This document shows, in pieces, positions 1 through 56,262 of a DNA stretch of 56,262 nt. How positions within the stretch are numbered: position 1 is the stretch's first letter; the number at the start of each line of letters is the position of its first letter. This DNA comes from a virus (taxonomy: Duplodnaviria > Caudoviricetes), in the IMG/VR virus record IMGVR_UViG_3300009506_000039, positions 1 to 56,262 of that record. The stretch is one strand, 5' to 3'. The position numbers and the translations under genes are program-made. The notes beneath the pieces were generated by a model. The model saw nothing but the letters and a program-made list of their open reading frames with translations, ran no database searches and was not told the origin of the DNA.

Positions 1-135
1 GACGCTGCGGCGGGCTCGACCTACTACATATACGCTCCGTCAGGCGCAGACGAGACAATCGACTATGTCGCGGGCGGCACGGCGGCAGACGCGGGGGCGG
101 CGACCGTGTACGTGATCTATACCCGGATTCAGTAA
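1..135 (+). CDS. 3' end of small virion/head decoration-type protein (partial)
   Basis: Frame 1 open from base 1 to TAA 133-135: DAAAGSTYYIYAPSGADETIDYVAGGTAADAGAATVYVIYTRIQ; Gly/Ala-rich beta-type C-terminus. Confidence 0.6.
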   Translation, partial: DAAAGSTYYIYAPSGADETIDYVAGGTAADAGAATVYVIYTRIQ

Positions 136-138
136 CCC

Positions 139-753
139 ATGATCTCAGACGTTCGGATTGTCGCGGGCGACTTGATCGCAATCGGGGGCGCGTCTGATCA
201 CACCCTCTTTGAGGCAGACGGCACCATGCGCTTTGTTGGGGGCGCGGCTGTCTGGGACGATCTCGTCATGCCGATCTCGATCACAAAGCTCGGCGCGAGT
301 GCGCCCGCCTGGACGTCGTTCTTTGGAAATCTGTCTCAATACACTTTCGACGTGGACGACTACGTCGAGGGTGCTGTCGAGCTCCTGCACGGTTACAAGC
401 AAGGCACAAACCTTGAGGTCCACGCGCACATTGTAACCCAGGGCGCAGAGGCAAGCAAGGAAGCGCGGTACACGTTTGAGTACTGGGTCGCCAACATGAA
501 CGCAGCGTCGACAAGTACGGAGACACTCGACTCTCAAGACGTCGCGCTCACGAACGCAAACGGACACCATCAGTATGTCGACTTGGGATCAATCGACGGG
601 ACGAGCTTACAGATCGGGGCGATTGTCTGCTTTATGTTCAAGCGTGTGGCGCTTGCAGACGGCGGCGATCCCACGTCTGACCCCTTTGTCGTTTCTGTCG
701 GCATACACATAGAACACGACACGGCGGGAAGTCGATCAGAAACCGCCAAATAG
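139..753 (+). CDS. Putative virion structural protein (204 aa)
   Basis: Tightly packed in + strand structural operon; acidic, beta-rich composition. Confidence 0.6.
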   Translation: MISDVRIVAGDLIAIGGASDHTLFEADGTMRFVGGAAVWDDLVMPISITKLGASAPAWTSFFGNLSQYTFDVDDYVEGAVELLHGYKQGTNLEVHAHIVTQGAEASKEARYTFEYWVANMNAASTSTETLDSQDVALTNANGHHQYVDLGSIDGTSLQIGAIVCFMFKRVALADGGDPTSDPFVVSVGIHIEHDTAGSRSETAK

Positions 754-764
754 GAGAACAACAC

Positions 765-1139
765 ATGGACGAGCGTATTATCTGCATCCCCCTGCCCGCA
801 GTGTACCCAGGCGCAAGCGCCGCACTCGGGGCGAACTATGCATACTTTACCATGCCGTGCAACGGCACCCTTTTGTACGTCTCGGCTGCGGGGGCGGCTG
901 ATGACACTGGCCTAGCCCTGGACGTGAACGACGACGGGACCGCTATCGTGAGCGCGGTTGACTGCGCCGACGCTAGTGCCCCCGGTACGTGGAAGTCGAG
1001 ACACTATGGCGGCAGCAACGATCCCGTGGAGATTGCGCGCGGCAGCGTCATGAGCCTTACCGCCGCAAACGCCGCAAACGGCAACACCATCGTGGGCTTT
1101 ATGCTCGTCGCCTTGGGCGAGGACAAGGGCCACAGCTAA
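765..1139 (+). CDS. Putative head decoration/structural protein (124 aa)
   Basis: RBS AGGAG at ~752; small Ala/Gly/Asp-rich beta protein; followed by hairpins. Confidence 0.6.
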   Translation: MDERIICIPLPAVYPGASAALGANYAYFTMPCNGTLLYVSAAGAADDTGLALDVNDDGTAIVSAVDCADASAPGTWKSRHYGGSNDPVEIARGSVMSLTAANAANGNTIVGFMLVALGEDKGHS

Positions 1140-1196
1140 CCCCCGCCCGAGGGGGTTGATCTAGGGGCGCACGTCGCCGAGTCGTGCGCCCTCTTT
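1138..1196 (+). terminator. Two tandem hairpins, probable terminator/processing site after head genes
   Basis: AACCCCC-gcccga-GGGGGTT (1138-1157); GGGCGCACG...CGTGCGCCC (1165-1191) followed by TCTTT. Confidence 0.5.
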
Positions 1197-1211
1197 CACG
1201 AGGAGACGAAC

Positions 1212-1487
1212 ATGGCCGAATCGTTCACGACAAGAGCAAGCGCAGCGCTTGCCCCGACACCTGTTCCCGGCTCAAAGCCTTGGCCCCCAGTCTGGGAGCA
1301 AGACGAGCTCAAGCTCGTCAGAAAGATCGCCAAAGTGCTCGACATTGATCCCGGCCTGATCTGGGGCTACAGAGACGTACCGCTCGACGGGTACTGGGTT
1401 GTAACCCTCAACCTGGGGATCAAAGGTTGCCCCCAGTTCAAGATCGCATATGACGACAAGGGTGAGCCGTCAAGGCTGGTGCCATGA
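1212..1487 (+). CDS. Hypothetical protein (91 aa)
   Basis: RBS GAGGAG at 1200; ATGA overlap with next gene. Confidence 0.7.
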   Translation: MAESFTTRASAALAPTPVPGSKPWPPVWEQDELKLVRKIAKVLDIDPGLIWGYRDVPLDGYWVVTLNLGIKGCPQFKIAYDDKGEPSRLVP

Positions 1488-1759
1488 TGGGAGTCTGGGG
1501 AAACAAGAGCACAACCGCAGCGGTCACGGTCAAGAGCTCACCGGGCGTCTTTTTCGGCGTCTCGATCTGTGGCGGCGCGGATGCTGCGACGTGCACTGTG
1601 TACAACAACACGAGCGCGGCGGGGGAAGTGCTTGCCAAGCTCGGCGTGGGCGCGGGGCTCTCTGGCAGCGTGATCTTGCCGGGTGGCGTGCGTGCAGACA
1701 AGGGCATACATGTCGCCTTGACGGGCACGACGCCACAGATCAACGTATACTTCGGATAG
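1484..1759 (+). CDS. Small beta-rich virion protein (91 aa)
   Basis: Translational coupling; VKSSPG...TVYNNTSAAG...GIHVALTGT pattern like small phage structural proteins. Confidence 0.65.
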   Translation: MMGVWGNKSTTAAVTVKSSPGVFFGVSICGGADAATCTVYNNTSAAGEVLAKLGVGAGLSGSVILPGGVRADKGIHVALTGTTPQINVYFG

Positions 1760-1769
1760 CGGGCAACCG

Positions 1770-2489
1770 ATGATTGTCAGCCGACCGGGGCAGCGGATTC
1801 TTGCGATTCCGGGAGATGGGGTGCGGGTGGTGCAGCCGCGGGGAGGGGCTGCACCAGCATTCCCGCTCGTCATTCGTCACGAAACTGGTCTAAGCGAGTA
1901 TGACAGCGTGGTGGATGGCGGCGGGGACCTGAGCCAGTCTGCGGACGCGGCATTGGCGGGGACGAGTGGCGGCTTGCTGGTCTTGGTGAATGATACGGCT
2001 TCGATCTATGGGGAGAAGGCGATCTCTCTGTCCGCGGACAAGCTGCGGCTGCGAATCTACTTTGACCCGAATTCGCTGACGATGGCGAATAATGATTCCT
2101 TTGCGTTCCTACAGGTCAAGGGTGCCGTGAGCACGGTGCTCTCGCTGCACTTCTTGTACCAGTCGGGGTACAAGCTACAGGTGTATTTTGTGCAGGACGG
2201 CAACAACTGGAGCAAGACCTTTTCCCCGTCGATCACGGACGCGCCCCACTATGTCGAGATTTACATGGTCCGCGAGAGCGCGGACGGGTGGAACGATGGA
2301 ACGGGTCAGATGTGGATCGACGGGGCTTCGGCGGGAACCTCGTCCGGGATCGGGAACTACAACTGTTTCAACGCGATCAACAGGATTGCGGTGGGCGCGG
2401 TAGGCGGGATCGACGCGGGAACCTCGGGCACATTCTACCTGGACGAGCTTGTCGTTCGGGATGACGACGTGGCTATTGGTCCGGTGTAA
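1770..2489 (+). CDS. Concanavalin/LamG-like carbohydrate-binding virion protein; paralogue of 17768-18469
   Basis: HYVEI...DGTGQMWIDG...GTFYLDELVVRD beta-sandwich motifs; shares RHETxLSEYDS, GGDLSQ, YxDPNxLTMAN and GIDAGTSGTFYLDEL blocks with the tail-end paralogue. Confidence 0.6.
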   Translation: MIVSRPGQRILAIPGDGVRVVQPRGGAAPAFPLVIRHETGLSEYDSVVDGGGDLSQSADAALAGTSGGLLVLVNDTASIYGEKAISLSADKLRLRIYFDPNSLTMANNDSFAFLQVKGAVSTVLSLHFLYQSGYKLQVYFVQDGNNWSKTFSPSITDAPHYVEIYMVRESADGWNDGTGQMWIDGASAGTSSGIGNYNCFNAINRIAVGAVGGIDAGTSGTFYLDELVVRDDDVAIGPV

Positions 2490-2506
2490 AGGAGGATTTT
2501 GTTAAA

Positions 2507-2779
2507 ATGGCATCACAACACATCGAGATTCCGAGCACAGCAAGTCGACTCAGTGCAGACGTTCGGCGGGCGATCGACGATCTGGAATCGCTGCAAGACG
2601 CATTCGCCAACATCAAGGCGATCTTTGATCAAGTGACCTACGGCGGGGATTATGCCTCGCTGGCGACAAAGCTCGGCGTCACAGAAGCCGAGGCCGAGAC
2701 GATATACAATATCTGGGGCAGTGCGACGACTGAGATCGCCGGCACGTTCTTGACTCAGCTACAGTCCCGGCTCGGGTAG
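2507..2779 (+). CDS. Hypothetical helical protein (90 aa)
   Basis: RBS AAGGAGG at ~2489. Confidence 0.75.
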   Translation: MASQHIEIPSTASRLSADVRRAIDDLESLQDAFANIKAIFDQVTYGGDYASLATKLGVTEAEAETIYNIWGSATTEIAGTFLTQLQSRLG

Positions 2780-2786
2780 GTGAGCG

Positions 2787-3623
2787 ATGACAAGCCAAGT
2801 ACCACCTGTCAAAGGTAGCGCGTACTCGTTCGAGGTGTCTGTGGTGTCACAAGGCGACACAGACACCTTTCAGACGTCGGTGACGCTGGCGGCTGGCGAT
2901 GTGACAGTACACAAAGACGGGGGGTCGGCTGCGAACATCGACGCGCTTCCGACCGAGATCGGGACGACCGGCGTGCTGACGGTGACTCTGACCGGATCGG
3001 AAATGAACGCAGATCGGGTGGTAGTTCGATTCCATGACGTTGCGGGGGACGAGTGGCAAGACGTGCTAGTGATCATACACACGGCAGCGCAAACACTCGA
3101 CACCACAGACGCGGCAGTCGACTCGAACACATCGGCGATCGCGGCGTTGAACGATCTGGACGCGGCGGGCATACGATCGGCGCTAGGGCTTGCCTCCGCA
3201 AACCTTGACGCGCAGCTTGCAGCGTTGCCCACAGCAAGCGAAAACGCCGACGCAGTGCTCGACGAGGCGCTTGCCGATCACGACACAGAGGACACGCTCG
3301 GAAACGTTCTCAACGATCTCGTCGAGGAAGAATCTGACACCTATCGCTTTACGTCGAGTGCGCTTGTTCAAGCTGCGCAAGGCTCTCCGGGCTCGGGCGG
3401 GATCGAGTTCGTGTACACTTTGACGAGCTCGGTGGATGACGCGGCAATTGTCGACGCCGACGTCTGGGCGACGAGTGACGAGGACGGAAATGTCATCTTG
3501 GCAAGCGGGTCGACAGACAGCAACGGGCAAGTCACATTCTACCTTGACGCGGGCACTGTGTACATATGGCGGCAAAAGAATGGTTGGAACTTCACCAACC
3601 CAGACACGGAAACGGTGAGCTAA
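2787..3623 (+). CDS. Putative virion structural protein with C-terminal Ig/prealbumin-like domain; related to 15300-16271
   Basis: GDVTVHKDGGSAANI resembles TDVYLSKNGAAFANP; C-terminal GSTDSNGQVTFYLDAGTVYIW. Confidence 0.6.
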   Translation: MTSQVPPVKGSAYSFEVSVVSQGDTDTFQTSVTLAAGDVTVHKDGGSAANIDALPTEIGTTGVLTVTLTGSEMNADRVVVRFHDVAGDEWQDVLVIIHTAAQTLDTTDAAVDSNTSAIAALNDLDAAGIRSALGLASANLDAQLAALPTASENADAVLDEALADHDTEDTLGNVLNDLVEEESDTYRFTSSALVQAAQGSPGSGGIEFVYTLTSSVDDAAIVDADVWATSDEDGNVILASGSTDSNGQVTFYLDAGTVYIWRQKNGWNFTNPDTETVS

Positions 3624-3624
3624 C

Positions 3625-4575
3625 ATGTCAACAGGATCGGGCACGGGCACCCCGTCAACCGCTGGCGGCGCGTCTGGCTACATTTTGCTTTCTGAGATCA
3701 AGGCGCTCTTGGACACACACTTGCCCGACATAAGCACGACTCTCTTTCCGACCCTGATCAGATACCGTCAAGTCAAGGCTGCACACGAGCAGTACTGTCG
3801 AGACTGGCCCGATCTTGGGCTTGCAGAGTCGGCGGGCGATGGCGGGCGCTATTACGCGATCACGTCCCTTATATCTGACTGGGTAGAGGGCTTTTCACAA
3901 GTGCGCTCTGTCGAGTATCCGGCTGCGACGTTCTCAAGTGACGAGTCGCCTGCAATGCTCAAGCGTGCTGACTGGCGGGATGATGCCTGGGCGCTCGTCT
4001 CGACTGTCAGAACGCGGCACTTGTACTTTCCAGCGCACGCCCCCGCGTCGACAGAGACTATGAGGATCACATACACGCGCCCGTGGTTGTTCTCAGAGAG
4101 CTCGACAGTAACGTCCGTCACACAGTCGGCGCATGGGTTCTCAGAGGACGATCTTGTCTTTTATGACGACACACAGAGCACGCCCGTCTGGACGGAGGCA
4201 GCGAGTCAGAGACTTGCCACACACAAGATCGCGACCGTGCCCTCAAGTAGCACTTTCACCGCCAACGTGTTACAGACGAACGCTCCGACGTTCCACTTGT
4301 ACGCGCTCTCGTTTCTTGCGGCGTCGTTCTCTTGTCAGGCTCTCGCAGTGCAAATGAGTCAGGCGGGCATGACGCTCGTCGACGTCGACAGTGCGTCGCA
4401 CGACCACAAGGCTATGGAGTTCCGTGCAAGCGCCAAAGAGTTCATGGCTCTGTACCGCTCCGCTCTCGGGCTCGATCACGGGCCGCGCGCGGGCTCTGAC
4501 TTTGCAGACCTGGGCTATACGCCGCATCTTATGCGCCCGTTCTTGCTGCGCCCGACTCTGGGGAGGGGCACGTGA
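3625..4575 (+). CDS. Putative head-tail adaptor/neck protein (316 aa)
   Basis: Position between head and tail genes; adaptor-like C-terminus (ALSFLAAS...DHKAMEFRASAKEF). Confidence 0.5.
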   Translation: MSTGSGTGTPSTAGGASGYILLSEIKALLDTHLPDISTTLFPTLIRYRQVKAAHEQYCRDWPDLGLAESAGDGGRYYAITSLISDWVEGFSQVRSVEYPAATFSSDESPAMLKRADWRDDAWALVSTVRTRHLYFPAHAPASTETMRITYTRPWLFSESSTVTSVTQSAHGFSEDDLVFYDDTQSTPVWTEAASQRLATHKIATVPSSSTFTANVLQTNAPTFHLYALSFLAASFSCQALAVQMSQAGMTLVDVDSASHDHKAMEFRASAKEFMALYRSALGLDHGPRAGSDFADLGYTPHLMRPFLLRPTLGRGT

Positions 4576-5078
4576 GTCTTGAGACCCTGATCACTCAAGT
4601 GGTCACAGAGATCAACAAAGTGACTGACGTCGGCAACGTGTACAATTATGAGCGCTGGGCGGCGTTTCTCTCAAAGGCGCTCGACATTGCAAAGTACACG
4701 ACGTCAGACGGTGACAGCGTGATCCGCTTCTGGACCGTCACATGCGCAAAGACGCCGCAAGACTGGGCGCCCACAAAGCACAATCCGGGCGGCATACGGG
4801 GGCGACTGCGAGAGTATGAGCTCGTGATCCGGGGTGTCTTTGGACACTCGGACGCGTCACAGTCAGAGCTCGACGCGCGGCCGCTCGTCTTTTCTGTAAT
4901 GGACATAATCGACGCAAGCACGACGATCCACAGCGCGCAAGCGTTCGGCGCAGACAGCACAAAAATCCTTTTCGCAGAGCCGGTGCAGCTTTTCATGTTT
5001 GACACCGTGCTCGTTCAAGGTGCGGGCATGCTCTGTCATTATGCAGAGCTCCACCTCAAGGCACAGGAGACAGTATAA
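4572..5078 (+). CDS. Putative tail terminator/completion protein (168 aa)
   Basis: Size and position; GTGA overlap; alpha/beta pattern ending LCHYAELHL. Confidence 0.5.
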   Translation: MSLETLITQVVTEINKVTDVGNVYNYERWAAFLSKALDIAKYTTSDGDSVIRFWTVTCAKTPQDWAPTKHNPGGIRGRLREYELVIRGVFGHSDASQSELDARPLVFSVMDIIDASTTIHSAQAFGADSTKILFAEPVQLFMFDTVLVQGAGMLCHYAELHLKAQETV

Positions 5079-5080
5079 GC

Positions 5081-5308
5081 ATGAGTGACAAAGGCGAACG
5101 GACAGACGCCCCAACAGAGCCTACGCCCCCGCGCGTGCGCAAGCACGAGCACGAGGGCAAGCTCGTCGGCGTCAGGGGCAAGCGCGCGATCTATCGCGTC
5201 ACAGACGGCAAGCGCGCGCTCTTGACGAGCACGCTCGGCATCCTGGGCGAGCCAATTGTCGCCCTGGCTCAAGACGAGCTCGACGCGATCCCGATGGCGG
5301 CGAACTGA
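5081..5308 (+). CDS. Hypothetical protein (75 aa)
   Basis: Fills gap between 5078 and 5310 in the same operon. Confidence 0.6.
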   Translation: MSDKGERTDAPTEPTPPRVRKHEHEGKLVGVRGKRAIYRVTDGKRALLTSTLGILGEPIVALAQDELDAIPMAAN

Positions 5309-5309
5309 C

Positions 5310-5891
5310 ATGAACTATACGGGAGAGAGAATTATCCCCTGGAATCCTGTCGGCGCGAACGTCCTTGGCGCGCATGTCGCGCGCTATGCATGGGCTGTGC
5401 GTCTTGCGTATGGTCGTCGAGTCGTCGACTTTGGCTGTGGGTCTGGGTATGGCTCCTTTATGCTCTCTTGGGGCGCAAAGCACGTGATCGGGCTCGACGT
5501 CGATCCCGAGGCTGTGCAGTACGCGCGCGATCATTTTGTCGCCGACAATCTCGTCTTTTTCGAGGGCGATGCAACCGCGCCAAGTGAGCAAGTGCGAGAC
5601 GCGTGCAAGGGTGCAGAGCTCATGATCGCGTTCGAGGTCGTCGAGCACCTTGATCGGCCCGCCGACTTGATCGGGTTCGCGCAAGCGCTGCCCCTTGCGC
5701 TTATGTACTCTGTACCCATCGGCGACGGATCGACGTTTCACAGAACTGTGTACAGTCTGCAAGACGCGCTTGCGATCGGGGGCTTGCGCTATGCGCAGAG
5801 TCGAGAGGGCACGATCTACCCGATAGATCGCGATCTCTCGTGCTTTCTCGCCCCCGAACAGATCGCGCACGTGATCGGGGTGCTCTCATGA
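5310..5891 (+). CDS. Class I SAM-dependent methyltransferase
   Basis: TGERI...HVARY; SAM motif VVDFGCGSGYG; IGLDVD; FEVVEHL; ATG at 5310. Confidence 0.9.
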   Translation: MNYTGERIIPWNPVGANVLGAHVARYAWAVRLAYGRRVVDFGCGSGYGSFMLSWGAKHVIGLDVDPEAVQYARDHFVADNLVFFEGDATAPSEQVRDACKGAELMIAFEVVEHLDRPADLIGFAQALPLALMYSVPIGDGSTFHRTVYSLQDALAIGGLRYAQSREGTIYPIDRDLSCFLAPEQIAHVIGVLS

Positions 5892-6958
5892 AAGTACAAG
5901 TGATCTATCCCGGCGCGACGTGGGCGGTATACGAGGTCGCGATCGGCTATGTCGAGGCGCTGCAAGAGCTCGGGCATACTGTTCGAGTGTTCAACTTTCA
6001 TGACACCTATGCCGTCTGGACTGACTTTTTCAACTTTCTCCACACGCGCAAGGGGGGCACGTTTCCCCCAGACGCCGCAACCATGTGGGCAAGCAAAATG
6101 TCGATTATAGACATGATCGAGTTCTTGCCAGACGTCGTGCTCGTGATCACGGGGCTTGCGTGGCACAAGCGCGCATACATGCTGGCGCACTGTCTCGACG
6201 TGCCGGTCGCTGTCTTGTTCACAGAGAGCCCGTACATGGACGATCAGCAAGCTCTCATTGCCAGCAAGGGCTTTGTGCGTCTTGCTTTCGTGAACGAAAA
6301 GACGAGCGTGGCGACGTTCGCAGAGAAAGCCCCAGACGTGCCGACTGTGTACTTGCCGCACTCTTTCAGCACAAAGCGGCACCGAGTCTTTGACGTCGAG
6401 CAAGAGTACAGATCGGACTTGTTCTTTCACGGCACCCGATGGGACGAGCGCGGCGCACTGCTCGACGCAATCGACTTGCCGGGACGAGACGTGCACATTT
6501 CCACGGCGCGCTTTGTGACGAGAGTCGATCTTGAGACGGGGCTCGAACGACAGACGGTCGAGGGGGAGGTCATCCCGAATGACGAGCTCGTCAAGTGGTA
6601 CAATGGCACAAAGATCGCGCTCAATCATCACAGACGCGACGTCTGGGGCGGGGGACTTGTCGCAGCGCATGCGGCATACTCTCTTGGCCCGCGTGCGTTT
6701 GAGATTGCGGCGACGAGGACTTGCCAACTATGCGACGATCAACGGCAAGAGCTCGTCGACGTCTTTGGCGACTCTGTCGCCACTTATGCGAATGCTCAAG
6801 AGCTTAACCGCAAAGCCGAGTACCTCTTGAGCCACGACGACGAGAGAACAGACATGGCCAGTGCTGCACTTGAGAGAGTGCGGGCGTGCTCATTCTTGAA
6901 CCGGGCGCGGGAGATCATGATCCCCGCAATCGAGCAACACATTATGAGAGGAGCATAG
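5888..6958 (+). CDS. Glycosyltransferase (CgeB-like, GT-B)
   Basis: YLPHSF...SDLFFHGT...R...YNGTKIALNHHR...LGPRAFEIAA...YLLSHDDER motifs; ATGA overlap with the methyltransferase stop. Confidence 0.85.
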   Translation: MKVQVIYPGATWAVYEVAIGYVEALQELGHTVRVFNFHDTYAVWTDFFNFLHTRKGGTFPPDAATMWASKMSIIDMIEFLPDVVLVITGLAWHKRAYMLAHCLDVPVAVLFTESPYMDDQQALIASKGFVRLAFVNEKTSVATFAEKAPDVPTVYLPHSFSTKRHRVFDVEQEYRSDLFFHGTRWDERGALLDAIDLPGRDVHISTARFVTRVDLETGLERQTVEGEVIPNDELVKWYNGTKIALNHHRRDVWGGGLVAAHAAYSLGPRAFEIAATRTCQLCDDQRQELVDVFGDSVATYANAQELNRKAEYLLSHDDERTDMASAALERVRACSFLNRAREIMIPAIEQHIMRGA

Positions 6959-6960
6959 TC

Positions 6961-7362
6961 ATGCCGAACATTACGGCAAAGCACGGCAAGAACAGTCTTG
7001 TGTATATCAATGGCTCACAGCTTACAGGAGCCAACTCTTGGAGTCTGGAAATTCAGCACGAGTTCGCAGAGTATGCCGGGTTCGGGGACACGTGGAAGTC
7101 AATTCTCTCCGGGCTGCAAAGCTGGTCGGGCGGCTTTGAGGCGTACTCTGATCACGACGCGCAGATTTTACAGACTGCGGTTCTGTATGATGGCACCCTC
7201 CCGATCCTGATCTATGACGATCAGTCAGATGGCTCGACGTACTATTCGGGCAGCGCCGGCTTTTCGTCGTTCGGGGCCGAGGGGGCAATGGACGCAGTGC
7301 AGACGCAAAGCGCCGAGTTCACCGGCGACGGCGCGCTTGCGGTCAACGGATTCTCAGCCTAG
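6961..7362 (+). CDS. Major tail tube protein (133 aa)
   Basis: HGKN...WSLEI...FGDTWK...GLQSWSG...YSGSA...FTGDGAL pattern; RBS GAGGAG; directly upstream of chaperone and tape measure. Confidence 0.8.
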   Translation: MPNITAKHGKNSLVYINGSQLTGANSWSLEIQHEFAEYAGFGDTWKSILSGLQSWSGGFEAYSDHDAQILQTAVLYDGTLPILIYDDQSDGSTYYSGSAGFSSFGAEGAMDAVQTQSAEFTGDGALAVNGFSA

Positions 7363-7414
7363 CCTTGGGACAAGACGCAGCACTCACATAACCCTATAAA
7401 GGAGTCAAAGCAGA

Positions 7415-7867
7415 ATGGCAGACAAGAAACGCAAAAGGACCAAGTTCGTGCCAAAGATCGTCGTGAGCTCGGACGATCTAGTCGTGATCGACGAGGACGC
7501 CCCAGAGGACGCGCCGCAAGAGGAGCGCGAATACTACCCGCACTATGGCGAGACAGTCACTTTTCGCAAGAGCGTGCCGCTCAAGGTCATGCGCACGCTC
7601 TCGACTGTCGCGCACGTGCAGAGTCTCGATCCTACTCAAGACCCGGAGGCGTTCGGGGATGCAGCGGAGGCGCTTGTGAGCGTCTTGGCTACCCAGATCA
7701 TAGACTGGACGTGGACAGATCACGACGGCGAGCCCATGCCCAGACCACGCCAAAAGACAGACTTTGTCGAGGCGCTTTGGACACTTGAGACTTATGAGCT
7801 CGTCTGGCTACAGCAACACATGGCAGACGGCGCGAAAGTCCCAAACCGACCAAGTACGCCGTCATAA
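7415..7867 (+). CDS. Tail assembly chaperone (gpG-like)
   Basis: Position; IIDWTWTDHDGEPMP motif; ends at slippery heptamer C CCA AAC (7840-7846). Confidence 0.8.
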   Translation: MADKKRKRTKFVPKIVVSSDDLVVIDEDAPEDAPQEEREYYPHYGETVTFRKSVPLKVMRTLSTVAHVQSLDPTQDPEAFGDAAEALVSVLATQIIDWTWTDHDGEPMPRPRQKTDFVEALWTLETYELVWLQQHMADGAKVPNRPSTPS

Positions 7868-8139
7868 AGTACGTTGACTCTCACGGGCGGGTCGGCCCGC
7901 CCTGGGAGCTCGTCGAGGCTTTGTTGTGTGAGCAGTACACACTGGCCCCCGATCCCGGTTCTCTTGCGGAGCAAGACGTCGGCAAGCTCTTGCGACTGTC
8001 AGAGCTCAAGACGATCTACACCGTAATGACCCGGTATAGGGATGACGGCATGAGGTACATGGCCCCCGGCGAAAAGCGCCTTTGCCGAGAGCTTATACAA
8101 TTGGAGTGGACCATGACGCGCGGCGGGGCGGTAGACTGA
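7840..8139 (+). CDS. Tail assembly chaperone -1 frameshift extension (gpGT-like)
   Basis: -1 frame open from 7840 (PKPTKYAVIKYVDSHGRVGPPWELVEALLCEQY...) to TGA 8139. Confidence 0.75.
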   Translation, partial: PKPTKYAVIKYVDSHGRVGPPWELVEALLCEQYTLAPDPGSLAEQDVGKLLRLSELKTIYTVMTRYRDDGMRYMAPGEKRLCRELIQLEWTMTRGGAVD

Positions 8140-8155
8140 AAGTCGCCCCGCCGCG
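8119..8155 (+). other. Strong GC hairpin over the gpGT stop, upstream of the tape measure RBS
   Basis: CGCGGCGGGGCG...GACT GAA AGTC...GCCCCGCCGCG inverted repeat. Confidence 0.55.
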
Positions 8156-8200
8156 GTTCTGACTTGGGCATGGGCGCACTCTCTGAGAGAGGTGCGTGCA

Positions 8201-11200
8201 ATGGCTGGAAACTTTGACGCCGCGATCCGCTTGCTTATGCAAGCGCGCGACGAGAGCATGTCAAGTACCCTCAAGACTGTCGGGGGTGCTTTCTCTGGCC
8301 TTGGCGGTATCGTCCAGGGCGCTTTATCATACCTCACGGGCACGCTCATGCGCGACGCCGTCGACATGGTGCGCGACTTGGGCAAGGAAGTCGTCGGCAT
8401 GGCGGGCGAGTTCCAGTCCAGCATGTCGACGCTCTCGATTGCTGCGTCCTCGACGGGCTTGTCTTTTGACGATCTTCAAGCGGCCGCAATGGCAGTCGGT
8501 GGGGACACTCGTCTCGTCGGCGTGAGCGCGTCGGGTGCCGCTGACTCTCTGACTGGCTTGTTCAAGGCGGGTCTGACTGCCACCGAAGTCTTTGGCGACT
8601 TGAACGGCTACATGGACGGCACCGCAGAGCTCGGCGGCGCACTGCGCGCAGCAATTGATCTCGCCGCAGCAACAGAGCTCGACATGGTGCAAGCCTCGGA
8701 CCTTGCAGCCGTCGCGCTTGCGTCTTTCGGCGGCGAGCTTGAGACTGAGGAGGAGCGCGCAGCGTTCGTCACAGCGGCCATGAACAACATGGTCCAGGCG
8801 GCGGACGCCTCAGTCGCCGAGGTCTCTGATCTAGCCGCGGCTATGGCGAATCTTGCGCCGACTGCGGCGTCTCTGGGCATCTCCATCGAGGACACAAATA
8901 ACGCACTTGCTCTGCTTTCGACGCGTGGAATCGCGGGCGCAGAGGCGGGCACCGCCCTCAAGTCAATGCTCACAAACATGATGCGGCAGACCCCCGCCGT
9001 TACAGACGCCTTGCAGCAATTGGGCATCCAGCTTTATGACAATGAGGGGGTCATGCGCTCTCTGCCCGACATAATCGGGCAGTTCGAGAGCGCTTTGAGC
9101 GGTAGCCTCACGACATATCAGCGCGCTAACCAGCTTACGGCAGAGCAGTCGGAAGCGCTCAAGCTTGCGCAAGCGCAGTACGACAAAGCGGCAAAGGCGA
9201 TCCAGCAACACCAGCTTGGCTTACAAGAGCTTGATCAGACAAAGCTTGAGTCGTATCAATGGGAGATGGAACGCGCAAAGATCGTGATCGACGACTTGAA
9301 CGCAGCGCAAGGCGACTTGATCCCGGTCACTCAACAGCTTACAGACGAGCAGAGAGCATACTACATACAAACCATAGCGGGCACGTATGGCATGAACGCC
9401 ATGAACGTGCTTCTGGGCGAGGGCGTCGAGGGCTGGAATGCCATGGCGACGGCGACAGCGGGCGCCGCGACAATACAAGAGCAAGCGGCTGCAAAAGCTG
9501 CGACGTTCGAGGGGCAAATGGAAGCCCTAGAGGGGACGATAGAAACCCTCAAGATCGGGATCGGCACTGCGCTCTTGCCCGTGCTCACAGAGCTTGCAGC
9601 GTGGGCGTCTGGGATGATCGAGCAATACGGCCCGCAATTGCAAGCCGCGTTTGACGTGATCGCGGCTGCCATAACCCGAGTCGTCGACGTGCTCATGGGA
9701 TTCATGAACGGCGAGACGAACCTTGCCGATATACTGCCCCCCGAGGTCGTGCCGCTCTTTCAGGCCTTTCAGGCGACTCTTGATCGACTCGGGGAATGGT
9801 GGGCAGAGTACGGCCCCCTGATCACAGAGATCGCGGGCAATCTGTTCGCAAAGCTGCAAGAGACAATTCAGACTCTCGTCTCAGAGCACTTACCATGGGT
9901 GCAAGAAAAGCTCGAACTGTTCGGCACGTGGTTTGAGGAAAACGGCCCCTTGATCGTGAGCTTTGCGCAGACGATCGGCGACGTGCTCGGCTGGATGCTC
10001 GATCAGGTCGGCGGCTATATGGAGCTCGTTCGTGCAGAGTTCGATCTCTTTTTGAACGTGTTTCTGGGGCTCGTAACCCTGATTATGCAAGTCGCAACCG
10101 GCGACTGGGCGGGCGCGTGGGCGACAATACAACAGGTCGCGATCGACGTCGTCGAGGGAATCAAGAACGTCCTGATCGCGTGGATCGACTGGGTCGCGGG
10201 CTGGTTCGGCTCTGACTGGGCGGGCGTCGTCGAGCTCTGGAATAACATATGGACTGCAATCGCTGACTTTTTCGTCGGTATCTGGGAATGGATCGCGACG
10301 ACTGCTCAAAGCGTGTGGACGTCGATCTCTGACTTTTTCACGAGCATATTTACCGCGATCTCTGACTTTTTCGTCGGGCTGTGGACTGACATAGTCGCCT
10401 TCTTTGTCGGTATCTGGGAGTCTCTGACCACGACGGCGACAGAAAGCACAAACGCAGTACAGACGACGATCACAGACGTCTTTACAGCGATCTCGACCTT
10501 TTTCTCGGAAATATGGGCGACGATCCAGGGCGTCTTTGACACAGTACTTGCGTACATCGACGAGCTCGTCGGCGATCAGTTCCGCTCAATACTCGCCTCG
10601 ATCACGGAGATACTGACCGAGGTTTGGGACTTTGTGCGCGACGTCTGGGAGCAATTGATCCAGCCCAAGATCGAGGAAGTGCTCTCTGCGATCTCTGCCT
10701 TTATCACCGAGACGATGACAGCGATCTCGACGTTCTGGTCAGAGACGTGGACAGCGATCTCGACGTTCCTTTCTGAGACGTGGGCGGCGATCTGGGCGAC
10801 GATCACAGAGGTTGCGTCCGCAATATGGTCAACGATCACGACGATCTTTTCTGCTGTGGCTGCGTGGTGGGCCGAGACGTGGAACGCGATCAGCACGAAA
10901 GCGTCAGAAATTTGGATCGCGATCTCGACGATGATCACGGCGATCACGACAGCGATCCGCTCGACGCTTGAGCGCTGGCTCTTGCCCCTCAAGATGTGGT
11001 GGGATCGCACGTGGACAGAGATCAAGGCTCGACTCTTGCAGCTCTGGGATCAAATGAAAGCGGCGATCCAGGAGCGTCTTGAGGCACTGCGCGCAAAGAT
11101 CAGCGAAAAGATACAAGCGGCAAAGAACGCGATCACGTCGATCGACTGGGCGGGCATCGGGCGGGCCATGATCAACGGGATCGCACGCGGCGTCATGGAC

Positions 11201-13006
11201 AAGGCAAAGCATCTTGCCGACAAGGCTGCAAGCGCTGTGCGTAACGCAATCGCGCGCGCACGCGCGGCAATGGGCATACACTCGCCAAGCTCTGTTGCTG
11301 CGGACGAACTGGGCGCACCGCTTGCGGAGGGCATACAAGTCGGCTTTGAGCGAATCGCTCCCCGCATGCAGGAGGCTATGGCGTCGGGCGTCAAGATGGC
11401 GACGGATAGCCTCATACACTTTGTCGCAGAAACCGGCCCAGAGGTCGGCAAAGAGCTCGGTCAGAAGATCGCCGATGGGTTCACAAAGCAAGCGCCGACG
11501 ATGGAAGCCGAAGTCGACAATAGCTGGATGCTTGCTTTGCTCAAGACTCAAGAGAGCGTCATGAAGTACGCTCCCGAGATCGGCAAGTCGGCGGCACAAG
11601 AGATCGCCACGGGCTTTGAGAAAGAAACGCCTGCAATGTATAGCCGCGTCGACTATGCAGCGCTCGACTCGTTCTGGCAGATCGGCGAGGCTATACAGAT
11701 CGTCGCGCAAGACGTCGGACAGAGCGCAGCGAAAGAGATCGGCAGCGGGTTCCAGTCTGCAAGCTCAGACACAGAGCAAGTGCAGATCAATAGCATGGAG
11801 GACTGGTACAAGCATCTTGCAGAGCAAGCGGGCGAGACATTCCCCGAGGTCGGCGAGACTGCGGCGCGGGAAATCTCTGTGGGGTTCATGCCAGCGTTCG
11901 AGCGCACGAGCGCTGACATGTCAAGTGCAGCTTTCGACACAATGGAGCGCGTTCGAGACACTGTCGCCCCTATGGCGCTTGACGTAGGATTTAACATCGT
12001 CGACGGGATCGAGGGCGGCTTTCAGGATCGCATGCCCATCATGGGCAGCGCTTTCAGAGAGGGAACCCAAGACACTCTAGACAGCTTGCGCGCGGTCACA
12101 ATCGAGGAAGCGCCCGATATCGGGCTCGGGCTTGTCAACGGCATCACCGGCGCTTTTCAAGACGGGTTGAACGTCCAAGAGTCGGGCATGTCAAGACAGA
12201 TCGAGGATGCTGTCTCGTCTGTCGGCGAGGCTGTGCGAGACGAGATTGCAAGTCTTGCAAGCTGGATGCAGACAGAGACAGACGACATGTGGAAAGACGT
12301 CGTTGCCCGAACACAGCAAGGGCGCTTTGACGTACAGACAGAGCTTCACAGCTTTATCACGTGGGTGTGGTCGACGTGGGGCAGCGCTTACAACAATTGG
12401 ATGCTTGAGATCACCACGGGCATGTGGGCGCACGTGCTCACACGCACAGAGGCGGGTACAAGCGCGCTGCGCGACGAGATCGCGGGCACTGTCGAGTGGA
12501 TGCGCATGAACTGGCAACGCTTGCTCTCGTGGCTCGTCGAGGAAGTCGCAAAGACTCTGCGAGAGATCGCAAGCGCTGGATGGTTTGGTACGGGGCAATC
12601 AATAGTCGACGGAATCGGACGCGGCCTTATGTCGAGACGGAACTACCTGAACTGGGTTATGAGACGTCTTATGCTTGACGCGGTCGACGCTGCGCAGACG
12701 GCGATCCAGGCGGGCTCACCGTCGAGGCTTGCAAGCCGAGAGCTCGGGCAGCCCCTTGCGCAAGGCGTCGGGCAGGGGCTTATGACTGCTATGGGCGACG
12801 TCGAGTCGAACTTTGAGCGCATGCTCACGGGGCTCGTCGGCTCGGGTGCCGGGCTTGTGCGGGGAGCGCCTTATCGGGCTGCACTCCCGGCAAGCGCAGT
12901 GCTTGAGCAAGCGCCATCGCAGCAAGTGAACATAGAAAACCTGTACTTGCCGAACGTACAAGAACCGCATGACTTTCTGCGGGAGCTCCAGGGGCTTATG
13001 AGGTAA
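8201..13006 (+). CDS. Tape measure protein (~1600 aa)
   Basis: TP901-type TMP domain (GIAGAEAGTALKSML); Trp/Phe 11-residue repeats; GIHSPS motif; ATG 8201 with RBS GAGAGG. Confidence 0.95.
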   Translation: MAGNFDAAIRLLMQARDESMSSTLKTVGGAFSGLGGIVQGALSYLTGTLMRDAVDMVRDLGKEVVGMAGEFQSSMSTLSIAASSTGLSFDDLQAAAMAVGGDTRLVGVSASGAADSLTGLFKAGLTATEVFGDLNGYMDGTAELGGALRAAIDLAAATELDMVQASDLAAVALASFGGELETEEERAAFVTAAMNNMVQAADASVAEVSDLAAAMANLAPTAASLGISIEDTNNALALLSTRGIAGAEAGTALKSMLTNMMRQTPAVTDALQQLGIQLYDNEGVMRSLPDIIGQFESALSGSLTTYQRANQLTAEQSEALKLAQAQYDKAAKAIQQHQLGLQELDQTKLESYQWEMERAKIVIDDLNAAQGDLIPVTQQLTDEQRAYYIQTIAGTYGMNAMNVLLGEGVEGWNAMATATAGAATIQEQAAAKAATFEGQMEALEGTIETLKIGIGTALLPVLTELAAWASGMIEQYGPQLQAAFDVIAAAITRVVDVLMGFMNGETNLADILPPEVVPLFQAFQATLDRLGEWWAEYGPLITEIAGNLFAKLQETIQTLVSEHLPWVQEKLELFGTWFEENGPLIVSFAQTIGDVLGWMLDQVGGYMELVRAEFDLFLNVFLGLVTLIMQVATGDWAGAWATIQQVAIDVVEGIKNVLIAWIDWVAGWFGSDWAGVVELWNNIWTAIADFFVGIWEWIATTAQSVWTSISDFFTSIFTAISDFFVGLWTDIVAFFVGIWESLTTTATESTNAVQTTITDVFTAISTFFSEIWATIQGVFDTVLAYIDELVGDQFRSILASITEILTEVWDFVRDVWEQLIQPKIEEVLSAISAFITETMTAISTFWSETWTAISTFLSETWAAIWATITEVASAIWSTITTIFSAVAAWWAETWNAISTKASEIWIAISTMITAITTAIRSTLERWLLPLKMWWDRTWTEIKARLLQLWDQMKAAIQERLEALRAKISEKIQAAKNAITSIDWAGIGRAMINGIARGVMDKAKHLADKAASAVRNAIARARAAMGIHSPSSVAADELGAPLAEGIQVGFERIAPRMQEAMASGVKMATDSLIHFVAETGPEVGKELGQKIADGFTKQAPTMEAEVDNSWMLALLKTQESVMKYAPEIGKSAAQEIATGFEKETPAMYSRVDYAALDSFWQIGEAIQIVAQDVGQSAAKEIGSGFQSASSDTEQVQINSMEDWYKHLAEQAGETFPEVGETAAREISVGFMPAFERTSADMSSAAFDTMERVRDTVAPMALDVGFNIVDGIEGGFQDRMPIMGSAFREGTQDTLDSLRAVTIEEAPDIGLGLVNGITGAFQDGLNVQESGMSRQIEDAVSSVGEAVRDEIASLASWMQTETDDMWKDVVARTQQGRFDVQTELHSFITWVWSTWGSAYNNWMLEITTGMWAHVLTRTEAGTSALRDEIAGTVEWMRMNWQRLLSWLVEEVAKTLREIASAGWFGTGQSIVDGIGRGLMSRRNYLNWVMRRLMLDAVDAAQTAIQAGSPSRLASRELGQPLAQGVGQGLMTAMGDVESNFERMLTGLVGSGAGLVRGAPYRAALPASAVLEQAPSQQVNIENLYLPNVQEPHDFLRELQGLMR

Positions 13007-13010
13007 GACT

Positions 13011-14942
13011 ATGGCAGACTATGACTTGATCCCGCACTCGTTCGACGGGACACAGATCAATGACGGGACGAACTTTTCGGCGGCTTTTTCGCCGGGGCTC
13101 TCTTGGGGCTTGCCGAGTGTGCAAGCGGTGATGGTTCCCAGACATAGCGCATGGCCGGTGACGTCCGGGCTTGAGAGAAACGACGGGCGCGTCATGACTT
13201 TGATCGTGCGGATCAAGGGCGCAGACAAGCGCGCACTGCGCGACGAGCTCTTGAGACTCTTTGATCCAGAGAGACAGGACACGTCGAACTTTGTGGTCAA
13301 AGATCAAGACGGCACAAATACGCGCTATGTGATCGCGCTGTGCGAGTCGTGCTTACCTCTTGTCGGCGTGCGTGCGTTCCGCGACGCGTTCGAGATCAAG
13401 CTCCGTGTCCACGACGACGTTCGCTGGCGCTCGACGAGCTTAACCCAGCCGGCGACGTGGTCGATCACAGCCACGGCGCAACAGACGACGATCACGAACC
13501 CAGGCACAGACGACGCCTATCCCGAGATCACGATCATGCCGACGAGCGCAAAGAGCGGCACGTCTGACTATACGTACAAAGCTTTCCAGATCGTGCGCTG
13601 GCGCGCGTCGACTGGGGCAAGCTTGTATCCGGTCGACATAGTCAATAATGGGCTTGACACTGCGACGCTCGTCTCTGGCGGCAAGATGCAATCGGACGGC
13701 GACGACTTGCGGGTCAAAGTCGACGGCTCAGAGGTCGATCGCTGGCTGCAAGACATGAATAATGCCACCACCCAGGTGTGGGTCAATCTCGACTTTGAGC
13801 CCGCGTGGTCGAGTACGATCACGGCGGCAATCGACTCGGGCGACTCGCCCACGTCGATCACGTTCGACGACGACACCTCGGCGCTCCCGTCTGAGGGGCT
13901 GATCGAGATCGGGGGCGAGGTCTTTACCTACACAAGCAAGAACGACTCGACAAAGACGATCACGCTCGGCGCTCGTGCGGCCAAGGGATCAAGTGCAGCG
14001 TCTCACAGCCTGGGGGCTACCGCGTACTGGCTACAGCATGAGATATACTTGCTATACGGCAATCCCAGTGCCACAGCGCCCACGGTCGACGATGACTATA
14101 AGCCCGCCTTTGAGCTCGACAGCACAAACACGTCATGGGACTATGACGTCTTTGGCTCAGACGACGGCAAGCGCACCGCGCCTTGGGTCTACGCAGAGGA
14201 AATGAGTGTCAACTCCTACGGTAGCGCTCTGCACAAGTACACTGGGGACAGAGATGGCGGGGATACTGATCCCTGGCAGTACATGGGCATACACTTTTAT
14301 CAATGGGGACAGAGAGCGTATTGGAAGGCAACGAACCCATGCGGCATCACAGCCGCCAACTTTGTCGACGGTGAGGCATGGGCAGAGGACTTGACACACT
14401 TTTACGTGTGGCTGTACTCGGGCTCACCAGAGACTCAAGAGGACGTCGTCGCAAGCCCCGGCGAGGGCTTCCCGACAAGTGCGTCGACCTGGGAGGCGTG
14501 GTCAGACAATGAGACTCTGACAAGTGGCATGACGTCTGTGTGGCTGTACGCAACCCCAGCCGGTGGCTATCAGCCGGAGGGGCTTGTACAGGTCGGGGAT
14601 GTGACGCTTACACTCAATAGCACATACACCCCGACAGTGCAAGCGATCGCAGAGGAGACAAGCTATGCTCTCACGTGCACGATCACGAACACAGAGACGG
14701 GCGACGCTTTCAGTATAGACTATAGCGGCGTACAGGCAAACGAGTCGATCACGGTCGACACAGACGAGCGCACAGTCACCGACGATCAAGACGGCTCGTC
14801 GCAGTTCCAAGCTTTGACTCTCGTCGGCGGCGCGCGCAAGCACTGGCTGCGACTCGTGCCCGGAGACAATGTGATCCAGTATGACGACGAGGCGACGGCG
14901 GGCGTCGACGTCGACTTTTCTTTCCGCGCTCGATTCTACTAG
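13011..14942 (+). CDS. Distal tail (Dit)-like protein with inserted domains (DUF2341-like)
   Basis: Follows TMP; TNPGTDDAYPEITI and WLRLVPGDNVIQY...FRARFY Dit-type ends; insert KMQSDGDDLRV...DRW. Confidence 0.7.
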   Translation: MADYDLIPHSFDGTQINDGTNFSAAFSPGLSWGLPSVQAVMVPRHSAWPVTSGLERNDGRVMTLIVRIKGADKRALRDELLRLFDPERQDTSNFVVKDQDGTNTRYVIALCESCLPLVGVRAFRDAFEIKLRVHDDVRWRSTSLTQPATWSITATAQQTTITNPGTDDAYPEITIMPTSAKSGTSDYTYKAFQIVRWRASTGASLYPVDIVNNGLDTATLVSGGKMQSDGDDLRVKVDGSEVDRWLQDMNNATTQVWVNLDFEPAWSSTITAAIDSGDSPTSITFDDDTSALPSEGLIEIGGEVFTYTSKNDSTKTITLGARAAKGSSAASHSLGATAYWLQHEIYLLYGNPSATAPTVDDDYKPAFELDSTNTSWDYDVFGSDDGKRTAPWVYAEEMSVNSYGSALHKYTGDRDGGDTDPWQYMGIHFYQWGQRAYWKATNPCGITAANFVDGEAWAEDLTHFYVWLYSGSPETQEDVVASPGEGFPTSASTWEAWSDNETLTSGMTSVWLYATPAGGYQPEGLVQVGDVTLTLNSTYTPTVQAIAEETSYALTCTITNTETGDAFSIDYSGVQANESITVDTDERTVTDDQDGSSQFQALTLVGGARKHWLRLVPGDNVIQYDDEATAGVDVDFSFRARFY

Positions 14943-14951
14943 GAGGCAAGC

Positions 14952-15290
14952 ATGCTTTTCGAGATCACGATCACGGCGGTGCAAATACAGATCGCGGGAT
15001 ACGTCGACTTTATGTGCACTCTGCAAAAAGAGACGACGGAAGGCTCGGGGATGTTCGAGGACTTTTCGGGCCAGCCCGATCGGGTGCGTTTGCCGATCTC
15101 AACGATCTATGAGATCGCAACGGACGACATAGCATATCCCGACAGGGCAGCAAAGCTTGTGGAGCTCCGCAGCCGCGTACTTTCTGCGGCGCGCGCTCTC
15201 CCGGTCGTGCAAGCCGTGGCTCGACAAGATCAACTTGTCAGCGCGTTGCCCGACCTGCCATTCTCAACCACTTTTGACTTTCCCGAGTAG
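14952..15290 (+). CDS. Hypothetical tail protein (112 aa)
   Basis: RBS AGGAGG; operon position. Confidence 0.7.
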   Translation: MLFEITITAVQIQIAGYVDFMCTLQKETTEGSGMFEDFSGQPDRVRLPISTIYEIATDDIAYPDRAAKLVELRSRVLSAARALPVVQAVARQDQLVSALPDLPFSTTFDFPE

Positions 15291-15299
15291 GAGGGCGGC

Positions 15300-16271
15300 A
15301 TGCCGAACTGGTTGAAACAAAGCACGACGGTGACTTTGCAGCTTGGTCCGTTCGTCGACGAGGATGACGGCAAGACAGCGGAAACGGGGCTCACGATCGA
15401 GGACACAGACGTGTACTTGAGCAAGAACGGGGCGGCGTTTGCGAATCCGAACGACACAAATAACGCCACGCATGATGCGTCTGGGTGGTACAGAAAACAG
15501 CTTGACGGGACAGACACGGGCACACTCGGGCGCCTGATCGTTATGGTGCACGAGGCGGGCGCTCTCCCCGTGTGGCGTGAGTTCATGATCGTCCCGGCAA
15601 ACGTGTATGACTCTCTCGTCTCGGGCTCTGATTATGTGCAAGTCGACGCAGTACAGATCGAGGGCGGCGATGCCACAGACGCGATCAACGCCGAGGCAGA
15701 CACAGCGCTCTCAGACTATGATCCCCCGACAAAAGCAGAGCTCGACAGCGGGCTTGCGGCCTTGAACGATCCAACGGCGGCCGTGGTTGCCGCCGCCGTT
15801 TGGGACCTGGCTGTCTCTGGGCACACGACGGGCGGCACGTTCGGAAGCTATATCAATGCTATACTTTCGGATACCGGCGAACTGCAAACGGCGTGGACGA
15901 TCGGCGGGCGACTCGATCTCATACTCGCCGCTATAGTCGACGACACAGGCACGAGCGGCGTTGTGATCGCAGACAGTGCGATCACCGCAGCAAAGATCGC
16001 GGCTGATGCCATCGGCGCGTCTGAGCTTGCAGCCGATGCCGCGACAGAGATCGCCGACGCGCTCTTGAAAAGAGACTGGACGTCTGTCTCTGGGGAGGCC
16101 GCGCGCTCTGTCTTGAACGCGCTCCGATTCTTGCGTAATAGGGTTGTGATCGATTCGGACGCGGGCACGATCTCGATCAAGAAAGAGGACGACAGCACGG
16201 AGGCCTGGGCGGGCGATATTACCTCCGATGCGAGTACGAGCCCGATTGTAGAGATCGATCCGACGACGTAA
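15300..16271 (+). CDS. Minor tail/virion structural protein (323 aa)
   Basis: RBS GGAGG; ITAAKIAADAI fibre-like segment; related to 2787-3623. Confidence 0.7.
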   Translation: MPNWLKQSTTVTLQLGPFVDEDDGKTAETGLTIEDTDVYLSKNGAAFANPNDTNNATHDASGWYRKQLDGTDTGTLGRLIVMVHEAGALPVWREFMIVPANVYDSLVSGSDYVQVDAVQIEGGDATDAINAEADTALSDYDPPTKAELDSGLAALNDPTAAVVAAAVWDLAVSGHTTGGTFGSYINAILSDTGELQTAWTIGGRLDLILAAIVDDTGTSGVVIADSAITAAKIAADAIGASELAADAATEIADALLKRDWTSVSGEAARSVLNALRFLRNRVVIDSDAGTISIKKEDDSTEAWAGDITSDASTSPIVEIDPTT

Positions 16272-16280
16272 GGGGGACAT

Positions 16281-17375
16281 ATGCCTCTAGTCGGCTGGTA
16301 TGGCATCTTGCGATGGGGCATCGGCTTGCCTGATGCCCCGACAACCGAGACGCATGCGCGCGTGACTGTCGCCGATCAGTTCGGCGCAATACTGACAGAG
16401 CTCGATCGCGCGCTCGTGCGCGTGTGCTCGTGGCGCTTGAACGACTACGGAAAAGCAGAGATCGAGATCGCGGCGACAGACGACAAGGCGACGCTCGACA
16501 ATCTCGCCTTTGGCAATCTGATCTTGCTTGAGTTCGAGAACGGGCTCCCGAACTGGGCCGGCGTGATCGACGCGCCGCGCTCATGGCCAAAAGGCTCGAT
16601 CACGGTGAACGCTTACGGGGCAGCGTACTTGCTCACGTCGAGACGAACAGGCAAGGACCAAGCATATGCAGCGCAGTCTCCGGGCGCGATCTTTCAAGAC
16701 TTGATCGCGCGCGCAAACACAACCCACCACATGGGAATAGAGATCGGCACTGTCTGGGAGGGCTCGGGCACACACTCGATCTCTTTCAACTTTGCCGATC
16801 TCTATACTGTGATCAAAGAGCAGTGCTGCGAACGTCTCGCGGACGCAGACTTTGACATAACCGGCGCGATCTCGAACGGGCGGATCGTGCTGACTGCGAA
16901 CTATTATCAAAGCAAGGGCGCGACTCGTTCGGGGGTCGCGCTCGTCGAGTCGCGCAACGTCTCGGGCGATCCGGTGCTTGAGGAGCAAGGCCCGATCTAT
17001 AACGTTTGGCGCGCAATCGGGCCGGGCTCTCTCTGGGACGACACCCGCCTCATTGGATATGCGTTCGATCAAGACAGTGTCGACAAGTACGGCTACCGCG
17101 AGATTGTCGAGTCTCACACTGAGGTAGACAGCCAGACGAGTCTCGACGAGATCGCGGCTAACCGGCTCGGCGTCACAAAAGACCCCCGCAATCGGGTTGC
17201 ACTCTCTGTCGCAGACTTGCGCCCTGGCCTGTTCTCTGCTTATGACGTGGGCGACACTGTAACCATCGTATTGCACAGCAAGGGCTTTGGCGGCTACATT
17301 GCACAAGCGCGCGTGATCACGAGAGAGTACAGTCCGGCAAGCGGTACGTGCGCGCTTGTCGTCGAGGAGCGGTGA
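16281..17375 (+). CDS. Minor tail / baseplate hub protein (364 aa)
   Basis: SVDKYGYREIV, YDVGDTVTI...ARVITREY siphovirus hub-type C-terminus. Confidence 0.7.
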   Translation: MPLVGWYGILRWGIGLPDAPTTETHARVTVADQFGAILTELDRALVRVCSWRLNDYGKAEIEIAATDDKATLDNLAFGNLILLEFENGLPNWAGVIDAPRSWPKGSITVNAYGAAYLLTSRRTGKDQAYAAQSPGAIFQDLIARANTTHHMGIEIGTVWEGSGTHSISFNFADLYTVIKEQCCERLADADFDITGAISNGRIVLTANYYQSKGATRSGVALVESRNVSGDPVLEEQGPIYNVWRAIGPGSLWDDTRLIGYAFDQDSVDKYGYREIVESHTEVDSQTSLDEIAANRLGVTKDPRNRVALSVADLRPGLFSAYDVGDTVTIVLHSKGFGGYIAQARVITREYSPASGTCALVVEER

Positions 17376-17376
17376 T

Positions 17377-17754
17377 ATGTCGTCAAATTCTGTGATCGTT
17401 CGAGACTTGCTTGTCTCTGACCCCGTGAGTGCGATCAAGGCGATCTTGCGTCGACTTGAAACACTAGAGCAGACACACCCAGGACGCCCCGGCGTGCAGC
17501 CCGGCAATCTCGTCTTTATCACAGAGCAAGGGATTGCTGACGTGAGCGCTGGCGGCGTGCGGTGCTTTGTCTCTGCGGATAACGTCTCGAACCCGCCCAC
17601 GGCTGCACAAGCCGACTCTGCGCTCGGGCTCACAGCGGAGGACGTCGGTTCGGGGTTCTCGTTCTGTATACACGACAATGGAAATGGGACCATGTGGGCG
17701 ATCTGGTCAGACGGCGCAGACTGGCACGCAGAGGCGCTTACAAAGCTGGTATAA
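17377..17754 (+). CDS. Minor tail protein (125 aa)
   Basis: RBS GAGGAG; ILRRLETLEQ coiled coil typical of the post-hub gene. Confidence 0.65.
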   Translation: MSSNSVIVRDLLVSDPVSAIKAILRRLETLEQTHPGRPGVQPGNLVFITEQGIADVSAGGVRCFVSADNVSNPPTAAQADSALGLTAEDVGSGFSFCIHDNGNGTMWAIWSDGADWHAEALTKLV

Positions 17755-17767
17755 AGGGGGCGCGCAA

Positions 17768-18469
17768 TTGGGCGAGGTATTTAACATCAGGCACGAGACC
17801 GATCTCTCTGAATACGATAGCACTGTCGTTGACGGCGGCGATCTGAGTCAAGATGCTGCCGCTGCGCTGGGTGGCACTAGCGGGGGCCTAAAATGTGTTT
17901 TGGACGACACCAATGTCATATACGGTCACAAGGACTTTGTTCAACTTGCTGGCACGGCCTATCGCTATCGCTTTTACGTTGATCCCAACGGCTTGACGAT
18001 GGCGAACTGGGACAACTTCATGTTGTGCGCTCTGCGGGACGGGGGCAGCACTCGATCAGACGTGTTTCTCCAACGCGACAATGCGTCACATTACGAGATC
18101 GCCGCGTTCGTGCTAGATGATACCTCTACCTGGCAATCGACGTCATATTACGACGTCACCGACGCGGAACATTACGTCGAGATTCTTGTACAATATGCGT
18201 CAAGTGACATAGCAAGCGATGGCTCTCTGACGCTGTGGATCGACGGCGCGCAGCAAGAGCAAGTGGGTAGCCTTGATATTTATGACGTGAGCCAGCCGCA
18301 AGACGCGGACCTGGGTGCAGTCTTTGGAATCGACGCGGGGACGAGTGGAACGTTCTATCTTGACGAGCTCGTGCTTCGCGATGACAACACAGAGATCGGG
18401 CCGTACAGTGCGGGCGGCGGCGCGATCGCGCCACAGGCCATGATCTTGCGCAGACAGCTTACATCGTAG
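17768..18469 (+). CDS. Concanavalin/LamG-like putative receptor-binding protein; paralogue of 1770-2489
   Basis: TTG start 17768 after AAGGGGG; last gene of tail operon; HYVEI...DGSLTLWIDG...GTFYLDEL. Confidence 0.65.
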   Translation: MGEVFNIRHETDLSEYDSTVVDGGDLSQDAAAALGGTSGGLKCVLDDTNVIYGHKDFVQLAGTAYRYRFYVDPNGLTMANWDNFMLCALRDGGSTRSDVFLQRDNASHYEIAAFVLDDTSTWQSTSYYDVTDAEHYVEILVQYASSDIASDGSLTLWIDGAQQEQVGSLDIYDVSQPQDADLGAVFGIDAGTSGTFYLDELVLRDDNTEIGPYSAGGGAIAPQAMILRRQLTS

Positions 18470-18488
18470 GCAACGATCTGATCGGGGA

Positions 18489-18517
18489 TTGACTTGCTCT
18501 CTGACTTGCGGTATAAT
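18489..18517 (+). promoter_or_regulatory. Sigma70/A-type promoter
   Basis: TTGACT-17 nt-TATAAT. Confidence 0.75.
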
Positions 18518-18611
18518 CAGAGAGAGGACAGTCTCACAGAACGTTCCCACCATAAACAACACGCCAAAGGGGCTCATTGGAACGCTCTTGAGCTCGACAT
18601 AGGAGACAAAC

Positions 18612-19094
18612 ATGGGCGGCGACGCTGTGGGACTGTTCGACTTTTCGCAATTGATCAGGGAGGGCGGCGTGATCGCGGGCGTCGTCGTCGCGTTCCTGTT
18701 TGCCAGTAAGCTCTTGACAGTGTTCACCCCGATCATACAAGACAAAATGACTGGGGGCAAGGCGACAAAGAGCGCAGCGCCGAGCGAGACGCCAAAGGCG
18801 CAGATCGCCTCAGACGAGACGATCCGCGCGCACTTGACCCGGACGCGATGCGTGCCCGAGGACGTCGACTTGAGGAGGCTGGCTGCGCAAGTCGACGACT
18901 TGTATCAATGGCACAAGACGACAGACCCCACGGGCGCTTTTCCGTGGAAGATATCGCCGGTCTTGCACTCGGCAATAGAGAGTCTTGCACAGAGCAACCG
19001 ACAGATTGCCAGCTTGCTCGAACGTGTGATCGCGGGGCAAGGCGACGTCGCCGAACGACTCGACAGGCTCGAACGTCGCATGCACAAGGAATAG
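18612..19094 (+). CDS. Membrane protein (N-terminal TM + coiled coil), holin-like
   Basis: RBS AGGAG; GGVIAGVVVAFLFA hydrophobic segment. Confidence 0.55.
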   Translation: MGGDAVGLFDFSQLIREGGVIAGVVVAFLFASKLLTVFTPIIQDKMTGGKATKSAAPSETPKAQIASDETIRAHLTRTRCVPEDVDLRRLAAQVDDLYQWHKTTDPTGAFPWKISPVLHSAIESLAQSNRQIASLLERVIAGQGDVAERLDRLERRMHKE

Positions 19095-19166
19095 GCAGAA
19101 ACGTCGACAGTGGGTCGACGTATGGAAAGCACATAGAGAACCCACACACACAAAGGAGTCAGAGTC

Positions 19167-19598
19167 ATGAACGTTCAAGCGGTGACCACAGCGGTAGCGA
19201 TCACGCTCGGCGCGATCGTCGCCATCATGGGTGTCGACTGGATCGTCGACTACCTGCGGAAAAAGGGCATCTTGCCGCCCCTGGCCGAGTCGTCTGTCGT
19301 CGTGCAGTTCCTCGACAAGTTCGTCGATGCGCTGCGCAAAGTGTACAATGAGACGCCGCTCTCAGAGGTAGGACGTGAGGCTGTAGAGGCTATGGCTCGT
19401 GCGTTCTGGACGAGCGTGATCGAACCCACCCCGATCAAGTCGATCTTGACGCTTGAGCGCTGGCTCTCGTTCGTCGCCAAAGCATACGACGAGATCGCGC
19501 GTGAGGAAGTCGCGCAAGCGCGCATGGCCCAGGTCGCCACAGCACGCGCCATGAAAGTCGGGGGACAGCGCGCCGACGAGCGTTCCCGCCGAGGGTAG
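19167..19598 (+). CDS. Membrane protein (N-terminal TM), holin-like
   Basis: RBS AAGGAG; AVAITLGAIVAIMGV hydrophobic segment; basic C-terminus. Confidence 0.55.
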   Translation: MNVQAVTTAVAITLGAIVAIMGVDWIVDYLRKKGILPPLAESSVVVQFLDKFVDALRKVYNETPLSEVGREAVEAMARAFWTSVIEPTPIKSILTLERWLSFVAKAYDEIAREEVAQARMAQVATARAMKVGGQRADERSRRG

Positions 19599-19624
19599 CA
19601 CACACATCCCGACACTTTCCCCAC

Positions 19625-19665
19625 AAAAGAGACGAGCTTGAGAGATCAAGCTCGTCTCTTGTTTT
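19625..19665. terminator. Bidirectional intrinsic terminator between convergent late and early modules
   Basis: 15-bp perfect stem AAGAGACGAGCTTGA-gaga-TCAAGCTCGTCTCTT flanked by A and T runs. Confidence 0.9.
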
Positions 19666-19666
19666 G

Positions 19667-20437
19667 CTACCGACGCGCCCACGCGTCCGGGTCTGTCGTG
19701 CAGTGCTTGTGCGACGCAAGCGCGCGGATATAGCGCTCTGCGCGCGTCTTGCCCACGTCTGGGGTTGCGGCGGGCGCTCTGCGATAGATCGCGCACATCG
19801 TCGCCGTGAGCTCGTCCCACCAGGGCGACAAGACGAGCGCATGCGCGCCTTGCCTTTTCGTGTGCTCGACGTACTCGACGCGCTCTCGACTCTTGAACAC
19901 ACCCCCGAACCCCTCAAACAAGACCTCGGGATCGTGATCAAAGAGCTCTTGCACCCCCGGCGCACACGGCGCAACGTGCGAGAGCCCTTGTATAATCATG
20001 ACTGCAAGCTCGGCGGGCGTCGGGCGATCAGGGTCGAACCCCGCCGCGATCTGCCTCAAGTATTGCTTGCAGTGCACAGAGAAAAGGGAGCTCGGCACGT
20101 TCGTCGAGAGCACGGGCGACAAGAGCACGCTGCACGCCTCAAAGAGTCGAAAGCTCATGTCGTGCTTGCTCGTCGATGCTTGCAGCGCGTGCCACGGTCG
20201 GCGCTTGACGAGCTCGTCGATCGTCTTGTCTGCGCAGCCCATGGCCACGAGCGCCTGACGTCTCGTCTTGTACGTTCTGATCGCGTGCTTTGTCAAGCGC
20301 TCTGCCTCGTCGACTTTCCACCAAAACCCGCCGATCCCGTCGTCGCGCAAGAGCGCAGCGAGTCCCATGTCAAAGACGCCCGCGTCTTGTCCCGCCTGGA
20401 TAATAGTCTCTGTACTTGTCGGCGCTTGTGCGCTCAT
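19667..20437 (-). CDS. Hypothetical protein (256 aa)
   Basis: Overlap-coupled to upstream gene; ends at terminator. Confidence 0.7.
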   Translation of the reverse strand: MSAQAPTSTETIIQAGQDAGVFDMGLAALLRDDGIGGFWWKVDEAERLTKHAIRTYKTRRQALVAMGCADKTIDELVKRRPWHALQASTSKHDMSFRLFEACSVLLSPVLSTNVPSSLFSVHCKQYLRQIAAGFDPDRPTPAELAVMIIQGLSHVAPCAPGVQELFDHDPEVLFEGFGGVFKSRERVEYVEHTKRQGAHALVLSPWWDELTATMCAIYRRAPAATPDVGKTRAERYIRALASHKHCTTDPDAWARR

Positions 20438-20883
20438 TTGTCCGCCCCGGCGCGTTCGAGTGCAGCTTTGCCCCGTGTGAGCAAGTCGATCAAGTCGTCG
20501 ACTTTGTCGATCGGCACGCGCAGCTTTGCGCTTGTCTGCGCCCAGACGTCGTTCTCAGTGCTCAAGTACAAGCTCACAGTCCGGGGGTTGATCTCGACTG
20601 CGACGGGCGATCCCACGTTCGAGAGCATGAACGCGCGCGCGCCGGCGTAAAGCTCTGGGTAGTTCGCTCTGTGTTCGAGCTCTGTCTCACGTGCGCGCTC
20701 GGCAACTTGCATGCTATCCTCTGCGCTGCGCACTTGATCGAGTACGTCGGGATCGTTTGCGCTCGGCCCAGACAGCCAGCGCATGTGCACCCATTGCCCG
20801 GCTGCGGTCAAGAGCTCAAGCGCAGTGCCGACGCCTCTATAATAGACTGTGCGACTCACGGGGGTTTCCTCTGGGATTCTCAT
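20434..20883 (-). CDS. Hypothetical protein (149 aa)
   Basis: RBS AAAGGAG upstream. Confidence 0.75.
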   Translation of the reverse strand: MRIPEETPVSRTVYYRGVGTALELLTAAGQWVHMRWLSGPSANDPDVLDQVRSAEDSMQVAERARETELEHRANYPELYAGARAFMLSNVGSPVAVEINPRTVSLYLSTENDVWAQTSAKLRVPIDKVDDLIDLLTRGKAALERAGADK

Positions 20884-20960
20884 TGTGTGTGCTCCTTTGT
20901 GTGCACTTGGGGGCGCTCACGTCGAGCTTTTGCGCCCCTGGCTTATACTCTGTATACGTT

Positions 20961-23108
20961 CTATGCAGCAAGCTTGAGCTCGTCGCGCTCTTGTGCACGT
21001 CGAGCAAAGATCGACTCGACGTCATGCGCGCTCTCAAGTGCCCACTGCGCCTTGTCTGTCTTGCTTGAGCGCAGAAAGACGATCGTGTTTTTGCTGCGCG
21101 TCCACGCGACGTAAAGCAAGTTCCGCTCTTGCGCGCGCTCCCAGTCTTGCTCGGCTCTCGGGTGGGGCATGAGCTCTGGGGCTAGAATGTACACATACTC
21201 TGCCTCTAGTCCCTTGGCTCTGTGCACTGTCGAGAACGTCACAGCGGTGCGCTTGTCGTCGAACACTTGATCGACTTTCGCCTCAAAGTCTGCGACTGTC
21301 GTGCAGTCCTCAGAGAGAGCATAGATCGTCTCGACGCGATCCTCAAGCAATTGTGCCGAGTTCCCCTGATCTCTGCTTTCGAGTCGTTCGATCTCTGCGC
21401 GTGCGTACTCTGCAAGCTCGACGAGAATGCCGCTCAAGTCGTGATCGAGGAGCTTTGCGCTTTTCTGTACTTTCTTGAGGAGCTTGACGAGCCCCTCCCC
21501 CAAGTCTTTGCCCATGATTGCGGCTTTCACGCCCTGACGTATGAGAGCATACACGGGCTCGATCATCGGCGCGTTGCAACGGCACAGCACGAGGCTCGGT
21601 TGCTGCACTGTCGCATAGAACGTGCGCATGCTCTCGACTCTGATCTCGCCCTCTATTGCGTTTGGAGCGGCTGTGATCTCGGGCACGAGCTTTTGAGCAA
21701 GCGCAACGTGAGACCTCGGGCAACGCCACGTGACAGAGAGCGTCATAATCTGCGCGTCGAGCATATCCCGCAAGTGCGGCATCGCTTGAGCGTCGGCTCC
21801 CCGGAACCCATAGATCGACTGGTTCGGGTCGCCACAAGCAAAGACGCGCGTCTTTGAGTCTGCGAACTTGAGAACGGCGACGATCTGAGTGTGGTTGAGG
21901 TCTTGCGCCTCGTCGATCATAATGTGCGTGTATGTCGTGTGCGCTGGCGCGATCCCCTGGGCGACGACTCGAATCATGTCGTCAAAGTCTATCTTCCACT
22001 CGACTTGTGCGTCTGACTCTGCAAGCACTCTGCGCGCTTGCTCAAAGATAAAGTCGCGATCCCCGTTCGTGGGTATCCCGTAATAGTTCGACAGACTGTC
22101 GAGCTTGTCGTCTGTCATCTTGTCGGCACTCTCGACGCGCACGGCTTTCCAAACACTCACGAGATCGAGCACGTGCTTAGCTACCTCATACAAGTGATCG
22201 AGCTCGTCTTGTGCGTGCTCGATCTTGCGCTCGTCGCGCTCTTGCTTTGCGCGCTTGACGGCGTCTTTGTACGGATCAGTCAAGAGGAAATAGCACTTTG
22301 AGCCGACAATCGCCTTGCGATTGCGCAGTCTAGGAAAGCGCTCTTTGGCTGCGGTGTAGCACAGACTGTGGATCGTCGACGCAGTCACGCCCTCTGGAAC
22401 GCGATCTTTCATTGCATCGGCTATCGGCTTGTTGAACGCAAAGATCGCAGCGTGCGCAGTCTCGGGCAAGTACTCAAGTGCCCATTCTATCGTGGTTGAC
22501 TTGCCGCTCCCGGCGACGGCGCGCAATTGCACGTTTCCCGTCCCGTGTGCGACGTTCTCGAAAAAGGCGACTTGTTCGGGGGTGGGGTTGGGGCGCGCTT
22601 TCTTGGCGGCGGGTTGTGGACGAACTGAAAGCCCGAGCTTTGCGCGCGCGGCGTCGTGTGCAGCTTGCGACGCTGACGTCGACGCGTTCTGCGCAAGTGC
22701 ACTGCGCGCACTCACGGGGCGCCTGTGCTTGAGGCTGTCGTCAAGTGCGAGTCTGTACAAGTCGCGCAGCTTTGGAATCAAGCGCTCTGGCCAGCCGGGC
22801 TCTCTCGTCGTGTGCGGGGCTTGCGCGCCCGACATTGAGTACCACTGAGAGCGCTTTGTGTAATAGTACTCGACCCACGCGCGGATCGAGTCTTGCCCCG
22901 TGGCGTCTGCAATCTCAGTGCGGGGGTTGATCGACGAACGAACGACGATCCGCTTGTTCGTGCTCTCGCCGTCTGCGAATCTGACGGGGATCACATACAC
23001 GAGCTCTGAGTCTTGCGTCAAGAGCTCGAACAGCGGCGCGCCCGTGCGCTTGTCGTGCGGAAGCGCTTGCTCAAATTGTGCTCTCGTGTAACGTTCGACT
23101 TGTGTCAT
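20961..23108 (-). CDS. UvrD/Rep-family SF1 helicase with extra N-terminal domain
   Basis: AVAGSGKST, AFNK, STIHS, IDEAQD, GDPNQSIYGFRGA, TWRCP, STVHRAKGLE, ERNLLYVAWTR. Confidence 0.95.
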   Translation of the reverse strand: MTQVERYTRAQFEQALPHDKRTGAPLFELLTQDSELVYVIPVRFADGESTNKRIVVRSSINPRTEIADATGQDSIRAWVEYYYTKRSQWYSMSGAQAPHTTREPGWPERLIPKLRDLYRLALDDSLKHRRPVSARSALAQNASTSASQAAHDAARAKLGLSVRPQPAAKKARPNPTPEQVAFFENVAHGTGNVQLRAVAGSGKSTTIEWALEYLPETAHAAIFAFNKPIADAMKDRVPEGVTASTIHSLCYTAAKERFPRLRNRKAIVGSKCYFLLTDPYKDAVKRAKQERDERKIEHAQDELDHLYEVAKHVLDLVSVWKAVRVESADKMTDDKLDSLSNYYGIPTNGDRDFIFEQARRVLAESDAQVEWKIDFDDMIRVVAQGIAPAHTTYTHIMIDEAQDLNHTQIVAVLKFADSKTRVFACGDPNQSIYGFRGADAQAMPHLRDMLDAQIMTLSVTWRCPRSHVALAQKLVPEITAAPNAIEGEIRVESMRTFYATVQQPSLVLCRCNAPMIEPVYALIRQGVKAAIMGKDLGEGLVKLLKKVQKSAKLLDHDLSGILVELAEYARAEIERLESRDQGNSAQLLEDRVETIYALSEDCTTVADFEAKVDQVFDDKRTAVTFSTVHRAKGLEAEYVYILAPELMPHPRAEQDWERAQERNLLYVAWTRSKNTIVFLRSSKTDKAQWALESAHDVESIFARRAQERDELKLAA

Positions 23109-23151
23109 CGTCTGTGCTCTCTTTCTCGTGTGCTCTGTGTGCTCAAGTTAC

Positions 23152-23186
23152 GACTAGATTATATCATACTCAAAATACTTTGTCAA
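23152..23186 (-). promoter_or_regulatory. Early promoter class A, copy 1
   Basis: Minus strand TTGACA-17-TATAAT with TG extension and shared downstream CTAGTC. Confidence 0.85.
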
Positions 23187-23239
23187 GCATGACTTTTCGC
23201 AGCATGCAGAGACGATGTACAGAGCGGCGGCGTGTGGCA

Positions 23240-23285
23240 ATAGAAAAGAGCCGTCAGCTTGCGCAAGCGTCAGGCTCTTTTCTAT
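23240..23285. terminator. Intrinsic terminator
   Basis: 13-bp inverted repeat ATAGAAAAGAGCC...GGCTCTTTTCTAT. Confidence 0.75.
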
Positions 23286-23326
23286 CGGTTCAAGGAAATG
23301 GAAATATAAAGACGACGTGCAGCGCT

Positions 23327-23692
23327 CTAGCACTGCCACGCGTGATAGAACACATACCGTCCCGGCTCGATCAGGTTCTCGACGACAAGGAGCTCAAGCA
23401 AGTCGACGATCTTGGGCACGGGTGCGCGCTCGTGCATGATCTCGTCGCGCGCTCTCAGTGCAGCGCTTGCCGAACCCTTGAGCTCGACGCCCCAGAGACA
23501 GAGCGTGGACCCGCCGCGCATGACTCTGCACTTTGTTCCCGCGTCTCTCGTCGTATACGTGAGCTCGTCGAGATCAAAGACAGTGCGGAGGATCGTGAGC
23601 GCGCGCTCGCCATCGATCACTTTCTGATCGTCGACTAGCCCCCGACATGCCTGATCTCTTTTTTCGCTGTCTGTCTGTTGCCTGTCTGACAT
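23327..23692 (-). CDS. Hypothetical protein
   Basis: ATG 23692 with AGAAAGGAAAGAG upstream. Confidence 0.55.
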   Translation of the reverse strand: MSDRQQTDSEKRDQACRGLVDDQKVIDGERALTILRTVFDLDELTYTTRDAGTKCRVMRGGSTLCLWGVELKGSASAALRARDEIMHERAPVPKIVDLLELLVVENLIEPGRYVFYHAWQC

Positions 23693-23838
23693 TGATCTCG
23701 CTCTTTCCTTTCTGCTTTCTGTCGCAAGCTTGCGAACGTCTTGATCGCTATGCGCGTGGCGATCGCGCCCCCGGCGAGCCCGCCCAAGAGCACGAGCTCG
23801 ACCAGGAGCGCGATCAGTATGTCCCCCCAAGTGATCAC
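23635..23838 (-). CDS. Small membrane protein (67 aa)
   Basis: ILIALLVELVLLGGLAGGAIA TM segment; GTGA overlap. Confidence 0.55.
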   Translation of the reverse strand: MITWGDILIALLVELVLLGGLAGGAIATRIAIKTFASLRQKAERKERDQCQTGNRQTAKKEIRHVGG

Positions 23839-24173
23839 GAGTCGTCACCGACGCCCGACAGATCGAACGTCTCTCGCAGTATGCTTTCAAGTTCTGTCTC
23901 GTCGAGCGCGTCGAGCTCAGCCCCGAATGCTTGCACGTCGAGCGCTTGCTCTCCGCTGTCTTGCTCGATCTGGATCATAACGTCGAGCACGTCTTGAGTC
24001 GACGGAGCCATGAGCGTGTGCGTCTGCCCTTGCAGCGGTCCCCAGACCACGGCGACGTACACGCCGCGCCCCTTGCAGAGAAAACACAAGATCGAACGCA
24101 TGCTTACGGGGCTCGACAAAGAGAACCAGAGACGAGCGTCGGCGGGAACTGGAAAAACAGATTCGCCGCTCAT
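23835..24173 (-). CDS. Hypothetical acidic protein
   Basis: ATG 24173 overlapping the upstream stop. Confidence 0.6.
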   Translation of the reverse strand: MSGESVFPVPADARLWFSLSSPVSMRSILCFLCKGRGVYVAVVWGPLQGQTHTLMAPSTQDVLDVMIQIEQDSGEQALDVQAFGAELDALDETELESILRETFDLSGVGDDS

Positions 24174-24799
24174 ACTTGACAGATTATGCCGGTGATCATG
24201 TGCGCGTCGATCTCGGCGTTCATGCACTCGTTACAAACCTCTTGCCCGTCGTCCACTGCGTCGCCGCACAGACGGCATGAGCCGTCGAGAAAGACCCCCA
24301 TGATCGCCCACATGTCATCGTCTGTGAGCACGACGCTGCCCACGCGCACGGCGGGCGCGTTTCCGTCAAGCGTCCAAGTCGCGCCCAGAACCTCGAACTT
24401 TGCGCGCGACTTGCTCTCAGTGCTCACGGGCACAAAGACGAGAGCAGAGATCGTCGTCGTTTCCCCTGCGGCGTTTTCGATCTCGATCTCTTGTTTCTCG
24501 CCCGCAAAGCTCAAAGACGTCGACAAGTCGAGCTTGAGCTCTGACAAGACAGATGCCATGCTCACGGCTGCACCGCTTGCGCGCTCTGTACACTTGCGCG
24601 CGTCGGGATCGTCGGACGATCCTCTTGCCAGGGCAAAGCTTACGCCCTCCCCGACATAGAATCGCACGTACTCGGGCGCGCCCAGTGCAGAGAACGCGCG
24701 GGCGCTCAAGTACGCTGCGCCTGTCGGGTACAGCGTGAGCTTGACGTCGCCGATGGGCGCTCTGCGAGTGCGATCTCCACTTATGCTTTTCCAAGTCAT
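24170..24799 (-). CDS. Hypothetical protein with C-terminal CxxC...CxxC zinc ribbon (209 aa)
   Basis: CRLCG...VCNEC; coupled start. Confidence 0.65.
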   Translation of the reverse strand: MTWKSISGDRTRRAPIGDVKLTLYPTGAAYLSARAFSALGAPEYVRFYVGEGVSFALARGSSDDPDARKCTERASGAAVSMASVLSELKLDLSTSLSFAGEKQEIEIENAAGETTTISALVFVPVSTESKSRAKFEVLGATWTLDGNAPAVRVGSVVLTDDDMWAIMGVFLDGSCRLCGDAVDDGQEVCNECMNAEIDAHMITGIICQV

Positions 24800-26019
24800 G
24801 ACTCACCCCCGTCGTCGCCTTGCTCTTGCTCTCTGACAATCGAGACGGCGCGCAAGATAAAGGGCAGCGGCGCGATCTTGTCTGCTTTGAGCTTGTCGCC
24901 CGCCTCTGCGACTGTCATGCCGTCGTTCTCTGACAAGAGCACTCTGATCTTGTCGACGCACTCAACGACTTGTGGGGGCAGTGCGGGCACTTGCTGCGCA
25001 GCGGCCATCATGCCCCCGACAGAGCCCGCGCTCACGCCCGAGCCGCCCGGACTGCGCGACTCCTCAAGCTGCGCTTGCAGTGCAAGGGTCACAAAGGCGA
25101 TTTGTTGCTTGTCCATAGTCGACGAGTACGGCCCGATCTCTTGCGCTGTGGCTTGCTCTGACTCTGTGAGCTCGTCATAGTTCGGCGGGTTCGTCAAGTA
25201 CGCACGTATTCTCTGCCACGTCGCCGGGTACAGTCTCGGCGGCAACTTGGGCGCAAGCTTGTGCCCAGTCTCGCCGTTCATGAACGCCGTATACTCGTCG
25301 TCGGTCATCGTAAGCGGATCGACGTCGATCTCGATCGTCCCGAACTGTTGCTTGAGCACGAGCGCGGCGGGCGGGGGCCATGTGCCCTCCGACTCTCTCG
25401 GGGGCGCAAGCATGATGCTCAAGATCGAGAGCTCGTCAAAGCGATCGGCCCCCGGCAGACGCCACTTGCCGGGCAATTGCACGCCCCCTGACCACTGCGC
25501 TTTTCTGTGCGTGATCACGATGACTGCGCGCACGCCCTTTGAGTGCGCCTTTGCACAGAATGTGCCGATCAAGCCGTTCACCGCTGCGCCGCGTTGCCCG
25601 AACTGGTTCTTGACGATCTTGCCCGCGTCATAGCCGTATTGCTTTGCAGCCCATGCAGCGTGCTCGATGATCCACGACGTCATGCCTTGCTGCAAGATCG
25701 CGCTATTGTCGAGCACGAGCACTGTATAGGCGTCTTGCTCGAACGACTCGACGATCTGATCTGCGAGTGTGAACACAGCCGACGCGGGCTTGCCTTCACA
25801 CTCCTCATTGATCGCACGGTACAAGCCGAAAGACTTGCCGCCGCGCTCGATTGCTTGTTCGATTCCCTTGCCCTTGCTCTCAAAGTCAAAGAATGCGATC
25901 AGGCCGGGCCAGTCTGCGGTTGCTGCAAAGGTCGACTTGCCCGAGCCGCGCGGTCCCGAGACTCTGATCAAGCCCGATGCCTCACGGGGCAAGATCGATC
26001 TGTCTCTCAATGTGGTCAT
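24796..26019 (-). CDS. P-loop ATPase, Sak4/AAA_24-like (recombination)
   Basis: SGPRGSGKST, FFDFESKG, VLVLDNS, VIVITH; RBS AAGGAG. Confidence 0.7.
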   Translation of the reverse strand: MTTLRDRSILPREASGLIRVSGPRGSGKSTFAATADWPGLIAFFDFESKGKGIEQAIERGGKSFGLYRAINEECEGKPASAVFTLADQIVESFEQDAYTVLVLDNSAILQQGMTSWIIEHAAWAAKQYGYDAGKIVKNQFGQRGAAVNGLIGTFCAKAHSKGVRAVIVITHRKAQWSGGVQLPGKWRLPGADRFDELSILSIMLAPPRESEGTWPPPAALVLKQQFGTIEIDVDPLTMTDDEYTAFMNGETGHKLAPKLPPRLYPATWQRIRAYLTNPPNYDELTESEQATAQEIGPYSSTMDKQQIAFVTLALQAQLEESRSPGGSGVSAGSVGGMMAAAQQVPALPPQVVECVDKIRVLLSENDGMTVAEAGDKLKADKIAPLPFILRAVSIVREQEQGDDGGES

Positions 26020-27176
26020 GTGCTCTCCTTGTTTGTAACGATCACGTCTCTTGCGCCCAAGAGCGCGCGCAAGTGATCAAGTGCACGATCGCGCTCGTCG
26101 TCGTCTGCGCTGTCTTTCTGTGACTCAAGCGCTTTGAGACGTGCGTCTCGTTCTCTGCTATACAGTGCGAGATTGTACACGAGCGAGTATCCAGGGCACG
26201 GGGGTTCTTGCGTGTCACCCCTCTTGTGTCTCAACCAAATTTGCCCGCACCAAGGACACAGAGGCGGCGGGCGCTGCGACAAGAGACTTGCAAGCGTATC
26301 ACACACGCCGCGCGCGGCTGCAAAGATCGGCTCTGTCGGCTCGATCGCAGAGAACCGGGGCAAGTACGTCTCGCCCGCCCACGCGCGCAAGCTCTCTGTC
26401 AGTGTGGGGCCGATCCCCCTGATCTTGACTTGCCCGCCGAGTACTCTTGTCAGAGCGTGCATGAGTGTGGGCTCAATCCCGTCTGCGCGCAAGCTCTCTG
26501 CGACTGCCTCACGCGCTTTGCGTCCCCAGCCTTTCGGAAACGCGGCGCCCGTCCATGCCCAGTCGTCGGGCGCGTCTCTCAGAGCTTGCAAAGGCCTGTC
26601 AGTGTACGCGCTCAAGTCGCGCGTCTCTTTGACTCTCTCAAGACTTGCGGGCACAATGTACTTGTCAAGAACAGAACGAACCCAGAGCGCGATCTCGTCG
26701 TCGTCGTCGAGCACAACCCAGTGCCCGCCCCTGACCTCCCACCAGCCAAGCGCGCCCTCAAAGCTCTCGACGGTCCAGTCTGTCTTGAACCCACCCCCGA
26801 TCATGCGCCCGTCTGTCGAGACTCGCACGTCTGTGATCAAGAGGCGGCAAGCTGTGCTCGACTCGACCCAGGTCCGCATGCGCTTTTGTATACTCGCAAG
26901 ACGGGGGATCGACTGTAAAGCGTCGCCGCCGCTCTTTCTCTGCACGAGCCACGCGCCCGCGTTAAAGTGAGCGCGCATGAGTCGCGCTTGCTCGTCTGTG
27001 ATCGGGATTCTGTGAACGTCTGGCCATGGGTGCTCTTTCACGCTCAAGGGAGTCAAGACAAAGTCGCCGCCTGTCGCAGCCTCAAGCCCCGATCGAGAGT
27101 ACGCAACGTCGATCACAGTCTCGGGCAAGTTCGTGCCCTTTCTCGTCTCTGTGTTATCTGCGATTATGTCAGGCAT
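26016..27176 (-). CDS. ERCC4/XPF-like structure-specific nuclease
   Basis: IIADNTE...GGDF...LVQRKSGGDALQSIPRL resembles ERCC4 D-x-RE / GD / ERKxxxD-xxSI motifs (Q for E). Confidence 0.65.
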   Translation of the reverse strand: MPDIIADNTETRKGTNLPETVIDVAYSRSGLEAATGGDFVLTPLSVKEHPWPDVHRIPITDEQARLMRAHFNAGAWLVQRKSGGDALQSIPRLASIQKRMRTWVESSTACRLLITDVRVSTDGRMIGGGFKTDWTVESFEGALGWWEVRGGHWVVLDDDDEIALWVRSVLDKYIVPASLERVKETRDLSAYTDRPLQALRDAPDDWAWTGAAFPKGWGRKAREAVAESLRADGIEPTLMHALTRVLGGQVKIRGIGPTLTESLRAWAGETYLPRFSAIEPTEPIFAAARGVCDTLASLLSQRPPPLCPWCGQIWLRHKRGDTQEPPCPGYSLVYNLALYSRERDARLKALESQKDSADDDERDRALDHLRALLGARDVIVTNKEST

Positions 27177-27248
27177 GCTTTCCTCTTGTGAAAAGAGCGC
27201 GCAGCTTGACGACTGCGCGCTCTCTCTGTGTGTGCAGCGCAGATGCTA

Positions 27249-28496
27249 CTACAGCGCGCGCCACATATTGACAATCTCGGGGGTCAAGCCCAAGTCCGCG
27301 GCGACCTCGTCGTCTGACATGTTGGCGTAGGCGTCGCCCGTGATCAGGGCGTGAAACGTCGCGCCGTCATATGACGCTTGCGCGTAAGCCAGCGGCACGA
27401 CGGGATACTCGAACCCCGGAACGCTCGTCGGCGCGATCACGCTCTGCTCTTGCAGCTTGCTTGCAGCGCTGCCTTTGTCGCGATCGTACTCAAGCCCGAA
27501 CTCGACAGCCTCGGCGTCGGCTGCGGCATATGCGTCCTCAGCCGACAGCCAAAAGTCCTCGATCACGGGCAAGCGCTGTCTGCGCGTTTCCTCGGTCTGT
27601 TCGCCCTGATCGTTCGTGCTCGTGCGCGTGTATGTCGCGTCGACGCGGGGATCAAAGACGTACTGAAAGCGCACCCAGATCGGACGCGGCCAGGGCGTAT
27701 ACAACATGTCGAGCGCAGCGCCCAAGGCGGGGCTCAAAGTCATGCTGTCTTTCTGCTCCTCGGCGGGCAAGACGTTGCCTTGATCGTCGACTGCGGCAGG
27801 CTTGCGCTTGAGGGGGTCAGACTCGCCGAACGCTGCCCAGATTTCCGCGCGCTGTCTCATGAGCTCGCCCTCAAGCAAGCCCCCCGGCTCGTCCGGGTTC
27901 ACGTCGGGATCGCCCAAGAGCTTGGCAAAGTACGCGTCCGTGTATGAGCGATTGCGATCGAGCAAGCCCGACAAGTCGAACACCTGATCGGGCACATCGT
28001 CGAACAAGCGCGACGCTGCGGCAACCCATGCGGTCTGCACGAGCATGAACTCGTGGCGGTACTTGCGAGAGCCCCATGCCGTGATAAAGCACTCGCCCCC
28101 GATGCTCGCCCCGAACGATTGCACGAGAGACTTGAGATCGCGACTGTTGATCACGTCGACCGTGTTAAAATCGATCCTCCATACGTACTGAGAGAACCGA
28201 CGCCGCCCCTGATCGTCCTCGGGCAAGCTCTTGGCGAACTCATTGGCCTCTTTCTGAGTGTCAAAATAGTACCCGTATCCCCAGTGCCCCATAGGGATGC
28301 GCGTGATAAAACCGGGTCCGGGTTCGCTCACGTCGAACGGCGCAGAGACGCGCCACGCGGGGCGGGCCATAGCGGGGGCGATCCACCCCCGACTTGAAAA
28401 CTCCCCATCGGGGACTTGCGCGCTGGCGTCGTTCTGCGCCGTGCGCTTTTCGAGCCCAAATTGCTTGCGAAAGTCAGAACTTGAGAACCCTGGCAT
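27249..28496 (-). CDS. Hypothetical protein (415 aa), first gene of recombination operon
   Basis: RBS AAAAGGAGAGG; ATG 28496; possible C-terminal HTH (DDEVAADLGLTPEIV). Confidence 0.75.
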   Translation of the reverse strand: MPGFSSSDFRKQFGLEKRTAQNDASAQVPDGEFSSRGWIAPAMARPAWRVSAPFDVSEPGPGFITRIPMGHWGYGYYFDTQKEANEFAKSLPEDDQGRRRFSQYVWRIDFNTVDVINSRDLKSLVQSFGASIGGECFITAWGSRKYRHEFMLVQTAWVAAASRLFDDVPDQVFDLSGLLDRNRSYTDAYFAKLLGDPDVNPDEPGGLLEGELMRQRAEIWAAFGESDPLKRKPAAVDDQGNVLPAEEQKDSMTLSPALGAALDMLYTPWPRPIWVRFQYVFDPRVDATYTRTSTNDQGEQTEETRRQRLPVIEDFWLSAEDAYAAADAEAVEFGLEYDRDKGSAASKLQEQSVIAPTSVPGFEYPVVPLAYAQASYDGATFHALITGDAYANMSDDEVAADLGLTPEIVNMWRAL

Positions 28497-28654
28497 TATA
28501 GCCTCTCCTTTTGTTTGAGCGCGCGCTCTGCACGCTCTGTGATGGGAATAGAAAGACGAGTCGACGCTCTGACAGCTTGCGGGGCTGTCCGTACAGTGTG
28601 CGCTTGTGTGTGCTCTCCTTCCGCGCGCTCGTTCACATGAGCGCTTACGATGAC

Positions 28655-28683
28655 AGTATAGCACACTCACAATATAATTGCAA
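28655..28683 (-). promoter_or_regulatory. Promoter class B, copy 1
   Basis: Minus strand TTGCAA-17-TATACT preceded by GTGTGC. Confidence 0.7.
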
Positions 28684-28703
28684 GGGGAGTGTGCACGTCT
28701 TTT

Positions 28704-30419
28704 TTACAGTTCGACAATCGCCTCTTGAACGTCTTGAGGCAAGTACTTACGAACGCGCTTCCAATTGCCGTCTGCAATACAGACGAGCCCGGCGACTGTC
28801 TCGTCTGTGTCATAGTCGCCTGGGTTGCCACGACGAGTGCGCCCGAGAGCTTGCGCAAGCTTGTTACCAGTGCGCGCAAGATACATGCGCCCAGAGTAGG
28901 CCATGCGCGCTTTCTCATACGGATCGCCTAGAGGGGGATAGGGCACTTTGGCGGCAATGCATATGCGCTCGTCTCGGCCGTCGAACCCCTCCCACCAGCC
29001 CCATGCGATTATGATAGAATTGGGCACAAGCTCTTTGCGGCGCTCCCACGCGGCAAATTGCTCATTGGTTCCGAGAGACATGCCGCGCTCGTCTGTCTCT
29101 GGGCAAGGCCACACGCGATCGCGCAGCCCGAGCCCCCAGAGTCGACGTGCAAGATACTGTGCCTCAGTCTTGCGTGTGACGTGTATGATCCCGCTCCACG
29201 ACTCGGGCACGCTCTTGATCGCATCGGCGATCACTTGCGCTTGCTGTGCGTAGTCGGCGGGCGTGCTCTTGTATCCCATCTTGGGCGCGTTGAGCGCGTA
29301 CACTGGGCGACTCTTTGCGGGCCAAGGCGACGGGATCGCGTGCGTGATCGTATCATCGGGGAGCCCGAGCTCTTGCTTGAACGTCTCAAAGTCCCCGATT
29401 GTCGCAGACATGAGCACAAGGCGCGGGCGCTCTGAGTCTGTCGGGAAATAGCGTGAAAAGTGATGCCGCGCAGTCAGGGGGCGCACGACGATCCCCGGCG
29501 CTCTGCCTCCGTTTGGCAGTTCGATTGCAGAGAGCCCAGAGTCAATGTACCAGTCCGCCTCAACCTCGTCAAGTGCGTCTTTGACAGCCGCGAGACGCGC
29601 GATCAGGTTCGCGCAAGCACGAGCGCGATCAACCGCGCCGCGCTCGACGAGCTCCGCATGCGTGCTTGTCAAAGTCGAGCTTGCGAGATCGATCCACGAG
29701 ATCACACGCTCTTGTGCACTCGTCGTCGGCAATTGCTTTTCAGCTTGCGCAGTGTTCATGAGCCCCTGCGGTCCCTTTGCAGCTTGCCCGTGAGTCTGCG
29801 CAATCGGGAACGGGGGCAAGTGCCACGTGCGCCTTGCGGCATCGTTGAAACGAAAGCCCGCAAAGTCGAGCACGACGTCTGACAGTTCATGCGCCTCGTC
29901 GCAGAACAGATACCCCGGCTTTTTCTCGTTTCTCAAGCCGATGCTGCGCAGCCAGTACGCATAATTCACGACGCCCCAGTCGGACGCATAAAGCGCGACT
30001 TTCGCCTGATGATAGGGGCACTCAGAGAGAAAAGGGCAATCATACATGCCGCGCTCTGACTCTGCGCACAAGCACTCAGCCGCAGTGTAGCCGGGTTCGG
30101 CGTCGTCGTGCACGCATGCATAGTTCGAGCGCCCGTACAAGGGATCGGCCCCATAGGAGCGATCGTAATTGTCTTGCTGCAAGACTTTTGTCCGGGTCAT
30201 TGCAAGAGCGCCCCGAACACTTGCAAGCGCCGCAGCATACGACGTCTTACCTAGCCCGGTGGGTGCCTCAAGGATGATCGGGGCCGTGCCCTCTTGTTCT
30301 AGTAGCCAGCGGATCGTCTCAAGTTGCCCAGTGCGCCATGCTGTGTGCGACTCAGGCAAGCCAAAGTCTTGAGGGGTTGGGTCCGCGCCCTCAAGTCGCG
30401 GTTGGTCGTGTGTGCTCAC
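28704..30419 (-). CDS. DinG/XPD-family SF2 helicase with Fe-S cluster cysteines
   Basis: LEAPTGLGKT, GRSNYAC...C...CP...CPY, CDEAHE, MSAT, WWEGFD, KVPYP, QALGRTRR; GTG start 30419 with RBS AAGGAG. Confidence 0.9.
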   Translation of the reverse strand: MSTHDQPRLEGADPTPQDFGLPESHTAWRTGQLETIRWLLEQEGTAPIILEAPTGLGKTSYAAALASVRGALAMTRTKVLQQDNYDRSYGADPLYGRSNYACVHDDAEPGYTAAECLCAESERGMYDCPFLSECPYHQAKVALYASDWGVVNYAYWLRSIGLRNEKKPGYLFCDEAHELSDVVLDFAGFRFNDAARRTWHLPPFPIAQTHGQAAKGPQGLMNTAQAEKQLPTTSAQERVISWIDLASSTLTSTHAELVERGAVDRARACANLIARLAAVKDALDEVEADWYIDSGLSAIELPNGGRAPGIVVRPLTARHHFSRYFPTDSERPRLVLMSATIGDFETFKQELGLPDDTITHAIPSPWPAKSRPVYALNAPKMGYKSTPADYAQQAQVIADAIKSVPESWSGIIHVTRKTEAQYLARRLWGLGLRDRVWPCPETDERGMSLGTNEQFAAWERRKELVPNSIIIAWGWWEGFDGRDERICIAAKVPYPPLGDPYEKARMAYSGRMYLARTGNKLAQALGRTRRGNPGDYDTDETVAGLVCIADGNWKRVRKYLPQDVQEAIVEL

Positions 30420-30460
30420 GTCTGACTCCTTATAGGGTTGTGGTGGATAGAAAAGAACGA

Positions 30461-31552
30461 TCAAGCGCCCATCGGCGGGGGCGCAAAACCTCTGCAATGT
30501 GGGGTTACACTGACATCGCGCGCGACGAGATCGCGACTCGCAGCGTGTGCGACGTCGAGCGCGTCGAGCCCCTGTCGGATAAATTGTATATCTTTCCAAC
30601 CAGTATACATGTTAACCGACAGCTTGACAGAGACGAGCGTCCACGAGTGCACGCGCCCACCCGATGCGATCACGCGTCGAGAGAACGCAAGCATGCGCTT
30701 TTCCATAGCGCGCTCAAGCTCGTCGACGTCGAACGCGGGATCGAGATCGGCTGTTTCAACGATCGCGGCGTCTGCGCACTGCGAGAGCGTCATGCTCGTG
30801 CCCGCCTCAACGTATACCTTTGGCGTCTTGACTGTGATCTCTGCGCTCTCGTCGTCTGTGCTTGCTGCACTGTCAAGAGCTTTGCCCAGAGAGCCCGAGA
30901 CTCGACGAGAGCCCGGCGTCTCCGCGGCGCGCTCCCAGAAAGACACGCCCATGACTTGCTCGTCCTCAAGGTGCTCTGTCTCGATCACGCGCACAGACTC
31001 GGGCGGGTCGAGCTCGTCGAGCCCGTACACCGTCGAGTCAAAGACGATCACGTCGCCAAGGTCTGGGTGGGGAATGCGCAAGTATGCCGCCTTGTGATCG
31101 CGCAGCTTGCGTGCGATCTTTGTCGCCTCTTGCTCTGTCATCACAAGAGCAAGCGGGGATGCTGTCTGCGCGCGTATTCTGTCCCACCGAGCAATAAAGT
31201 CTGCTTTTCTCTCTGCGAGACAGTGCGGGCAACCTTCACGCCACAGACCGCACTTGTACTTGATCGGGCGGAACCCGCCGCTTGCGGGGTTCATGATCAC
31301 GCCGAACGTGCCGCACATGCTCAAGCGCTTTGCGATCTTTGCCTTGCTCTTTGTTGGGCCGTACAAGTCGGGGCTCAGTTCTGACAAGTGGCGCAAGTCG
31401 GGGAGACTGTCGAGGTACGCGTCCTCGTGCATGATTGTGTCAAAGTCGACGGTAACTTGAGGACGTCGACTGTCCATGAGTCTGTCAAACTTGTCAAAGT
31501 CGACGAACGACTCGGGACGCATGTCGGCGGCGGGTTGTGGTGTTGTGTTCAT
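30461..31552 (-). CDS. Zinc-finger protein, possible replication initiator
   Basis: RLSMCGTF...YKCGLWREGCPHCLAER resembles the N-terminal Zn finger of rolling-circle Rep/IS91-type proteins; RBS AAGGAG; function is inference. Confidence 0.45.
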   Translation of the reverse strand: MNTTPQPAADMRPESFVDFDKFDRLMDSRRPQVTVDFDTIMHEDAYLDSLPDLRHLSELSPDLYGPTKSKAKIAKRLSMCGTFGVIMNPASGGFRPIKYKCGLWREGCPHCLAERKADFIARWDRIRAQTASPLALVMTEQEATKIARKLRDHKAAYLRIPHPDLGDVIVFDSTVYGLDELDPPESVRVIETEHLEDEQVMGVSFWERAAETPGSRRVSGSLGKALDSAASTDDESAEITVKTPKVYVEAGTSMTLSQCADAAIVETADLDPAFDVDELERAMEKRMLAFSRRVIASGGRVHSWTLVSVKLSVNMYTGWKDIQFIRQGLDALDVAHAASRDLVARDVSVTPHCRGFAPPPMGA

Positions 31553-31559
31553 GCCTGGC

Positions 31560-32005
31560 TCCTTGGCGGTAGAAAGTTCGAGACTGATCAAGAGTCGTCA
31601 TCCTGATCAGTCTCTCGTGAGCTTGGGTGGTCCCCGACAAGCTCTGCTAGATTGTCGCGCACACCCCCCGGACGACAGTATTGGAGGTGCTTGCGCTTGC
31701 CCGCGCGGCTTACGGGTTACTCTCCCCCTTTGTCGAGAGTCAAGTCTAGGCGCTTTCGCGCGCTCTTTTGCCTGTGGCTATAGTCCGCCGAGAAAAGGAA
31801 CGGGTAGAACCTCGTGATACTCTCTCGCCAAAGCCCGCGCCGCATCTTGCGGACAGCAAGGGGAGTGCGATCTTGTCGTGCGCCCTTGGGAGGTTTTTGC
31901 TGCGCACACAGCAGAGAGCACACACGACAGGAAGCGGCACGACCGGGGGATCGCACGCCCCTTGCTAACCACAAGACTCTGGGCTATGAGGATGGGAATG
32001 TGCTA
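31560..32005 (-). ncRNA. Putative structured leader/ncRNA (~450 nt)
   Basis: No credible ORF; multiple stems including a 17/18-bp inverted repeat 31856-31873 / 31949-31966; promoter immediately upstream. Confidence 0.45.
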
Positions 32006-32010
32006 TGCTC

Positions 32011-32040
32011 ATTATAGCACACCCCACCCTTTTTTTGCAA
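32011..32040 (-). promoter_or_regulatory. Promoter class B, copy 2
   Basis: Minus strand TTGCAA-18-TATAAT preceded by GTGTGC. Confidence 0.7.
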
Positions 32041-32048
32041 GTGCCAAA

Positions 32049-32339
32049 TTACGCGCTCTCGACGTCAAAGAGTGCAGCTTGATCAAAGTGCTTGCGGTAG
32101 TACTTGAAAGACGGGGGATCGGGCGGGGGCCAGTCAGAGCGTCCCCACCCGTGCGCCTCTGCAATCTGTCGCAGTGCTTGCAGCAAGAGATCGCTGTCCT
32201 CGTCCTCTGACAGTTCCTCGATCACGCAGTCGACGTCGCCGCCGTCCCCATTCCAGTACCGATCAAGAGTCTCGTGCATGCTCTCTCTGTCGATCCACAA
32301 GAGTCTCAAGAGCTCGATCACGTTCGCGTTTTCTGTCAT
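32049..32339 (-). CDS. Hypothetical protein (96 aa)
   Basis: ATGA overlap coupling. Confidence 0.7.
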   Translation of the reverse strand: MTENANVIELLRLLWIDRESMHETLDRYWNGDGGDVDCVIEELSEDEDSDLLLQALRQIAEAHGWGRSDWPPPDPPSFKYYRKHFDQAALFDVESA

Positions 32340-32968
32340 GCTGTATACCCCGCCTCTCTGATCGCCTCGTCGAGCATAGCTTTCGCGCCCGGATCGTCTG
32401 GGTCGGGCATGTGACTCAAGAGCTCGTCTCTGATCGCTCTGATCAGCGCGTCGCGCGTCAAGCGCTTGACGTCGACGCGTCGCACGTGCAAGACCCGCTT
32501 GTCGAGCACGCCTGTGCCTTGCTGCGGAAAGTCGCGCGCCGTCGCCTCTCGTCGAGACGTCAAGACATACGGGAAGTCGGGCTCGTTCTTGCGCCTGTTC
32601 AAGATCGCAGCTTGCAAGCGTTCGAGCTCTTTCTTTGAGGCTGTGACAAAGACAGCCACCTCCCCATGCTTGAGCGCGCGCACTTGCTCAAGCTGCGCAG
32701 CCCATCGGCTCGTTCCCCGAACCCGCCCGCGCGACTGCACAAGCCGCGCAGCTTTGCGCACTCTCAGAGTGTACGTGTCCTCTGCGGCGTCTGCCGGCTC
32801 TTTGTTCGTCTTGATCGGAAACTCGTCTTTGCGTGCTTGAGCCAAAAAGTACTTGCGCCAGGTCTCGACGTCTGATCTGTCAAAAACGCGAGTCCACTCG
32901 ACGCACTCTGAGAGAGTCGTCTTGATCTGTTCCCATGCCGCAAGCTGCGGCGTCGTGTTCGTGCTCAC
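32336..32968 (-). CDS. Hypothetical protein (210 aa)
   Basis: RBS GGAGG; coupled to methylase stop. Confidence 0.7.
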   Translation of the reverse strand: MSTNTTPQLAAWEQIKTTLSECVEWTRVFDRSDVETWRKYFLAQARKDEFPIKTNKEPADAAEDTYTLRVRKAARLVQSRGRVRGTSRWAAQLEQVRALKHGEVAVFVTASKKELERLQAAILNRRKNEPDFPYVLTSRREATARDFPQQGTGVLDKRVLHVRRVDVKRLTRDALIRAIRDELLSHMPDPDDPGAKAMLDEAIREAGYTA

Positions 32969-33978
32969 TAGAAAAGCCTCCCTTGTTCGACCATTTCCGA
33001 CTCTGTGTCGTACTCAAGATCGAGATCATTGTACTCGTCGCCAACGTCGAGATCGAAAGGATCGTCGACGAGCGGGCGCACTTGATCGGTGCCCGCGTCC
33101 GTGAGTGCAGTACAGCCGATCCGCTGCGTGCCCTCAAGCGTCAAGACAGAGTCGCCCAAGAGCGCGCCCTGATCGAGCTCTGACTTGTCGACTCGCGCAA
33201 GCGCGGGGATCGACTCTCGCAAGTCGAGCCCGTCGAGCTCGTTCCCCAGACAGTACCAACCGGGCAAGTGACGACGTGCGAACAGTTCGACGTACACATG
33301 CCCGCTCTCAGGGGGATACATGCGCTCTGTTCGTTTCTGCGCCTCGTCAGGCTTGACGCTGTGCTTTTTGTCAGAGCCGGGCAGATATCGGCGCGGCGCA
33401 AAGATCACTTGTCGTCGCGCTTTCGTGCGCTCGAACGTCTTGCCATTGAACACTAGCCCGCTTTCTGTCTCGTGAGCTCGACGAGCAAGCAAGACGATCT
33501 CGACGTTACTCGCAGTATACGCGCCCGGACCAAAGACAGTCAACTTGTCGAGAAACGGCTGCAAGCGCCCCGTCTCTGTGATCTCGTCGACAAGTGATCG
33601 CACTTTGCGCAGTGTGAGCACAGGCATGCGCCAAAAGCTTGCATTGATCTTGATCCACACAAAAGCGCACGTGCAGTACTTGAACCCCCAGGCGCTCATG
33701 AGCTCGAACGCGTCGGGCAGAAAAGGGAACGTCACCCACATGAACAAGTACGCGCGCTCGTCGGCGATCTCGCCGACTGGGATCGTGCTCATGTCGCGCG
33801 TGCTCTCTGTCAAGTACCGCTCACTTGCGCCGATGCCGAAACGAGTCAAGCGCTCTGGGTTGTCTCGACGAGTCGCGCGTCGATTATTGTATCGCCACGC
33901 GGGATCGCAAAAGATCATGCTTGCTTTCACGAGAAACGCTTTGCCAAGTGACGAGCGGCGCGCGCCCGTCCGAGGCAC
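32968..33978 (-). CDS. MT-A70 family N6-adenine DNA methyltransferase
   Basis: CDPAW (DPPW-like), YLFMWVT, WGFKY...FVWIK, HSVKP, VELFAR...GW...GNE. Confidence 0.9.
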   Translation of the reverse strand: MPRTGARRSSLGKAFLVKASMIFCDPAWRYNNRRATRRDNPERLTRFGIGASERYLTESTRDMSTIPVGEIADERAYLFMWVTFPFLPDAFELMSAWGFKYCTCAFVWIKINASFWRMPVLTLRKVRSLVDEITETGRLQPFLDKLTVFGPGAYTASNVEIVLLARRAHETESGLVFNGKTFERTKARRQVIFAPRRYLPGSDKKHSVKPDEAQKRTERMYPPESGHVYVELFARRHLPGWYCLGNELDGLDLRESIPALARVDKSELDQGALLGDSVLTLEGTQRIGCTALTDAGTDQVRPLVDDPFDLDVGDEYNDLDLEYDTESEMVEQGRLF

Positions 33979-34352
33979 GTATCACAGACGACGTGATCTT
34001 TGTCTGCGATCGGCTCCCCACAGTTCGAGCAAGCTGCATACTCAAGATCGAGCTCGCCGCCTGCCGTCTCACGAGCCAACCCGTCGAATACGATACCGTG
34101 ACCGGCCGCGCCGATCTTGAGTCGCACACTGTCTGCCTCGTGCTCTGCGCAGAACACAATAAAGCACGGCGGGGAGTCTCGGCGTCTTGAGACTTGCGAT
34201 ATACACACGAACATGTGACCCCGGCGCGGCTGCAGTTCTATACCCAGCCCGCCGAGTCCGTCAGCGATTATGAGCTTTACATGCTCACCTTGACGATCTC
34301 TCTGGGGCGCGATTGTCGATACGCCCACATGCGTGCACTCGTCGATCCTCAT
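33927..34352 (-). CDS. Hypothetical protein with C-terminal zinc ribbon
   Basis: CSNCG...VCDTC; ATGA overlap. Confidence 0.5.
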   Translation of the reverse strand: MRIDECTHVGVSTIAPQRDRQGEHVKLIIADGLGGLGIELQPRRGHMFVCISQVSRRRDSPPCFIVFCAEHEADSVRLKIGAAGHGIVFDGLARETAGGELDLEYAACSNCGEPIADKDHVVCDTCLGRARAARHLAKRFS

Positions 34353-34702
34353 TGAGACACCTCCAAGACGAGAGCGGGCGCGATCTCTGCCTCGTCGGGG
34401 CTGACTTGCTTCCAGCCTTGTGCAATCATACTGCGCAGCAAGTGCCCGCCCATCGCCTCAAGCTCGTCTTTGTCGAGCACTTTGATCGCCCAACCCTTGC
34501 GGGCGCCGTGCCTTGCAAAGACGATATTGCCCTCATAACGTCGCCACGCTTGGCGAACTTTCCAGCGGGCGTTACTCGACGTGACCTCGTCGATCTTGAT
34601 CGCGTGCTCTCTGTCTTTGCACTCTGGGCACGCCGTTCGCCCGTCGTCCATAAGTCTGGGCGTCAAGGTGCGCCCATAGCAGACCTCACATACTGCAAAC
34701 AT
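34349..34702 (-). CDS. Hypothetical zinc-ribbon protein
   Basis: CEVC...CPEC; RBS AAAGAGG; ATG 34702. Confidence 0.65.
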   Translation of the reverse strand: MFAVCEVCYGRTLTPRLMDDGRTACPECKDREHAIKIDEVTSSNARWKVRQAWRRYEGNIVFARHGARKGWAIKVLDKDELEAMGGHLLRSMIAQGWKQVSPDEAEIAPALVLEVSQ

Positions 34703-34703
34703 G

Positions 34704-35159
34704 TCAACCTCTTTTCTTGAACTCTGTATACTGTGCGCGCTTGTACGCGCGTTTGCCGCTGCACACGGGGCAGAACGGTCGAGCACCGCCCCATGCTTTG
34801 AGCCTGAACTCGACAGAGAGATCGTACCCTTCCCAGGGGCGCGCAACCTCAAGCCTGACCTCTTTGATCTTGTCGGGCAGTCTGCGGCGCGGGCGCTCTG
34901 GGTCGGGCTCTGTGTTGAACAGTGCGCGCAAGAACGCGCACGAGTCGCCCCTCAAGTGCTCCTCAAAGCGCTCGTCGATCTCTCTCTGTGTCGAGCCGAT
35001 ATAATGGATCACGAGCTCTTGATCGTCGTCGCCGTGCGTGATCGTGATATGCAGCAAGTATATATTGCCGACCCGCTTTTTGTTGTCTCGTGTGACGAGT
35101 CTGATCTCGTCGTCTGACAGTCGAGACTTGACTCGCCCAGTGCGCCAGGGGGAGCTCAT
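34704..35159 (-). CDS. GIY-YIG nuclease
   Basis: GNIYLLH...HYIGST...RFEEH...E.RLK...CPVC. Confidence 0.85.
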   Translation of the reverse strand: MSSPWRTGRVKSRLSDDEIRLVTRDNKKRVGNIYLLHITITHGDDDQELVIHYIGSTQREIDERFEEHLRGDSCAFLRALFNTEPDPERPRRRLPDKIKEVRLEVARPWEGYDLSVEFRLKAWGGARPFCPVCSGKRAYKRAQYTEFKKRG

Positions 35160-35374
35160 GAGTACCACTTGTCCATGTCGTCGAACGTCTCGATCAGAGT
35201 CTCGACGCGCGCAGCAAGGGGCGTGCCCCTTGCGAACTCTCGCAAGACGTCGCAGAGAATACGATCCGCCTGTTCGTGCTCGTCGTCCCCCGGTGCCCAC
35301 TGCGAGAGCAAGCGCATGCGTATGAGCTTTGCCTCAAGTACTTGTTCGACTTGGTTCTCTTTCTGTGCGTCCAT
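35156..35374 (-). CDS. Small phage protein (72 aa)
   Basis: RBS AGGAG; EHEQADRILC...FDDMDKWYS. Confidence 0.65.
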   Translation of the reverse strand: MDAQKENQVEQVLEAKLIRMRLLSQWAPGDDEHEQADRILCDVLREFARGTPLAARVETLIETFDDMDKWYS

Positions 35375-35375
35375 G

Positions 35376-35837
35376 CTAGTCGTTCTCCTGTCCTGATTGC
35401 TCATAATCTGCACGACAAGACGCGCAGACAGCGCGGGGCGCGTCGACTGGGTTTTTGCCGCAAGCTGCGCACGGGATACGCGCCCAGCCGGTGACGTCGT
35501 GTACGTGCTCACAGTGCGCGTTATGCACATCTTGCACGAGATCGCGCGCGACTCGCCCAAGTCTGACATGCCACATAGTTTGAGCCCAGACGACTCGGGC
35601 GGAGTCGTCGCCGTCGAGCGGCTGCACGAGCCCCCGAACAAAGAGCTCAAGCTCGTCGGCTTGTCTGTTCAAGAGCTCGATCAAGTCGGTGCACTCGCGC
35701 TGCAGAGTCGGGGACGCTTTCACGTGATCGCAGAGCTCCCCCGCGTCTTTTGCTTGCTCTCTCAGTTCAAGATACATCATGGCCAAGTGCGCGATCACGT
35801 GAGTCTCTTGTCTCTTGCTCCACTGTCGTGTGTTCAC
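35376..35837 (-). CDS. Hypothetical protein with C-terminal zinc ribbon (153 aa)
   Basis: RBS GGAGG; CAAC...CASC. Confidence 0.7.
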   Translation of the reverse strand: MNTRQWSKRQETHVIAHLAMMYLELREQAKDAGELCDHVKASPTLQRECTDLIELLNRQADELELFVRGLVQPLDGDDSARVVWAQTMWHVRLGRVARDLVQDVHNAHCEHVHDVTGWARIPCAACGKNPVDAPRAVCASCRADYEQSGQEND

Positions 35838-36172
35838 AGTTCTACCTCCCTGCCTTCTGCTAGAATGGTTCCGAGCTTGTGATAATTGGGCAAGACGTCG
35901 GCCGCGTACGCGATCCTGTCGAGATCGTCGAGCCCCATGTCGATCAAGAATTGTGCCGCGTCGAGTCGCATGCTTGCTGTGATCTCTGCGCTCGTGCTCA
36001 CGACGTCTTGTGCAGCTTGTGCGACTATAAGCACGAGCACGCGCATGTCATCGTAGCCCGGCACTTGCCAATGGTCGTCGATCTCTCTCAGTGTAGCAAG
36101 CAAGTGCTCGACGTCTGGGGGCAAGCTCTCTTTTGCTTTGTTCTTTGCGCCCTTTGGTCTACCGCGTGGCAT
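35834..36172 (-). CDS. Hypothetical protein with AT-hook-like N-terminus
   Basis: MPRGRPKGAKNK; RBS GAGG. Confidence 0.65.
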   Translation of the reverse strand: MPRGRPKGAKNKAKESLPPDVEHLLATLREIDDHWQVPGYDDMRVLVLIVAQAAQDVVSTSAEITASMRLDAAQFLIDMGLDDLDRIAYAADVLPNYHKLGTILAEGREVEL

Positions 36173-36527
36173 AGTCGTCGTCCTCAAAGATCAAGCGCCC
36201 GTCGTCAAAGTCGACGACGGCGAGCCAGACCCAGTGCTCAGGCTCGTCGAGAACGTCGACCCCAGAGATCGGGTCATACGCGCCCGAGTCGAACAAGTCA
36301 GAGAACCAGACGCACGACTCGACGAGCGCGGTGAGGTTGAGCTCGTCAGTCATCGGGTCGACGTGCTCGTCTGCGTCTGTCTCGAAAAAGTGGATCGTGT
36401 GCGCGTACAGAGTCGCAGCGCGCGTCTTGATCTCTTTCGTCAAGTCTGCGCGATCGGCGCGCGCGGAGTACGTGCTCAAGACATAGTCGGGCAAGTTGGC
36501 GATCTGTCGTTTCATGTGTGCGTTCAT
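36159..36527 (-). CDS. Hypothetical acidic protein (122 aa)
   Basis: AGAAAGAGAG leader motif before ATG. Confidence 0.7.
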   Translation of the reverse strand: MNAHMKRQIANLPDYVLSTYSARADRADLTKEIKTRAATLYAHTIHFFETDADEHVDPMTDELNLTALVESCVWFSDLFDSGAYDPISGVDVLDEPEHWVWLAVVDFDDGRLIFEDDDYATR

Positions 36528-36547
36528 GAGTGTGCGCTCTCTTTCTA

Positions 36548-36946
36548 CTAGGCGACGAGCTCAAGCTCGTCTGGGCGGGGTGCAAACGCTCGACGCTGCG
36601 CGCGCATGTCTGCATAGTCTGACAAGACGGAGCGTGCTTTGCTCGTGGCGTTCTCAAGTGCGATCAGTGCGTCGGTCAAAACCTCTGCGTACTGTGTGCG
36701 CTCTGTCTCGGGCTCGACGTAAAGATCAAAGTCGCGCTCGACGTCGCGCAGTGCTTGGCGAGTCTCTGAGAGCAAGCACTCACAGTGCGGAAGCTCCGTT
36801 TTTAAGTGCTCGACATACGCGCGCTCGACGTGCGCCGACTCTCTCGTCTCAAAGAGTGCGTCGACTTTGTGACGTGCGGCCCAGAGTCTCCCGACGTATA
36901 CGCGCGCTGTGCGATCTTGGCCTGCTAGTGTCCAGAGCTTGTGCAT
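36548..36946 (-). CDS. Hypothetical protein (132 aa)
   Basis: TAATG overlap coupling. Confidence 0.7.
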   Translation of the reverse strand: MHKLWTLAGQDRTARVYVGRLWAARHKVDALFETRESAHVERAYVEHLKTELPHCECLLSETRQALRDVERDFDLYVEPETERTQYAEVLTDALIALENATSKARSVLSDYADMRAQRRAFAPRPDELELVA

Positions 36947-37266
36947 TATAGCGTCTCACTTTCGATCTCTGACTCTGCGCGCAAGATTGCGAGAGTATAG
37001 CGGATCACGATCTGATGGAACGGGGTAGCATGGCGATCAAGCTGTGCGCGCATCTTGAGCGCTATGAGCTCGTGGCGACTCTGAGGAATTGCGAGTCTGA
37101 AAGACTCGCCCCAGGTCGTGCAGTATAGCGCTTGCTTTTCCTCGCCGGGCACGCGCTCAAAGTCGTACACGTAGCCATTGACGGTGCGCATGCGCTTGCT
37201 GCGCAAAAGTCTTGTCGTCGTCTTTGCTATTGCGATCTCAAGTGCGGACTGTGCTTGTGTGCTCAT
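36946..37266 (-). CDS. Hypothetical protein (106 aa)
   Basis: First gene after class A promoter; GAAAGAGAG leader. Confidence 0.7.
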   Translation of the reverse strand: MSTQAQSALEIAIAKTTTRLLRSKRMRTVNGYVYDFERVPGEEKQALYCTTWGESFRLAIPQSRHELIALKMRAQLDRHATPFHQIVIRYTLAILRAESEIESETL

Positions 37267-37304
37267 TGATCTCTCTTTCGTCTGTCTCTGTGCGTTCAAC
37301 TTAC

Positions 37305-37339
37305 GACTAGATTATATCATACTCGGAACCACTTGTCAA
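37305..37339 (-). promoter_or_regulatory. Early promoter class A, copy 2
   Basis: Minus strand TTGACA-17-TATAAT; shared GACTAGATTATATCA. Confidence 0.85.
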
Positions 37340-37354
37340 GCATGACTTTCCCCT

Positions 37355-37438
37355 TTTTCGCAAAGTGCTTGCCTTTTTATTCCTCACGTGGTATAATGCC
37401 TACATAGAAAAGCCGCTTTTCTGCGAACTTTGCGAAAA
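37355..37438 (+). promoter_or_regulatory. Partition-island promoter flanked by 12-bp inverted repeat
   Basis: TTGCCT(37369)-17-TATAAT(37392) with TG; TTTTCGCAAAGT (37355-66) / ACTTTGCGAAAA (37427-38). Confidence 0.7.
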
Positions 37439-37460
37439 GCTCACACGACAAGGAGCGAAC

Positions 37461-37754
37461 ATGACAAAAGGCTTGTCGACGAAAGACGCAATCAAAGCAC
37501 GTGCAGCGCTTACGGGCGCTGTGTCTGAGCCGGGCATGGCCGACGACGTCGAGCACGTTCTCGCCTGGATCAGGGCAAGCGCGCCGGTCGTCGCCCCGTA
37601 CAAGCTCACGGGGGCACACGTGCTAACAGCCGCTTTGCAGCGCGTTCCGATTGCTCTTGGCGACGACGATCAGATCGTCGCCATCGTTCTACCCGCCGAC
37701 GAGCATGGCCTCATGGCCGCGCTCGGATACGTCGCCTCGACTACCCAACCGTAA
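37461..37754 (+). CDS. Hypothetical protein (97 aa)
   Basis: RBS AAGGAG; first gene of island. Confidence 0.75.
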   Translation: MTKGLSTKDAIKARAALTGAVSEPGMADDVEHVLAWIRASAPVVAPYKLTGAHVLTAALQRVPIALGDDDQIVAIVLPADEHGLMAALGYVASTTQP

Positions 37755-37787
37755 GATCGAGCGGCAGGAACCCGAAAGGAGTCCAAC

Positions 37788-38867
37788 ATGCCCAACAATA
37801 TACTGCACCCCGTAGGCGTCGATCTCGGGTACTGGGACGTGAAAGCGCGCAGCATGCGCCGTTTCTACTCTGGCCCGTCTTGCATCGGCACCCCAGATCA
37901 CGCGCGCTTTGCTGCAAGCTCTGCGCTCGACTATGGCGCGATCCGCTATGACGGACAAGAGTACTTTTGCGGAGACGTCGCGCTGACTCATAGTCGCAGC
38001 GTCACCCGATCGGAGGGACGCGATCGAGTCGGGCGCGACGAGTACCGCGTCTTGTTCTTGCACGCTCTGCATCAAATCATGCGACACATGCCCTCTGGCA
38101 GAAAGAACCCGACCGGGCAGCCTGGCCTATACAACCCGAACGGTCAGACGTCGATCTTGCTCGTGACCGGCTTGCCTGTGGCGTTCTATGAGGACGCTGA
38201 TCTCGACGCCGTCGAGACTGCGCTCTTTGGACAGCACATCATAACCGCAGCGAACGGGCGCGCGGGCGAGTCGAGAGAGCACACGATCAACGTCGTACCC
38301 GAGTCGCGGATCGTGCCGCAGCCGTTCGGCACGCTGTTCTCTCTGACACTCACGGACAAGGGTGAGTATTCTGATCAAGCGCACTTGCTCGACGAGCGCG
38401 TCGGCATCCTCGACATTGGCGGCAAGACGACGAACGTCCAGCTTGTCGAGAACGCCGCCGCTATGGAGGCGACGAGCACGTCGATCAATGCTGGCGCGTG
38501 GTCTGTCGTGCGCGCACTGTCGCCGCTCTTGACTCGGCGCTTTCCCAAGCTCGAACAGTCCGATCGCGTCTTGCGCGCCGCTTTGCGAGATCGACAAGTC
38601 AAGTACATGGGGACAATGTACAGCATTGCCGACGAGGTCTTGCAAGTCTCTGAGCCTCTGGCCGATCAGATCGCAGCTAAGGCCGACGAGTACTGGTCAG
38701 GCGGTGCAAGCTGCGATCACATCTTGATCACGGGCGGCGGCGCTCTGTTGATCGGGGAACTCGTCGCGCGCACGTTCGCTGACCACGGAAGCGTGCGGGT
38801 GGTCGAGGACGCGCAGAACGCCAACGCGGTCGGGTTCTATCGGTTCGCCCGCATGATCGCGGGCTGA
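37788..38867 (+). CDS. parM: ParM/StbA-family actin-like ATPase
   Basis: GVDLGYWDVK, VTGLPV, VPQPFG, ILDIGGKTTN, ITGGGA, NAVGF actin-fold motifs. Confidence 0.92.
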   Translation: MPNNILHPVGVDLGYWDVKARSMRRFYSGPSCIGTPDHARFAASSALDYGAIRYDGQEYFCGDVALTHSRSVTRSEGRDRVGRDEYRVLFLHALHQIMRHMPSGRKNPTGQPGLYNPNGQTSILLVTGLPVAFYEDADLDAVETALFGQHIITAANGRAGESREHTINVVPESRIVPQPFGTLFSLTLTDKGEYSDQAHLLDERVGILDIGGKTTNVQLVENAAAMEATSTSINAGAWSVVRALSPLLTRRFPKLEQSDRVLRAALRDRQVKYMGTMYSIADEVLQVSEPLADQIAAKADEYWSGGASCDHILITGGGALLIGELVARTFADHGSVRVVEDAQNANAVGFYRFARMIAG

Positions 38868-38911
38868 TTCCCATAGCTCATTATTGAGCCTCAACAAAGG
38901 AGACTTTTTCT

Positions 38912-39301
38912 ATGTTCGATCCACAAGACAGCATGGGCAGTACTCTCGAACGTCTCGCACGACTGCTCCAAAAGCAAAAAGAAAGAGAGACAGAGCTCTT
39001 GCAAGGCTCGATCGATATGCTCTCTGGCGTCGTTCGATCTGCGGCGACCACGGGCGCGATCGCGACAATCGCCGCCACGATCACGCGCGCACTTGCAGCG
39101 CTCTTGTCGTTCGGCCTGTTCGTGCTCTCTCTCTGGGGGCTGATCGTGCGCGACTTTGAGCGCGTGCCCTTTCGATGGCCGGGGATTGCTGCGCTCGTCG
39201 TGCTTGCGCTCTGCGCTCTGTTCTCGGGCTCCCTCTTTCTTGCGGGCGGCAAGCGCAAAGTCGACGAGGACGACGACGAGTCGAACGACGACGAGGCATA
39301 A
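38912..39301 (+). CDS. Membrane protein (2 TM, 129 aa)
   Basis: ALAALLSFGLFVLSLWGLIV and IAALVVLALCALFSGSLFL; acidic tail. Confidence 0.75.
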   Translation: MFDPQDSMGSTLERLARLLQKQKERETELLQGSIDMLSGVVRSAATTGAIATIAATITRALAALLSFGLFVLSLWGLIVRDFERVPFRWPGIAALVVLALCALFSGSLFLAGGKRKVDEDDDESNDDEA

Positions 39302-39304
39302 TCC

Positions 39305-39655
39305 ATGGCCTCGGTGTCTGTGACGTTCTCATACAACCCCGATCACTATCCCGAACTGCACGCTTGGCTTGAGGCAATGAGGGGTGACAAGTCGGCGCAG
39401 TGGCGACAGTTCATGACGGCGCATCTGACCGGCAAGGGTTGCTTGCAGTCAGAGGCGACGCTCGACTCAGAGCTTGAGACGTCGCCCGACTCGCACACAC
39501 TGCGAGACGTGCTTGAGACGGTGCAGCGCATAGAGGCAGAGCTCAAAGCAAGCAAGGGTGCATGGGTCGTGCGCGACGAGCAAGACGAACAAGTCGAGCC
39601 CGTCGTCTCAAAGGCGACGCGCGCCAACTTGTTATCACTTGGGAGACGATCATGA
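39305..39655 (+). CDS. Putative ParR/StbB-like ribbon-helix-helix adaptor
   Basis: N-terminal strand VSVTFSY then helices (ELHAWLEAM...KSAQWRQFM); C-terminal amphipathic tail RANLLSL; near parM. Confidence 0.5.
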   Translation: MASVSVTFSYNPDHYPELHAWLEAMRGDKSAQWRQFMTAHLTGKGCLQSEATLDSELETSPDSHTLRDVLETVQRIEAELKASKGAWVVRDEQDEQVEPVVSKATRANLLSLGRRS

Positions 39656-41076
39656 AACAGACAACCAAAGCGGCAATGAAAGCAGAGGCGCGCGCAAAGC
39701 ACTTGCACAAGCTCGCCGAGAACCTGACGCTTGCTGCGTACTCTGAAAGGCTGGGCAAGGGCGCGGCGATCTCTGACTTTTACGCGATCAATGGTCCGCG
39801 CTCTGGGGCGCTAGAGATCAGGGCTGGCTTTTCTGTGGGCGACATACGTGCTGCACTCGTCAAGAACGACGCCGCGATCTTGCGCAATCTGATCCCCTGG
39901 CAGTTCGGGGGCGATCCGTCTGTGTTCATGAACGGCGCGCTTTTGCGCGTCGAGGCTGCATGGCCCGCCGACTTGCAGGACACAGAGGTCTTGCTCTCTC
40001 GTCTCGGGTGGGGACCGCTTGGCAATGCCCGAACTGGTCAGCCGCGCGCGCCCCAGTACAGAGACGCCGAGACGTTCGCACATGATCACCAGTGGATCAC
40101 GGGGATCAATGAGAACGGCGGCACCTTGCTTGCAGCGCTCGACGACGTAACCCCGAACTGGCTACTTGCTGGACTGCCCGGCTCGGGTAAGTCGACTGCT
40201 CTGCAAGCTGCGGTGGTCGGGCTCACACGTCCGGGGACGAACGAACTGATCATGCTTGACGGCAAGTATGGTGCGAGCCTGCGCACTGTCGAGCACTTGA
40301 GCCCATGGGCGCTTGCGACAGAGATCGAGACTATGCGCGACGCGCTCGGCTATGCGTTCGAGGAAATGCAGCGCAGATACCGCAGCGGTCAGACTGTCGA
40401 CTCGACAGACGTGCCCCCGCGTCTCGTGATCGTCTTTGACGAGTTTCAAGACTACATGGCCGACGCTGTGATCTCTGCGCTCATGTCTCGTCTTGCGCGC
40501 ATGGGGCGGCAAGTGAACGTACACTTGATCATAGCCACGCAGCACCCAAGTCTTGAGGCGTTCGGGGGCGACACAGTCGCGCGCCGCTGCATATCAGGAC
40601 GCATGGCCTTGCGAGTCGCAGACCCGAAAGCCTCGGAGGTCGCGCTCGGCGTCACGCAGCCGCAAGCTCACAAGCTGCAAGGCAAGGGAGACATGATTGT
40701 CTTGACCCCGAACGCTTGCCACAGAGCTCAAGGCGTACTCTTGTTGCCGCGCGACGTCGAACTTGTCGGCGCGCCCTACGCCGATCGGATCGCGTTTCCC
40801 CAGTTCGACCCCGCAAGCCTTGAGGGGGACGAGACGAAAGAGACGCGCAGCGCATCGCGACGCCCGATCTGGAAACAAGAGGAAATCACAAGCGCGCTCT
40901 TGTCTGCGATCGCAGAGGAGGGGCGTGATAAACTGCGCGTGAGAGTAAAGGACGCGCTGGGCATGAGTCGCATGATCGGGGCGACTCGTGCACGCGCTTT
41001 GCTTGAACTTGGGCGTCAAGCCTGGGACGAGATCGCGGATAGTGACGAGCTCGCCCAGTACGTACAGTCACTATAA
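39652..41076 (+). CDS. FtsK/SpoIIIE (TraB-like) DNA translocase
   Basis: PNWLLAGLPGSGKS, MLDGK, EMQRRY, IVFDEF, LARMGR...LIIATQHP, LQGKGD; gamma-like C-terminus IGATRARALLE. Confidence 0.9.
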   Translation: MKQTTKAAMKAEARAKHLHKLAENLTLAAYSERLGKGAAISDFYAINGPRSGALEIRAGFSVGDIRAALVKNDAAILRNLIPWQFGGDPSVFMNGALLRVEAAWPADLQDTEVLLSRLGWGPLGNARTGQPRAPQYRDAETFAHDHQWITGINENGGTLLAALDDVTPNWLLAGLPGSGKSTALQAAVVGLTRPGTNELIMLDGKYGASLRTVEHLSPWALATEIETMRDALGYAFEEMQRRYRSGQTVDSTDVPPRLVIVFDEFQDYMADAVISALMSRLARMGRQVNVHLIIATQHPSLEAFGGDTVARRCISGRMALRVADPKASEVALGVTQPQAHKLQGKGDMIVLTPNACHRAQGVLLLPRDVELVGAPYADRIAFPQFDPASLEGDETKETRSASRRPIWKQEEITSALLSAIAEEGRDKLRVRVKDALGMSRMIGATRARALLELGRQAWDEIADSDELAQYVQSL

Positions 41077-41121
41077 AAGCCGAAGTGTGCCGCGCACACT
41101 CGCAGCAAAGGAGAACCCAAG

Positions 41122-41484
41122 ATGGAGTACATTATGATCGGGGGCGTAAAGACGCCCATAAGCCGCGGCGATCCCGAGATCGTCAAGCAAGGGATCAAAA
41201 CAAAGGGCCAGTCAAAGTACGCAGAATTGATCGCGGCCGTCTGCGCTCTGTCGCCGGGCGACAAAAGCCTCGACGTGAGACAGCCCACCAAGCGCAAGGG
41301 CATCTTGATCAGGAACACAGTCAACGGGTTGTCGAGCTTGCCCAAGGCCTCGACGTGCAAAGACAAGCGCAAGCTGGCATGGCCGCTTGTCGTCGTGACC
41401 TCCTGGGTGTCAGACGATCCCGACAACACCCCGGACGGGCCGGGTGTCTTGCGCATCTGGATGGACGAGCGCGACGACGACTAG
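41122..41484 (+). CDS. Hypothetical basic protein (120 aa)
   Basis: RBS AAAGGAG. Confidence 0.7.
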   Translation: MEYIMIGGVKTPISRGDPEIVKQGIKTKGQSKYAELIAAVCALSPGDKSLDVRQPTKRKGILIRNTVNGLSSLPKASTCKDKRKLAWPLVVVTSWVSDDPDNTPDGPGVLRIWMDERDDD

Positions 41485-41543
41485 TCGGGCGCCTGACTGC
41501 CTAGCAGTCGGCGTGCACTGCACACGTAAAAGGGGAGCAGAGC

Positions 41544-42077
41544 ATGATCAAGAGACGTGAACAAGACAGTCAGACAGACAAAGCGAAAGAGGCGAAAGCG
41601 CCAACTTCACCCCCGCACATGCACGACGGGGAGAGAGTGCGCGCGCTCCGAGAATGGATCGTGATCGTCGCGACTGGGATCGGCATCGTGCTCTTGATCA
41701 TGCTCGTCGTCTTGATCGGGCTGATCGTCTGGGATTATCTGTCAGACTTGCCCCGTCCAAAAGTTCAATGGTGGGCGCTCGGCTCGATCTTTCTCTTGCC
41801 GATCGCCTTTGGGTTCGGCGTCTTTCTGGGGACGCGTCTCGCAGACTATAGGCTCCGGTGGTTCACGTCTGACATGGATCGACTGTTCGGCACACTCGCC
41901 GCCGCTCTGTGGAAAGCGGGGACAGAAGCCTCAGACGTGCGCATATACGGGGCAGAGCGTATGCTCACGGGTTGGGAACAAAGGGGATCGCAAGAGATCG
42001 ACCTGGGCGACAAAGTGCACGGCATGCCGCGCTTTCACTCGGCGACAGACAGTCAAGAGCCGCCCACACAAGCATAG
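41544..42077 (+). CDS. Membrane protein (2 TM, 177 aa)
   Basis: WIVIVATGIGIVLLIMLVVLIGLIVW and WWALGSIFLLPIAFGFGVFLG. Confidence 0.8.
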   Translation: MIKRREQDSQTDKAKEAKAPTSPPHMHDGERVRALREWIVIVATGIGIVLLIMLVVLIGLIVWDYLSDLPRPKVQWWALGSIFLLPIAFGFGVFLGTRLADYRLRWFTSDMDRLFGTLAAALWKAGTEASDVRIYGAERMLTGWEQRGSQEIDLGDKVHGMPRFHSATDSQEPPTQA

Positions 42078-42087
42078 GGAGGAAAAC

Positions 42088-42690
42088 ATGAACAAAGCAA
42101 AAAGTGTGCTCTTTGTAATATGTGCACTCGTCGTCGTCACAGCCGGGATCGTGCTCTCGTCGACTGGCTGTCAAGTCGCAATCGAGAAAGAGCGCACAGC
42201 ACAAGAGCGCGCACAAGCTGCACAGCTTGAGGCGCTTGCTCGACAGACTGAGGCGATCGTCGAGCCCCAGATCATACGCTCTGAGGCCGATGCAGAGATC
42301 GATCTCTTTCTTGCTCGTGCGGGGGAGGCGCGCGATCAAGCTGTGCTCGACGCGTTTCTTGAGCTCACGCTTGAGCCTGTACGCCGCCGACAGTCTTGGC
42401 GCTTTCTCTTTCAAGTGATCTTGCCCGTCTCTCTGTTCGTTATCGGCATGATCGGCTTGCAAGCACTCGGGAGCGATGCGATCAAGACTCTCAGAGAGTA
42501 CGTGGGCGCATGCGCCCGTCAGGAAGGCACTAGAGCTTTTGAGTGCAAGACGACGTCACAAGATCGGGGGATTCGGCGCTCTGCGGGCGTTTCTGTCACG
42601 TTTCACACGTCGAGCGGCCCCGAGCTCTGGGGCGTCGAGACAGACGACGACACGCAAGAGCTCCACATACCGGGGCTTGAGCGCATTTGA
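42088..42690 (+). CDS. Membrane protein with TM-coiled coil-TM (200 aa)
   Basis: RBS GGAGG; VLFVICALVVVTAGIVL; Ala/Glu/Gln coil; VILPVSLFVIGMIGL. Confidence 0.75.
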   Translation: MNKAKSVLFVICALVVVTAGIVLSSTGCQVAIEKERTAQERAQAAQLEALARQTEAIVEPQIIRSEADAEIDLFLARAGEARDQAVLDAFLELTLEPVRRRQSWRFLFQVILPVSLFVIGMIGLQALGSDAIKTLREYVGACARQEGTRAFECKTTSQDRGIRRSAGVSVTFHTSSGPELWGVETDDDTQELHIPGLERI

Positions 42691-42694
42691 CACA

Positions 42695-42737
42695 AAGAGA
42701 GCGCACAGAGTATACAAACCTCTGGCGCTCTCTTTTT
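42695..42737 (+). terminator. Intrinsic terminator ending the partition island
   Basis: AAGAGAGCGC-CAGAG...CTCTG-GCGCTCTCTT followed by T run. Confidence 0.75.
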
Positions 42738-42764
42738 CTATGGAACCTGAAAGAATGAAAAACG

Positions 42765-43073
42765 TTACTCGTCGAGCTTGTCGTCGTCGATCACGCGCTC
42801 GTCAAAGTGTGACGAGAGCTCGAACTCAAGATCGGGGCTGCGCTTTGTCGAGCAGTGCAAGAGCACTGCGAACTTGACCCATGTCTCAGTGTTCATGCAC
42901 AAGCGCCCACACATGCCCCCGTCCTGATATACAGTCACATGAGTGTGAGTCGTGTTTTGCTCTGTGATGTAAAAGACGAGCTTGGGACGACTGCGCCCAG
43001 ACAAGAGCGGATCAACGCTTGAGTCGAGAGCCCCGATCATCGTTGCTATGTCAGTGTACAATCGCCAAGTCAT
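42765..43073 (-). CDS. Hypothetical protein
   Basis: RBS GGAGG; ATGA overlap. Confidence 0.6.
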   Translation of the reverse strand: MTWRLYTDIATMIGALDSSVDPLLSGRSRPKLVFYITEQNTTHTHVTVYQDGGMCGRLCMNTETWVKFAVLLHCSTKRSPDLEFELSSHFDERVIDDDKLDE

Positions 43074-43693
43074 TTGTCCCTCCCGATCTCGATCTCGAAC
43101 TCGACGGGCATGCGCTCTTGATCGCCCGCGTCCTCGGGTACGCGCAAGTACAAGCTGCACGTCATGCCGAGAGCGTCAAAGACGCCCGTCCCGTCGTCTC
43201 TGAGGATTGCGAACTCTGCGCGATCACGCGGGCCGCACTTGTCGTGCAAGTCTGCACGCCCGGCGACTTGCACCTCTCGCAAGTCTGCGAACTTGAGACG
43301 CCCAACCGCGTGCACTGCGCTTGCATACACTCGCATGAACTCTTGCAGCAAGAGCGCGCGCTCGTCTGTCGTCTCTGTCGTGCGCACGTCCAGGCGTGTG
43401 TACGTCTGCCCGAGTGCGCCTAACCCCCTGCGGCTCACAAAGTCGCCCGTCTCATTCTTGCTCACGAGCCAGAACGCATGTAAGCTGTCGTCGATCTCGT
43501 GACGACTCACGGGTCGCCCAGACAGAGCGGCCATGCTCGTGCGCCCAGTACTCGGCAAGTCGATCTCGCCCGAGATCGTGATCTCGCGGTAGCCGACTCT
43601 GATCGAGAGCGTCATGCGCTTGTACTCCGTGACGTACTCGTGCAGTGTGTACGTGCGCTCATAAAAAGACGTCTGCCTCTGTGTGTGTTTCAC
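43070..43693 (-). CDS. Hypothetical protein (207 aa)
   Basis: RBS AAGGAGG; GTGA overlap. Confidence 0.7.
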   Translation of the reverse strand: MKHTQRQTSFYERTYTLHEYVTEYKRMTLSIRVGYREITISGEIDLPSTGRTSMAALSGRPVSRHEIDDSLHAFWLVSKNETGDFVSRRGLGALGQTYTRLDVRTTETTDERALLLQEFMRVYASAVHAVGRLKFADLREVQVAGRADLHDKCGPRDRAEFAILRDDGTGVFDALGMTCSLYLRVPEDAGDQERMPVEFEIEIGRDK

Positions 43694-44178
43694 TCTTTCG
43701 CCTCCTTACTGCTCAAGTCGACTCTTTGCTCGACGAACTCAAGAAACCCGATCACGTCTTGCTTGCTTGTGTATCCCGATCGGGGCATTGCAAGTGCCCA
43801 CGCTAGATCGTCGAGCTCGATCAGCTTGATCTCGCAAAAGTCGCGCAGCCCGTATGCTATGCTCTCATACCAGCTTCCGTGCTGTGGGGGCGTCTCAAGC
43901 TGTGCTTTCGCTCTCATGTACGCGCTCACGAACTCGGGCGACGGCGTGATCTTGCTGCGCTCGACCCATCCCTTGCCATCGCACTCATTGCACTTGCCGA
44001 GATTGTCTGCGCAAAAGTCGCACACGCCCGAGCCCCCGCACTCGTCGCAGTCTGCGCCCATCTTGTCTTGCCCGATCCCGTTGCACTCTTGACAATCGCC
44101 CGTCCCTGCGCACTCGGGGCACTTGCCATCACCGTCGCAATTGTCACATCGCTTTTGCCACTTGCGATCGTTGCTCAT
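43690..44178 (-). CDS. DnaJ-type zinc-finger repeat protein
   Basis: CDNCDGDG, CPECAGTG, CQECNGIG, CDECGGSG, CDFC, CNECDGKG. Confidence 0.8.
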   Translation of the reverse strand: MSNDRKWQKRCDNCDGDGKCPECAGTGDCQECNGIGQDKMGADCDECGGSGVCDFCADNLGKCNECDGKGWVERSKITPSPEFVSAYMRAKAQLETPPQHGSWYESIAYGLRDFCEIKLIELDDLAWALAMPRSGYTSKQDVIGFLEFVEQRVDLSSKEAKE

Positions 44179-44238
44179 TCTGATCTCCTCTCAGAGAGCG
44201 CGCGCTCTCTGTGCTGCGCGCGCTCTCGTTCTCGACTT

Positions 44239-45828
44239 TTAGTTCCAATTGATCTTTTGCTCTTTGAGCTCGGCAAGTTCGTCGGCAAGTTCGTCGCGCA
44301 AGTCGTCGACGAGCTCGTCAGTGCGAACGTCGACAGAGAACGGACGCCACGGACCCGCCCAACCCTGCGCGCTCTGCACGTGCGCGATAAAGTCGTCTTT
44401 CTCTGGATCGTCCTCAAGCTCTCTGTACTTGTCGTCGTCTCTGTGCGACTCTGCGATCCTCAGGATCGCAGTTCTGACGTCTGCCTCAAATTGCTCCTTG
44501 AGCTCTTGCAAGCGCTCGAACTCTGCCTTTAGTGCAGCATAGTCGTCATTCTCGTCGAGTACGTCGTCGACAAGCTCGTCGGCTGCGCGTCCACTGTCTG
44601 GCTTGCACTCGTCGCGCAGAGCAGAGACAATCGTCTCGAACGGCAGTGCGCGGAGCACTGCCTCTGCGATCAATTTGTAGTACCAGCGGGTGGGCAAGCT
44701 CTCAACCTCAAACCCCTTGGGCATGCTGTCAGAGAGATCGAGCTCGTCGTGCACGTGCCCGCACGCTTTGCACGTGTGCTGCCCGGCCAGAGCAAAGGGA
44801 GCGGTGGCGAACTCATAACGCGGGCCGGACCCTATCACGATCCACGACTCCCCGCACTGCTCACAAGTCGCAGTGTATAGCGCGTGCTCGTCTGCCCAAG
44901 TCTGATATCCCTTGTTCGAGACTTTGACAGAGTACGCGGCGCGCGCCCACTTGGGGGCAGCGGTCGCAAGCATCTTGCTCCCGTCGTCTCTCGTCTCGGC
45001 AAAGCTCTCGGGCTCGACGCCGACGCGCACGTCGATCACGTGCGGGGTGTAACGTCTGATCTGTTCTGCGAACGTCGGCGCGATCACGCTCTCGCCGTCG
45101 CAGTCATAATCAGAGATCGTCAAGCACAAGATCGGGCGCTCTCTAGTCACATACGGCATGCGCCCGTTCTCTGTCAAAGTGAACGCAGAGCGGAGCGCTT
45201 TCTCTGTCGCAGCGCGCCCCATCTTGCCTTTGCCCGAGACGAGCAGAGCGGCCCCGGTTGCTTGCGCGGCAGTGCGAAAGTCTTGGAACAGGCTGTCTTT
45301 TTCGACGCACAAGACGAGGTTGAGCCCCTGAAAGAGTCGATCATAGAATCGCTCGATCATTCTTGACGCGTCCTCGACCCACAAGTCTTTGTATGTGAGC
45401 CCCTGATCGACGAGCCCCCCGTAAGCGTCCGACTGTCGCCCGTTCCACAGACGATCATTGTACTCTCGCACGCCCTGACTGTTGATCTCATAATCGCCGA
45501 GCAAGTCTGCAAGGGGCTGTGCAATCTCTGCCTTAAAGTACGCGTACCAGTGGCGGCGGAGCGCTTTGAGCTCGTGATCGCCCTCTGGCCCGCCCTGCTC
45601 GTCAAAGATCGCCATTTGACAGACGACGGCGGCGCGACAGACGGCGGCACGAGAAAAGCCGGGCAACGTCTCAAGCGCTGCGCTCAAGTCGGGGTCGCGC
45701 AAGACCTCAGCCACGGGGTTTGCGTCTCGCGGCAGTCTTTTCGTGCTGTAGCCCGCATGGTGCACGAGCGCTGCGCCGAACTCGTCAAGATAATCCGTCC
45801 ATCGGGTTCCACTCTGCGTGTGTCTCAT
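44239..45828 (-). CDS. Topoisomerase VI-A/Spo11-like Toprim protein with zinc-ribbon insert
   Basis: LRRHWYAY (putative catalytic Tyr region), LCVEKDSLF, VSGKG, ISDYDCDG (DxD); CEQC...CKAC. Confidence 0.7.
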   Translation of the reverse strand: MRHTQSGTRWTDYLDEFGAALVHHAGYSTKRLPRDANPVAEVLRDPDLSAALETLPGFSRAAVCRAAVVCQMAIFDEQGGPEGDHELKALRRHWYAYFKAEIAQPLADLLGDYEINSQGVREYNDRLWNGRQSDAYGGLVDQGLTYKDLWVEDASRMIERFYDRLFQGLNLVLCVEKDSLFQDFRTAAQATGAALLVSGKGKMGRAATEKALRSAFTLTENGRMPYVTRERPILCLTISDYDCDGESVIAPTFAEQIRRYTPHVIDVRVGVEPESFAETRDDGSKMLATAAPKWARAAYSVKVSNKGYQTWADEHALYTATCEQCGESWIVIGSGPRYEFATAPFALAGQHTCKACGHVHDELDLSDSMPKGFEVESLPTRWYYKLIAEAVLRALPFETIVSALRDECKPDSGRAADELVDDVLDENDDYAALKAEFERLQELKEQFEADVRTAILRIAESHRDDDKYRELEDDPEKDDFIAHVQSAQGWAGPWRPFSVDVRTDELVDDLRDELADELAELKEQKINWN

Positions 45829-45913
45829 TGATCTCTCTTTCTGCGCCCGTGCTCTGCACGGCTGCGAGTGTGAGCGCGCGCACTTTGAGACGTCGTGCGC
45901 GCGCTCGTGTTTG

Positions 45914-46225
45914 CTAGTCGATCTTGACGTATACTTGACGAGCAAGGATCGTGTGCTCGTGCGCGATCTCGCGGTTTGGCTGGCGCGAGTCGAGATCAAG
46001 GGTAAAGACTTTGAGCTCATACGCTTGCAGAGCGATCAAGTCCCAGAGCGCGCCCAGACTCAAGTACTCGTCGATCAAGTCTGCGAGTCGTGCGGCTGCG
46101 GCGTCGAGCACGTCGTCTGTACTCTCGACGCGCTCGTCAAAAGAGACGGTCCACTCGATCTTGATCTCTTGCACTCTGGGGGCGCTCTCTCTGCATACTG
46201 TGTGCTCGGCTCGAACTGTCAACAT
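45914..46225 (-). CDS. Hypothetical protein (103 aa)
   Basis: AGAAAGAGAG leader. Confidence 0.7.
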   Translation of the reverse strand: MLTVRAEHTVCRESAPRVQEIKIEWTVSFDERVESTDDVLDAAAARLADLIDEYLSLGALWDLIALQAYELKVFTLDLDSRQPNREIAHEHTILARQVYVKID

Positions 46226-46290
46226 GTGCTTGCTCTCTTTCTGAGAGCGCGCGCTCGTGTAAGCTGCGCGCGCTCTCGATTGCGTCGACT

Positions 46291-46791
46291 TTACAGAAAG
46301 GCGACGGGCTCGTCGTTCTCAAAGTTCAGATCAAAGAGCGCGATCTCGTTCGTCAAGCGCTCGACGTGCGCTTTGTGCTCTTGTATCTTGCGCAGAGCTT
46401 GAGGGCTCAAGCGCACGACTGCGGCGTCTGTCGAGTTCAAGTACTGGTGGGTGCGGCTCGTGCGTGCTAGTCTCAAGCGCTCGATTGCGGCGCTGTGCAG
46501 CTTGCGCGCAGCGTGCAGCCCTTCCCATGTCGACTCGTCGAGCTCTGACTCAAAAGTGACGCTCACGTCGAGCGTGTACGTGGTCGGTCCCCCGTATGAG
46601 TTCTCACGGTGGCGGCTGATCTCGACAATCTCGGCGCTCTGCGAGAGCTCGAACGCGCGCGCGGCGATCTCGACGTCGTCGTCGAGTGCAAGCGCAAGCT
46701 CGACGTCGATCTCAAAGTACATGCGGTGCTCGTCGGAAAACGCGGCTTCTGGGACTGTGCTCGTGACTGTGAGACTTGCTTGCTTTTGCAT
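46291..46791 (-). CDS. Hypothetical protein (166 aa)
   Basis: First gene after class A promoter; AGAAAGAGAG leader. Confidence 0.75.
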   Translation of the reverse strand: MQKQASLTVTSTVPEAAFSDEHRMYFEIDVELALALDDDVEIAARAFELSQSAEIVEISRHRENSYGGPTTYTLDVSVTFESELDESTWEGLHAARKLHSAAIERLRLARTSRTHQYLNSTDAAVVRLSPQALRKIQEHKAHVERLTNEIALFDLNFENDEPVAFL

Positions 46792-46838
46792 CTTGTGTGC
46801 TCTCTTTCTGTGTGTGTGTGCGCTCTCTCATATGGTAC

Positions 46839-46873
46839 GACTAGATTATATCACGCCGCAGAAAGTGTGTCAA
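46839..46873 (-). promoter_or_regulatory. Early promoter class A, copy 3
   Basis: Minus strand TTGACA-17-TATAAT; GACTAGATTATATCA. Confidence 0.85.
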
Positions 46874-46993
46874 GAGGCACTTTTCTGCAATGATACAGAA
46901 CGATGCACGAACGATGTATAATGATACATACCGAACGCACGACTTTTGCGTCTTTTTCGAGCTCGGCACAATTGACTTTTGCTCGACGCACAA

Positions 46994-47039
46994 AAAAAGC
47001 GCAGACTTTGACGAAAAGCTCACAAAGTCTGCGCTTTTT
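46994..47039. terminator. Intrinsic terminator
   Basis: 17-bp stem AAAAAGCGCAGACTTTG...CAAAGTCTGCGCTTTTT. Confidence 0.85.
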
Positions 47040-47053
47040 GCGCTATGCGCTCA

Positions 47054-48001
47054 TCATTCTCTCAATTGCTCTGCGCTCGGTTGCTCGTCGTTCGGTCCCC
47101 CGCACAGTTCCTCAAGCTGCACGGACAGTCTTTCGAGTCGCACCTCAAGCAAGTCGGCCTCATACTGCGGCTCTGTCTTGAGAGTGTGATCGTCGTTGCG
47201 CTTGCTCTCGTCTGTCATAATCGCGCGCAGACGGCGGGCGCCATCGTCGATTGCAGCTTGTACAGTCTCAGCCGTCGCGCTGCGGCTGTGTGCAAACTCA
47301 TACACGCGCATGCCGTCGATGTACTCTTGACCCATAGCGATCAAGTACGCTGTCTCTCGTGCGAACAGCGCAGCGCCCTTGATCTGGGCTTGCTCGACTG
47401 CGCGTCGAGTGTTCGATCCGCCCTGGCTCGACGTCGCGCGATCGAGAACGAACTCTTGAGCGCGATCGTACTCTTTGCAGACTTGATCGAGCAAGCACAC
47501 GCACGCGTGCGCCATGTCTCTCTCGACGAGCACTTGACGAGCAATCGACAAGCACTTGCCCGCGCGCTCTGCCTGCGCCTCGGCCGTGAGCGCTTCCTCT
47601 GCATTGTACGCCATAGCGTCGGCAAGGCTCTGGCTCCCGAGTCGACGCTCAAAGCGCTTGAGCGCTTCCGCGTGCTTACGTATCATACTCTCAAGATCGC
47701 GTCTGAGAGAGCGCCACGCATAGAGCGTGGGCAAGGGGCCCATCGGCAAGCTCTTGCGCTCGTCTGATATGCGCTCACGTTCGCGCTTGAGCACATCATA
47801 GTGCCTCTGTACTGCGGCGCGGAGCGCGCCGTTTTTCGTTCTGATCTCGTCTGACTTGTCGTCGTCGATTGCTTTGATCTGGACGTCGAGCGCGTGGGCT
47901 GCGCTGTGCAGTGCCCATGCTCTGTTCATTGTAATGGCATTGATCTCGTGGGCGGGACGCGTGCGGCTATCGGCTGATCTCAGTTCGCTTGCGCTTGTCA
48001 T
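47054..48001 (-). CDS. Hypothetical helical/coiled-coil protein (315 aa)
   Basis: AGAGAGAGAG leader; Ala/Arg/Glu-rich. Confidence 0.75.
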   Translation of the reverse strand: MTSASELRSADSRTRPAHEINAITMNRAWALHSAAHALDVQIKAIDDDKSDEIRTKNGALRAAVQRHYDVLKRERERISDERKSLPMGPLPTLYAWRSLRRDLESMIRKHAEALKRFERRLGSQSLADAMAYNAEEALTAEAQAERAGKCLSIARQVLVERDMAHACVCLLDQVCKEYDRAQEFVLDRATSSQGGSNTRRAVEQAQIKGAALFARETAYLIAMGQEYIDGMRVYEFAHSRSATAETVQAAIDDGARRLRAIMTDESKRNDDHTLKTEPQYEADLLEVRLERLSVQLEELCGGPNDEQPSAEQLRE

Positions 48002-48069
48002 TTTGTGTGCTCTCTCTCTGCGCTCGTGAGCTCTCACGCTCACGAGCGCGCTATAGTGCGAATCGACAC

Positions 48070-48822
48070 TTACAGATCGACAAAGTACTCGTCGACGAGC
48101 GCTTGCAGAGTCTCGACAAAGAGCTCGTCGTGTTTTGCGTCTTGATCGCGATTCTTGAGCATGTACGTCTCATAATCGGAGCGCATCGCGCGGGCGATCA
48201 CGTGCGCGCACTCGTGCAGTACGATTGCGACGCGCGCGCGATTGTCGCGGATCGTCGGGTACACTGCGGAGAGCTCGTGCGTCTTGACGTTCTCTGTAAG
48301 CTCATACTCGTCGCCCCAGACGTTCGACTCTGCGACGATTGTGTACTCTGCAAGCCCCTCTTGCTCGGCGCACTCAAGCTCGTGCTGCATAAAGCACAAA
48401 GTCTGCACAGTGCGGGGCGGTTCGCTATAGTACTTGCGAACAAAAAAGCCCGTTCGCCCTTGCCCCTGATCGACTTTGATCTCGACGCCCTTGACCCCGT
48501 ACTCGATCAAGATTGTGCGTGCGAGACGTTCGACTTGCTGCGCGCGCTTGTGGCGCTTGCTTACGCTGCGCTTGCGCGTCTCAAGCTCGTCGTCAAGCTC
48601 TGCGATCTCTGCTCTCTGCGCGCGCACGTCTGCAAGCATCTTGGCAAGCGCGTCTTGCGCGCTCGTGCTCTTGACTGTGTACGCTGTCTTGTTCGTTGCG
48701 TCGAGTGCGATCTTGTCGAGTGCGTCTTGCTCTCGCATCCCGCAGACTGGACAGGCAATGATTGTGCGGAATGTCTCAGAAATGTCGATCATCGTCTTGT
48801 GGCAGGTCGGGCACTTTGTCAT
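48070..48822 (-). CDS. SprT-like zinc metalloprotease domain protein with N-terminal zinc ribbon
   Basis: CPTC...CPVC; IVLHECAHV...HDELF. Confidence 0.7.
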   Translation of the reverse strand: MTKCPTCHKTMIDISETFRTIIACPVCGMREQDALDKIALDATNKTAYTVKSTSAQDALAKMLADVRAQRAEIAELDDELETRKRSVSKRHKRAQQVERLARTILIEYGVKGVEIKVDQGQGRTGFFVRKYYSEPPRTVQTLCFMQHELECAEQEGLAEYTIVAESNVWGDEYELTENVKTHELSAVYPTIRDNRARVAIVLHECAHVIARAMRSDYETYMLKNRDQDAKHDELFVETLQALVDEYFVDL

Positions 48823-48865
48823 TTTAAGCTCTCTTTCTGTGTGCGCTCTCAAACTCTCAAACACT

Positions 48866-48900
48866 GACTAGATTATATCAGATTGCAAGAGCTCTGTCAA
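48866..48900 (-). promoter_or_regulatory. Early promoter class A, copy 4
   Basis: Minus strand TTGACA-17-TATAAT; GACTAGATTATATCA. Confidence 0.85.
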
Positions 48901-49031
48901 GCAAGTGCCTCCGAATTGCGTAATTACCCCAATTTGGCGATATTCGGCGATATTTACCAAAACGGGCAATTTTACGCGCCCGGAAATTGACTTTTTATTG
49001 AGATCAACGTCGTCGACGCTCAAGATCGAGC

Positions 49032-49061
49032 TTGACAAAAAAGAGCGCTCTGTGGTACAAT
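49032..49061 (+). promoter_or_regulatory. Promoter for modification/packaging operon
   Basis: TTGACA-18-TACAAT with TG extension. Confidence 0.75.
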
Positions 49062-49119
49062 GTAGGCGTGGTGGGAGTGTTGGCGCATGACTCGACGTCA
49101 TGCAGCGTCTCTCCTTGGG

Positions 49120-49159
49120 GCGGGCGGGCGTGCTGGCGGGCAAGCCCGTCCGCTTTTTT
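49120..49159 (+). terminator. Terminator/attenuator in the operon leader
   Basis: GCGGGCGGGC...GCCCGTCCGC followed by TTTTTT. Confidence 0.65.
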
Positions 49160-49183
49160 GTCCCTACACAGAAAGGCATGCCG

Positions 49184-49771
49184 ATGACAGACAAGAGCGT
49201 CGAGCAAGACGCGCTCGAACCTCTCACATGGACGAACGCGCAGCGCAGACTTGGCGATCTCGTTCCTCAAGACGACAACCCGAAAGAGATCGACAAAGCA
49301 AGCGCTGCACGTCTCAAGCAATCGCGCCTCAAGTTCGGACAAGTACAGACTCTCGCAATCTCCCCAGATGGGCACCTGCTCGACGGGCACCAGCGGCAAG
49401 CGGTGTGGGCCGCAGCAAAAGAGCTCGGCCCCGATCTGCTCGTCGACGTGCGCGTCGCCTCCCGTGAGCTCACCCCGCACGAGCGCCACGAGCTCACGGT
49501 TCTCTTGCAGCAAGGGACGACGGGCTCATGGGTGGGCGACAAGCTCCTCGGGTGGGGTGAGGCAGACGAGCATTTGATCGCCTGGGGACTCGACAAGTCG
49601 CAATTGCTCGACTGGCGCAGACCCGACATGCCCCCGGCTGGCGACGCAGACACAGACGTCCCCGACAGTGCATGGGGCGTCGTGATCGAGTGCGTCGACG
49701 AGGACGAGCAAGTCGAGCTCATACAAAAGCTCACAGCGGAGGGGCTGCAATGCCGAGCGCTCATATCATAA
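49184..49771 (+). CDS. ParB/Srx-like N-terminal domain protein
   Basis: LGDLVP..DNPK...LKQSRLKFG...LLDGHQR; RBS GAAAGG; C-terminal WGVVIECVDEDEQ...GLQCR. Confidence 0.8.
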   Translation: MTDKSVEQDALEPLTWTNAQRRLGDLVPQDDNPKEIDKASAARLKQSRLKFGQVQTLAISPDGHLLDGHQRQAVWAAAKELGPDLLVDVRVASRELTPHERHELTVLLQQGTTGSWVGDKLLGWGEADEHLIAWGLDKSQLLDWRRPDMPPAGDADTDVPDSAWGVVIECVDEDEQVELIQKLTAEGLQCRALIS

Positions 49772-50448
49772 GGCAGATCGAGATCGCGCGCACGCCACGA
49801 GTCGTGCAAGTCGAGGCGCTTTTCGACGTGCCGCCGTCGCCTGTAAGTCGTGAGTCGTGGGACGTCGACATGCCGCTCGACGATCGAGACTGGAATGTCG
49901 GCTTGATCGTGGGCGCATCGGGGACCGGCAAGTCGACGATCGCCCGTGAGCTCTTTGGCGCTCAAAAGCTCGACGAGCTCAAGTGGCATGATGACTTGCC
50001 CGTCGTCGACGAGTTCCCCGAGGACATGGCGATCAAAGACGTCGTCAAGCTCATGACGTCTGTCGGGTTCGGCTCGCCCCCGAACTGGCTCCGCCCCTAT
50101 CATGTTCTCTCGACGGGAGAACAGTTCCGCGCCTCTGTCGCGCGCGCAATCGCAGAGAGCGCGCAGCAAGAGATCGTCGTGATCGACGAGTTCACCAGTG
50201 TGGTAGATCGACAAGTCGCACAAGTCGCAAGTCACGCAGTACAAAAGACGATCCGCCGACAAAAGCGCAAGCTGATCGCTGTGACCTGTCATTATGACGT
50301 GCTCGACTGGCTACAACCCGACTGGGTGTATGAGCCGGCGACGTCGCAATTTGCCTGGCGGGAGGTCGGGCAGCACCCCCCTTTTGTCTTGAGGTCTATA
50401 AAGTCTCACGGGACACATGGCCCATGTTTAGGCGCTTTCACTATATGA
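49750..50448 (+). CDS. ABC-type ATPase, N-terminal part of ABC-GNAT fusion
   Basis: IVGASGTGKST, LSTGEQFR, VVIDEFTSVVDR, VTCHYD; no TM partner. Confidence 0.9.
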   Translation: MPSAHIIRQIEIARTPRVVQVEALFDVPPSPVSRESWDVDMPLDDRDWNVGLIVGASGTGKSTIARELFGAQKLDELKWHDDLPVVDEFPEDMAIKDVVKLMTSVGFGSPPNWLRPYHVLSTGEQFRASVARAIAESAQQEIVVIDEFTSVVDRQVAQVASHAVQKTIRRQKRKLIAVTCHYDVLDWLQPDWVYEPATSQFAWREVGQHPPFVLRSIKSHGTHGPCLGAFTI

Positions 50449-50882
50449 GCGGCAAGCTGCACCAGGGCGCGCAGTGTTACGGGGGATACGTCGACGGGCG
50501 ACTCGTCGCCTTCTCTGCTTTCGTTCACTTTCCACACCCCAAGATCAAGAACCTCAAGATGGGGCATCGGCTCGTGGTGCTCCCTGACTGGCAGGGGTTG
50601 GGCATCGGGGGCAAGTTCGACGACTGGCTCGGCGAGTACCTTTGGCATCAGGGCATGCGATATCATAACGTCGTGGCGCATCCTGCAATGATCGCGCACT
50701 ATAGCGCGTCCCCAAGATGGGCGCACTTAGGGACGCAGCGGCACAAGCTCGTCGGTCGCACGTCAAGCGTCGCCCCCTTGAGAAAGCACCACGCCGACGT
50801 GAGTCTCAAGAGGATCGTCTCGTCTTTCGAGTACAGATCACCGAAAGGAGGGTTAGCCGGTGAGGACTTTCGTTTCTGCTAA
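50379..50882 (+). CDS. GNAT-fold (Mom-like) acyltransferase, reached by -1 frameshift from the ABC ATPase or from ATG 50424
   Basis: WPMFRRFHY; RLVVLPDWQGLGIG acyl-CoA-binding motif A; C CCT TTT heptamer at 50379-50385. Confidence 0.85.
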   Translation, partial: PFCLEVYKVSRDTWPMFRRFHYMSGKLHQGAQCYGGYVDGRLVAFSAFVHFPHPKIKNLKMGHRLVVLPDWQGLGIGGKFDDWLGEYLWHQGMRYHNVVAHPAMIAHYSASPRWAHLGTQRHKLVGRTSSVAPLRKHHADVSLKRIVSSFEYRSPKGGLAGEDFRFC

Positions 50883-51237
50883 AATCCACGGCATACGCTG
50901 CACTGACAAGAGCGTCGAGTACCACGGCTCGGTGAGCATATGTCAAGAGCTCATGGCCGCAGCCGGGATCGCGCCGTTCGAGCAAGTGCACGTGATCAAT
51001 CTGACGAACGGGCAGCGCTGGATCACATACGCGATCCGCGCAGAGCGCGGCGTCTTTTCCTTGAACGGCGGGGGCGCTCGACTGGGTGAGCCCGGCGACA
51101 AGTTCGTCTTGCTTACCTACGATCAGTGGCGCGCTCAAGACTACCCCGGCGCAACCGTCGTGCACTGCGACGACGAGAACAAGATCGCAAGCCTGGGACA
51201 CTATACGCCCACGGGCCAGTATAAGGAGGCGTCATGA
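50860..51237 (+). CDS. panD: Aspartate 1-decarboxylase (pyruvoyl-dependent)
   Basis: KIH, YHG/S self-cleavage site, NLTNGQRWITYAI, LNGGGAR, GD; RBS AAAGGAGG with GTG start. Confidence 0.92.
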   Translation: MRTFVSAKIHGIRCTDKSVEYHGSVSICQELMAAAGIAPFEQVHVINLTNGQRWITYAIRAERGVFSLNGGGARLGEPGDKFVLLTYDQWRAQDYPGATVVHCDDENKIASLGHYTPTGQYKEAS

Positions 51238-51980
51238 GCCGAGGCGTCTTTTGCAATCCCCGCGTGCGCGTGCTTGAGCTTGGCAACTATGTCGTGCCCG
51301 CCTATGCGGGTATGATACTTGCAGAGCAAGGCAACTATGTCGAAAAGTGGACGCGCCCCGGCGCGCTCGATCCTATACAAGAGCTTGATCGGGGCGACGA
51401 GCTCTGGCAGTGGATCAACAAAGACAAGAACGTCATTCCGTGCGAACTGACAAGAGACGAGCTTGAGCACGCTTTGAGTCAGAGCTTTATAACCCGAGTC
51501 GTCGACAATTTTAGGCCGTCGACGCTCGACAAGCTCAAGATCGATCCGCTAGAGATCGCACTCAGGCATGGGATCGTCTGGGTGAGTGTGCGCTCTGAGG
51601 TCGGGGAACGCTCTTTCGACGTGATCGCCCAGACTCGTGCATGGGGCGACTTTGCGGGCGCCTTGCCGTTCTACCTGGGGGACACGGCGGCGGGGCTCTG
51701 GGCCGCGTTCAAGCTTGCGATCACGAGCACGCCCGGCCATTACGTGATCGGCCATGCGTCTTGTCTTGCAAAGCTCGTGGAGGGTGAGCTTGTCGTCGAC
51801 GCTGACTCGCAGCGCTTGCGCTATGGCGTCTCGCCATGGGATCGCGATGTGTACGGATACGACAGCGAGATCGGCGCGACTGTCGAGTACAAGGGCGAGC
51901 GTCTCACAGAGCCAAACCGCGATCGGGCGTGGCGTCTTGACAATCTCTGGCATGACGACGACGGGCGGATCATAATCTGA
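51234..51980 (+). CDS. Class III (CaiB/BaiF) CoA-transferase, minimal form
   Basis: RVLELG...AGMILAEQG..VEK..RPG..DP, NKDK, VDNFRP, FDVIAQ, LGDTAAG (catalytic Asp); only 248 aa; ATGA overlap with panD. Confidence 0.85.
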   Translation: MSRGVFCNPRVRVLELGNYVVPAYAGMILAEQGNYVEKWTRPGALDPIQELDRGDELWQWINKDKNVIPCELTRDELEHALSQSFITRVVDNFRPSTLDKLKIDPLEIALRHGIVWVSVRSEVGERSFDVIAQTRAWGDFAGALPFYLGDTAAGLWAAFKLAITSTPGHYVIGHASCLAKLVEGELVVDADSQRLRYGVSPWDRDVYGYDSEIGATVEYKGERLTEPNRDRAWRLDNLWHDDDGRIII

Positions 51981-52023
51981 TCGCAGTGCAAGCACGCTGC
52001 GATTATTGACATGGGGGTAACAC

Positions 52024-52704
52024 ATGGCCGACAAAAAGACAAAGTACACAGCGGAGCAGTTTATCGCCGCGATTCCTGGCACTGGGGGCGTGATCTCTCT
52101 GATCGCCGACGTCGTCGGGTGCTCGTGGCATACTGCTAGAAAGTACATCCACGAGCACGCCACGGTGCTTGAGGCGTTCGAGGCCGAGCGTATGTCGATC
52201 ACAGACAGGGCGCGGCACAATATCCTCAAGGCAATTGAGGCGGGCGATCTCGCGATGAGCAAGTGGTGGTTGCAGTGTCAAGACCCCGAGTTCTCGACAA
52301 AGTCAGAGACGACGATCAAGGGCGACGAGAACGCGCCGCTTGCCATCGGGGGCGACTTGACGATCCGCCGATGGGTTGCGCCGCGCACAGAGCAACAGAC
52401 TCAAGACCTCGACAGAGAGCTTGCGCGTCTTGCGGCCGGTGAGCCCGAACTGGGCAGCGATCCCGATCTCGTGCTTCCTGCGCCTGACGCGCCGCTCGTG
52501 CACGCCCCAGTACAGGGCGACGATGCGGTCCCGGCGTCGTGGACGCGCCCAGATCGAGACATGTCTCTTGACGCCGTTCGTGCTCTGTCAGACGAGCAAG
52601 AGCGAGACGACGACGACGACAGATCGGAAGCCAAAAAGAATGCAGCGCTTGCCCGTGATCTCGTGCGGGAGATGCTTGCTAAGATGGAAGGGAAAAGCGC
52701 ATGA
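52024..52704 (+). CDS. terS: Terminase small subunit
   Basis: N-terminal HTH (GGVISLIADVVGCSWHTARKYI), GDLAMSKWWL; upstream of large subunit. Confidence 0.75.
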   Translation: MADKKTKYTAEQFIAAIPGTGGVISLIADVVGCSWHTARKYIHEHATVLEAFEAERMSITDRARHNILKAIEAGDLAMSKWWLQCQDPEFSTKSETTIKGDENAPLAIGGDLTIRRWVAPRTEQQTQDLDRELARLAAGEPELGSDPDLVLPAPDAPLVHAPVQGDDAVPASWTRPDRDMSLDAVRALSDEQERDDDDDRSEAKKNAALARDLVREMLAKMEGKSA

Positions 52705-52889
52705 AGATCGTTATAGAGTCTGCACAGATCAAGCTCGTCGACGATCAGGGAAACGAGAGAGTATTAGCGCTCTCAGATCGGGGTGTAACGTTCGAGACAG
52801 ACACCCTTACAATCGAGACGCACGTGAGCACGATCAGCGTGACCGTTCCCTTTGTGCCGTCAGAACCCCCGGCCCCGGTAGGGGGGTAG
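52701..52889 (+). CDS. Hypothetical protein (62 aa)
   Basis: ATGA overlap; lies between terS and terL. Confidence 0.6.
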   Translation: MKIVIESAQIKLVDDQGNERVLALSDRGVTFETDTLTIETHVSTISVTVPFVPSEPPAPVGG

Positions 52890-52890
52890 G

Positions 52891-54426
52891 GTGTCTCAAG
52901 CTGTGCCCTGGACGCCCACGGGCGATCTAGTGTACGATCCCCTGGCTCAGACGTTCGTGATCGACGGCTTGGCGCTTGTCGACGAGTCGATCGGTACGGG
53001 CGCTCTTGAGTGTGACTTTTCCTTCCCCCTCAGAACTGAGGCAGAGCTCCGACGCTTTCTTGCTCTGTCGTTCGACGTGTATATCCCAGACGTGCACGTC
53101 TGCCCGAACCATAGCACGCCCTGGCGTGCTTTTGCCGACGCGTACTTTGCACGCTCTCCTGTCTCGATCTGGAAAGCGTCGCGCGGGCTCGGCGGCAAGT
53201 CATACTTGCTTGCCTTGCTCGGCCTGACAGAGGCGATCACACTGGGGGCAGACGTGAACGTCCTGGGCGGCTCTGGCGAACAGTCGGAGCGCGTGCATGA
53301 GTACATGGCCGACTTTTGGTCGTCGCCCTACGCGCCCCGACAGTTCTTGTCGACGGACCCCGGACGGCGTGAGACTCGCATGCTCTCGGGCGCAAAGATC
53401 AAAGCACTCATGGCGTCGTCGCGCTCTGTTCGTGGGCCGCACCCGCAGCGCCTGAGACTCGACGAGATCGACGAGATCGATCTAGCGATCTTTGACGCTG
53501 CAATGGGACAACCCATGAACGCGTACAAGGGGGAGGGCGCAAAGCGGCACCTCATACGTGCACAGACTGTCGGCTCGTCGACGCACCAGTACGCCGATGG
53601 GACCATGACTAAAATCCTCTTGCGCGCAGCCGACAAAGGCTGGCCCGTACATGAATGGTGCTATCGTGAGAGTCATGCGCTCGGGTTCGGCTGGCTCTCT
53701 GCTATGCAGATTGCGCAGAAACGATCAGAGGTGACGCAAGTCATGTGGGACGTCGAGTACGACTTGCAAGAGCCCGCCCCCGGCACGCGTGCGATCTCAA
53801 CCCCTGCGGTCAAGCGCTCGTTCTTGCGCTCTCTGCGAGTCGTCGACGGCACCCCTGGGGAATTGTACATGTTCGAGCCCCCAGAGCGTGGCGCGCAGTA
53901 CGCCACGGGCGCAGACTGGGCGCGTAAAACTGACTGGACCGTGATCGTGACCTTTCGCACTGACTGCCGCCCCATGCGCTGCGTGGCGTGGGAACGCATG
54001 CAGCGCTTGCCGTGGCCCCAGATCATCCAGCGGTACAATGCTCGTCTTGCGATGTACGGACGCCGCAGCGCCCATGACGCAACAGGCCTGGGCGACGTCG
54101 TTGCCTCATACTTGACGGGCGGGGCTTTACAAGAGGATGTACTCATGACCGGGCGCACTCGTTCTGATATGCTCACCGAGTACATAGCGGGCATGGAGAA
54201 CGGCGAGATCGCCTATCCCATGATCAAGTTCGCAGAGGCAGAGCACAGACTTGCCAGCGTCGACGACGTGTACAAGTCGGGGACGACAACACACTTGCCC
54301 GACTCTATAGCGGCGGGCGCTCTCGCATACCGCGCGGGCAAGGTGCCCGTGGCGGCAAGCGGCGAGTCGAAAGTCAACCCGCAAGCTGTGCGCGCACAAA
54401 GGAGATCGAGACTATGGAACCAATGA
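52891..54426 (+). CDS. terL: Terminase large subunit
   Basis: KASRGLGGKS, SVRG, RLDEIDE, RNase H-like TGADWA...DWTV, HDATGLGD, PDSIAA. Confidence 0.9.
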   Translation: MSQAVPWTPTGDLVYDPLAQTFVIDGLALVDESIGTGALECDFSFPLRTEAELRRFLALSFDVYIPDVHVCPNHSTPWRAFADAYFARSPVSIWKASRGLGGKSYLLALLGLTEAITLGADVNVLGGSGEQSERVHEYMADFWSSPYAPRQFLSTDPGRRETRMLSGAKIKALMASSRSVRGPHPQRLRLDEIDEIDLAIFDAAMGQPMNAYKGEGAKRHLIRAQTVGSSTHQYADGTMTKILLRAADKGWPVHEWCYRESHALGFGWLSAMQIAQKRSEVTQVMWDVEYDLQEPAPGTRAISTPAVKRSFLRSLRVVDGTPGELYMFEPPERGAQYATGADWARKTDWTVIVTFRTDCRPMRCVAWERMQRLPWPQIIQRYNARLAMYGRRSAHDATGLGDVVASYLTGGALQEDVLMTGRTRSDMLTEYIAGMENGEIAYPMIKFAEAEHRLASVDDVYKSGTTTHLPDSIAAGALAYRAGKVPVAASGESKVNPQAVRAQRRSRLWNQ

Positions 54427-56262
54427 ACGAAAGACGCGGCCCAGTGCGACTTGTGCCCGAGACTCTTGTCGACGCTGCGCGACGTCAAGCACATGCGGCG
54501 GGATATCTTGAGGCGATGGGCGACTACCGCGATCCGAACGACGATCCACAAGAGGGAACGATCATGCGCCAGGGTTATCGCCCTCTCGCAGAGTCGGGCG
54601 CTGTGCGCGGCTATGGCGACATAAACCAGAGCAAGATTCTTGCTCTCGTCTGGGACGCGTGGCTGCGCGACGCTATGGCTGCGCGCATGATCGAGCTCAA
54701 GAAAGATCATATCATCGGGGCGGGTGTGCGCCCCGAGTGCGAGTATGATGACTTGCGCGATCTCTTGTTCGAGTTCTGGGACGACAACAGTCTCGACGAG
54801 CGCGCGCCCAAGTTCGTCACACAGCTTTACCTTTTCGGCGATCAGTGTTTCTCTTGTCACACCCGAAAGTCAGACGGGCGCGTCCGCCTGGGCTATATTG
54901 ACCCCGATCAGATCGAGCGCGTGATCTCGCATCCTCAAAATGGGCTCGAAAAGTATGCCGTGGTCGTCAAAGAGCAGAGCGTCGACTCTGTCGACTCTTG
55001 GGCGTATCACGGCGAGGGCAAGCGCGTGTACCGCATAGCGCGTAAGGGTGACGCTGTACTTTATGACGACGGCGACGATCCCGAGGTCAAGCAAGCGCCC
55101 CCAGAGTTCGAGGGTAAGCTCTTGACAGCCGAGCAAGCTGCAAGTGCAGACTTGATCGAGCCCTGGGAGCTCGACATGCTTGCCAAGTTCGAGCGCGACG
55201 AGTACGACGGGACTGTTCTCTTGACGCAAGTCGGCAACCTTGCGAACATGGAGCGAGGCGTTCCTGATCTCGTGCGCTTTGTCGATCCGCTCTGGTCAAT
55301 CGAGCTCGTCGACGCTGCGCTTGTCGGACGCGAGGAGCTTGCCGCCCTGTTCTCATACGACGTGCTCATGAAAGGCGCGTCAGACGACGAGTGCAAAGCG
55401 CGCAGCGCAGAGATCGCGCTCAACCCGCCCGCGCGCGGGCGGGCGTTCGTGCATAATGAGAACGAGGAATGGGACCTCAAGACGCCCGATCTCAAGCAAT
55501 CGGGCAGCGTGCAGACGTCGGAGCACTTTATCACCAAAGTCATCGGCGAGGCGGGCTTTCCCCGCACGTGGTTTGGCCGAGGCGAGGGGGCGAACAGAGC
55601 CACAGCGCGGGAGATGCAGCGCCCGACATGGAAGTCTCTTGAGTCTGATCAGACAGACGTTGAGAACATGCTCCTGGCTATGTGCGCCTTTGTGCGCGAT
55701 CAGGCCGTGATCGCGGGCAAGCTCACGCTGCCCGAAAAGAACGAGGACTATGTCGTCACATTCCCCATGCCGGAAATGGCGACGCTCGACATGCAAGGCT
55801 TGAGTGCGGCGGCTTCACAGCTTGCCGACGCGCTGGGCAAAGCAGTCAAGGCGGGCTGGCTCACAGACTTGCGCGCGGCGTCTCTCTGGGCGCGACTCAT
55901 GGCCGAACTGGGCGAACAGTATGACGCCGATCAAGAGTTCGACGAGGCGCAGAAAGAGAAAGAAAAGCGCGCAGAGAAAGCGCAAGCGATCTTTGATCAA
56001 CAGAAGCAAGGCGACGACGACGAGAACAAGTCGCCCTTTGATCAGAACGGCGATCAGGTCGATCAGGACAACCCGCAAGATGGGCCACCCGGACAAGACG
56101 CCCCAGACGAGCAAGAGGCGATCTTAGCGCTCTCTCGTGATCCCCGATATAAGGACTTGATCAGGGTGCGCCCGACAAGCCGAGAGACGTGGCTCGATCG
56201 TGCCTGGGACGGCTGGACCGAGCTCGACTGGCGCAGACGGTACGAGGCGTCATGGGACTTGA
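54414..56262 (+). CDS. Portal protein (partial, runs off window)
   Basis: Not in the ORF track because it has no stop; RBS AAGGAG, ATG 54414; AARMIELKKDHIIGAGV...FWDDN...LYLFGDQ; frame still open at window end (~616 codons). Confidence 0.85.
   Translation, partial: MEPMNERRGPVRLVPETLVDAARRQAHAAGYLEAMGDYRDPNDDPQEGTIMRQGYRPLAESGAVRGYGDINQSKILALVWDAWLRDAMAARMIELKKDHIIGAGVRPECEYDDLRDLLFEFWDDNSLDERAPKFVTQLYLFGDQCFSCHTRKSDGRVRLGYIDPDQIERVISHPQNGLEKYAVVVKEQSVDSVDSWAYHGEGKRVYRIARKGDAVLYDDGDDPEVKQAPPEFEGKLLTAEQAASADLIEPWELDMLAKFERDEYDGTVLLTQVGNLANMERGVPDLVRFVDPLWSIELVDAALVGREELAALFSYDVLMKGASDDECKARSAEIALNPPARGRAFVHNENEEWDLKTPDLKQSGSVQTSEHFITKVIGEAGFPRTWFGRGEGANRATAREMQRPTWKSLESDQTDVENMLLAMCAFVRDQAVIAGKLTLPEKNEDYVVTFPMPEMATLDMQGLSAAASQLADALGKAVKAGWLTDLRAASLWARLMAELGEQYDADQEFDEAQKEKEKRAEKAQAIFDQQKQGDDDENKSPFDQNGDQVDQDNPQDGPPGQDAPDEQEAILALSRDPRYKDLIRVRPTSRETWLDRAWDGWTELDWRRRYEASWDL

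Follow-up and report, generated by a model that had tools for sequence, protein, structure and literature searches.

Here we describe an eight-gene operon (37461-42690) from a siphovirus-like phage, which we tentatively interpret, with a probability of roughly 0.45, as a DNA-handling module that serves to segregate or position the DNA of the phage itself and that includes a double-stranded DNA (dsDNA) pump tethered to the membrane. The window, by which we mean the whole stretch of DNA that was analysed, is 56,262 bp long and comes from IMG/VR as one record, which by estimate is 72% complete and breaks off inside the head genes, with virion genes that include a tape measure, a terminase and a portal. 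Judged by sequence, the operon comprises two conserved modules, one for partition (ParM and a ParR-like protein) and one for translocation (an FtsK-type motor and a 2-TM protein). Relatives of the phage are found mainly in Chloroflexota (Anaerolineae-type) genomes.

Primary analysis of the layout revealed eight open reading frames, all co-directional on the + strand, flanked on both sides by - strand genes (20961-37299 and 42765-48864); the neighbours are early-type genes, e.g. helicases and a methyltransferase. An earlier, sequence-only reading of this DNA had described a + strand unit with its own promoter and terminator inside a - strand early region, and had placed a membrane-protein gene between parM and the gene for the ParR-like protein. 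Both points were borne out by the features, as follows:

37311-37339, - strand: sigma-70-like promoter that diverges from that of the operon and serves the leftward early genes (TTGACA, 17 nt, TATAAT; 12/12, TG extension)
37355-37438: perfect 12-nt inverted repeat around the + strand promoter (arms 37355-37366 and 37427-37438)
37369-37397, + strand: sigma-70-like promoter of the operon (TTGCCT, 17 nt, TATAAT; 10/12, TG extension)
37461-37754, + strand: g1, 97 aa, soluble, orphan, with a coding GC pattern
37788-38867, + strand: ParM, actin-like protein of the ParM/ALP family, 359 aa
38912-39301, + strand: TM1, 129 aa, orphan, acidic in its C-terminal tail, with two hydrophobic segments
39305-39655, + strand: ParR-like adaptor, 116 aa, from a profile match and alignment with relatives
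39652-41076, + strand: soluble FtsK-type alpha-beta motor, 474 aa, from Pfam, PHROG, AF2 and Foldseek
41122-41484, + strand: g6, 120 aa, soluble, orphan, GC3 0.83
41544-42077, + strand: 2-TM partner protein, 177 aa, unannotated family, from profile and synteny
42088-42690, + strand: TM3, 200 aa, hydrophobic N-terminal segment with a Cys at its end, predicted coiled coil and second TM, orphan
42694-42735: intrinsic-terminator hairpin of 16 pairs, then a U-run, also serving the convergent - strand genes

The terminator hairpin starts 4 nt past the last stop codon of the operon and folds at -25 kcal/mol (z -5.07), with none of 200 shuffles folding equally well.

The ParM gene product matched Pfam ALP_N (2.3e-19) and MreB-like_C (4.2e-14), as well as phrog_691 (3.5e-45) and, in the PDB, ParM 3js6 (2.4e-9). 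Its match to NCBIfam PRK13917 (6.9e-25) lay under the cut-off of that model, and those to the curated ParM models were all far under theirs (88 bits vs 417). We collected 541 homologues, several of which are named ParM or PRTRC protein D in their sources. The ParR-like adaptor shows a strand-helix-helix pattern at its N-terminus and the conserved tail L-x-x-L-G at its C-terminus, and is homologous to small proteins encoded directly after the ALP gene in five related loci (L007, L047, L059, L091 and L094). When a profile built from four relatives was run against the eight island proteins, it matched this adaptor (E 1.4e-9, 27.8 bits); the relative in L047 also gave a weak match to RHH_1 (0.0069), and from its sequence the adaptor is probably a ribbon-helix-helix protein. 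With these Pfam and PHROG family matches, and the adaptor profile and alignment, the ParM and ParR-like assignments made in the sequence-only reading hold.

The same order, an actin-fold ATPase gene and then a small adaptor, is seen in ParMRC of plasmid R1 and in ALP systems of phages or plasmid prophages such as that of Bacillus phage B83 (a ParM-like protein with an RHH adaptor), as are the ribbon-helix-helix-like N-terminus, the conserved C-terminal tail and a repeat flanking the operon promoter. In contrast to those systems, the operon described here has an orphan membrane-protein gene splitting parM from the adaptor gene and a 97-aa orphan gene ahead of parM, and a repeat search found the single inverted-repeat pair and no iterated parC-like centromere array. 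The ParR-like protein may use the 12-nt inverted repeat as its operator or as a centromere-like site. By analogy, the best precedent for an ALP that positions phage DNA, rather than serving plasmid inheritance, would be AlpAC of the Corynebacterium glutamicum prophage CGP3, for which a phage-encoded ALP and an adaptor are described as transcribed together, with the adaptor binding in the region of its own promoter (PMC4446434). As far as that description goes, AlpAC differs in that the adaptor gene comes first, the prophage integrates and an FtsK-like gene is not part of the system.

For the motor gene, 39652 is the most likely start, its ATG there overlapping the stop codon of the preceding gene (ATGA). 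Its product matched Pfam PF01580 (65 bits vs a cut-off of 24) and phrog_1358 (1.1e-33), and Walker A (G-x-x-G-S-G-K), Walker B (D-E) and further motor residues are invariant across 33 sequences. The AF2 model (pLDDT 89) matched the FtsK motor 6t8g in Foldseek (E 1.1e-21, TM 0.70 by target); the best fold matches are FtsK motor hexamers bound to dsDNA, aligned over about 400 columns with the alpha domain included. No hydrophobic segment was found in the protein, in agreement with the earlier statement that it lacks N-terminal TM helices, and its best cellular homologue is the FtsK of Thermoflexus. Compared with FtsK and SpoIIIE, with which it shares the alpha-beta motor fold and Walker motifs at about 23-35% identity across the motor, the phage protein lacks both the 4-TM N-terminal domain and the linker, and it is phage-encoded and paired with a dedicated 2-TM protein. 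A soluble FtsK/SpoIIIE paralogue is known in Bacillus subtilis, namely SftA.

The C-terminus of the motor is where the sequence-only reading, otherwise right about the gene layout, was not confirmed. It had recognised a gamma-like winged HTH tail there; the Pfam scan gave no match to FtsK_gamma, and hhalign against FtsK gamma domains aligned 13 columns (P 0.034). The region is a conserved, HTH-like helical domain distinct from that of the cellular enzymes, with likeness to FtsK gamma at the level of a motif alone. Modelled by itself (pLDDT 91) it forms four helices without a wing, and the isolated domain returned nothing in Foldseek at E <1 (best VIA Z 4.8).

We compared 40 related loci. Of these, 36 have 500 nt or more of sequence past the motor, and in 27 of the 36 the 2-TM gene follows it at a distance of 1.2 kb or less. 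A profile of 27 relatives matched the 41544-42077 product (E 2e-13), for which Pfam gave nothing above cut-off. The family has 361 representatives, and all of the 150 listed are small stand-alone proteins (113-214 aa); no fused long form of the clade was found, which is weak evidence. Eighteen loci reach 2.5 kb or more upstream of the motor, and 7 of them have an ALP gene there; L059 has one too, as do G001 and G006 when read across their ends. The linkage, whose absence the sequence-only reading had named among the things that would count against it, is conserved, the order ParM, small protein, motor recurring in a subset of related loci. The three membrane proteins, TM1, TM2 (the 2-TM protein) and TM3, have two to three hydrophobic segments apiece; the idea of one machine made of all three found no support, TM2 alone being conserved. 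Relatives of g1, TM1, g6 and TM3 were absent from all 40 related loci, and g1 had no match in Pfam, PHROG, NCBIfam or PADLOC. That four of the eight operon genes are orphans speaks against reading the operon as a DNA-handling module.

We envisage two machines. The first would be a type II actin-like segregation or positioning pair, in which ParM forms filaments that are coupled to phage DNA through the ParR-like protein, the latter probably binding at or near the operon promoter bracketed by the 12-nt inverted repeat. The second would be a two-piece membrane-tethered dsDNA translocase, consisting of the soluble FtsK alpha-beta motor, with a C-terminal helical domain of a DNA-binding type, and the separate 2-TM hairpin protein, which may contact the motor and stand in for the membrane domain that cellular FtsK, SpoIIIE or TraB have at the N-terminus. 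Their most likely role would be to keep extrachromosomal phage DNA, whether a plasmid prophage or a replicating genome, positioned and then to clear it through closing septa, so that the cells of a filament inherit or efficiently replicate the phage DNA. The earlier suggestion of a filamentous host is plausible, in that Chloroflexota metagenome-assembled genomes (MAGs) make up six of the eight close genome matches, and many Chloroflexota grow as filaments; the Thermoflexus homologue of the motor counts in the same direction, and, judged from the relatives' genomes, the host is probably a filamentous member of this phylum.

The sequence-only interpretation, a phage-plasmid that partitions its genome and pumps it across septa or between cells, was supported in part. 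No tyrosine or serine recombinase was found in the record, as that reading had said of the window, an absence that covers this record only, since it is an estimated 72% complete and cut inside the head genes; nor was an integrase found in G001 or G004, two genomes that are 100% complete with terminal repeats and carry both modules. These absences favour the phage-plasmid idea. Against it, the motor/2-TM pair is present in four integrase-bearing relatives (G002, G003, G005 and G006), two of which (G003 and G006) have ALP genes as well, so its role is not specific to plasmid prophages, and no relative covering 80% of the motor protein was found among the 72,556 plasmid records of PLSDB. A prophage ALP, AlpC of CGP3, is moreover described as acting in the replication of an integrating phage and not in plasmid partition (PMC4446434). 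Nothing in the window was recognised as a replication initiator of plasmid type, as a repressor or as any other marker of lysogeny.

The lack of a recognised repressor or lysogeny marker and the indifference of the motor/2-TM pair to integrase status would also suit DNA logistics of the lytic cycle, an unlikely alternative in which replicating phage DNA is brought to the membrane by the ALP with its adaptor and the motor with its 2-TM anchor acts there, no plasmid state being needed. The position of the operon among early-type genes is in keeping with this, as is the published description of AlpAC, in which the adaptor binding its own promoter region is combined with early expression and a requirement for efficient replication (PMC4446434). 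Direction could be set by the 8-mer GCGCTCTG, found in the search for a skewed 8-mer that the sequence-only reading had proposed; it is over-represented and strand-polar (30:4) across the whole record, independent of gene direction. However, it is absent from two complete relatives with the same motor family and is therefore a trait of this genome, not of the family. We also know of no precedent for an FtsK-type genome-entry motor in tailed phages, which counts against the lytic explanation.

TraB is a membrane-associated protein in its own right and recognises 8-bp repeats clustered in the clt locus. In Streptomyces, TraB and Spd proteins are described as a multiprotein DNA translocation complex for intramycelial spreading, and in the conjugative plasmids and AICEs concerned an FtsK-like dsDNA translocase lies beside small membrane-protein genes in a compact overlapping operon (PMC4447253). 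By the same logic, the FtsK-fold motor with its conserved C-terminal helical domain and the adjoining, translationally coupled membrane-protein genes might build a pore complex at septa or between cells, through which phage dsDNA is pumped into neighbouring cells of a filament without virions, and the prevalence of relatives in Chloroflexota MAGs would suit it. We nevertheless regard this as distinctly improbable, and cell-to-cell transfer of phage DNA as speculation: the likeness to TraB and Spd does not go beyond the shared FtsK fold, the motor has no TM in cis, the 8-mer search found no clt-like cluster of repeats, conservation is limited to one of the three membrane proteins, plasmid relatives are missing from PLSDB at the coverage given above, and a full set of virion genes is present in this tailed-phage genome.

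Exclusion or defence genes are common in the accessory operons of phages, and the orphan TM genes differ between relatives. A membrane-anchored FtsK-like ATPase directed against foreign DNA that enters the cell, for superinfection exclusion or against plasmids, and assisted by the orphan membrane proteins as extra exclusion factors, would be in line with the PADLOC matches of the motor to the FtsK-like defence components mad8 (9.2e-19) and SspH (4.9e-18). These matches are confined to the generic ATPase core (residues 153-354), none of the partner genes of those systems was found with the motor, the motor family profile is far nearer to FtsK motors, and the tight linkage to the ALP pair, seen in about half of the loci that have sufficient flank, fits the handling of the phage's own DNA better; we judge such a function very unlikely. 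It is barely credible that the motor instead secretes proteins, as an ATPase of the type VII kind (EssC/EccC), or serves a relaxase-bound substrate as a type IV coupling protein. EccC and TcpA, the coupling protein of pCW3, do appear among its secondary fold and profile matches, and NCBIfam gave sub-threshold EccC matches, but every such score is weaker than those to FtsK motors (family profile against the PDB: FtsK 3.8e-41, EccC 1.8e-25, TcpA 1.3e-21), the motor has one ATPase domain and an FtsK-alpha-like N-terminal domain, and none of the eight island proteins matched a WXG-type or relaxase-type family.

Further comparison is with the FtsK/SpoIIIE-like proteins of other phages (PHROG 1358/3551; Bacillus and Mycobacterium phages), with which the motor has the phrog_1358 match in common. 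In tblastn, 200 phage records matched at <30% identity, many of them annotated as FtsK/SpoIIIE-like, and no record of the phage collection covered 80% of the protein. A viral contig associated with Chloroflexus has been reported to carry both an integrase and an FtsK/SpoIIIE gene (PMC8597652); in that paper and in a second one (PMC11526630) the function of phage FtsK-like genes is given by analogy only. Relative to these other phage proteins, the motor clade is distinguished by N- and C-terminal domains, and a 2-TM partner, that are peculiar to it.

The operon is best assigned to a clade of phage FtsK-like motors that are split and soluble, joined here to a ParMR-type pair. The clade is distinct in having a motor without membrane domain, nearly always with a gene for a protein of two transmembrane segments (2-TM), of a single unannotated family, behind it, and it is often linked to a segregation pair that includes an actin-like protein (ALP). 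Eight + strand ORFs fill 37461-42690; these, the two promoters upstream of them and the cut ORFs at the window ends are:

1-135, + strand: cut ORF at the window start, the last 44 codons of a gene
37339-37311, - strand: leftward sigma-70 site of perfect consensus (TTGACA, 17 nt, TATAAT, with TG; 12/12 positions)
37369-37397, + strand: rightward sigma-70-like site (10/12 positions, with TG extension)
37461-37754, + strand: g1, first gene of the operon
37788-38867, + strand: ParM, the ALP
38912-39301, + strand: TM1, a transmembrane-protein gene
39305-39655, + strand: putative ParR-like adaptor
39652-41076, + strand: FtsK-like motor
41122-41484, + strand: g6, sixth gene of the operon
41544-42077, + strand: 2-TM protein
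42088-42690, + strand: TM3, a transmembrane-protein gene
54414-56261, + strand: portal gene, a cut ORF that runs off the 3' end of the record

The genome is siphovirus-like, with a 1,604-aa tape measure, minor tail proteins, large terminase and portal among its virion genes. The record, of 56,262 bp and classed as linear, has a completeness estimate of 72%; both of its ends are cut ORFs, which places the break in the contig inside the head-gene region. Two helicase genes and a DNA methyltransferase gene lie in a - strand block (20961-37299). The operon does not differ from the rest of the genome in GC content (57-61% throughout); no tRNA genes were found in the window, an Rfam scan gave no match over the operon, and a nucleotide search with the operon gave no match in the phage collection. 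Upstream of the operon the two promoters stand back to back in a divergent promoter region. Downstream, four bases past the last operon stop codon, lies a hairpin of 16 pairs followed by a U-run (-25 kcal/mol, z -5.07; 0/200 shuffles fold as well), on which the - strand genes beyond the operon converge. A self-contained + strand unit had been proposed from the sequence alone, and the promoter region, the hairpin with its U-run and the convergent neighbours bear this out.

The back-to-back promoters are arranged much as in a genetic-switch region, although neither side yielded a recognisable repressor-type protein. Just downstream of the operon, on the opposite strand, are genes for a Cys-rich 162-aa protein with a weak DnaJ zinc-finger-type match (43690-44178, -) and for a 593-aa protein without family match (44239-46020, -), 40% identical to a protein of the relative G001. 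Unusual accessory genes in the structural and packaging regions encode a glycosyltransferase-like protein (5840-6958, +; PF13524, 5.6e-20), an ABC-ATPase-like protein (49672-50448, +; phrog_11143, 3.3e-70) and a CoA-transferase-III-like protein (51234-51980, +; 6.5e-7).

The motor gene most likely starts at 39652, where its ATG overlaps the upstream stop (ATGA), to give a protein of 474 aa. Its identity as an FtsK-type dsDNA motor is well supported. The protein matches Pfam FtsK_SpoIIIE (PF01580) at 65.1 bits (cut-off 24) and PHROG 1358 at 1.1e-33, and all 33 family sequences have the same residues at Walker A, Walker B and other motor positions. When an AlphaFold model built on the 33-member family alignment (mean pLDDT 89) was submitted to Foldseek, the top matches were FtsK motor domains on dsDNA (6t8g, 1.1e-21, TM 0.70 by target, ~400 columns), with E from 1e-21 to 2e-19 for the FtsK structures 6t8g, 2ius and 2iut, followed by TcpA of pCW3 (4e-17) and EccC (2.8e-14). 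The motor-family profile searched against the PDB likewise placed FtsK first, as in the fold search (3.8e-41, against 1.8e-25 for EccC and 1.3e-21 for TcpA). Canonical FtsK has an N-terminal membrane domain, whereas the motor here contains no hydrophobic segment and no match to PF13491 (FtsK_4TM), and its model begins with a soluble helix, in agreement with the sequence-only reading of an FtsK ATPase lacking N-terminal TM helices.

That reading had also assigned the motor a gamma-like winged helix-turn-helix tail, for which support is partial. The C-terminal 70 residues do form a conserved domain (consensus G-R-P ... P-G-x-x-R-A-x-R-L-L-x-L-G-R-E), its R-A-x-R-L-L-x-L-G-R-E stretch resembles the FtsK gamma recognition helix, and MAFFT placed its third helix on the recognition helix of a Thermoflexus FtsK gamma domain. 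However, the domain folded alone (pLDDT 91) has four helices and no wing, and no search gave a significant match to a gamma domain: there was no FtsK_gamma (PF09397) Pfam match in the motor, hhalign against FtsK gamma aligned 13 columns with P 0.034, Foldseek with the isolated domain returned nothing at E below 1, and VIA-align gave a best Z of 4.8, to generic helix-turn-helix proteins. It is probably a DNA-binding helical domain, and not a demonstrated gamma domain.

The motor clade is rare in a word-indexed search, which returned three close proteins besides the window's own among 22 matches. As a single-protein query the motor found nothing in viral contigs, and its relatives there were reached only with the family alignment, which gave 8 full-length motor relatives of 45 confirmed loci in viral contigs, 24 of 43 in metagenome contigs (one dropped as lying on the same contig as a viral locus) and 8 of 32 in genome contigs. 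Synteny was compared over 40 loci including the window, with motors 31-42% identical; ORFs were predicted from length and GC pattern by a crude rule, and their products were grouped by BLASTP. Of the 36 loci with 500 nt or more downstream, 27 carry a 2-TM gene (~135 aa) behind the motor gene, within 1.2 kb and on the same strand, and another occurs in one locus with less than 500 nt downstream; three of the nine loci lacking it have other small TM ORFs there. The 41544-42077 protein belongs to this 2-TM family (profile E 2e-13), for which no Pfam model scored above cut-off. Among 1.84 billion representatives, 361 belong to the family at E up to 0.001; the top 150 of the 361 are all 113-214 aa long, so none of the 150 carries a fused ATPase. 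When longer proteins were searched, no fused motor-clade form came up, only canonical FtsK at ~1e-12, an absence that counts as weak evidence.

The pairing of the motor with what appears to be a dedicated 2-TM protein is, on comparative grounds, a strong signal, and we infer that the two proteins are in physical contact. A complex prediction for the pair scored 0.01, without controls, and is given no weight for or against contact. No published description of the pairing was found in a limited literature search. The g1, TM1, g6 and TM3 genes had no relatives in any of the 40 loci.

That a type II segregation-like pair is present is also well supported. ParM, of 359 aa, matches ALP_N (2.3e-19, 70.5 bits, cut-off 26.3) and MreB-like_C (4.2e-14, 53.6 bits, cut-off 27.8) in Pfam and the PHROG 691 'partition protein' (phrog_691, 3.5e-45), so that its earlier designation as a ParM actin is confirmed; NCBIfam ParM and PRTRC protein D matches were both below cut-off. 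Against solved ParM chains in the PDB its E-values ranged from 2.4e-9 (the best, 3js6) to 1.6e-4. Its homologues number 541 database proteins, and the 120 of these that were listed are ~34-40% identical (self excluded), several of them being named ParM by their sources. As a single-protein query ParM found no relatives in viral contigs.

We read the 116-aa product of 39305-39655 as a putative ParR-like adaptor, because of its position, size and sequence pattern. The protein has no Pfam or PHROG match of its own, and in the PDB the adaptor-family profile matched nothing but coiled-coil designs and sigma factors, at E > 0.001, and thus no ParR. A profile of the small post-ALP proteins of four relatives, searched against the eight island proteins, picked it out at E 1.4e-9 (27.8 bits), with the next-best island protein at E 0.1. 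In the six-sequence adaptor alignment the N-terminus shows a strand-helix-helix pattern, and a conserved L-x-x-L-G tail is seen at the C-terminus; RHH_1 matched weakly (0.0069) in one adaptor relative only. The TM1 gene that lies between parM and the adaptor gene is peculiar to this genome among the 40 loci. At the operon promoter no parC-type array of direct repeats was found, only a single perfect 12-nt inverted-repeat pair, which brackets the rightward promoter.

Eighteen loci, the window among them, extend at least 2.5 kb upstream of the motor, and in 7 of these 18 that stretch holds an ALP gene; ALP genes were also found upstream in one short locus (L059), 5 kb downstream in another (L097) and across the contig ends in the records G001 and G006. 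The genes had at first been treated as a linked set on the evidence of this genome; linkage proved to be conserved for the motor/2-TM pair and, in a subset of loci, for the upstream ALP gene. Between the window and G001, distant homologues comprise the tape measure, two helicases, three further replication-region proteins, ParM and the motor.

Virion genes (tape measure, terminase, portal) and the ALP pair stand together in one genome, a combination shared with phage-plasmids. Searches for a tyrosine recombinase (PF00589) were negative in the window (estimated 72% complete) and in the relatives G001 and G004 (both 100% complete, with terminal repeats), and no serine recombinase (PF00239) turned up in any of the five records searched for one (G000-G004, the window included). 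PF00589 was present in G002, G003, G005 and G006; among fragments, G007 had a sub-threshold match only and G008 none. An ALP occurs in 3/3 integrase-free records and in 2/4 integrase-bearing ones (G003 and G006), with G002 checked within its 10-kb flanks only. This distribution fits an extrachromosomal or non-integrating lineage. The motor/2-TM pair is independent of such a lifestyle, since it is also found in integrase-bearing relatives. No plasmid-type replication initiator was recognised among the window proteins scanned, and no repressor-type protein or lysogeny marker among 20 further window proteins.

The hosts are probably to be sought among the Chloroflexota. The eight titles of close genome matches name Anaerolineales (2), Anaerolineae (1), Thermoflexales (1), Chloroflexota (2), Planctomycetota (1, a 3-kb contig) and a 'delta proteobacterium' (1), and as these are MAG bins, any one of the assignments could be in error. 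Among cellular proteins, a Thermoflexus FtsK is the best homologue of the motor, whose Atlas structural neighbours include, as a lead only, Chloroflexota clusters of soluble FtsK alpha-beta proteins. The putative hosts grow as multicellular filaments and, to our knowledge, have hardly been studied for phage biology.

The most economical role for the operon is the handling of the phage's own extrachromosomal DNA, which the ALP pair would position and the motor would pump in association with membrane or septum. One precedent is AlpAC of CGP3, in which an ALP drives the positioning of phage DNA (PMC4446434); another is B83, a ParM-carrying plasmid prophage (PMC8026635). FtsK/SpoIIIE-like genes have been reported in Bacillus plasmid prophages (PMC11526630) and in a Chloroflexus-associated viral contig (PMC8597652); many such phage genes are annotated and, in these two papers, are explained by analogy only. 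For genes of this kind, one concrete and testable hypothesis is a two-piece dsDNA pump, tethered to the membrane, that works on the genome of the phage itself.

The TraB-like assignment made from sequence would instead place the motor with the TraB/Spd system of Streptomyces, which is a precedent for DNA movement by such a translocase (PMC4447253), but it did not hold on three tested features. The TraB translocase is itself membrane-associated, whereas here there is no TM segment in cis, and the separate 2-TM gene might supply the missing membrane association. TraB/Spd uses a clt locus of clustered 8-bp repeats, and no such cluster is present here: the 8-mers with at least four copies in 400 bp comprised 13 words, none in or beside the operon, all being common GC-rich words with 17-59 copies genome-wide. 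TraB/Spd is borne on plasmids or AICEs with rep and spd genes, in contrast to the tailed-phage context here, and none of 667 matching plasmid records covered 80% of the motor. A defence-system reading of the motor was discarded, the PADLOC matches being confined to the ATPase core.

A skewed 8-mer, as might guide a translocase, had been suggested as worth seeking. The window does contain an over-represented, strand-polar word, GCGCTCTG, but it is confined to this genome and is not a family trait. There are 34 copies, against 8.8 +/- 2.8 in dinucleotide shuffles (0/100 reach 34), 30 on the + strand and 4 on the - strand (at 11720, 26683, 46044 and 51041). Word skew in the window usually flips with gene direction (correlation -0.29 over 483 8-mers); the polarity of GCGCTCTG is constant, being 16:2 where the gene blocks are + and 14:2 where they are -. 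It is the leading word of direction-independent polarity at both k = 7 and k = 8, as GCGCTC, its core, is at k = 6; copies occur in each of the three reading frames and have no longer consensus in common. The observed binomial p of 6e-6 was reached by 0/100 block-wise Markov simulations of order 3 and by 17/100 of order 5, which makes the significance of the polarity moderate. Related genomes were poor in the word, with 0-1 copies per strand in G001, G004 and ten related loci, and neither G001 nor G004 had a gene-direction-independent polar word of similar strength. As a host trait it was likewise rejected: in five relative-holding MAGs its density is about one-tenth of the window's, and about twice that of a reversed-word control. 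GCGCTCTG could steer a directional translocase, serve as a protective site like Chi, or mimic a word of the host chromosome, as temperate lambdoid phages are described as doing with host KOPS (PMC3603311). The density of the word peaks in the operon, where 5.3 kb hold 6 copies, two of which overlap at 39206-39220.

The furthest extension of the DNA-handling role is that a two-piece, membrane-anchored FtsK-type pump, fed by ALP positioning and given direction in this genome by GCGCTCTG, would drive the double-stranded genome of a phage of filamentous Chloroflexota through septa into adjacent filament cells without virions; we would allow this about one chance in twelve. Movement of phage DNA across septa would be relevant to the persistence of phages in filamentous bacteria, to their spread there, and to the evolutionary connection of phages with TraB-type conjugation. 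If the operon is only a segregation aid, the result would be a useful annotation of two gene families.

Three arrangements recur among the related loci. In loci without an ALP, a protein family (250-350 aa) whose members have 1-4 hydrophobic segments and match HTH weakly at the C-terminus is encoded next to the FtsK-like gene (L002:8076-8963, L006:8759-9808, L009:8371-9189, L052:7858-8616, L054:6922-7761, L095:11769-12647) and may be an alternative membrane-bound DNA-binding partner. Elsewhere a short FtsK-like paralogue (~300-356 aa), with two hydrophobic segments in L060, adjoins the full-length gene (L053:34-2416, L057:580-3113, L058:89-2922, L060:70-2320, L063:930-3972), a side-by-side arrangement that hints at hetero-oligomeric motors. 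DNA methyltransferase genes (N6_N4_Mtase, Dam) are recurrent beside the FtsK-like gene (L002:6335-7615, L003:2592-3272 and 4020-4748, L052:5448-6554, L056:5952-7196, L069:735-1415 and 2163-2891); the window's own lies at 32968-33978 (-).

What the first reader, a model, noticed from the sequence alone, without database searches (positions are those of the whole stretch)
49184..51980. Candidate new DNA-hypermodification pathway: ParB + ABC-ATPase/GNAT + PanD + class III CoA-transferase next to terminase
Seen: five overlapping or coupled ORFs under one promoter directly before terS. PanD keeps its K/H, G-S cleavage, R, TY and NG residues; the CaiB-like protein keeps its catalytic Asp (GDTAAG) but is cut to 248 aa; the GNAT keeps motif A. 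Established: ParB-like plus ABC-ATPase-GNAT (Mom-like) genes occur beside phage terminases and have been proposed as DNA-modifying; Mu Mom is a GNAT-fold enzyme that modifies adenine; PanD makes beta-alanine from aspartate; class III CoA-transferases load CoA onto organic acids. Inference: the phage makes beta-alanine, converts it to beta-alanyl-CoA, and the GNAT transfers this cationic aminoacyl group to DNA bases (or to a virion protein), coupled to packaging. I know of no described phage modification with this chemistry. No other pan/coa genes are present, which argues against a simple CoA-boosting metabolic gene.
Basis: partly seen in the sequence, partly recalled or inferred. Interest (0 to 1): 0.92.

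Follow-up and report, generated by a model that had tools for sequence, protein, structure and literature searches.

The report
Phage acyl-donor cassette beside ParB/ABC-GNAT
A phage carries, just before its DNA-packaging genes, a conserved gene set that probably makes an activated beta-alanine-like group and attaches it to phage DNA, a modification that nobody has yet shown by experiment.

Summary
Window 49184-51980 encodes ParB-like, ABC-ATPase, GNAT, PanD and a 248-aa class III CoA-transferase-like protein ("CaiBs"). All are coupled, behind one consensus promoter and before the terminase. One correction: ABC and GNAT are the two halves of a single gene, phrog_11143. It is one ORF in 52 of 55 homologous loci; here a -1 frame change at C_CCT_TTT (50379-50385) interrupts it.

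Of 41 viral contigs holding CaiBs, 37 have ABC-GNAT directly upstream and 34 have PanD. Rhodococcus phage Jace gp85-88 is the only isolate with the set.

The catalytic residues are conserved. The PanD residues are kept in 29-30 of 30 sequences. CaiBs Asp150 is invariant in 72 of 72 and aligns with CaiB Asp169.

Independent support comes from eight actinobacterial chromosomes, where CaiBs sits between a GAD-like decarboxylase and an aminobutyraldehyde-dehydrogenase-like enzyme. That pairs it again with an amino-acid decarboxylase.

Best reading: PanD plus CaiBs supply beta-alanyl-CoA (or a similar omega-aminoacyl-CoA) to a ParB-associated, ATP-dependent acyltransferase acting on phage DNA.

The core ABC-GNAT system was already predicted to acylate DNA (Iyer 2013). 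The donor module seems undescribed. No chemistry has been shown.

The parts
49032..49061 (+). Sigma-70-like promoter (TTGACA, 18 nt spacer, TACAAT, with TG). It faces a perfect divergent promoter at 48900-48872 on the - strand.
   Evidence: 11 of 12 and 12 of 12 matches. Four sites were found against 1.2 expected. Sequence read.
49135..49160 (+). Terminator-like GC hairpin followed by T6, in the leader between the promoter and the ParB ribosome-binding site. Possibly an antitermination-controlled late leader.
   Evidence: The function is inferred only.
49184..49771 (+). ParB/Srx-like protein, 195 aa. The N-terminal ParB domain carries a DGHQR motif. The C-terminal ~45 aa form a conserved module (WGVVIEC..E..Q..L..L..EG..CRAL) that marks this family.
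   Evidence: PHROG 620 and 498. No Pfam hit for the window copy. The family profile A6 matches Noc/Spo0J/ParB at E 2e-14. Alignments.
49750..50448 (+). ABC-type ATPase ORF with Walker A GASGTGKST, signature LSTGEQFR, Walker B VVIDEFTSVVD and H-loop CHYD. Homology to the family ends at about 50385. The last ~21 codons are out-of-frame read-on.
   Evidence: In the model of the in-frame homologue, residues 1-205 form an ABC nucleotide-binding domain with Z about 15.
50379..50385 (+). Frame-change site C_CCT_TTT inside a C6T4 run (50376-50385). A -1 shift here restores a protein colinear with the fused homologues.
   Evidence: frames compared with Jace gp86. (52 of 55 homologous ABC hits lie in one ORF with the GNAT). 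(a second assembly of run X1, depth 11, has no difference). (no stimulatory RNA fold, z +0.48).
50424..50882 (+). GNAT acyltransferase domain ORF, in the -1 frame relative to ABC. Homology to the family's GNAT domain already starts near 50385, upstream of this ATG.
   Evidence: phrog_11143 positions 217-350. PF13508 and PF00583 match 29 of 29 family members. The full GNAT fold in the homologue model has Z 13.3-14.7.
50860..51237 (+). Pyruvoyl-type aspartate 1-decarboxylase (PanD), 125 aa, with a GTG start.
   Evidence: PF02261 at 108.5 bits. TIGR00223 at 79.1 bits, below its cut-off of 106. Alignment to 2c45. Catalytic columns conserved in 29-30 of 30 cassette PanDs.
51234..51980 (+). Short class III CoA-transferase-like protein ('CaiBs'), 248 aa. 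It has the CoA-binding large-domain core, the catalytic Asp150 and a small beta-sheet. Most of the small domain and the C-terminal return of canonical enzymes are missing.
   Evidence: Model pLDDT 91. The top Foldseek hits are all class III CoA-transferases or racemases. D150 aligns with CaiB D169. The family is compact.
52024..52704 (+). Putative small terminase subunit, named by position only.
   Evidence: No family hit. A weak tblastn match to one locus (L049).
52891..54426 (+). Large terminase subunit.
   Evidence: phrog_9, E 1.8e-6.

Best explanation
This is a late-expressed phage nucleic-acid acylation module with its own donor supply.

Proposed pathway
1. PanD decarboxylates L-aspartate to beta-alanine.
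2. The short class III CoA-transferase moves CoA from a host acyl-CoA onto that omega-amino acid. The product is beta-alanyl-CoA, or possibly 4-aminobutyryl-CoA.
3. The ABC-ATPase-GNAT enzyme, working with its ParB-like partner on DNA, uses ATP and this donor to acylate an exocyclic amine of phage DNA just before or during packaging.

The likely gains are protection from restriction and a cationic charge on the DNA.

What is shown
- The genes, their coupling, their conserved linkage, the folds and the conserved catalytic residues.

What is inferred
- Each chemical step.
- DNA as the acceptor.
- The role of ParB.

My odds
- The cassette is one functional unit: about 0.9.
- PanD plus CaiBs make an omega-aminoacyl-CoA: about 0.55.
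- The acceptor is phage DNA: about 0.55.
- The whole chain: about 0.35-0.4.

In this particular phage the ABC-GNAT gene needs a -1 frameshift to give the usual fused enzyme.
For: Linkage
- CaiBs occurs in 41 viral loci. ABC and GNAT lie directly upstream in 37 of them, and 3 of the other 4 are cut by a contig end.
- PanD lies between GNAT and CaiBs in 34 of the 41.
- The same order is found in phage Jace gp85-88.
- It is also found in prophage-like loci of Alsobacter, Hyphomicrobium, Nonomuraea, Streptomyces, Gemmataceae and others.

Enzymes look active
- PanD catalytic columns are kept in 29-30 of 30 sequences (alignment to 2c45).
- CaiBs D150 is invariant in 72 of 72 sequences and aligns with CaiB D169.
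- The confident CaiBs model has the class III fold.
- The GNAT has a complete fold and motif A.
- The ABC motifs are intact.

Substrate clue
- Eight actinobacterial chromosomes hold the operon GAD-like PLP decarboxylase, CaiBs, aminobutyraldehyde-dehydrogenase-like ALDH.
- Their CaiBs form one clade (support 100/99) nested among actinophage cassettes.

DNA clue
- The partner has a ParB fold.
- TerL follows within two genes in 5 of 9 downstream ORFs tested and in several isolates.
- ABC-GNAT was predicted to acylate a DNA base (PMC7824862, passages read).
- ParB homologues act as required partners of phage post-replicative DNA-modifying enzymes (PMC13229309, passages read).

No PanB or PanC is found in the record.
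Against: - No chemistry is shown anywhere. Neither the donor, the acceptor nor the target base is known.
- The ABC-GNAT gene of this window is frame-shifted, and no RNA structure supports programmed slippage.
- CaiBs lacks about 40% of a canonical class III enzyme, including most of the small domain. Its Pfam match covers positions 4-119 only, the hhalign match to CaiB is weak (E 0.049, probability 1.1%), and activity is unproven.
- Of 61 phage records with ABC-GNAT, 59 lack PanD and CaiBs, so the donor module is not needed by the core system.
- Five viral cassettes with intact upstream sequence have CaiBs without PanD.
- PanD scores below NCBI's equivalog cut-off. It has LNGGGARLG where M. 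tuberculosis PanD 2c45 reads NGAAAH, and a 2-residue deletion, so its substrate could differ.
- Achromobacter phage 2-1 carries a lone panD beside its DNA polymerase. Phage panD can therefore exist without this system.
Confidence: 0.38

Rival explanations
1. The same donor module is used, but the acceptor is not DNA. The ABC-GNAT would acylate a protein (terminase, portal, capsid or a host factor) or an RNA such as tRNA. It would work like the ATPase-coupled RNA cytidine acetyltransferases TmcA and NAT10.
For: - The GNAT fold resembles small protein and small-molecule acetyltransferases: RimI, Naa50 and IAA acetyltransferase, Z 13.3-14.7.
- The motif PDYQGLGIG resembles NAT10's PDYQGMGYG, but the match is not significant (E 0.4).
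- Several ABC-GNAT phages lack a ParB neighbour: phiE255, Porphyromonas 007a, TR-TP2 and Enterococcus 9184.
Against: - A ParB-fold gene is translationally coupled upstream in 9 of 15 isolate contexts looked at and in most metagenomic loci.
- The position beside terminase recurs.
- The prior prediction in print is for DNA.
Confidence: 0.22
2. In this particular phage the system is dead or decaying. The frame change splits ABC from GNAT and removes the first strand and helix of the GNAT domain from any ORF with a start codon, so no modification is made here.
For: - The frame change is real in two assemblies of the same run.
- 52 of 55 homologous ABC hits are in-frame fusions with the GNAT.
- There is no downstream RNA structure.
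- The site is a C6T4 run, a typical indel hotspot.
Against: - Both halves are otherwise intact, at 48-62% identity to in-frame homologues.
- PanD and CaiBs are intact.
- The site is an in-phase X_XXY_YYZ heptamer.
- Firmicutes phages carry the GNAT half in the -1 frame in 6 of 6 cases examined, each with a homopolymer or slippery run at the junction. A frameshifted arrangement can therefore persist.
Confidence: 0.3
3. PanD and CaiBs form an auxiliary metabolic module that raises beta-alanine, pantothenate and CoA levels or re-routes host acyl-CoA pools during infection. It would not supply a donor for the GNAT.
For: - Lone phage panD genes exist (Achromobacter phage 2-1).
- PanD is the textbook entry to pantothenate and CoA.
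Against: - There is no PanB or PanC in the record.
- A CoA-transferase has no place in CoA synthesis.
- CaiBs is found in 2 of 50,697 phage records, both copies of Jace and both inside the cassette.
- CaiBs lies next to ABC-GNAT in 37 of 41 viral loci. An unrelated metabolic gene would not keep that position.
Confidence: 0.07
4. CaiBs is not a transferase for beta-alanine. It may activate another acid (for example GABA, or an acid made after decarboxylation and oxidation), or act as a racemase or CoA-ester-binding protein. The PanD-like enzyme may decarboxylate something other than free aspartate.
For: - The chromosomal partner is GAD-like, pointing to glutamate and GABA.
- The flanking ALDH also hits LuxC acyl-CoA reductase weakly.
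- Cassette PanDs share GGG where 2c45 has AAA, plus a loop deletion.
- The class III family includes racemases.
Against: - All PanD substrate-binding and catalytic residues seen in 2c45 are kept.
- The invariant Asp fits the transferase mechanism.
Confidence: 0.2

Closest known systems
ParB plus ABC-ATPase-GNAT system predicted to acylate a DNA base (Iyer, Zhang, Burroughs and Aravind 2013, as cited in PMC7824862 section 3.4.7; phrog_11143)
   Same: The same core is present. The ABC nucleotide-binding domain is joined to a GNAT and preceded by a ParB-fold gene in phages. Tenacibaculum phage pT24, named in that paper, is among my hits.
   Different: This clade adds PanD and a short CoA-transferase, which none of the passages I could read mentions. 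The 2013 paper and its supplements were not available to me, so it may already note them. The window's copy is frame-shifted. The core system itself has never been characterised at the bench, as far as my searches show.
Phage Mu Mom (GNAT-fold adenine N6 modification)
   Same: Both would be a late, phage-encoded GNAT-fold enzyme thought to modify DNA bases against restriction. In the Mu-like phage phiE255 the ABC-GNAT gene lies after the tail-fibre genes, where mom lies in Mu by my recollection.
   Different: There is no ATPase or ParB in Mom. No sequence link to Mom was tested or seen here. The Mom donor and chemistry differ (recalled).
TmcA / NAT10 RNA cytidine N4-acetyltransferases
   Same: The logic is the same: an NTPase domain coupled to a GNAT that acylates a base amine with an acyl-CoA. 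The motif A is similar (PDYQGxGxG).
   Different: The ATPase is helicase-like in TmcA/NAT10 and ABC-type here. The targets of TmcA/NAT10 are RNA. The PDB match is not significant (E 0.4).
Class III (CaiB/Frc/BaiF) CoA-transferases
   Same: The fold of the large domain, the CoA-binding N-terminal motifs and the catalytic Asp are shared.
   Different: CaiBs is only about 230-250 aa against about 360-430. Most of the small domain and the C-terminal return are missing. It forms a small separate family: 36 representative clusters at E<=1e-30 among 1.84 billion proteins, then a sharp drop to canonical enzymes that match only the first ~100 positions.
Amino-acid and polyamine hypermodifications of phage thymidine (alpha-putrescinyl-T, alpha-glutamyl-T, aminoethyl-dU; pathways with ParB-dependent 5mYOX, kinases and AADTs)
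   Same: Both are post-replicative, gene-clustered and often beside ParB and terminase. Both would add a charged amino group to DNA (PMC13229309, passages).
   Different: The chemistry is entirely different. Here an acyl-CoA and a GNAT are used, not 5-hmdU pyrophosphate intermediates. No 5mYOX, kinase or AADT was seen in the cassette.
PanD with its GNAT-fold activator PanZ/PanM
   Same: A GNAT gene lies next to panD.
   Different: ABC-GNAT occurs without PanD in 59 of 61 phage records, so activating PanD cannot be its main job.

Membership tests
Aspartate 1-decarboxylase, PanD (PF02261 / TIGR00223) | Match to the family model above its curated cut-off | tested here: met
   PF02261 scores 108.5 bits against a cut-off of 25. 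The stricter NCBI equivalog TIGR00223 scores 79.1 bits, below its cut-off of 106. It is therefore a divergent subfamily.
Aspartate 1-decarboxylase, PanD (PF02261 / TIGR00223) | Gly-Ser self-cleavage site that gives the pyruvoyl group, plus the catalytic and substrate residues (E. coli/M. tuberculosis numbering K9, H11, R54, T57, Y58, N72; their roles are recalled) | tested here: met
   G23-S24, K8, H10, R53, T56, Y57 and N69 align with 2c45. They are kept in 29-30 of 30 cassette PanDs.
Aspartate 1-decarboxylase, PanD (PF02261 / TIGR00223) | Decarboxylates L-aspartate to beta-alanine | not testable with these tools
   This needs an enzyme assay.
Class III CoA-transferase (PF02515) | Match to the family model and fold | tested here: met
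   PF02515 scores 29.2 bits against a cut-off of 23.3, on positions 4-119 of 366 only. Foldseek top hits 5yit, 10ui, 1t4c, 1xa3 and 9br6 have E 3e-10 to 1e-7 and TMq about 0.6.
Class III CoA-transferase (PF02515) | Catalytic aspartate that forms the acyl-anhydride and CoA-thioester intermediates (CaiB and Frc Asp169; the role is recalled) | tested here: met
   D150 aligns with CaiB D169 in hhalign, though the alignment is weak (E 0.049). D150 is invariant in 72 of 72 sequences.
Class III CoA-transferase (PF02515) | Full two-domain chain of about 360-430 aa that forms the interlocked dimer | tested here: not met
   The protein is 248 aa and family members are 209-271 aa. After residue ~205 the model has only a small 3-stranded sheet and one helix. 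It is a truncated relative, not a canonical member.
ABC-ATPase-GNAT (phrog_11143; predicted DNA acylation system) | ABC nucleotide-binding domain with Walker A, signature, Walker B and H-loop | tested here: met
   Model Z is about 15 to ABC nucleotide-binding domains.
ABC-ATPase-GNAT (phrog_11143; predicted DNA acylation system) | GNAT domain with the acyl-CoA-binding motif A | tested here: met
   QGLGIGG is present. PF00583 and PF13508 match 29 of 29 members. The GNAT fold has Z 13.3-14.7.
ABC-ATPase-GNAT (phrog_11143; predicted DNA acylation system) | Both domains in one polypeptide | tested here: not met
   The window has a -1 frame change at 50379-50385. 52 of 55 homologous ABC hits lie in one ORF with the GNAT. 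Firmicutes phages also have the two halves in different frames.
ABC-ATPase-GNAT (phrog_11143; predicted DNA acylation system) | Acylates a DNA base | not testable with these tools
   This is a prediction in print only.
ParB/Srx N-terminal domain (PF02195) | Match to the family model | tested here: inconclusive
   The window protein has no Pfam hit at E<=0.01, but it matches PHROG 620 (1.2e-6) and 498 (1.8e-9). The profile of its family matches Noc, Spo0J and ParB at E 2e-14. PF02195 hits 7 of 10 upstream partners tested, plus EastWest gp74.
Mom family (phage Mu) | Sequence membership in the Mom clade of GNAT-fold proteins | not tested
   No Mom sequence or model was compared. The Pfam scans returned only generic GNAT families.

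The most novel reading that the evidence does not exclude
ParB-associated ABC-GNAT enzymes would be a widespread family of ATP-driven phage DNA acyltransferases with swappable tailoring or donor modules. The modules seen are PanD plus short CoA-transferase here, a formyltransferase in Gordonia, Burkholderia and Porphyromonas phages, and an ASCH domain in Streptococcus phages. The PanD/CaiBs clade would install an N-(beta-alanyl) base. That would be the first aminoacyl-CoA-dependent, cationic amide hypermodification of DNA, made by a new minimal class of CoA-transferase.
Probability: 0.3. Interest if true: 0.9.

Novelty: new variant of a known kind. Interest (0 to 1): 0.72.

Why it matters
- If true, it would add a new chemical class to the known phage DNA hypermodifications: an amide-linked omega-amino acid taken from an acyl-CoA.
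- It would give the first function to the long-predicted but untested ParB/ABC-GNAT system, which is present in 61 of 50,697 phage records, including Streptococcus pyogenes prophages and Gordonia phages.
- It would define a minimal, roughly 230-aa form of class III CoA-transferase.
- It is directly testable, because the cultured Rhodococcus phage Jace carries the intact cassette.
- Such modifications matter for evasion of restriction and CRISPR, for sequencing artefacts, and as enzyme tools for labelling DNA.

Tried and rejected
- **Single-protein locus search.** The search for related loci in viral contigs with the single protein found nothing. The alignment-based search worked.
- **Complex prediction.** Complex prediction with ParB (A6) and ABC-GNAT (A3) gave no verdict: score 0.00 against a mark of 0.32. 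I draw nothing from it.
- **Programmed frameshift stimulator.** The 105 nt after the slippery run fold no better than shuffles (z +0.48).
- **Repeats.** A search for parS- or pac-like repeats in 48800-52900 gave only short matches of the kind expected by chance.
- **Fusion search.** No protein of 435-2000 aa matched CaiBs at E<=1e-20 (weak evidence). The single 404-aa protein P0119 joins a truncated ABC domain directly to CaiBs. It is one contig and looks like a deletion or a chimera.
- **Specificity residues.** Columns conserved in 28 CaiBs-linked GNATs but different in 7 unlinked ones are C241, H261, N305, Y316 and R321 in L003 numbering. The comparison is confounded by relatedness, so this is a lead only.
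- **Significant PDB relative for the GNAT.** None was found at E<0.1.
- **tRNA genes.** None in the window.
- **Base composition.** No break at the cassette.
- **ESM Atlas.** It only repeated 'CoA-transferase family III'.
- **Literature.** Ten searches found no paper that links aspartate decarboxylase, a CoA-transferase or beta-alanyl-CoA with phage DNA modification. This holds only for the held open-access library.
- **Papers read as found passages only.** PMC7824862, PMC13229309 and PMC12704722 bore on the question. PMC10853773, PMC12839542 and PMC5512222 did not.
- **Papers not seen.** Iyer et al. 2013 (NAR gkt573, PMC3763556) and Krishnan et al. 2020 (PMC7544218) are not held. I saw nothing of them. 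They or their supplements may already describe the PanD and CoA-transferase neighbours. Supplementary files were not consulted.

Full report
**What is there.** The window is an IMG/VR virus record of 56,262 bases, linear, with a CheckV completeness of 72%. One run of a marine sediment metagenome holds it.
- Structural genes lie at 1-19,600 on the + strand.
- Replication-type genes lie on the - strand: two helicases, a DNA methyltransferase at 32968-33978 and an FtsK-like ATPase.
- A + strand block starts at about 49,000.

Between the two blocks are two divergent consensus promoters. One, on the - strand, runs from 48900 to 48872 and matches 12 of 12 positions. The other, on the + strand, is at 49032-49061 and matches 11 of 12. 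The + promoter is followed by a terminator-like hairpin at 49135-49154 with a T6 run, which sits directly before the ParB ribosome-binding site.

The + block then reads as follows:
- ParB-like, 49184-49771.
- ABC ATPase, 49750-50448.
- GNAT, 50424-50882.
- PanD, 50860-51237.
- A 248-aa CoA-transferase III-like protein that I call CaiBs, 51234-51980.
- An unassigned 226-aa ORF in the place of terS.
- A 62-aa ORF.
- TerL, 52891-54426 (phrog_9, E 1.8e-6).
- A long ORF that runs off the end.

The overlaps between the five cassette genes are 22, 25, 23 and 4 nt. GC content shows no break at the cassette.

**ABC and GNAT are one gene with a frame change.** One PHROG family, phrog_11143 (357 positions), covers both ORFs: positions 3-205 on ABC and 217-350 on GNAT. 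In Jace gp86 and in 52 of 55 ABC hits in the related loci, the two domains lie in one ORF. Of the three exceptions, one is an alignment end effect, one is a divergent copy and one is a low-coverage MAG.

In the window, homology passes from one frame to the -1 frame inside a C6T4 run. Reading HPPF and then slipping -1 at C_CCT_TTT (50379-50385) continues as CLEVYKVSRDTWPMFRRFHY. This is colinear with Jace's HPPL-RLTVHESSRADWKMFARHHY. A second assembly of the same run (Logan contig, depth 11) is identical over 49000-51953. The frame change is therefore not an assembler slip, although the reads are not independent. The RNA downstream folds no better than shuffles. I cannot tell a recent indel from programmed slippage.

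**The -1 arrangement recurs elsewhere.** In the six Firmicutes phages I examined, the GNAT half is in the -1 frame in 6 of 6 cases: Streptococcus 315.4 and MismyG, Lactococcus P335, Oenococcus Vinitor-27, Thomasclavelia TR-TP2 and Enterococcus 9184. In Streptococcus 315.4 the homology in the two frames abuts within a few bases. At most junctions there is a homopolymer or slippery run:
- GTTTTTC in the Streptococcus and Lactococcus phages.
- An in-phase A_AAG_GGC in Oenococcus.
- A G5 run in Thomasclavelia.

The GNAT-frame peptide upstream of any start codon is conserved. This makes a decoded frameshift thinkable for the window too.

**The linkage test.** CaiBs is a compact family.
- 216 proteins match at E<=1e-3 in the word-indexed search, nearly all of 223-271 aa.
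- In the exhaustive profile search of 1.84 billion representatives, 36 match at E<=1e-30. There is then a sharp fall to canonical class III enzymes that match only the first ~100 positions.

A profile-derived pattern scan gave 41 viral loci and 24 genome loci. I ran tblastn with the window's proteins against them.

Viral loci (41):
- ABC and GNAT lie directly upstream of CaiBs in 37.
- Three of the other four are cut by a contig end within 300 nt. L042 has only a divergent ABC-like ORF.
- PanD lies between GNAT and CaiBs in 34.
- Five loci with intact upstream sequence lack PanD (L020, L026, L028, L032, L036). Two are cut.
- Many loci are near-copies of each other, so the independent lineages number perhaps 20-25 (48 distinct CaiBs rows in the tree).

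Genome loci (24):
- 8 carry the phage-type cassette: Alsobacter, Hyphomicrobium, Nonomuraea, Streptomyces, Gemmataceae, Planctomycetales and Thermoanaerobaculia.
- 3 show PanD-CaiBs at a contig start.
- 8 show a different, chromosomal context, described below.
- 1 has CaiBs alone.
- 4 are C-terminal fragments.

Among 50,697 phage records, CaiBs is found only in Jace (2 records of one phage). Jace has ParB gp85, ABC-GNAT gp86, 'aspartate decarboxylase' gp87 and a hypothetical protein gp88. ABC-GNAT itself is found in 61 records. The link is strong.

**The enzymes.**

PanD:
- PF02261 scores 108.5 bits.
- Aligned with M. tuberculosis PanD 2c45, it keeps K8, H10, Y21, the G23-S24 cleavage site, R53, T56, Y57 and N69-G70.
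- These columns are kept in 29-30 of 30 distinct cassette PanDs.
- It is a divergent subfamily: TIGR00223 scores 79 bits against a cut-off of 106. It also has a two-residue loop deletion and LNGGGARLG where 2c45 reads NGAAAH.

CaiBs:
- The AlphaFold model is confident (pLDDT 91.0, pTM 0.87).
- The listed Foldseek hits are all class III CoA-transferases or racemases: Rv3272 at E 2.8e-10 and TMq 0.62, then Frc, CaiB, YfdW, BbsEF, SUGCT and MCR.
- The family profile finds Frc and an MCR-type racemase in the PDB at E 2e-4.
- A profile alignment with E. coli CaiB puts D150 on D169. By my recollection D169 is the catalytic aspartate. The alignment statistics are weak (E 0.049).
- D150 is invariant in 72 of 72 sequences.
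- The chain stops after a small three-stranded sheet. Most of the small domain and the C-terminal return are absent, so it fails the architecture test for a canonical member.

ABC-GNAT (model of the 62%/49%-identical in-frame homologue from L003, pLDDT 86.8):
- Residues 1-205 form an ABC nucleotide-binding domain with Z about 15.
- Residues 210-371 form a full GNAT with Z 13.3-14.7 to 1y9k, RimI and Naa50.
- All ABC motifs and GNAT motif A are present.
- 29 of 29 family GNAT regions match PF00583 and PF13508.

ParB:
- The window copy has no Pfam hit.
- The family profile matches Noc, Spo0J and ParB at E 2e-14.
- PF02195 hits 7 of 10 upstream partners tested, plus EastWest gp74.
- All partners share a conserved C-terminal ~45-aa module.

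**An independent clue to the substrate.** In eight actinobacterial chromosomes CaiBs has no ABC, GNAT or PanD beside it. These are Actinopolyspora (two), Salininema, Lentzea, Promicromonospora, Streptomyces (two) and 'Actinobacteria bacterium OK074'. Instead it sits between two conserved genes:
- A PLP-dependent decarboxylase. PF00282 matched 4 of 4 tested. TIGR01788 glutamate decarboxylase scores 352-363 bits, just under the cut-off of 380, in 3 of 3 tested.
- An aldehyde dehydrogenase. PF00171 matched 2 of 2 tested. It is closest to aminobutyraldehyde dehydrogenase NF010000, at 570-622 bits around the cut-off of 615. It also hits LuxC acyl-CoA reductase weakly.

These CaiBs are 46-52% identical to the window's, the same as the phage copies. 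They form one clade with support 100/99, lying among actinophage cassettes on a midpoint-rooted tree. So a non-homologous amino-acid alpha-decarboxylase has replaced PanD next to the same enzyme.

Two readings of that operon are possible. The flanks may both make an omega-amino acid. Alternatively, the operon may be a linear route: decarboxylase, then CoA ester, then aldehyde. Either way, CaiBs acting on the omega-amino acid left by decarboxylation is the simplest common reading. This is inference, not proof.

**Why DNA, and what else rides with ABC-GNAT.** The passages I read in Iyer et al. [quoted passage not shown] They cite their 2013 paper. PMC13229309 shows ParB homologues as required partners of phage post-replicative thymidine dioxygenases in hypermodification clusters.

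I looked at 15 isolate contexts (with family checks):
- A ParB-fold gene is directly upstream in 9. Eight were confirmed by Pfam and one rests on annotation.
- A terminase gene lies within about four genes downstream in 8.
- In the metagenomic loci, 5 of 9 downstream ORFs tested are TerL.

Other accessory genes occupy the slot just after ABC-GNAT:
- A Formyl_trans_N protein in Burkholderia phiE255 gp30 (2.9e-21), in Porphyromonas 007a (1e-10) and in Gordonia BiggityBass gp3 (7e-10). The last is annotated as a tRNA methyltransferase.
- An ASCH-domain protein in Streptococcus 315.4 and MismyG (about 1e-5).

A formyltransferase needs an amine acceptor. By my recollection, ASCH proteins include an N4-acylcytosine amidohydrolase. 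Both fit a base-amide product that may carry a free amine, but these are leads only.

**Rivals.**
- A CoA-boosting metabolic role is unlikely. There is no PanB or PanC in the record, a CoA-transferase has no place in CoA synthesis, and CaiBs keeps its position beside ABC-GNAT. A lone phage panD does exist, however, in Achromobacter phage 2-1.
- A protein or RNA acceptor cannot be excluded. The GNAT's nearest folds are protein and small-molecule acetyltransferases, and some ABC-GNAT phages lack ParB.
- The window's own copy may be inactive because of the frame change.

**Novelty and verdict.** The core system is a known prediction. The PanD plus short CoA-transferase donor module, the chromosomal GAD-CaiBs-ALDH operon and the minimal CoA-transferase family appear in none of the papers I could search (ten searches, listed under Tried and rejected). 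I could not read the 2013 paper, the 2020 ABC-ATPase survey or any supplements.

I rate it a new variant of a known (predicted) kind. It is of high interest because it names a concrete, testable new DNA chemistry and a cultured phage, Jace, in which to test it. My confidence in the full mechanism is about 0.38.

Noticed in passing
L072:4080-4100, L076:3570-3606, L080:2067-2139, L079:2085-2103, L078:3402-3459, L081:2121-2166; window 50376-50385: In Firmicutes phages the GNAT half of ABC-GNAT lies in the -1 frame relative to the ABC half: 6 of 6 examined, and 19 of the 60 listed rows are in 2-3 pieces. The homology abuts across a homopolymer or slippery run (GTTTTTC, or an in-phase A_AAG_GGC). 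The GNAT-frame peptide before any start codon is conserved. This looks like a conserved -1 frameshift, or a translational-coupling arrangement, that the annotations miss.
   Followed up: partly
L071:4574-5188 (phiE255 gp30), L077:4086-4559 (Porphyromonas 007a), L070:1823-2473 (BiggityBass gp3): A short Formyl_trans_N (PF00551) protein sits directly after ABC-GNAT in three unrelated phages. The Gordonia one is annotated as a tRNA methyltransferase. It occupies the slot that PanD plus CaiBs occupy here and may be an alternative tailoring module.
   Followed up: partly
L072:4631-5008 and L076:4117-4485: An ASCH-domain protein follows ABC/GNAT in Streptococcus phages 315.4 and MismyG. It could be a reader or eraser of an acylated base.
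   Followed up: no
L050, L051, L053, L055-L059 (CaiBs at about 7001-7720; at 2654-3364 in L053): Eight actinobacterial chromosomes hold a three-gene operon: GAD-like PLP decarboxylase, short CoA-transferase, aminobutyraldehyde-dehydrogenase-like ALDH. Its pathway is unknown. The neighbours vary (IDO-like, cytochrome b5, P450, MFS, PucR, LuxR and WYL regulators).
   Followed up: partly
window 49032-49160: A near-consensus promoter is followed 75 nt later by a terminator-like hairpin with T6, right before the late operon. The layout recalls lambdoid late promoter-terminator leaders read through by an antiterminator (recalled analogy).
   Followed up: no
L016:878-1978 and L016:3035-4138 (also L017-L019, L021, L023, L029): In one group of viral contigs two ABC-GNAT paralogues, 72% identical, flank PanD-CaiBs.
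   Followed up: partly
protein P0119 (404 aa): The N-terminal part of the ABC domain, up to the H-loop, is joined directly to CaiBs. GNAT, PanD and the first residues of CaiBs are missing. It is seen on one contig, so it may be a deletion derivative or a chimera.
   Followed up: no
L075:3680-3860 (Tenacibaculum phage pT24): The ABC-GNAT homology runs in one frame across an in-frame TGA inside the GNAT region. The record annotates two ORFs.
   Followed up: no
window 32968-33978 (-): A DNA methyltransferase (phrog_359, E 1.3e-43). The phage therefore carries a second, ordinary DNA-modification gene.
   Followed up: no
L045-L047, L061, L062, L064-L067 (one Gemmataceae MAG and a Gemmata MAG): One planctomycete MAG holds several copies or fragments of the cassette on different contigs. 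Some have frame breaks in PanD and CaiBs (L062, L061, L066).
   Followed up: no
L082:3489-3884 (Achromobacter phage 2-1): A lone panD lies directly upstream of the DNA polymerase gene, with no CaiBs or ABC-GNAT in the stretch viewed.
   Followed up: no
L049:6016-6987: In the Hyphomicrobium prophage-like locus an HNH endonuclease (phrog_5046) lies between ABC-GNAT and CaiBs, where PanD usually is.
   Followed up: no
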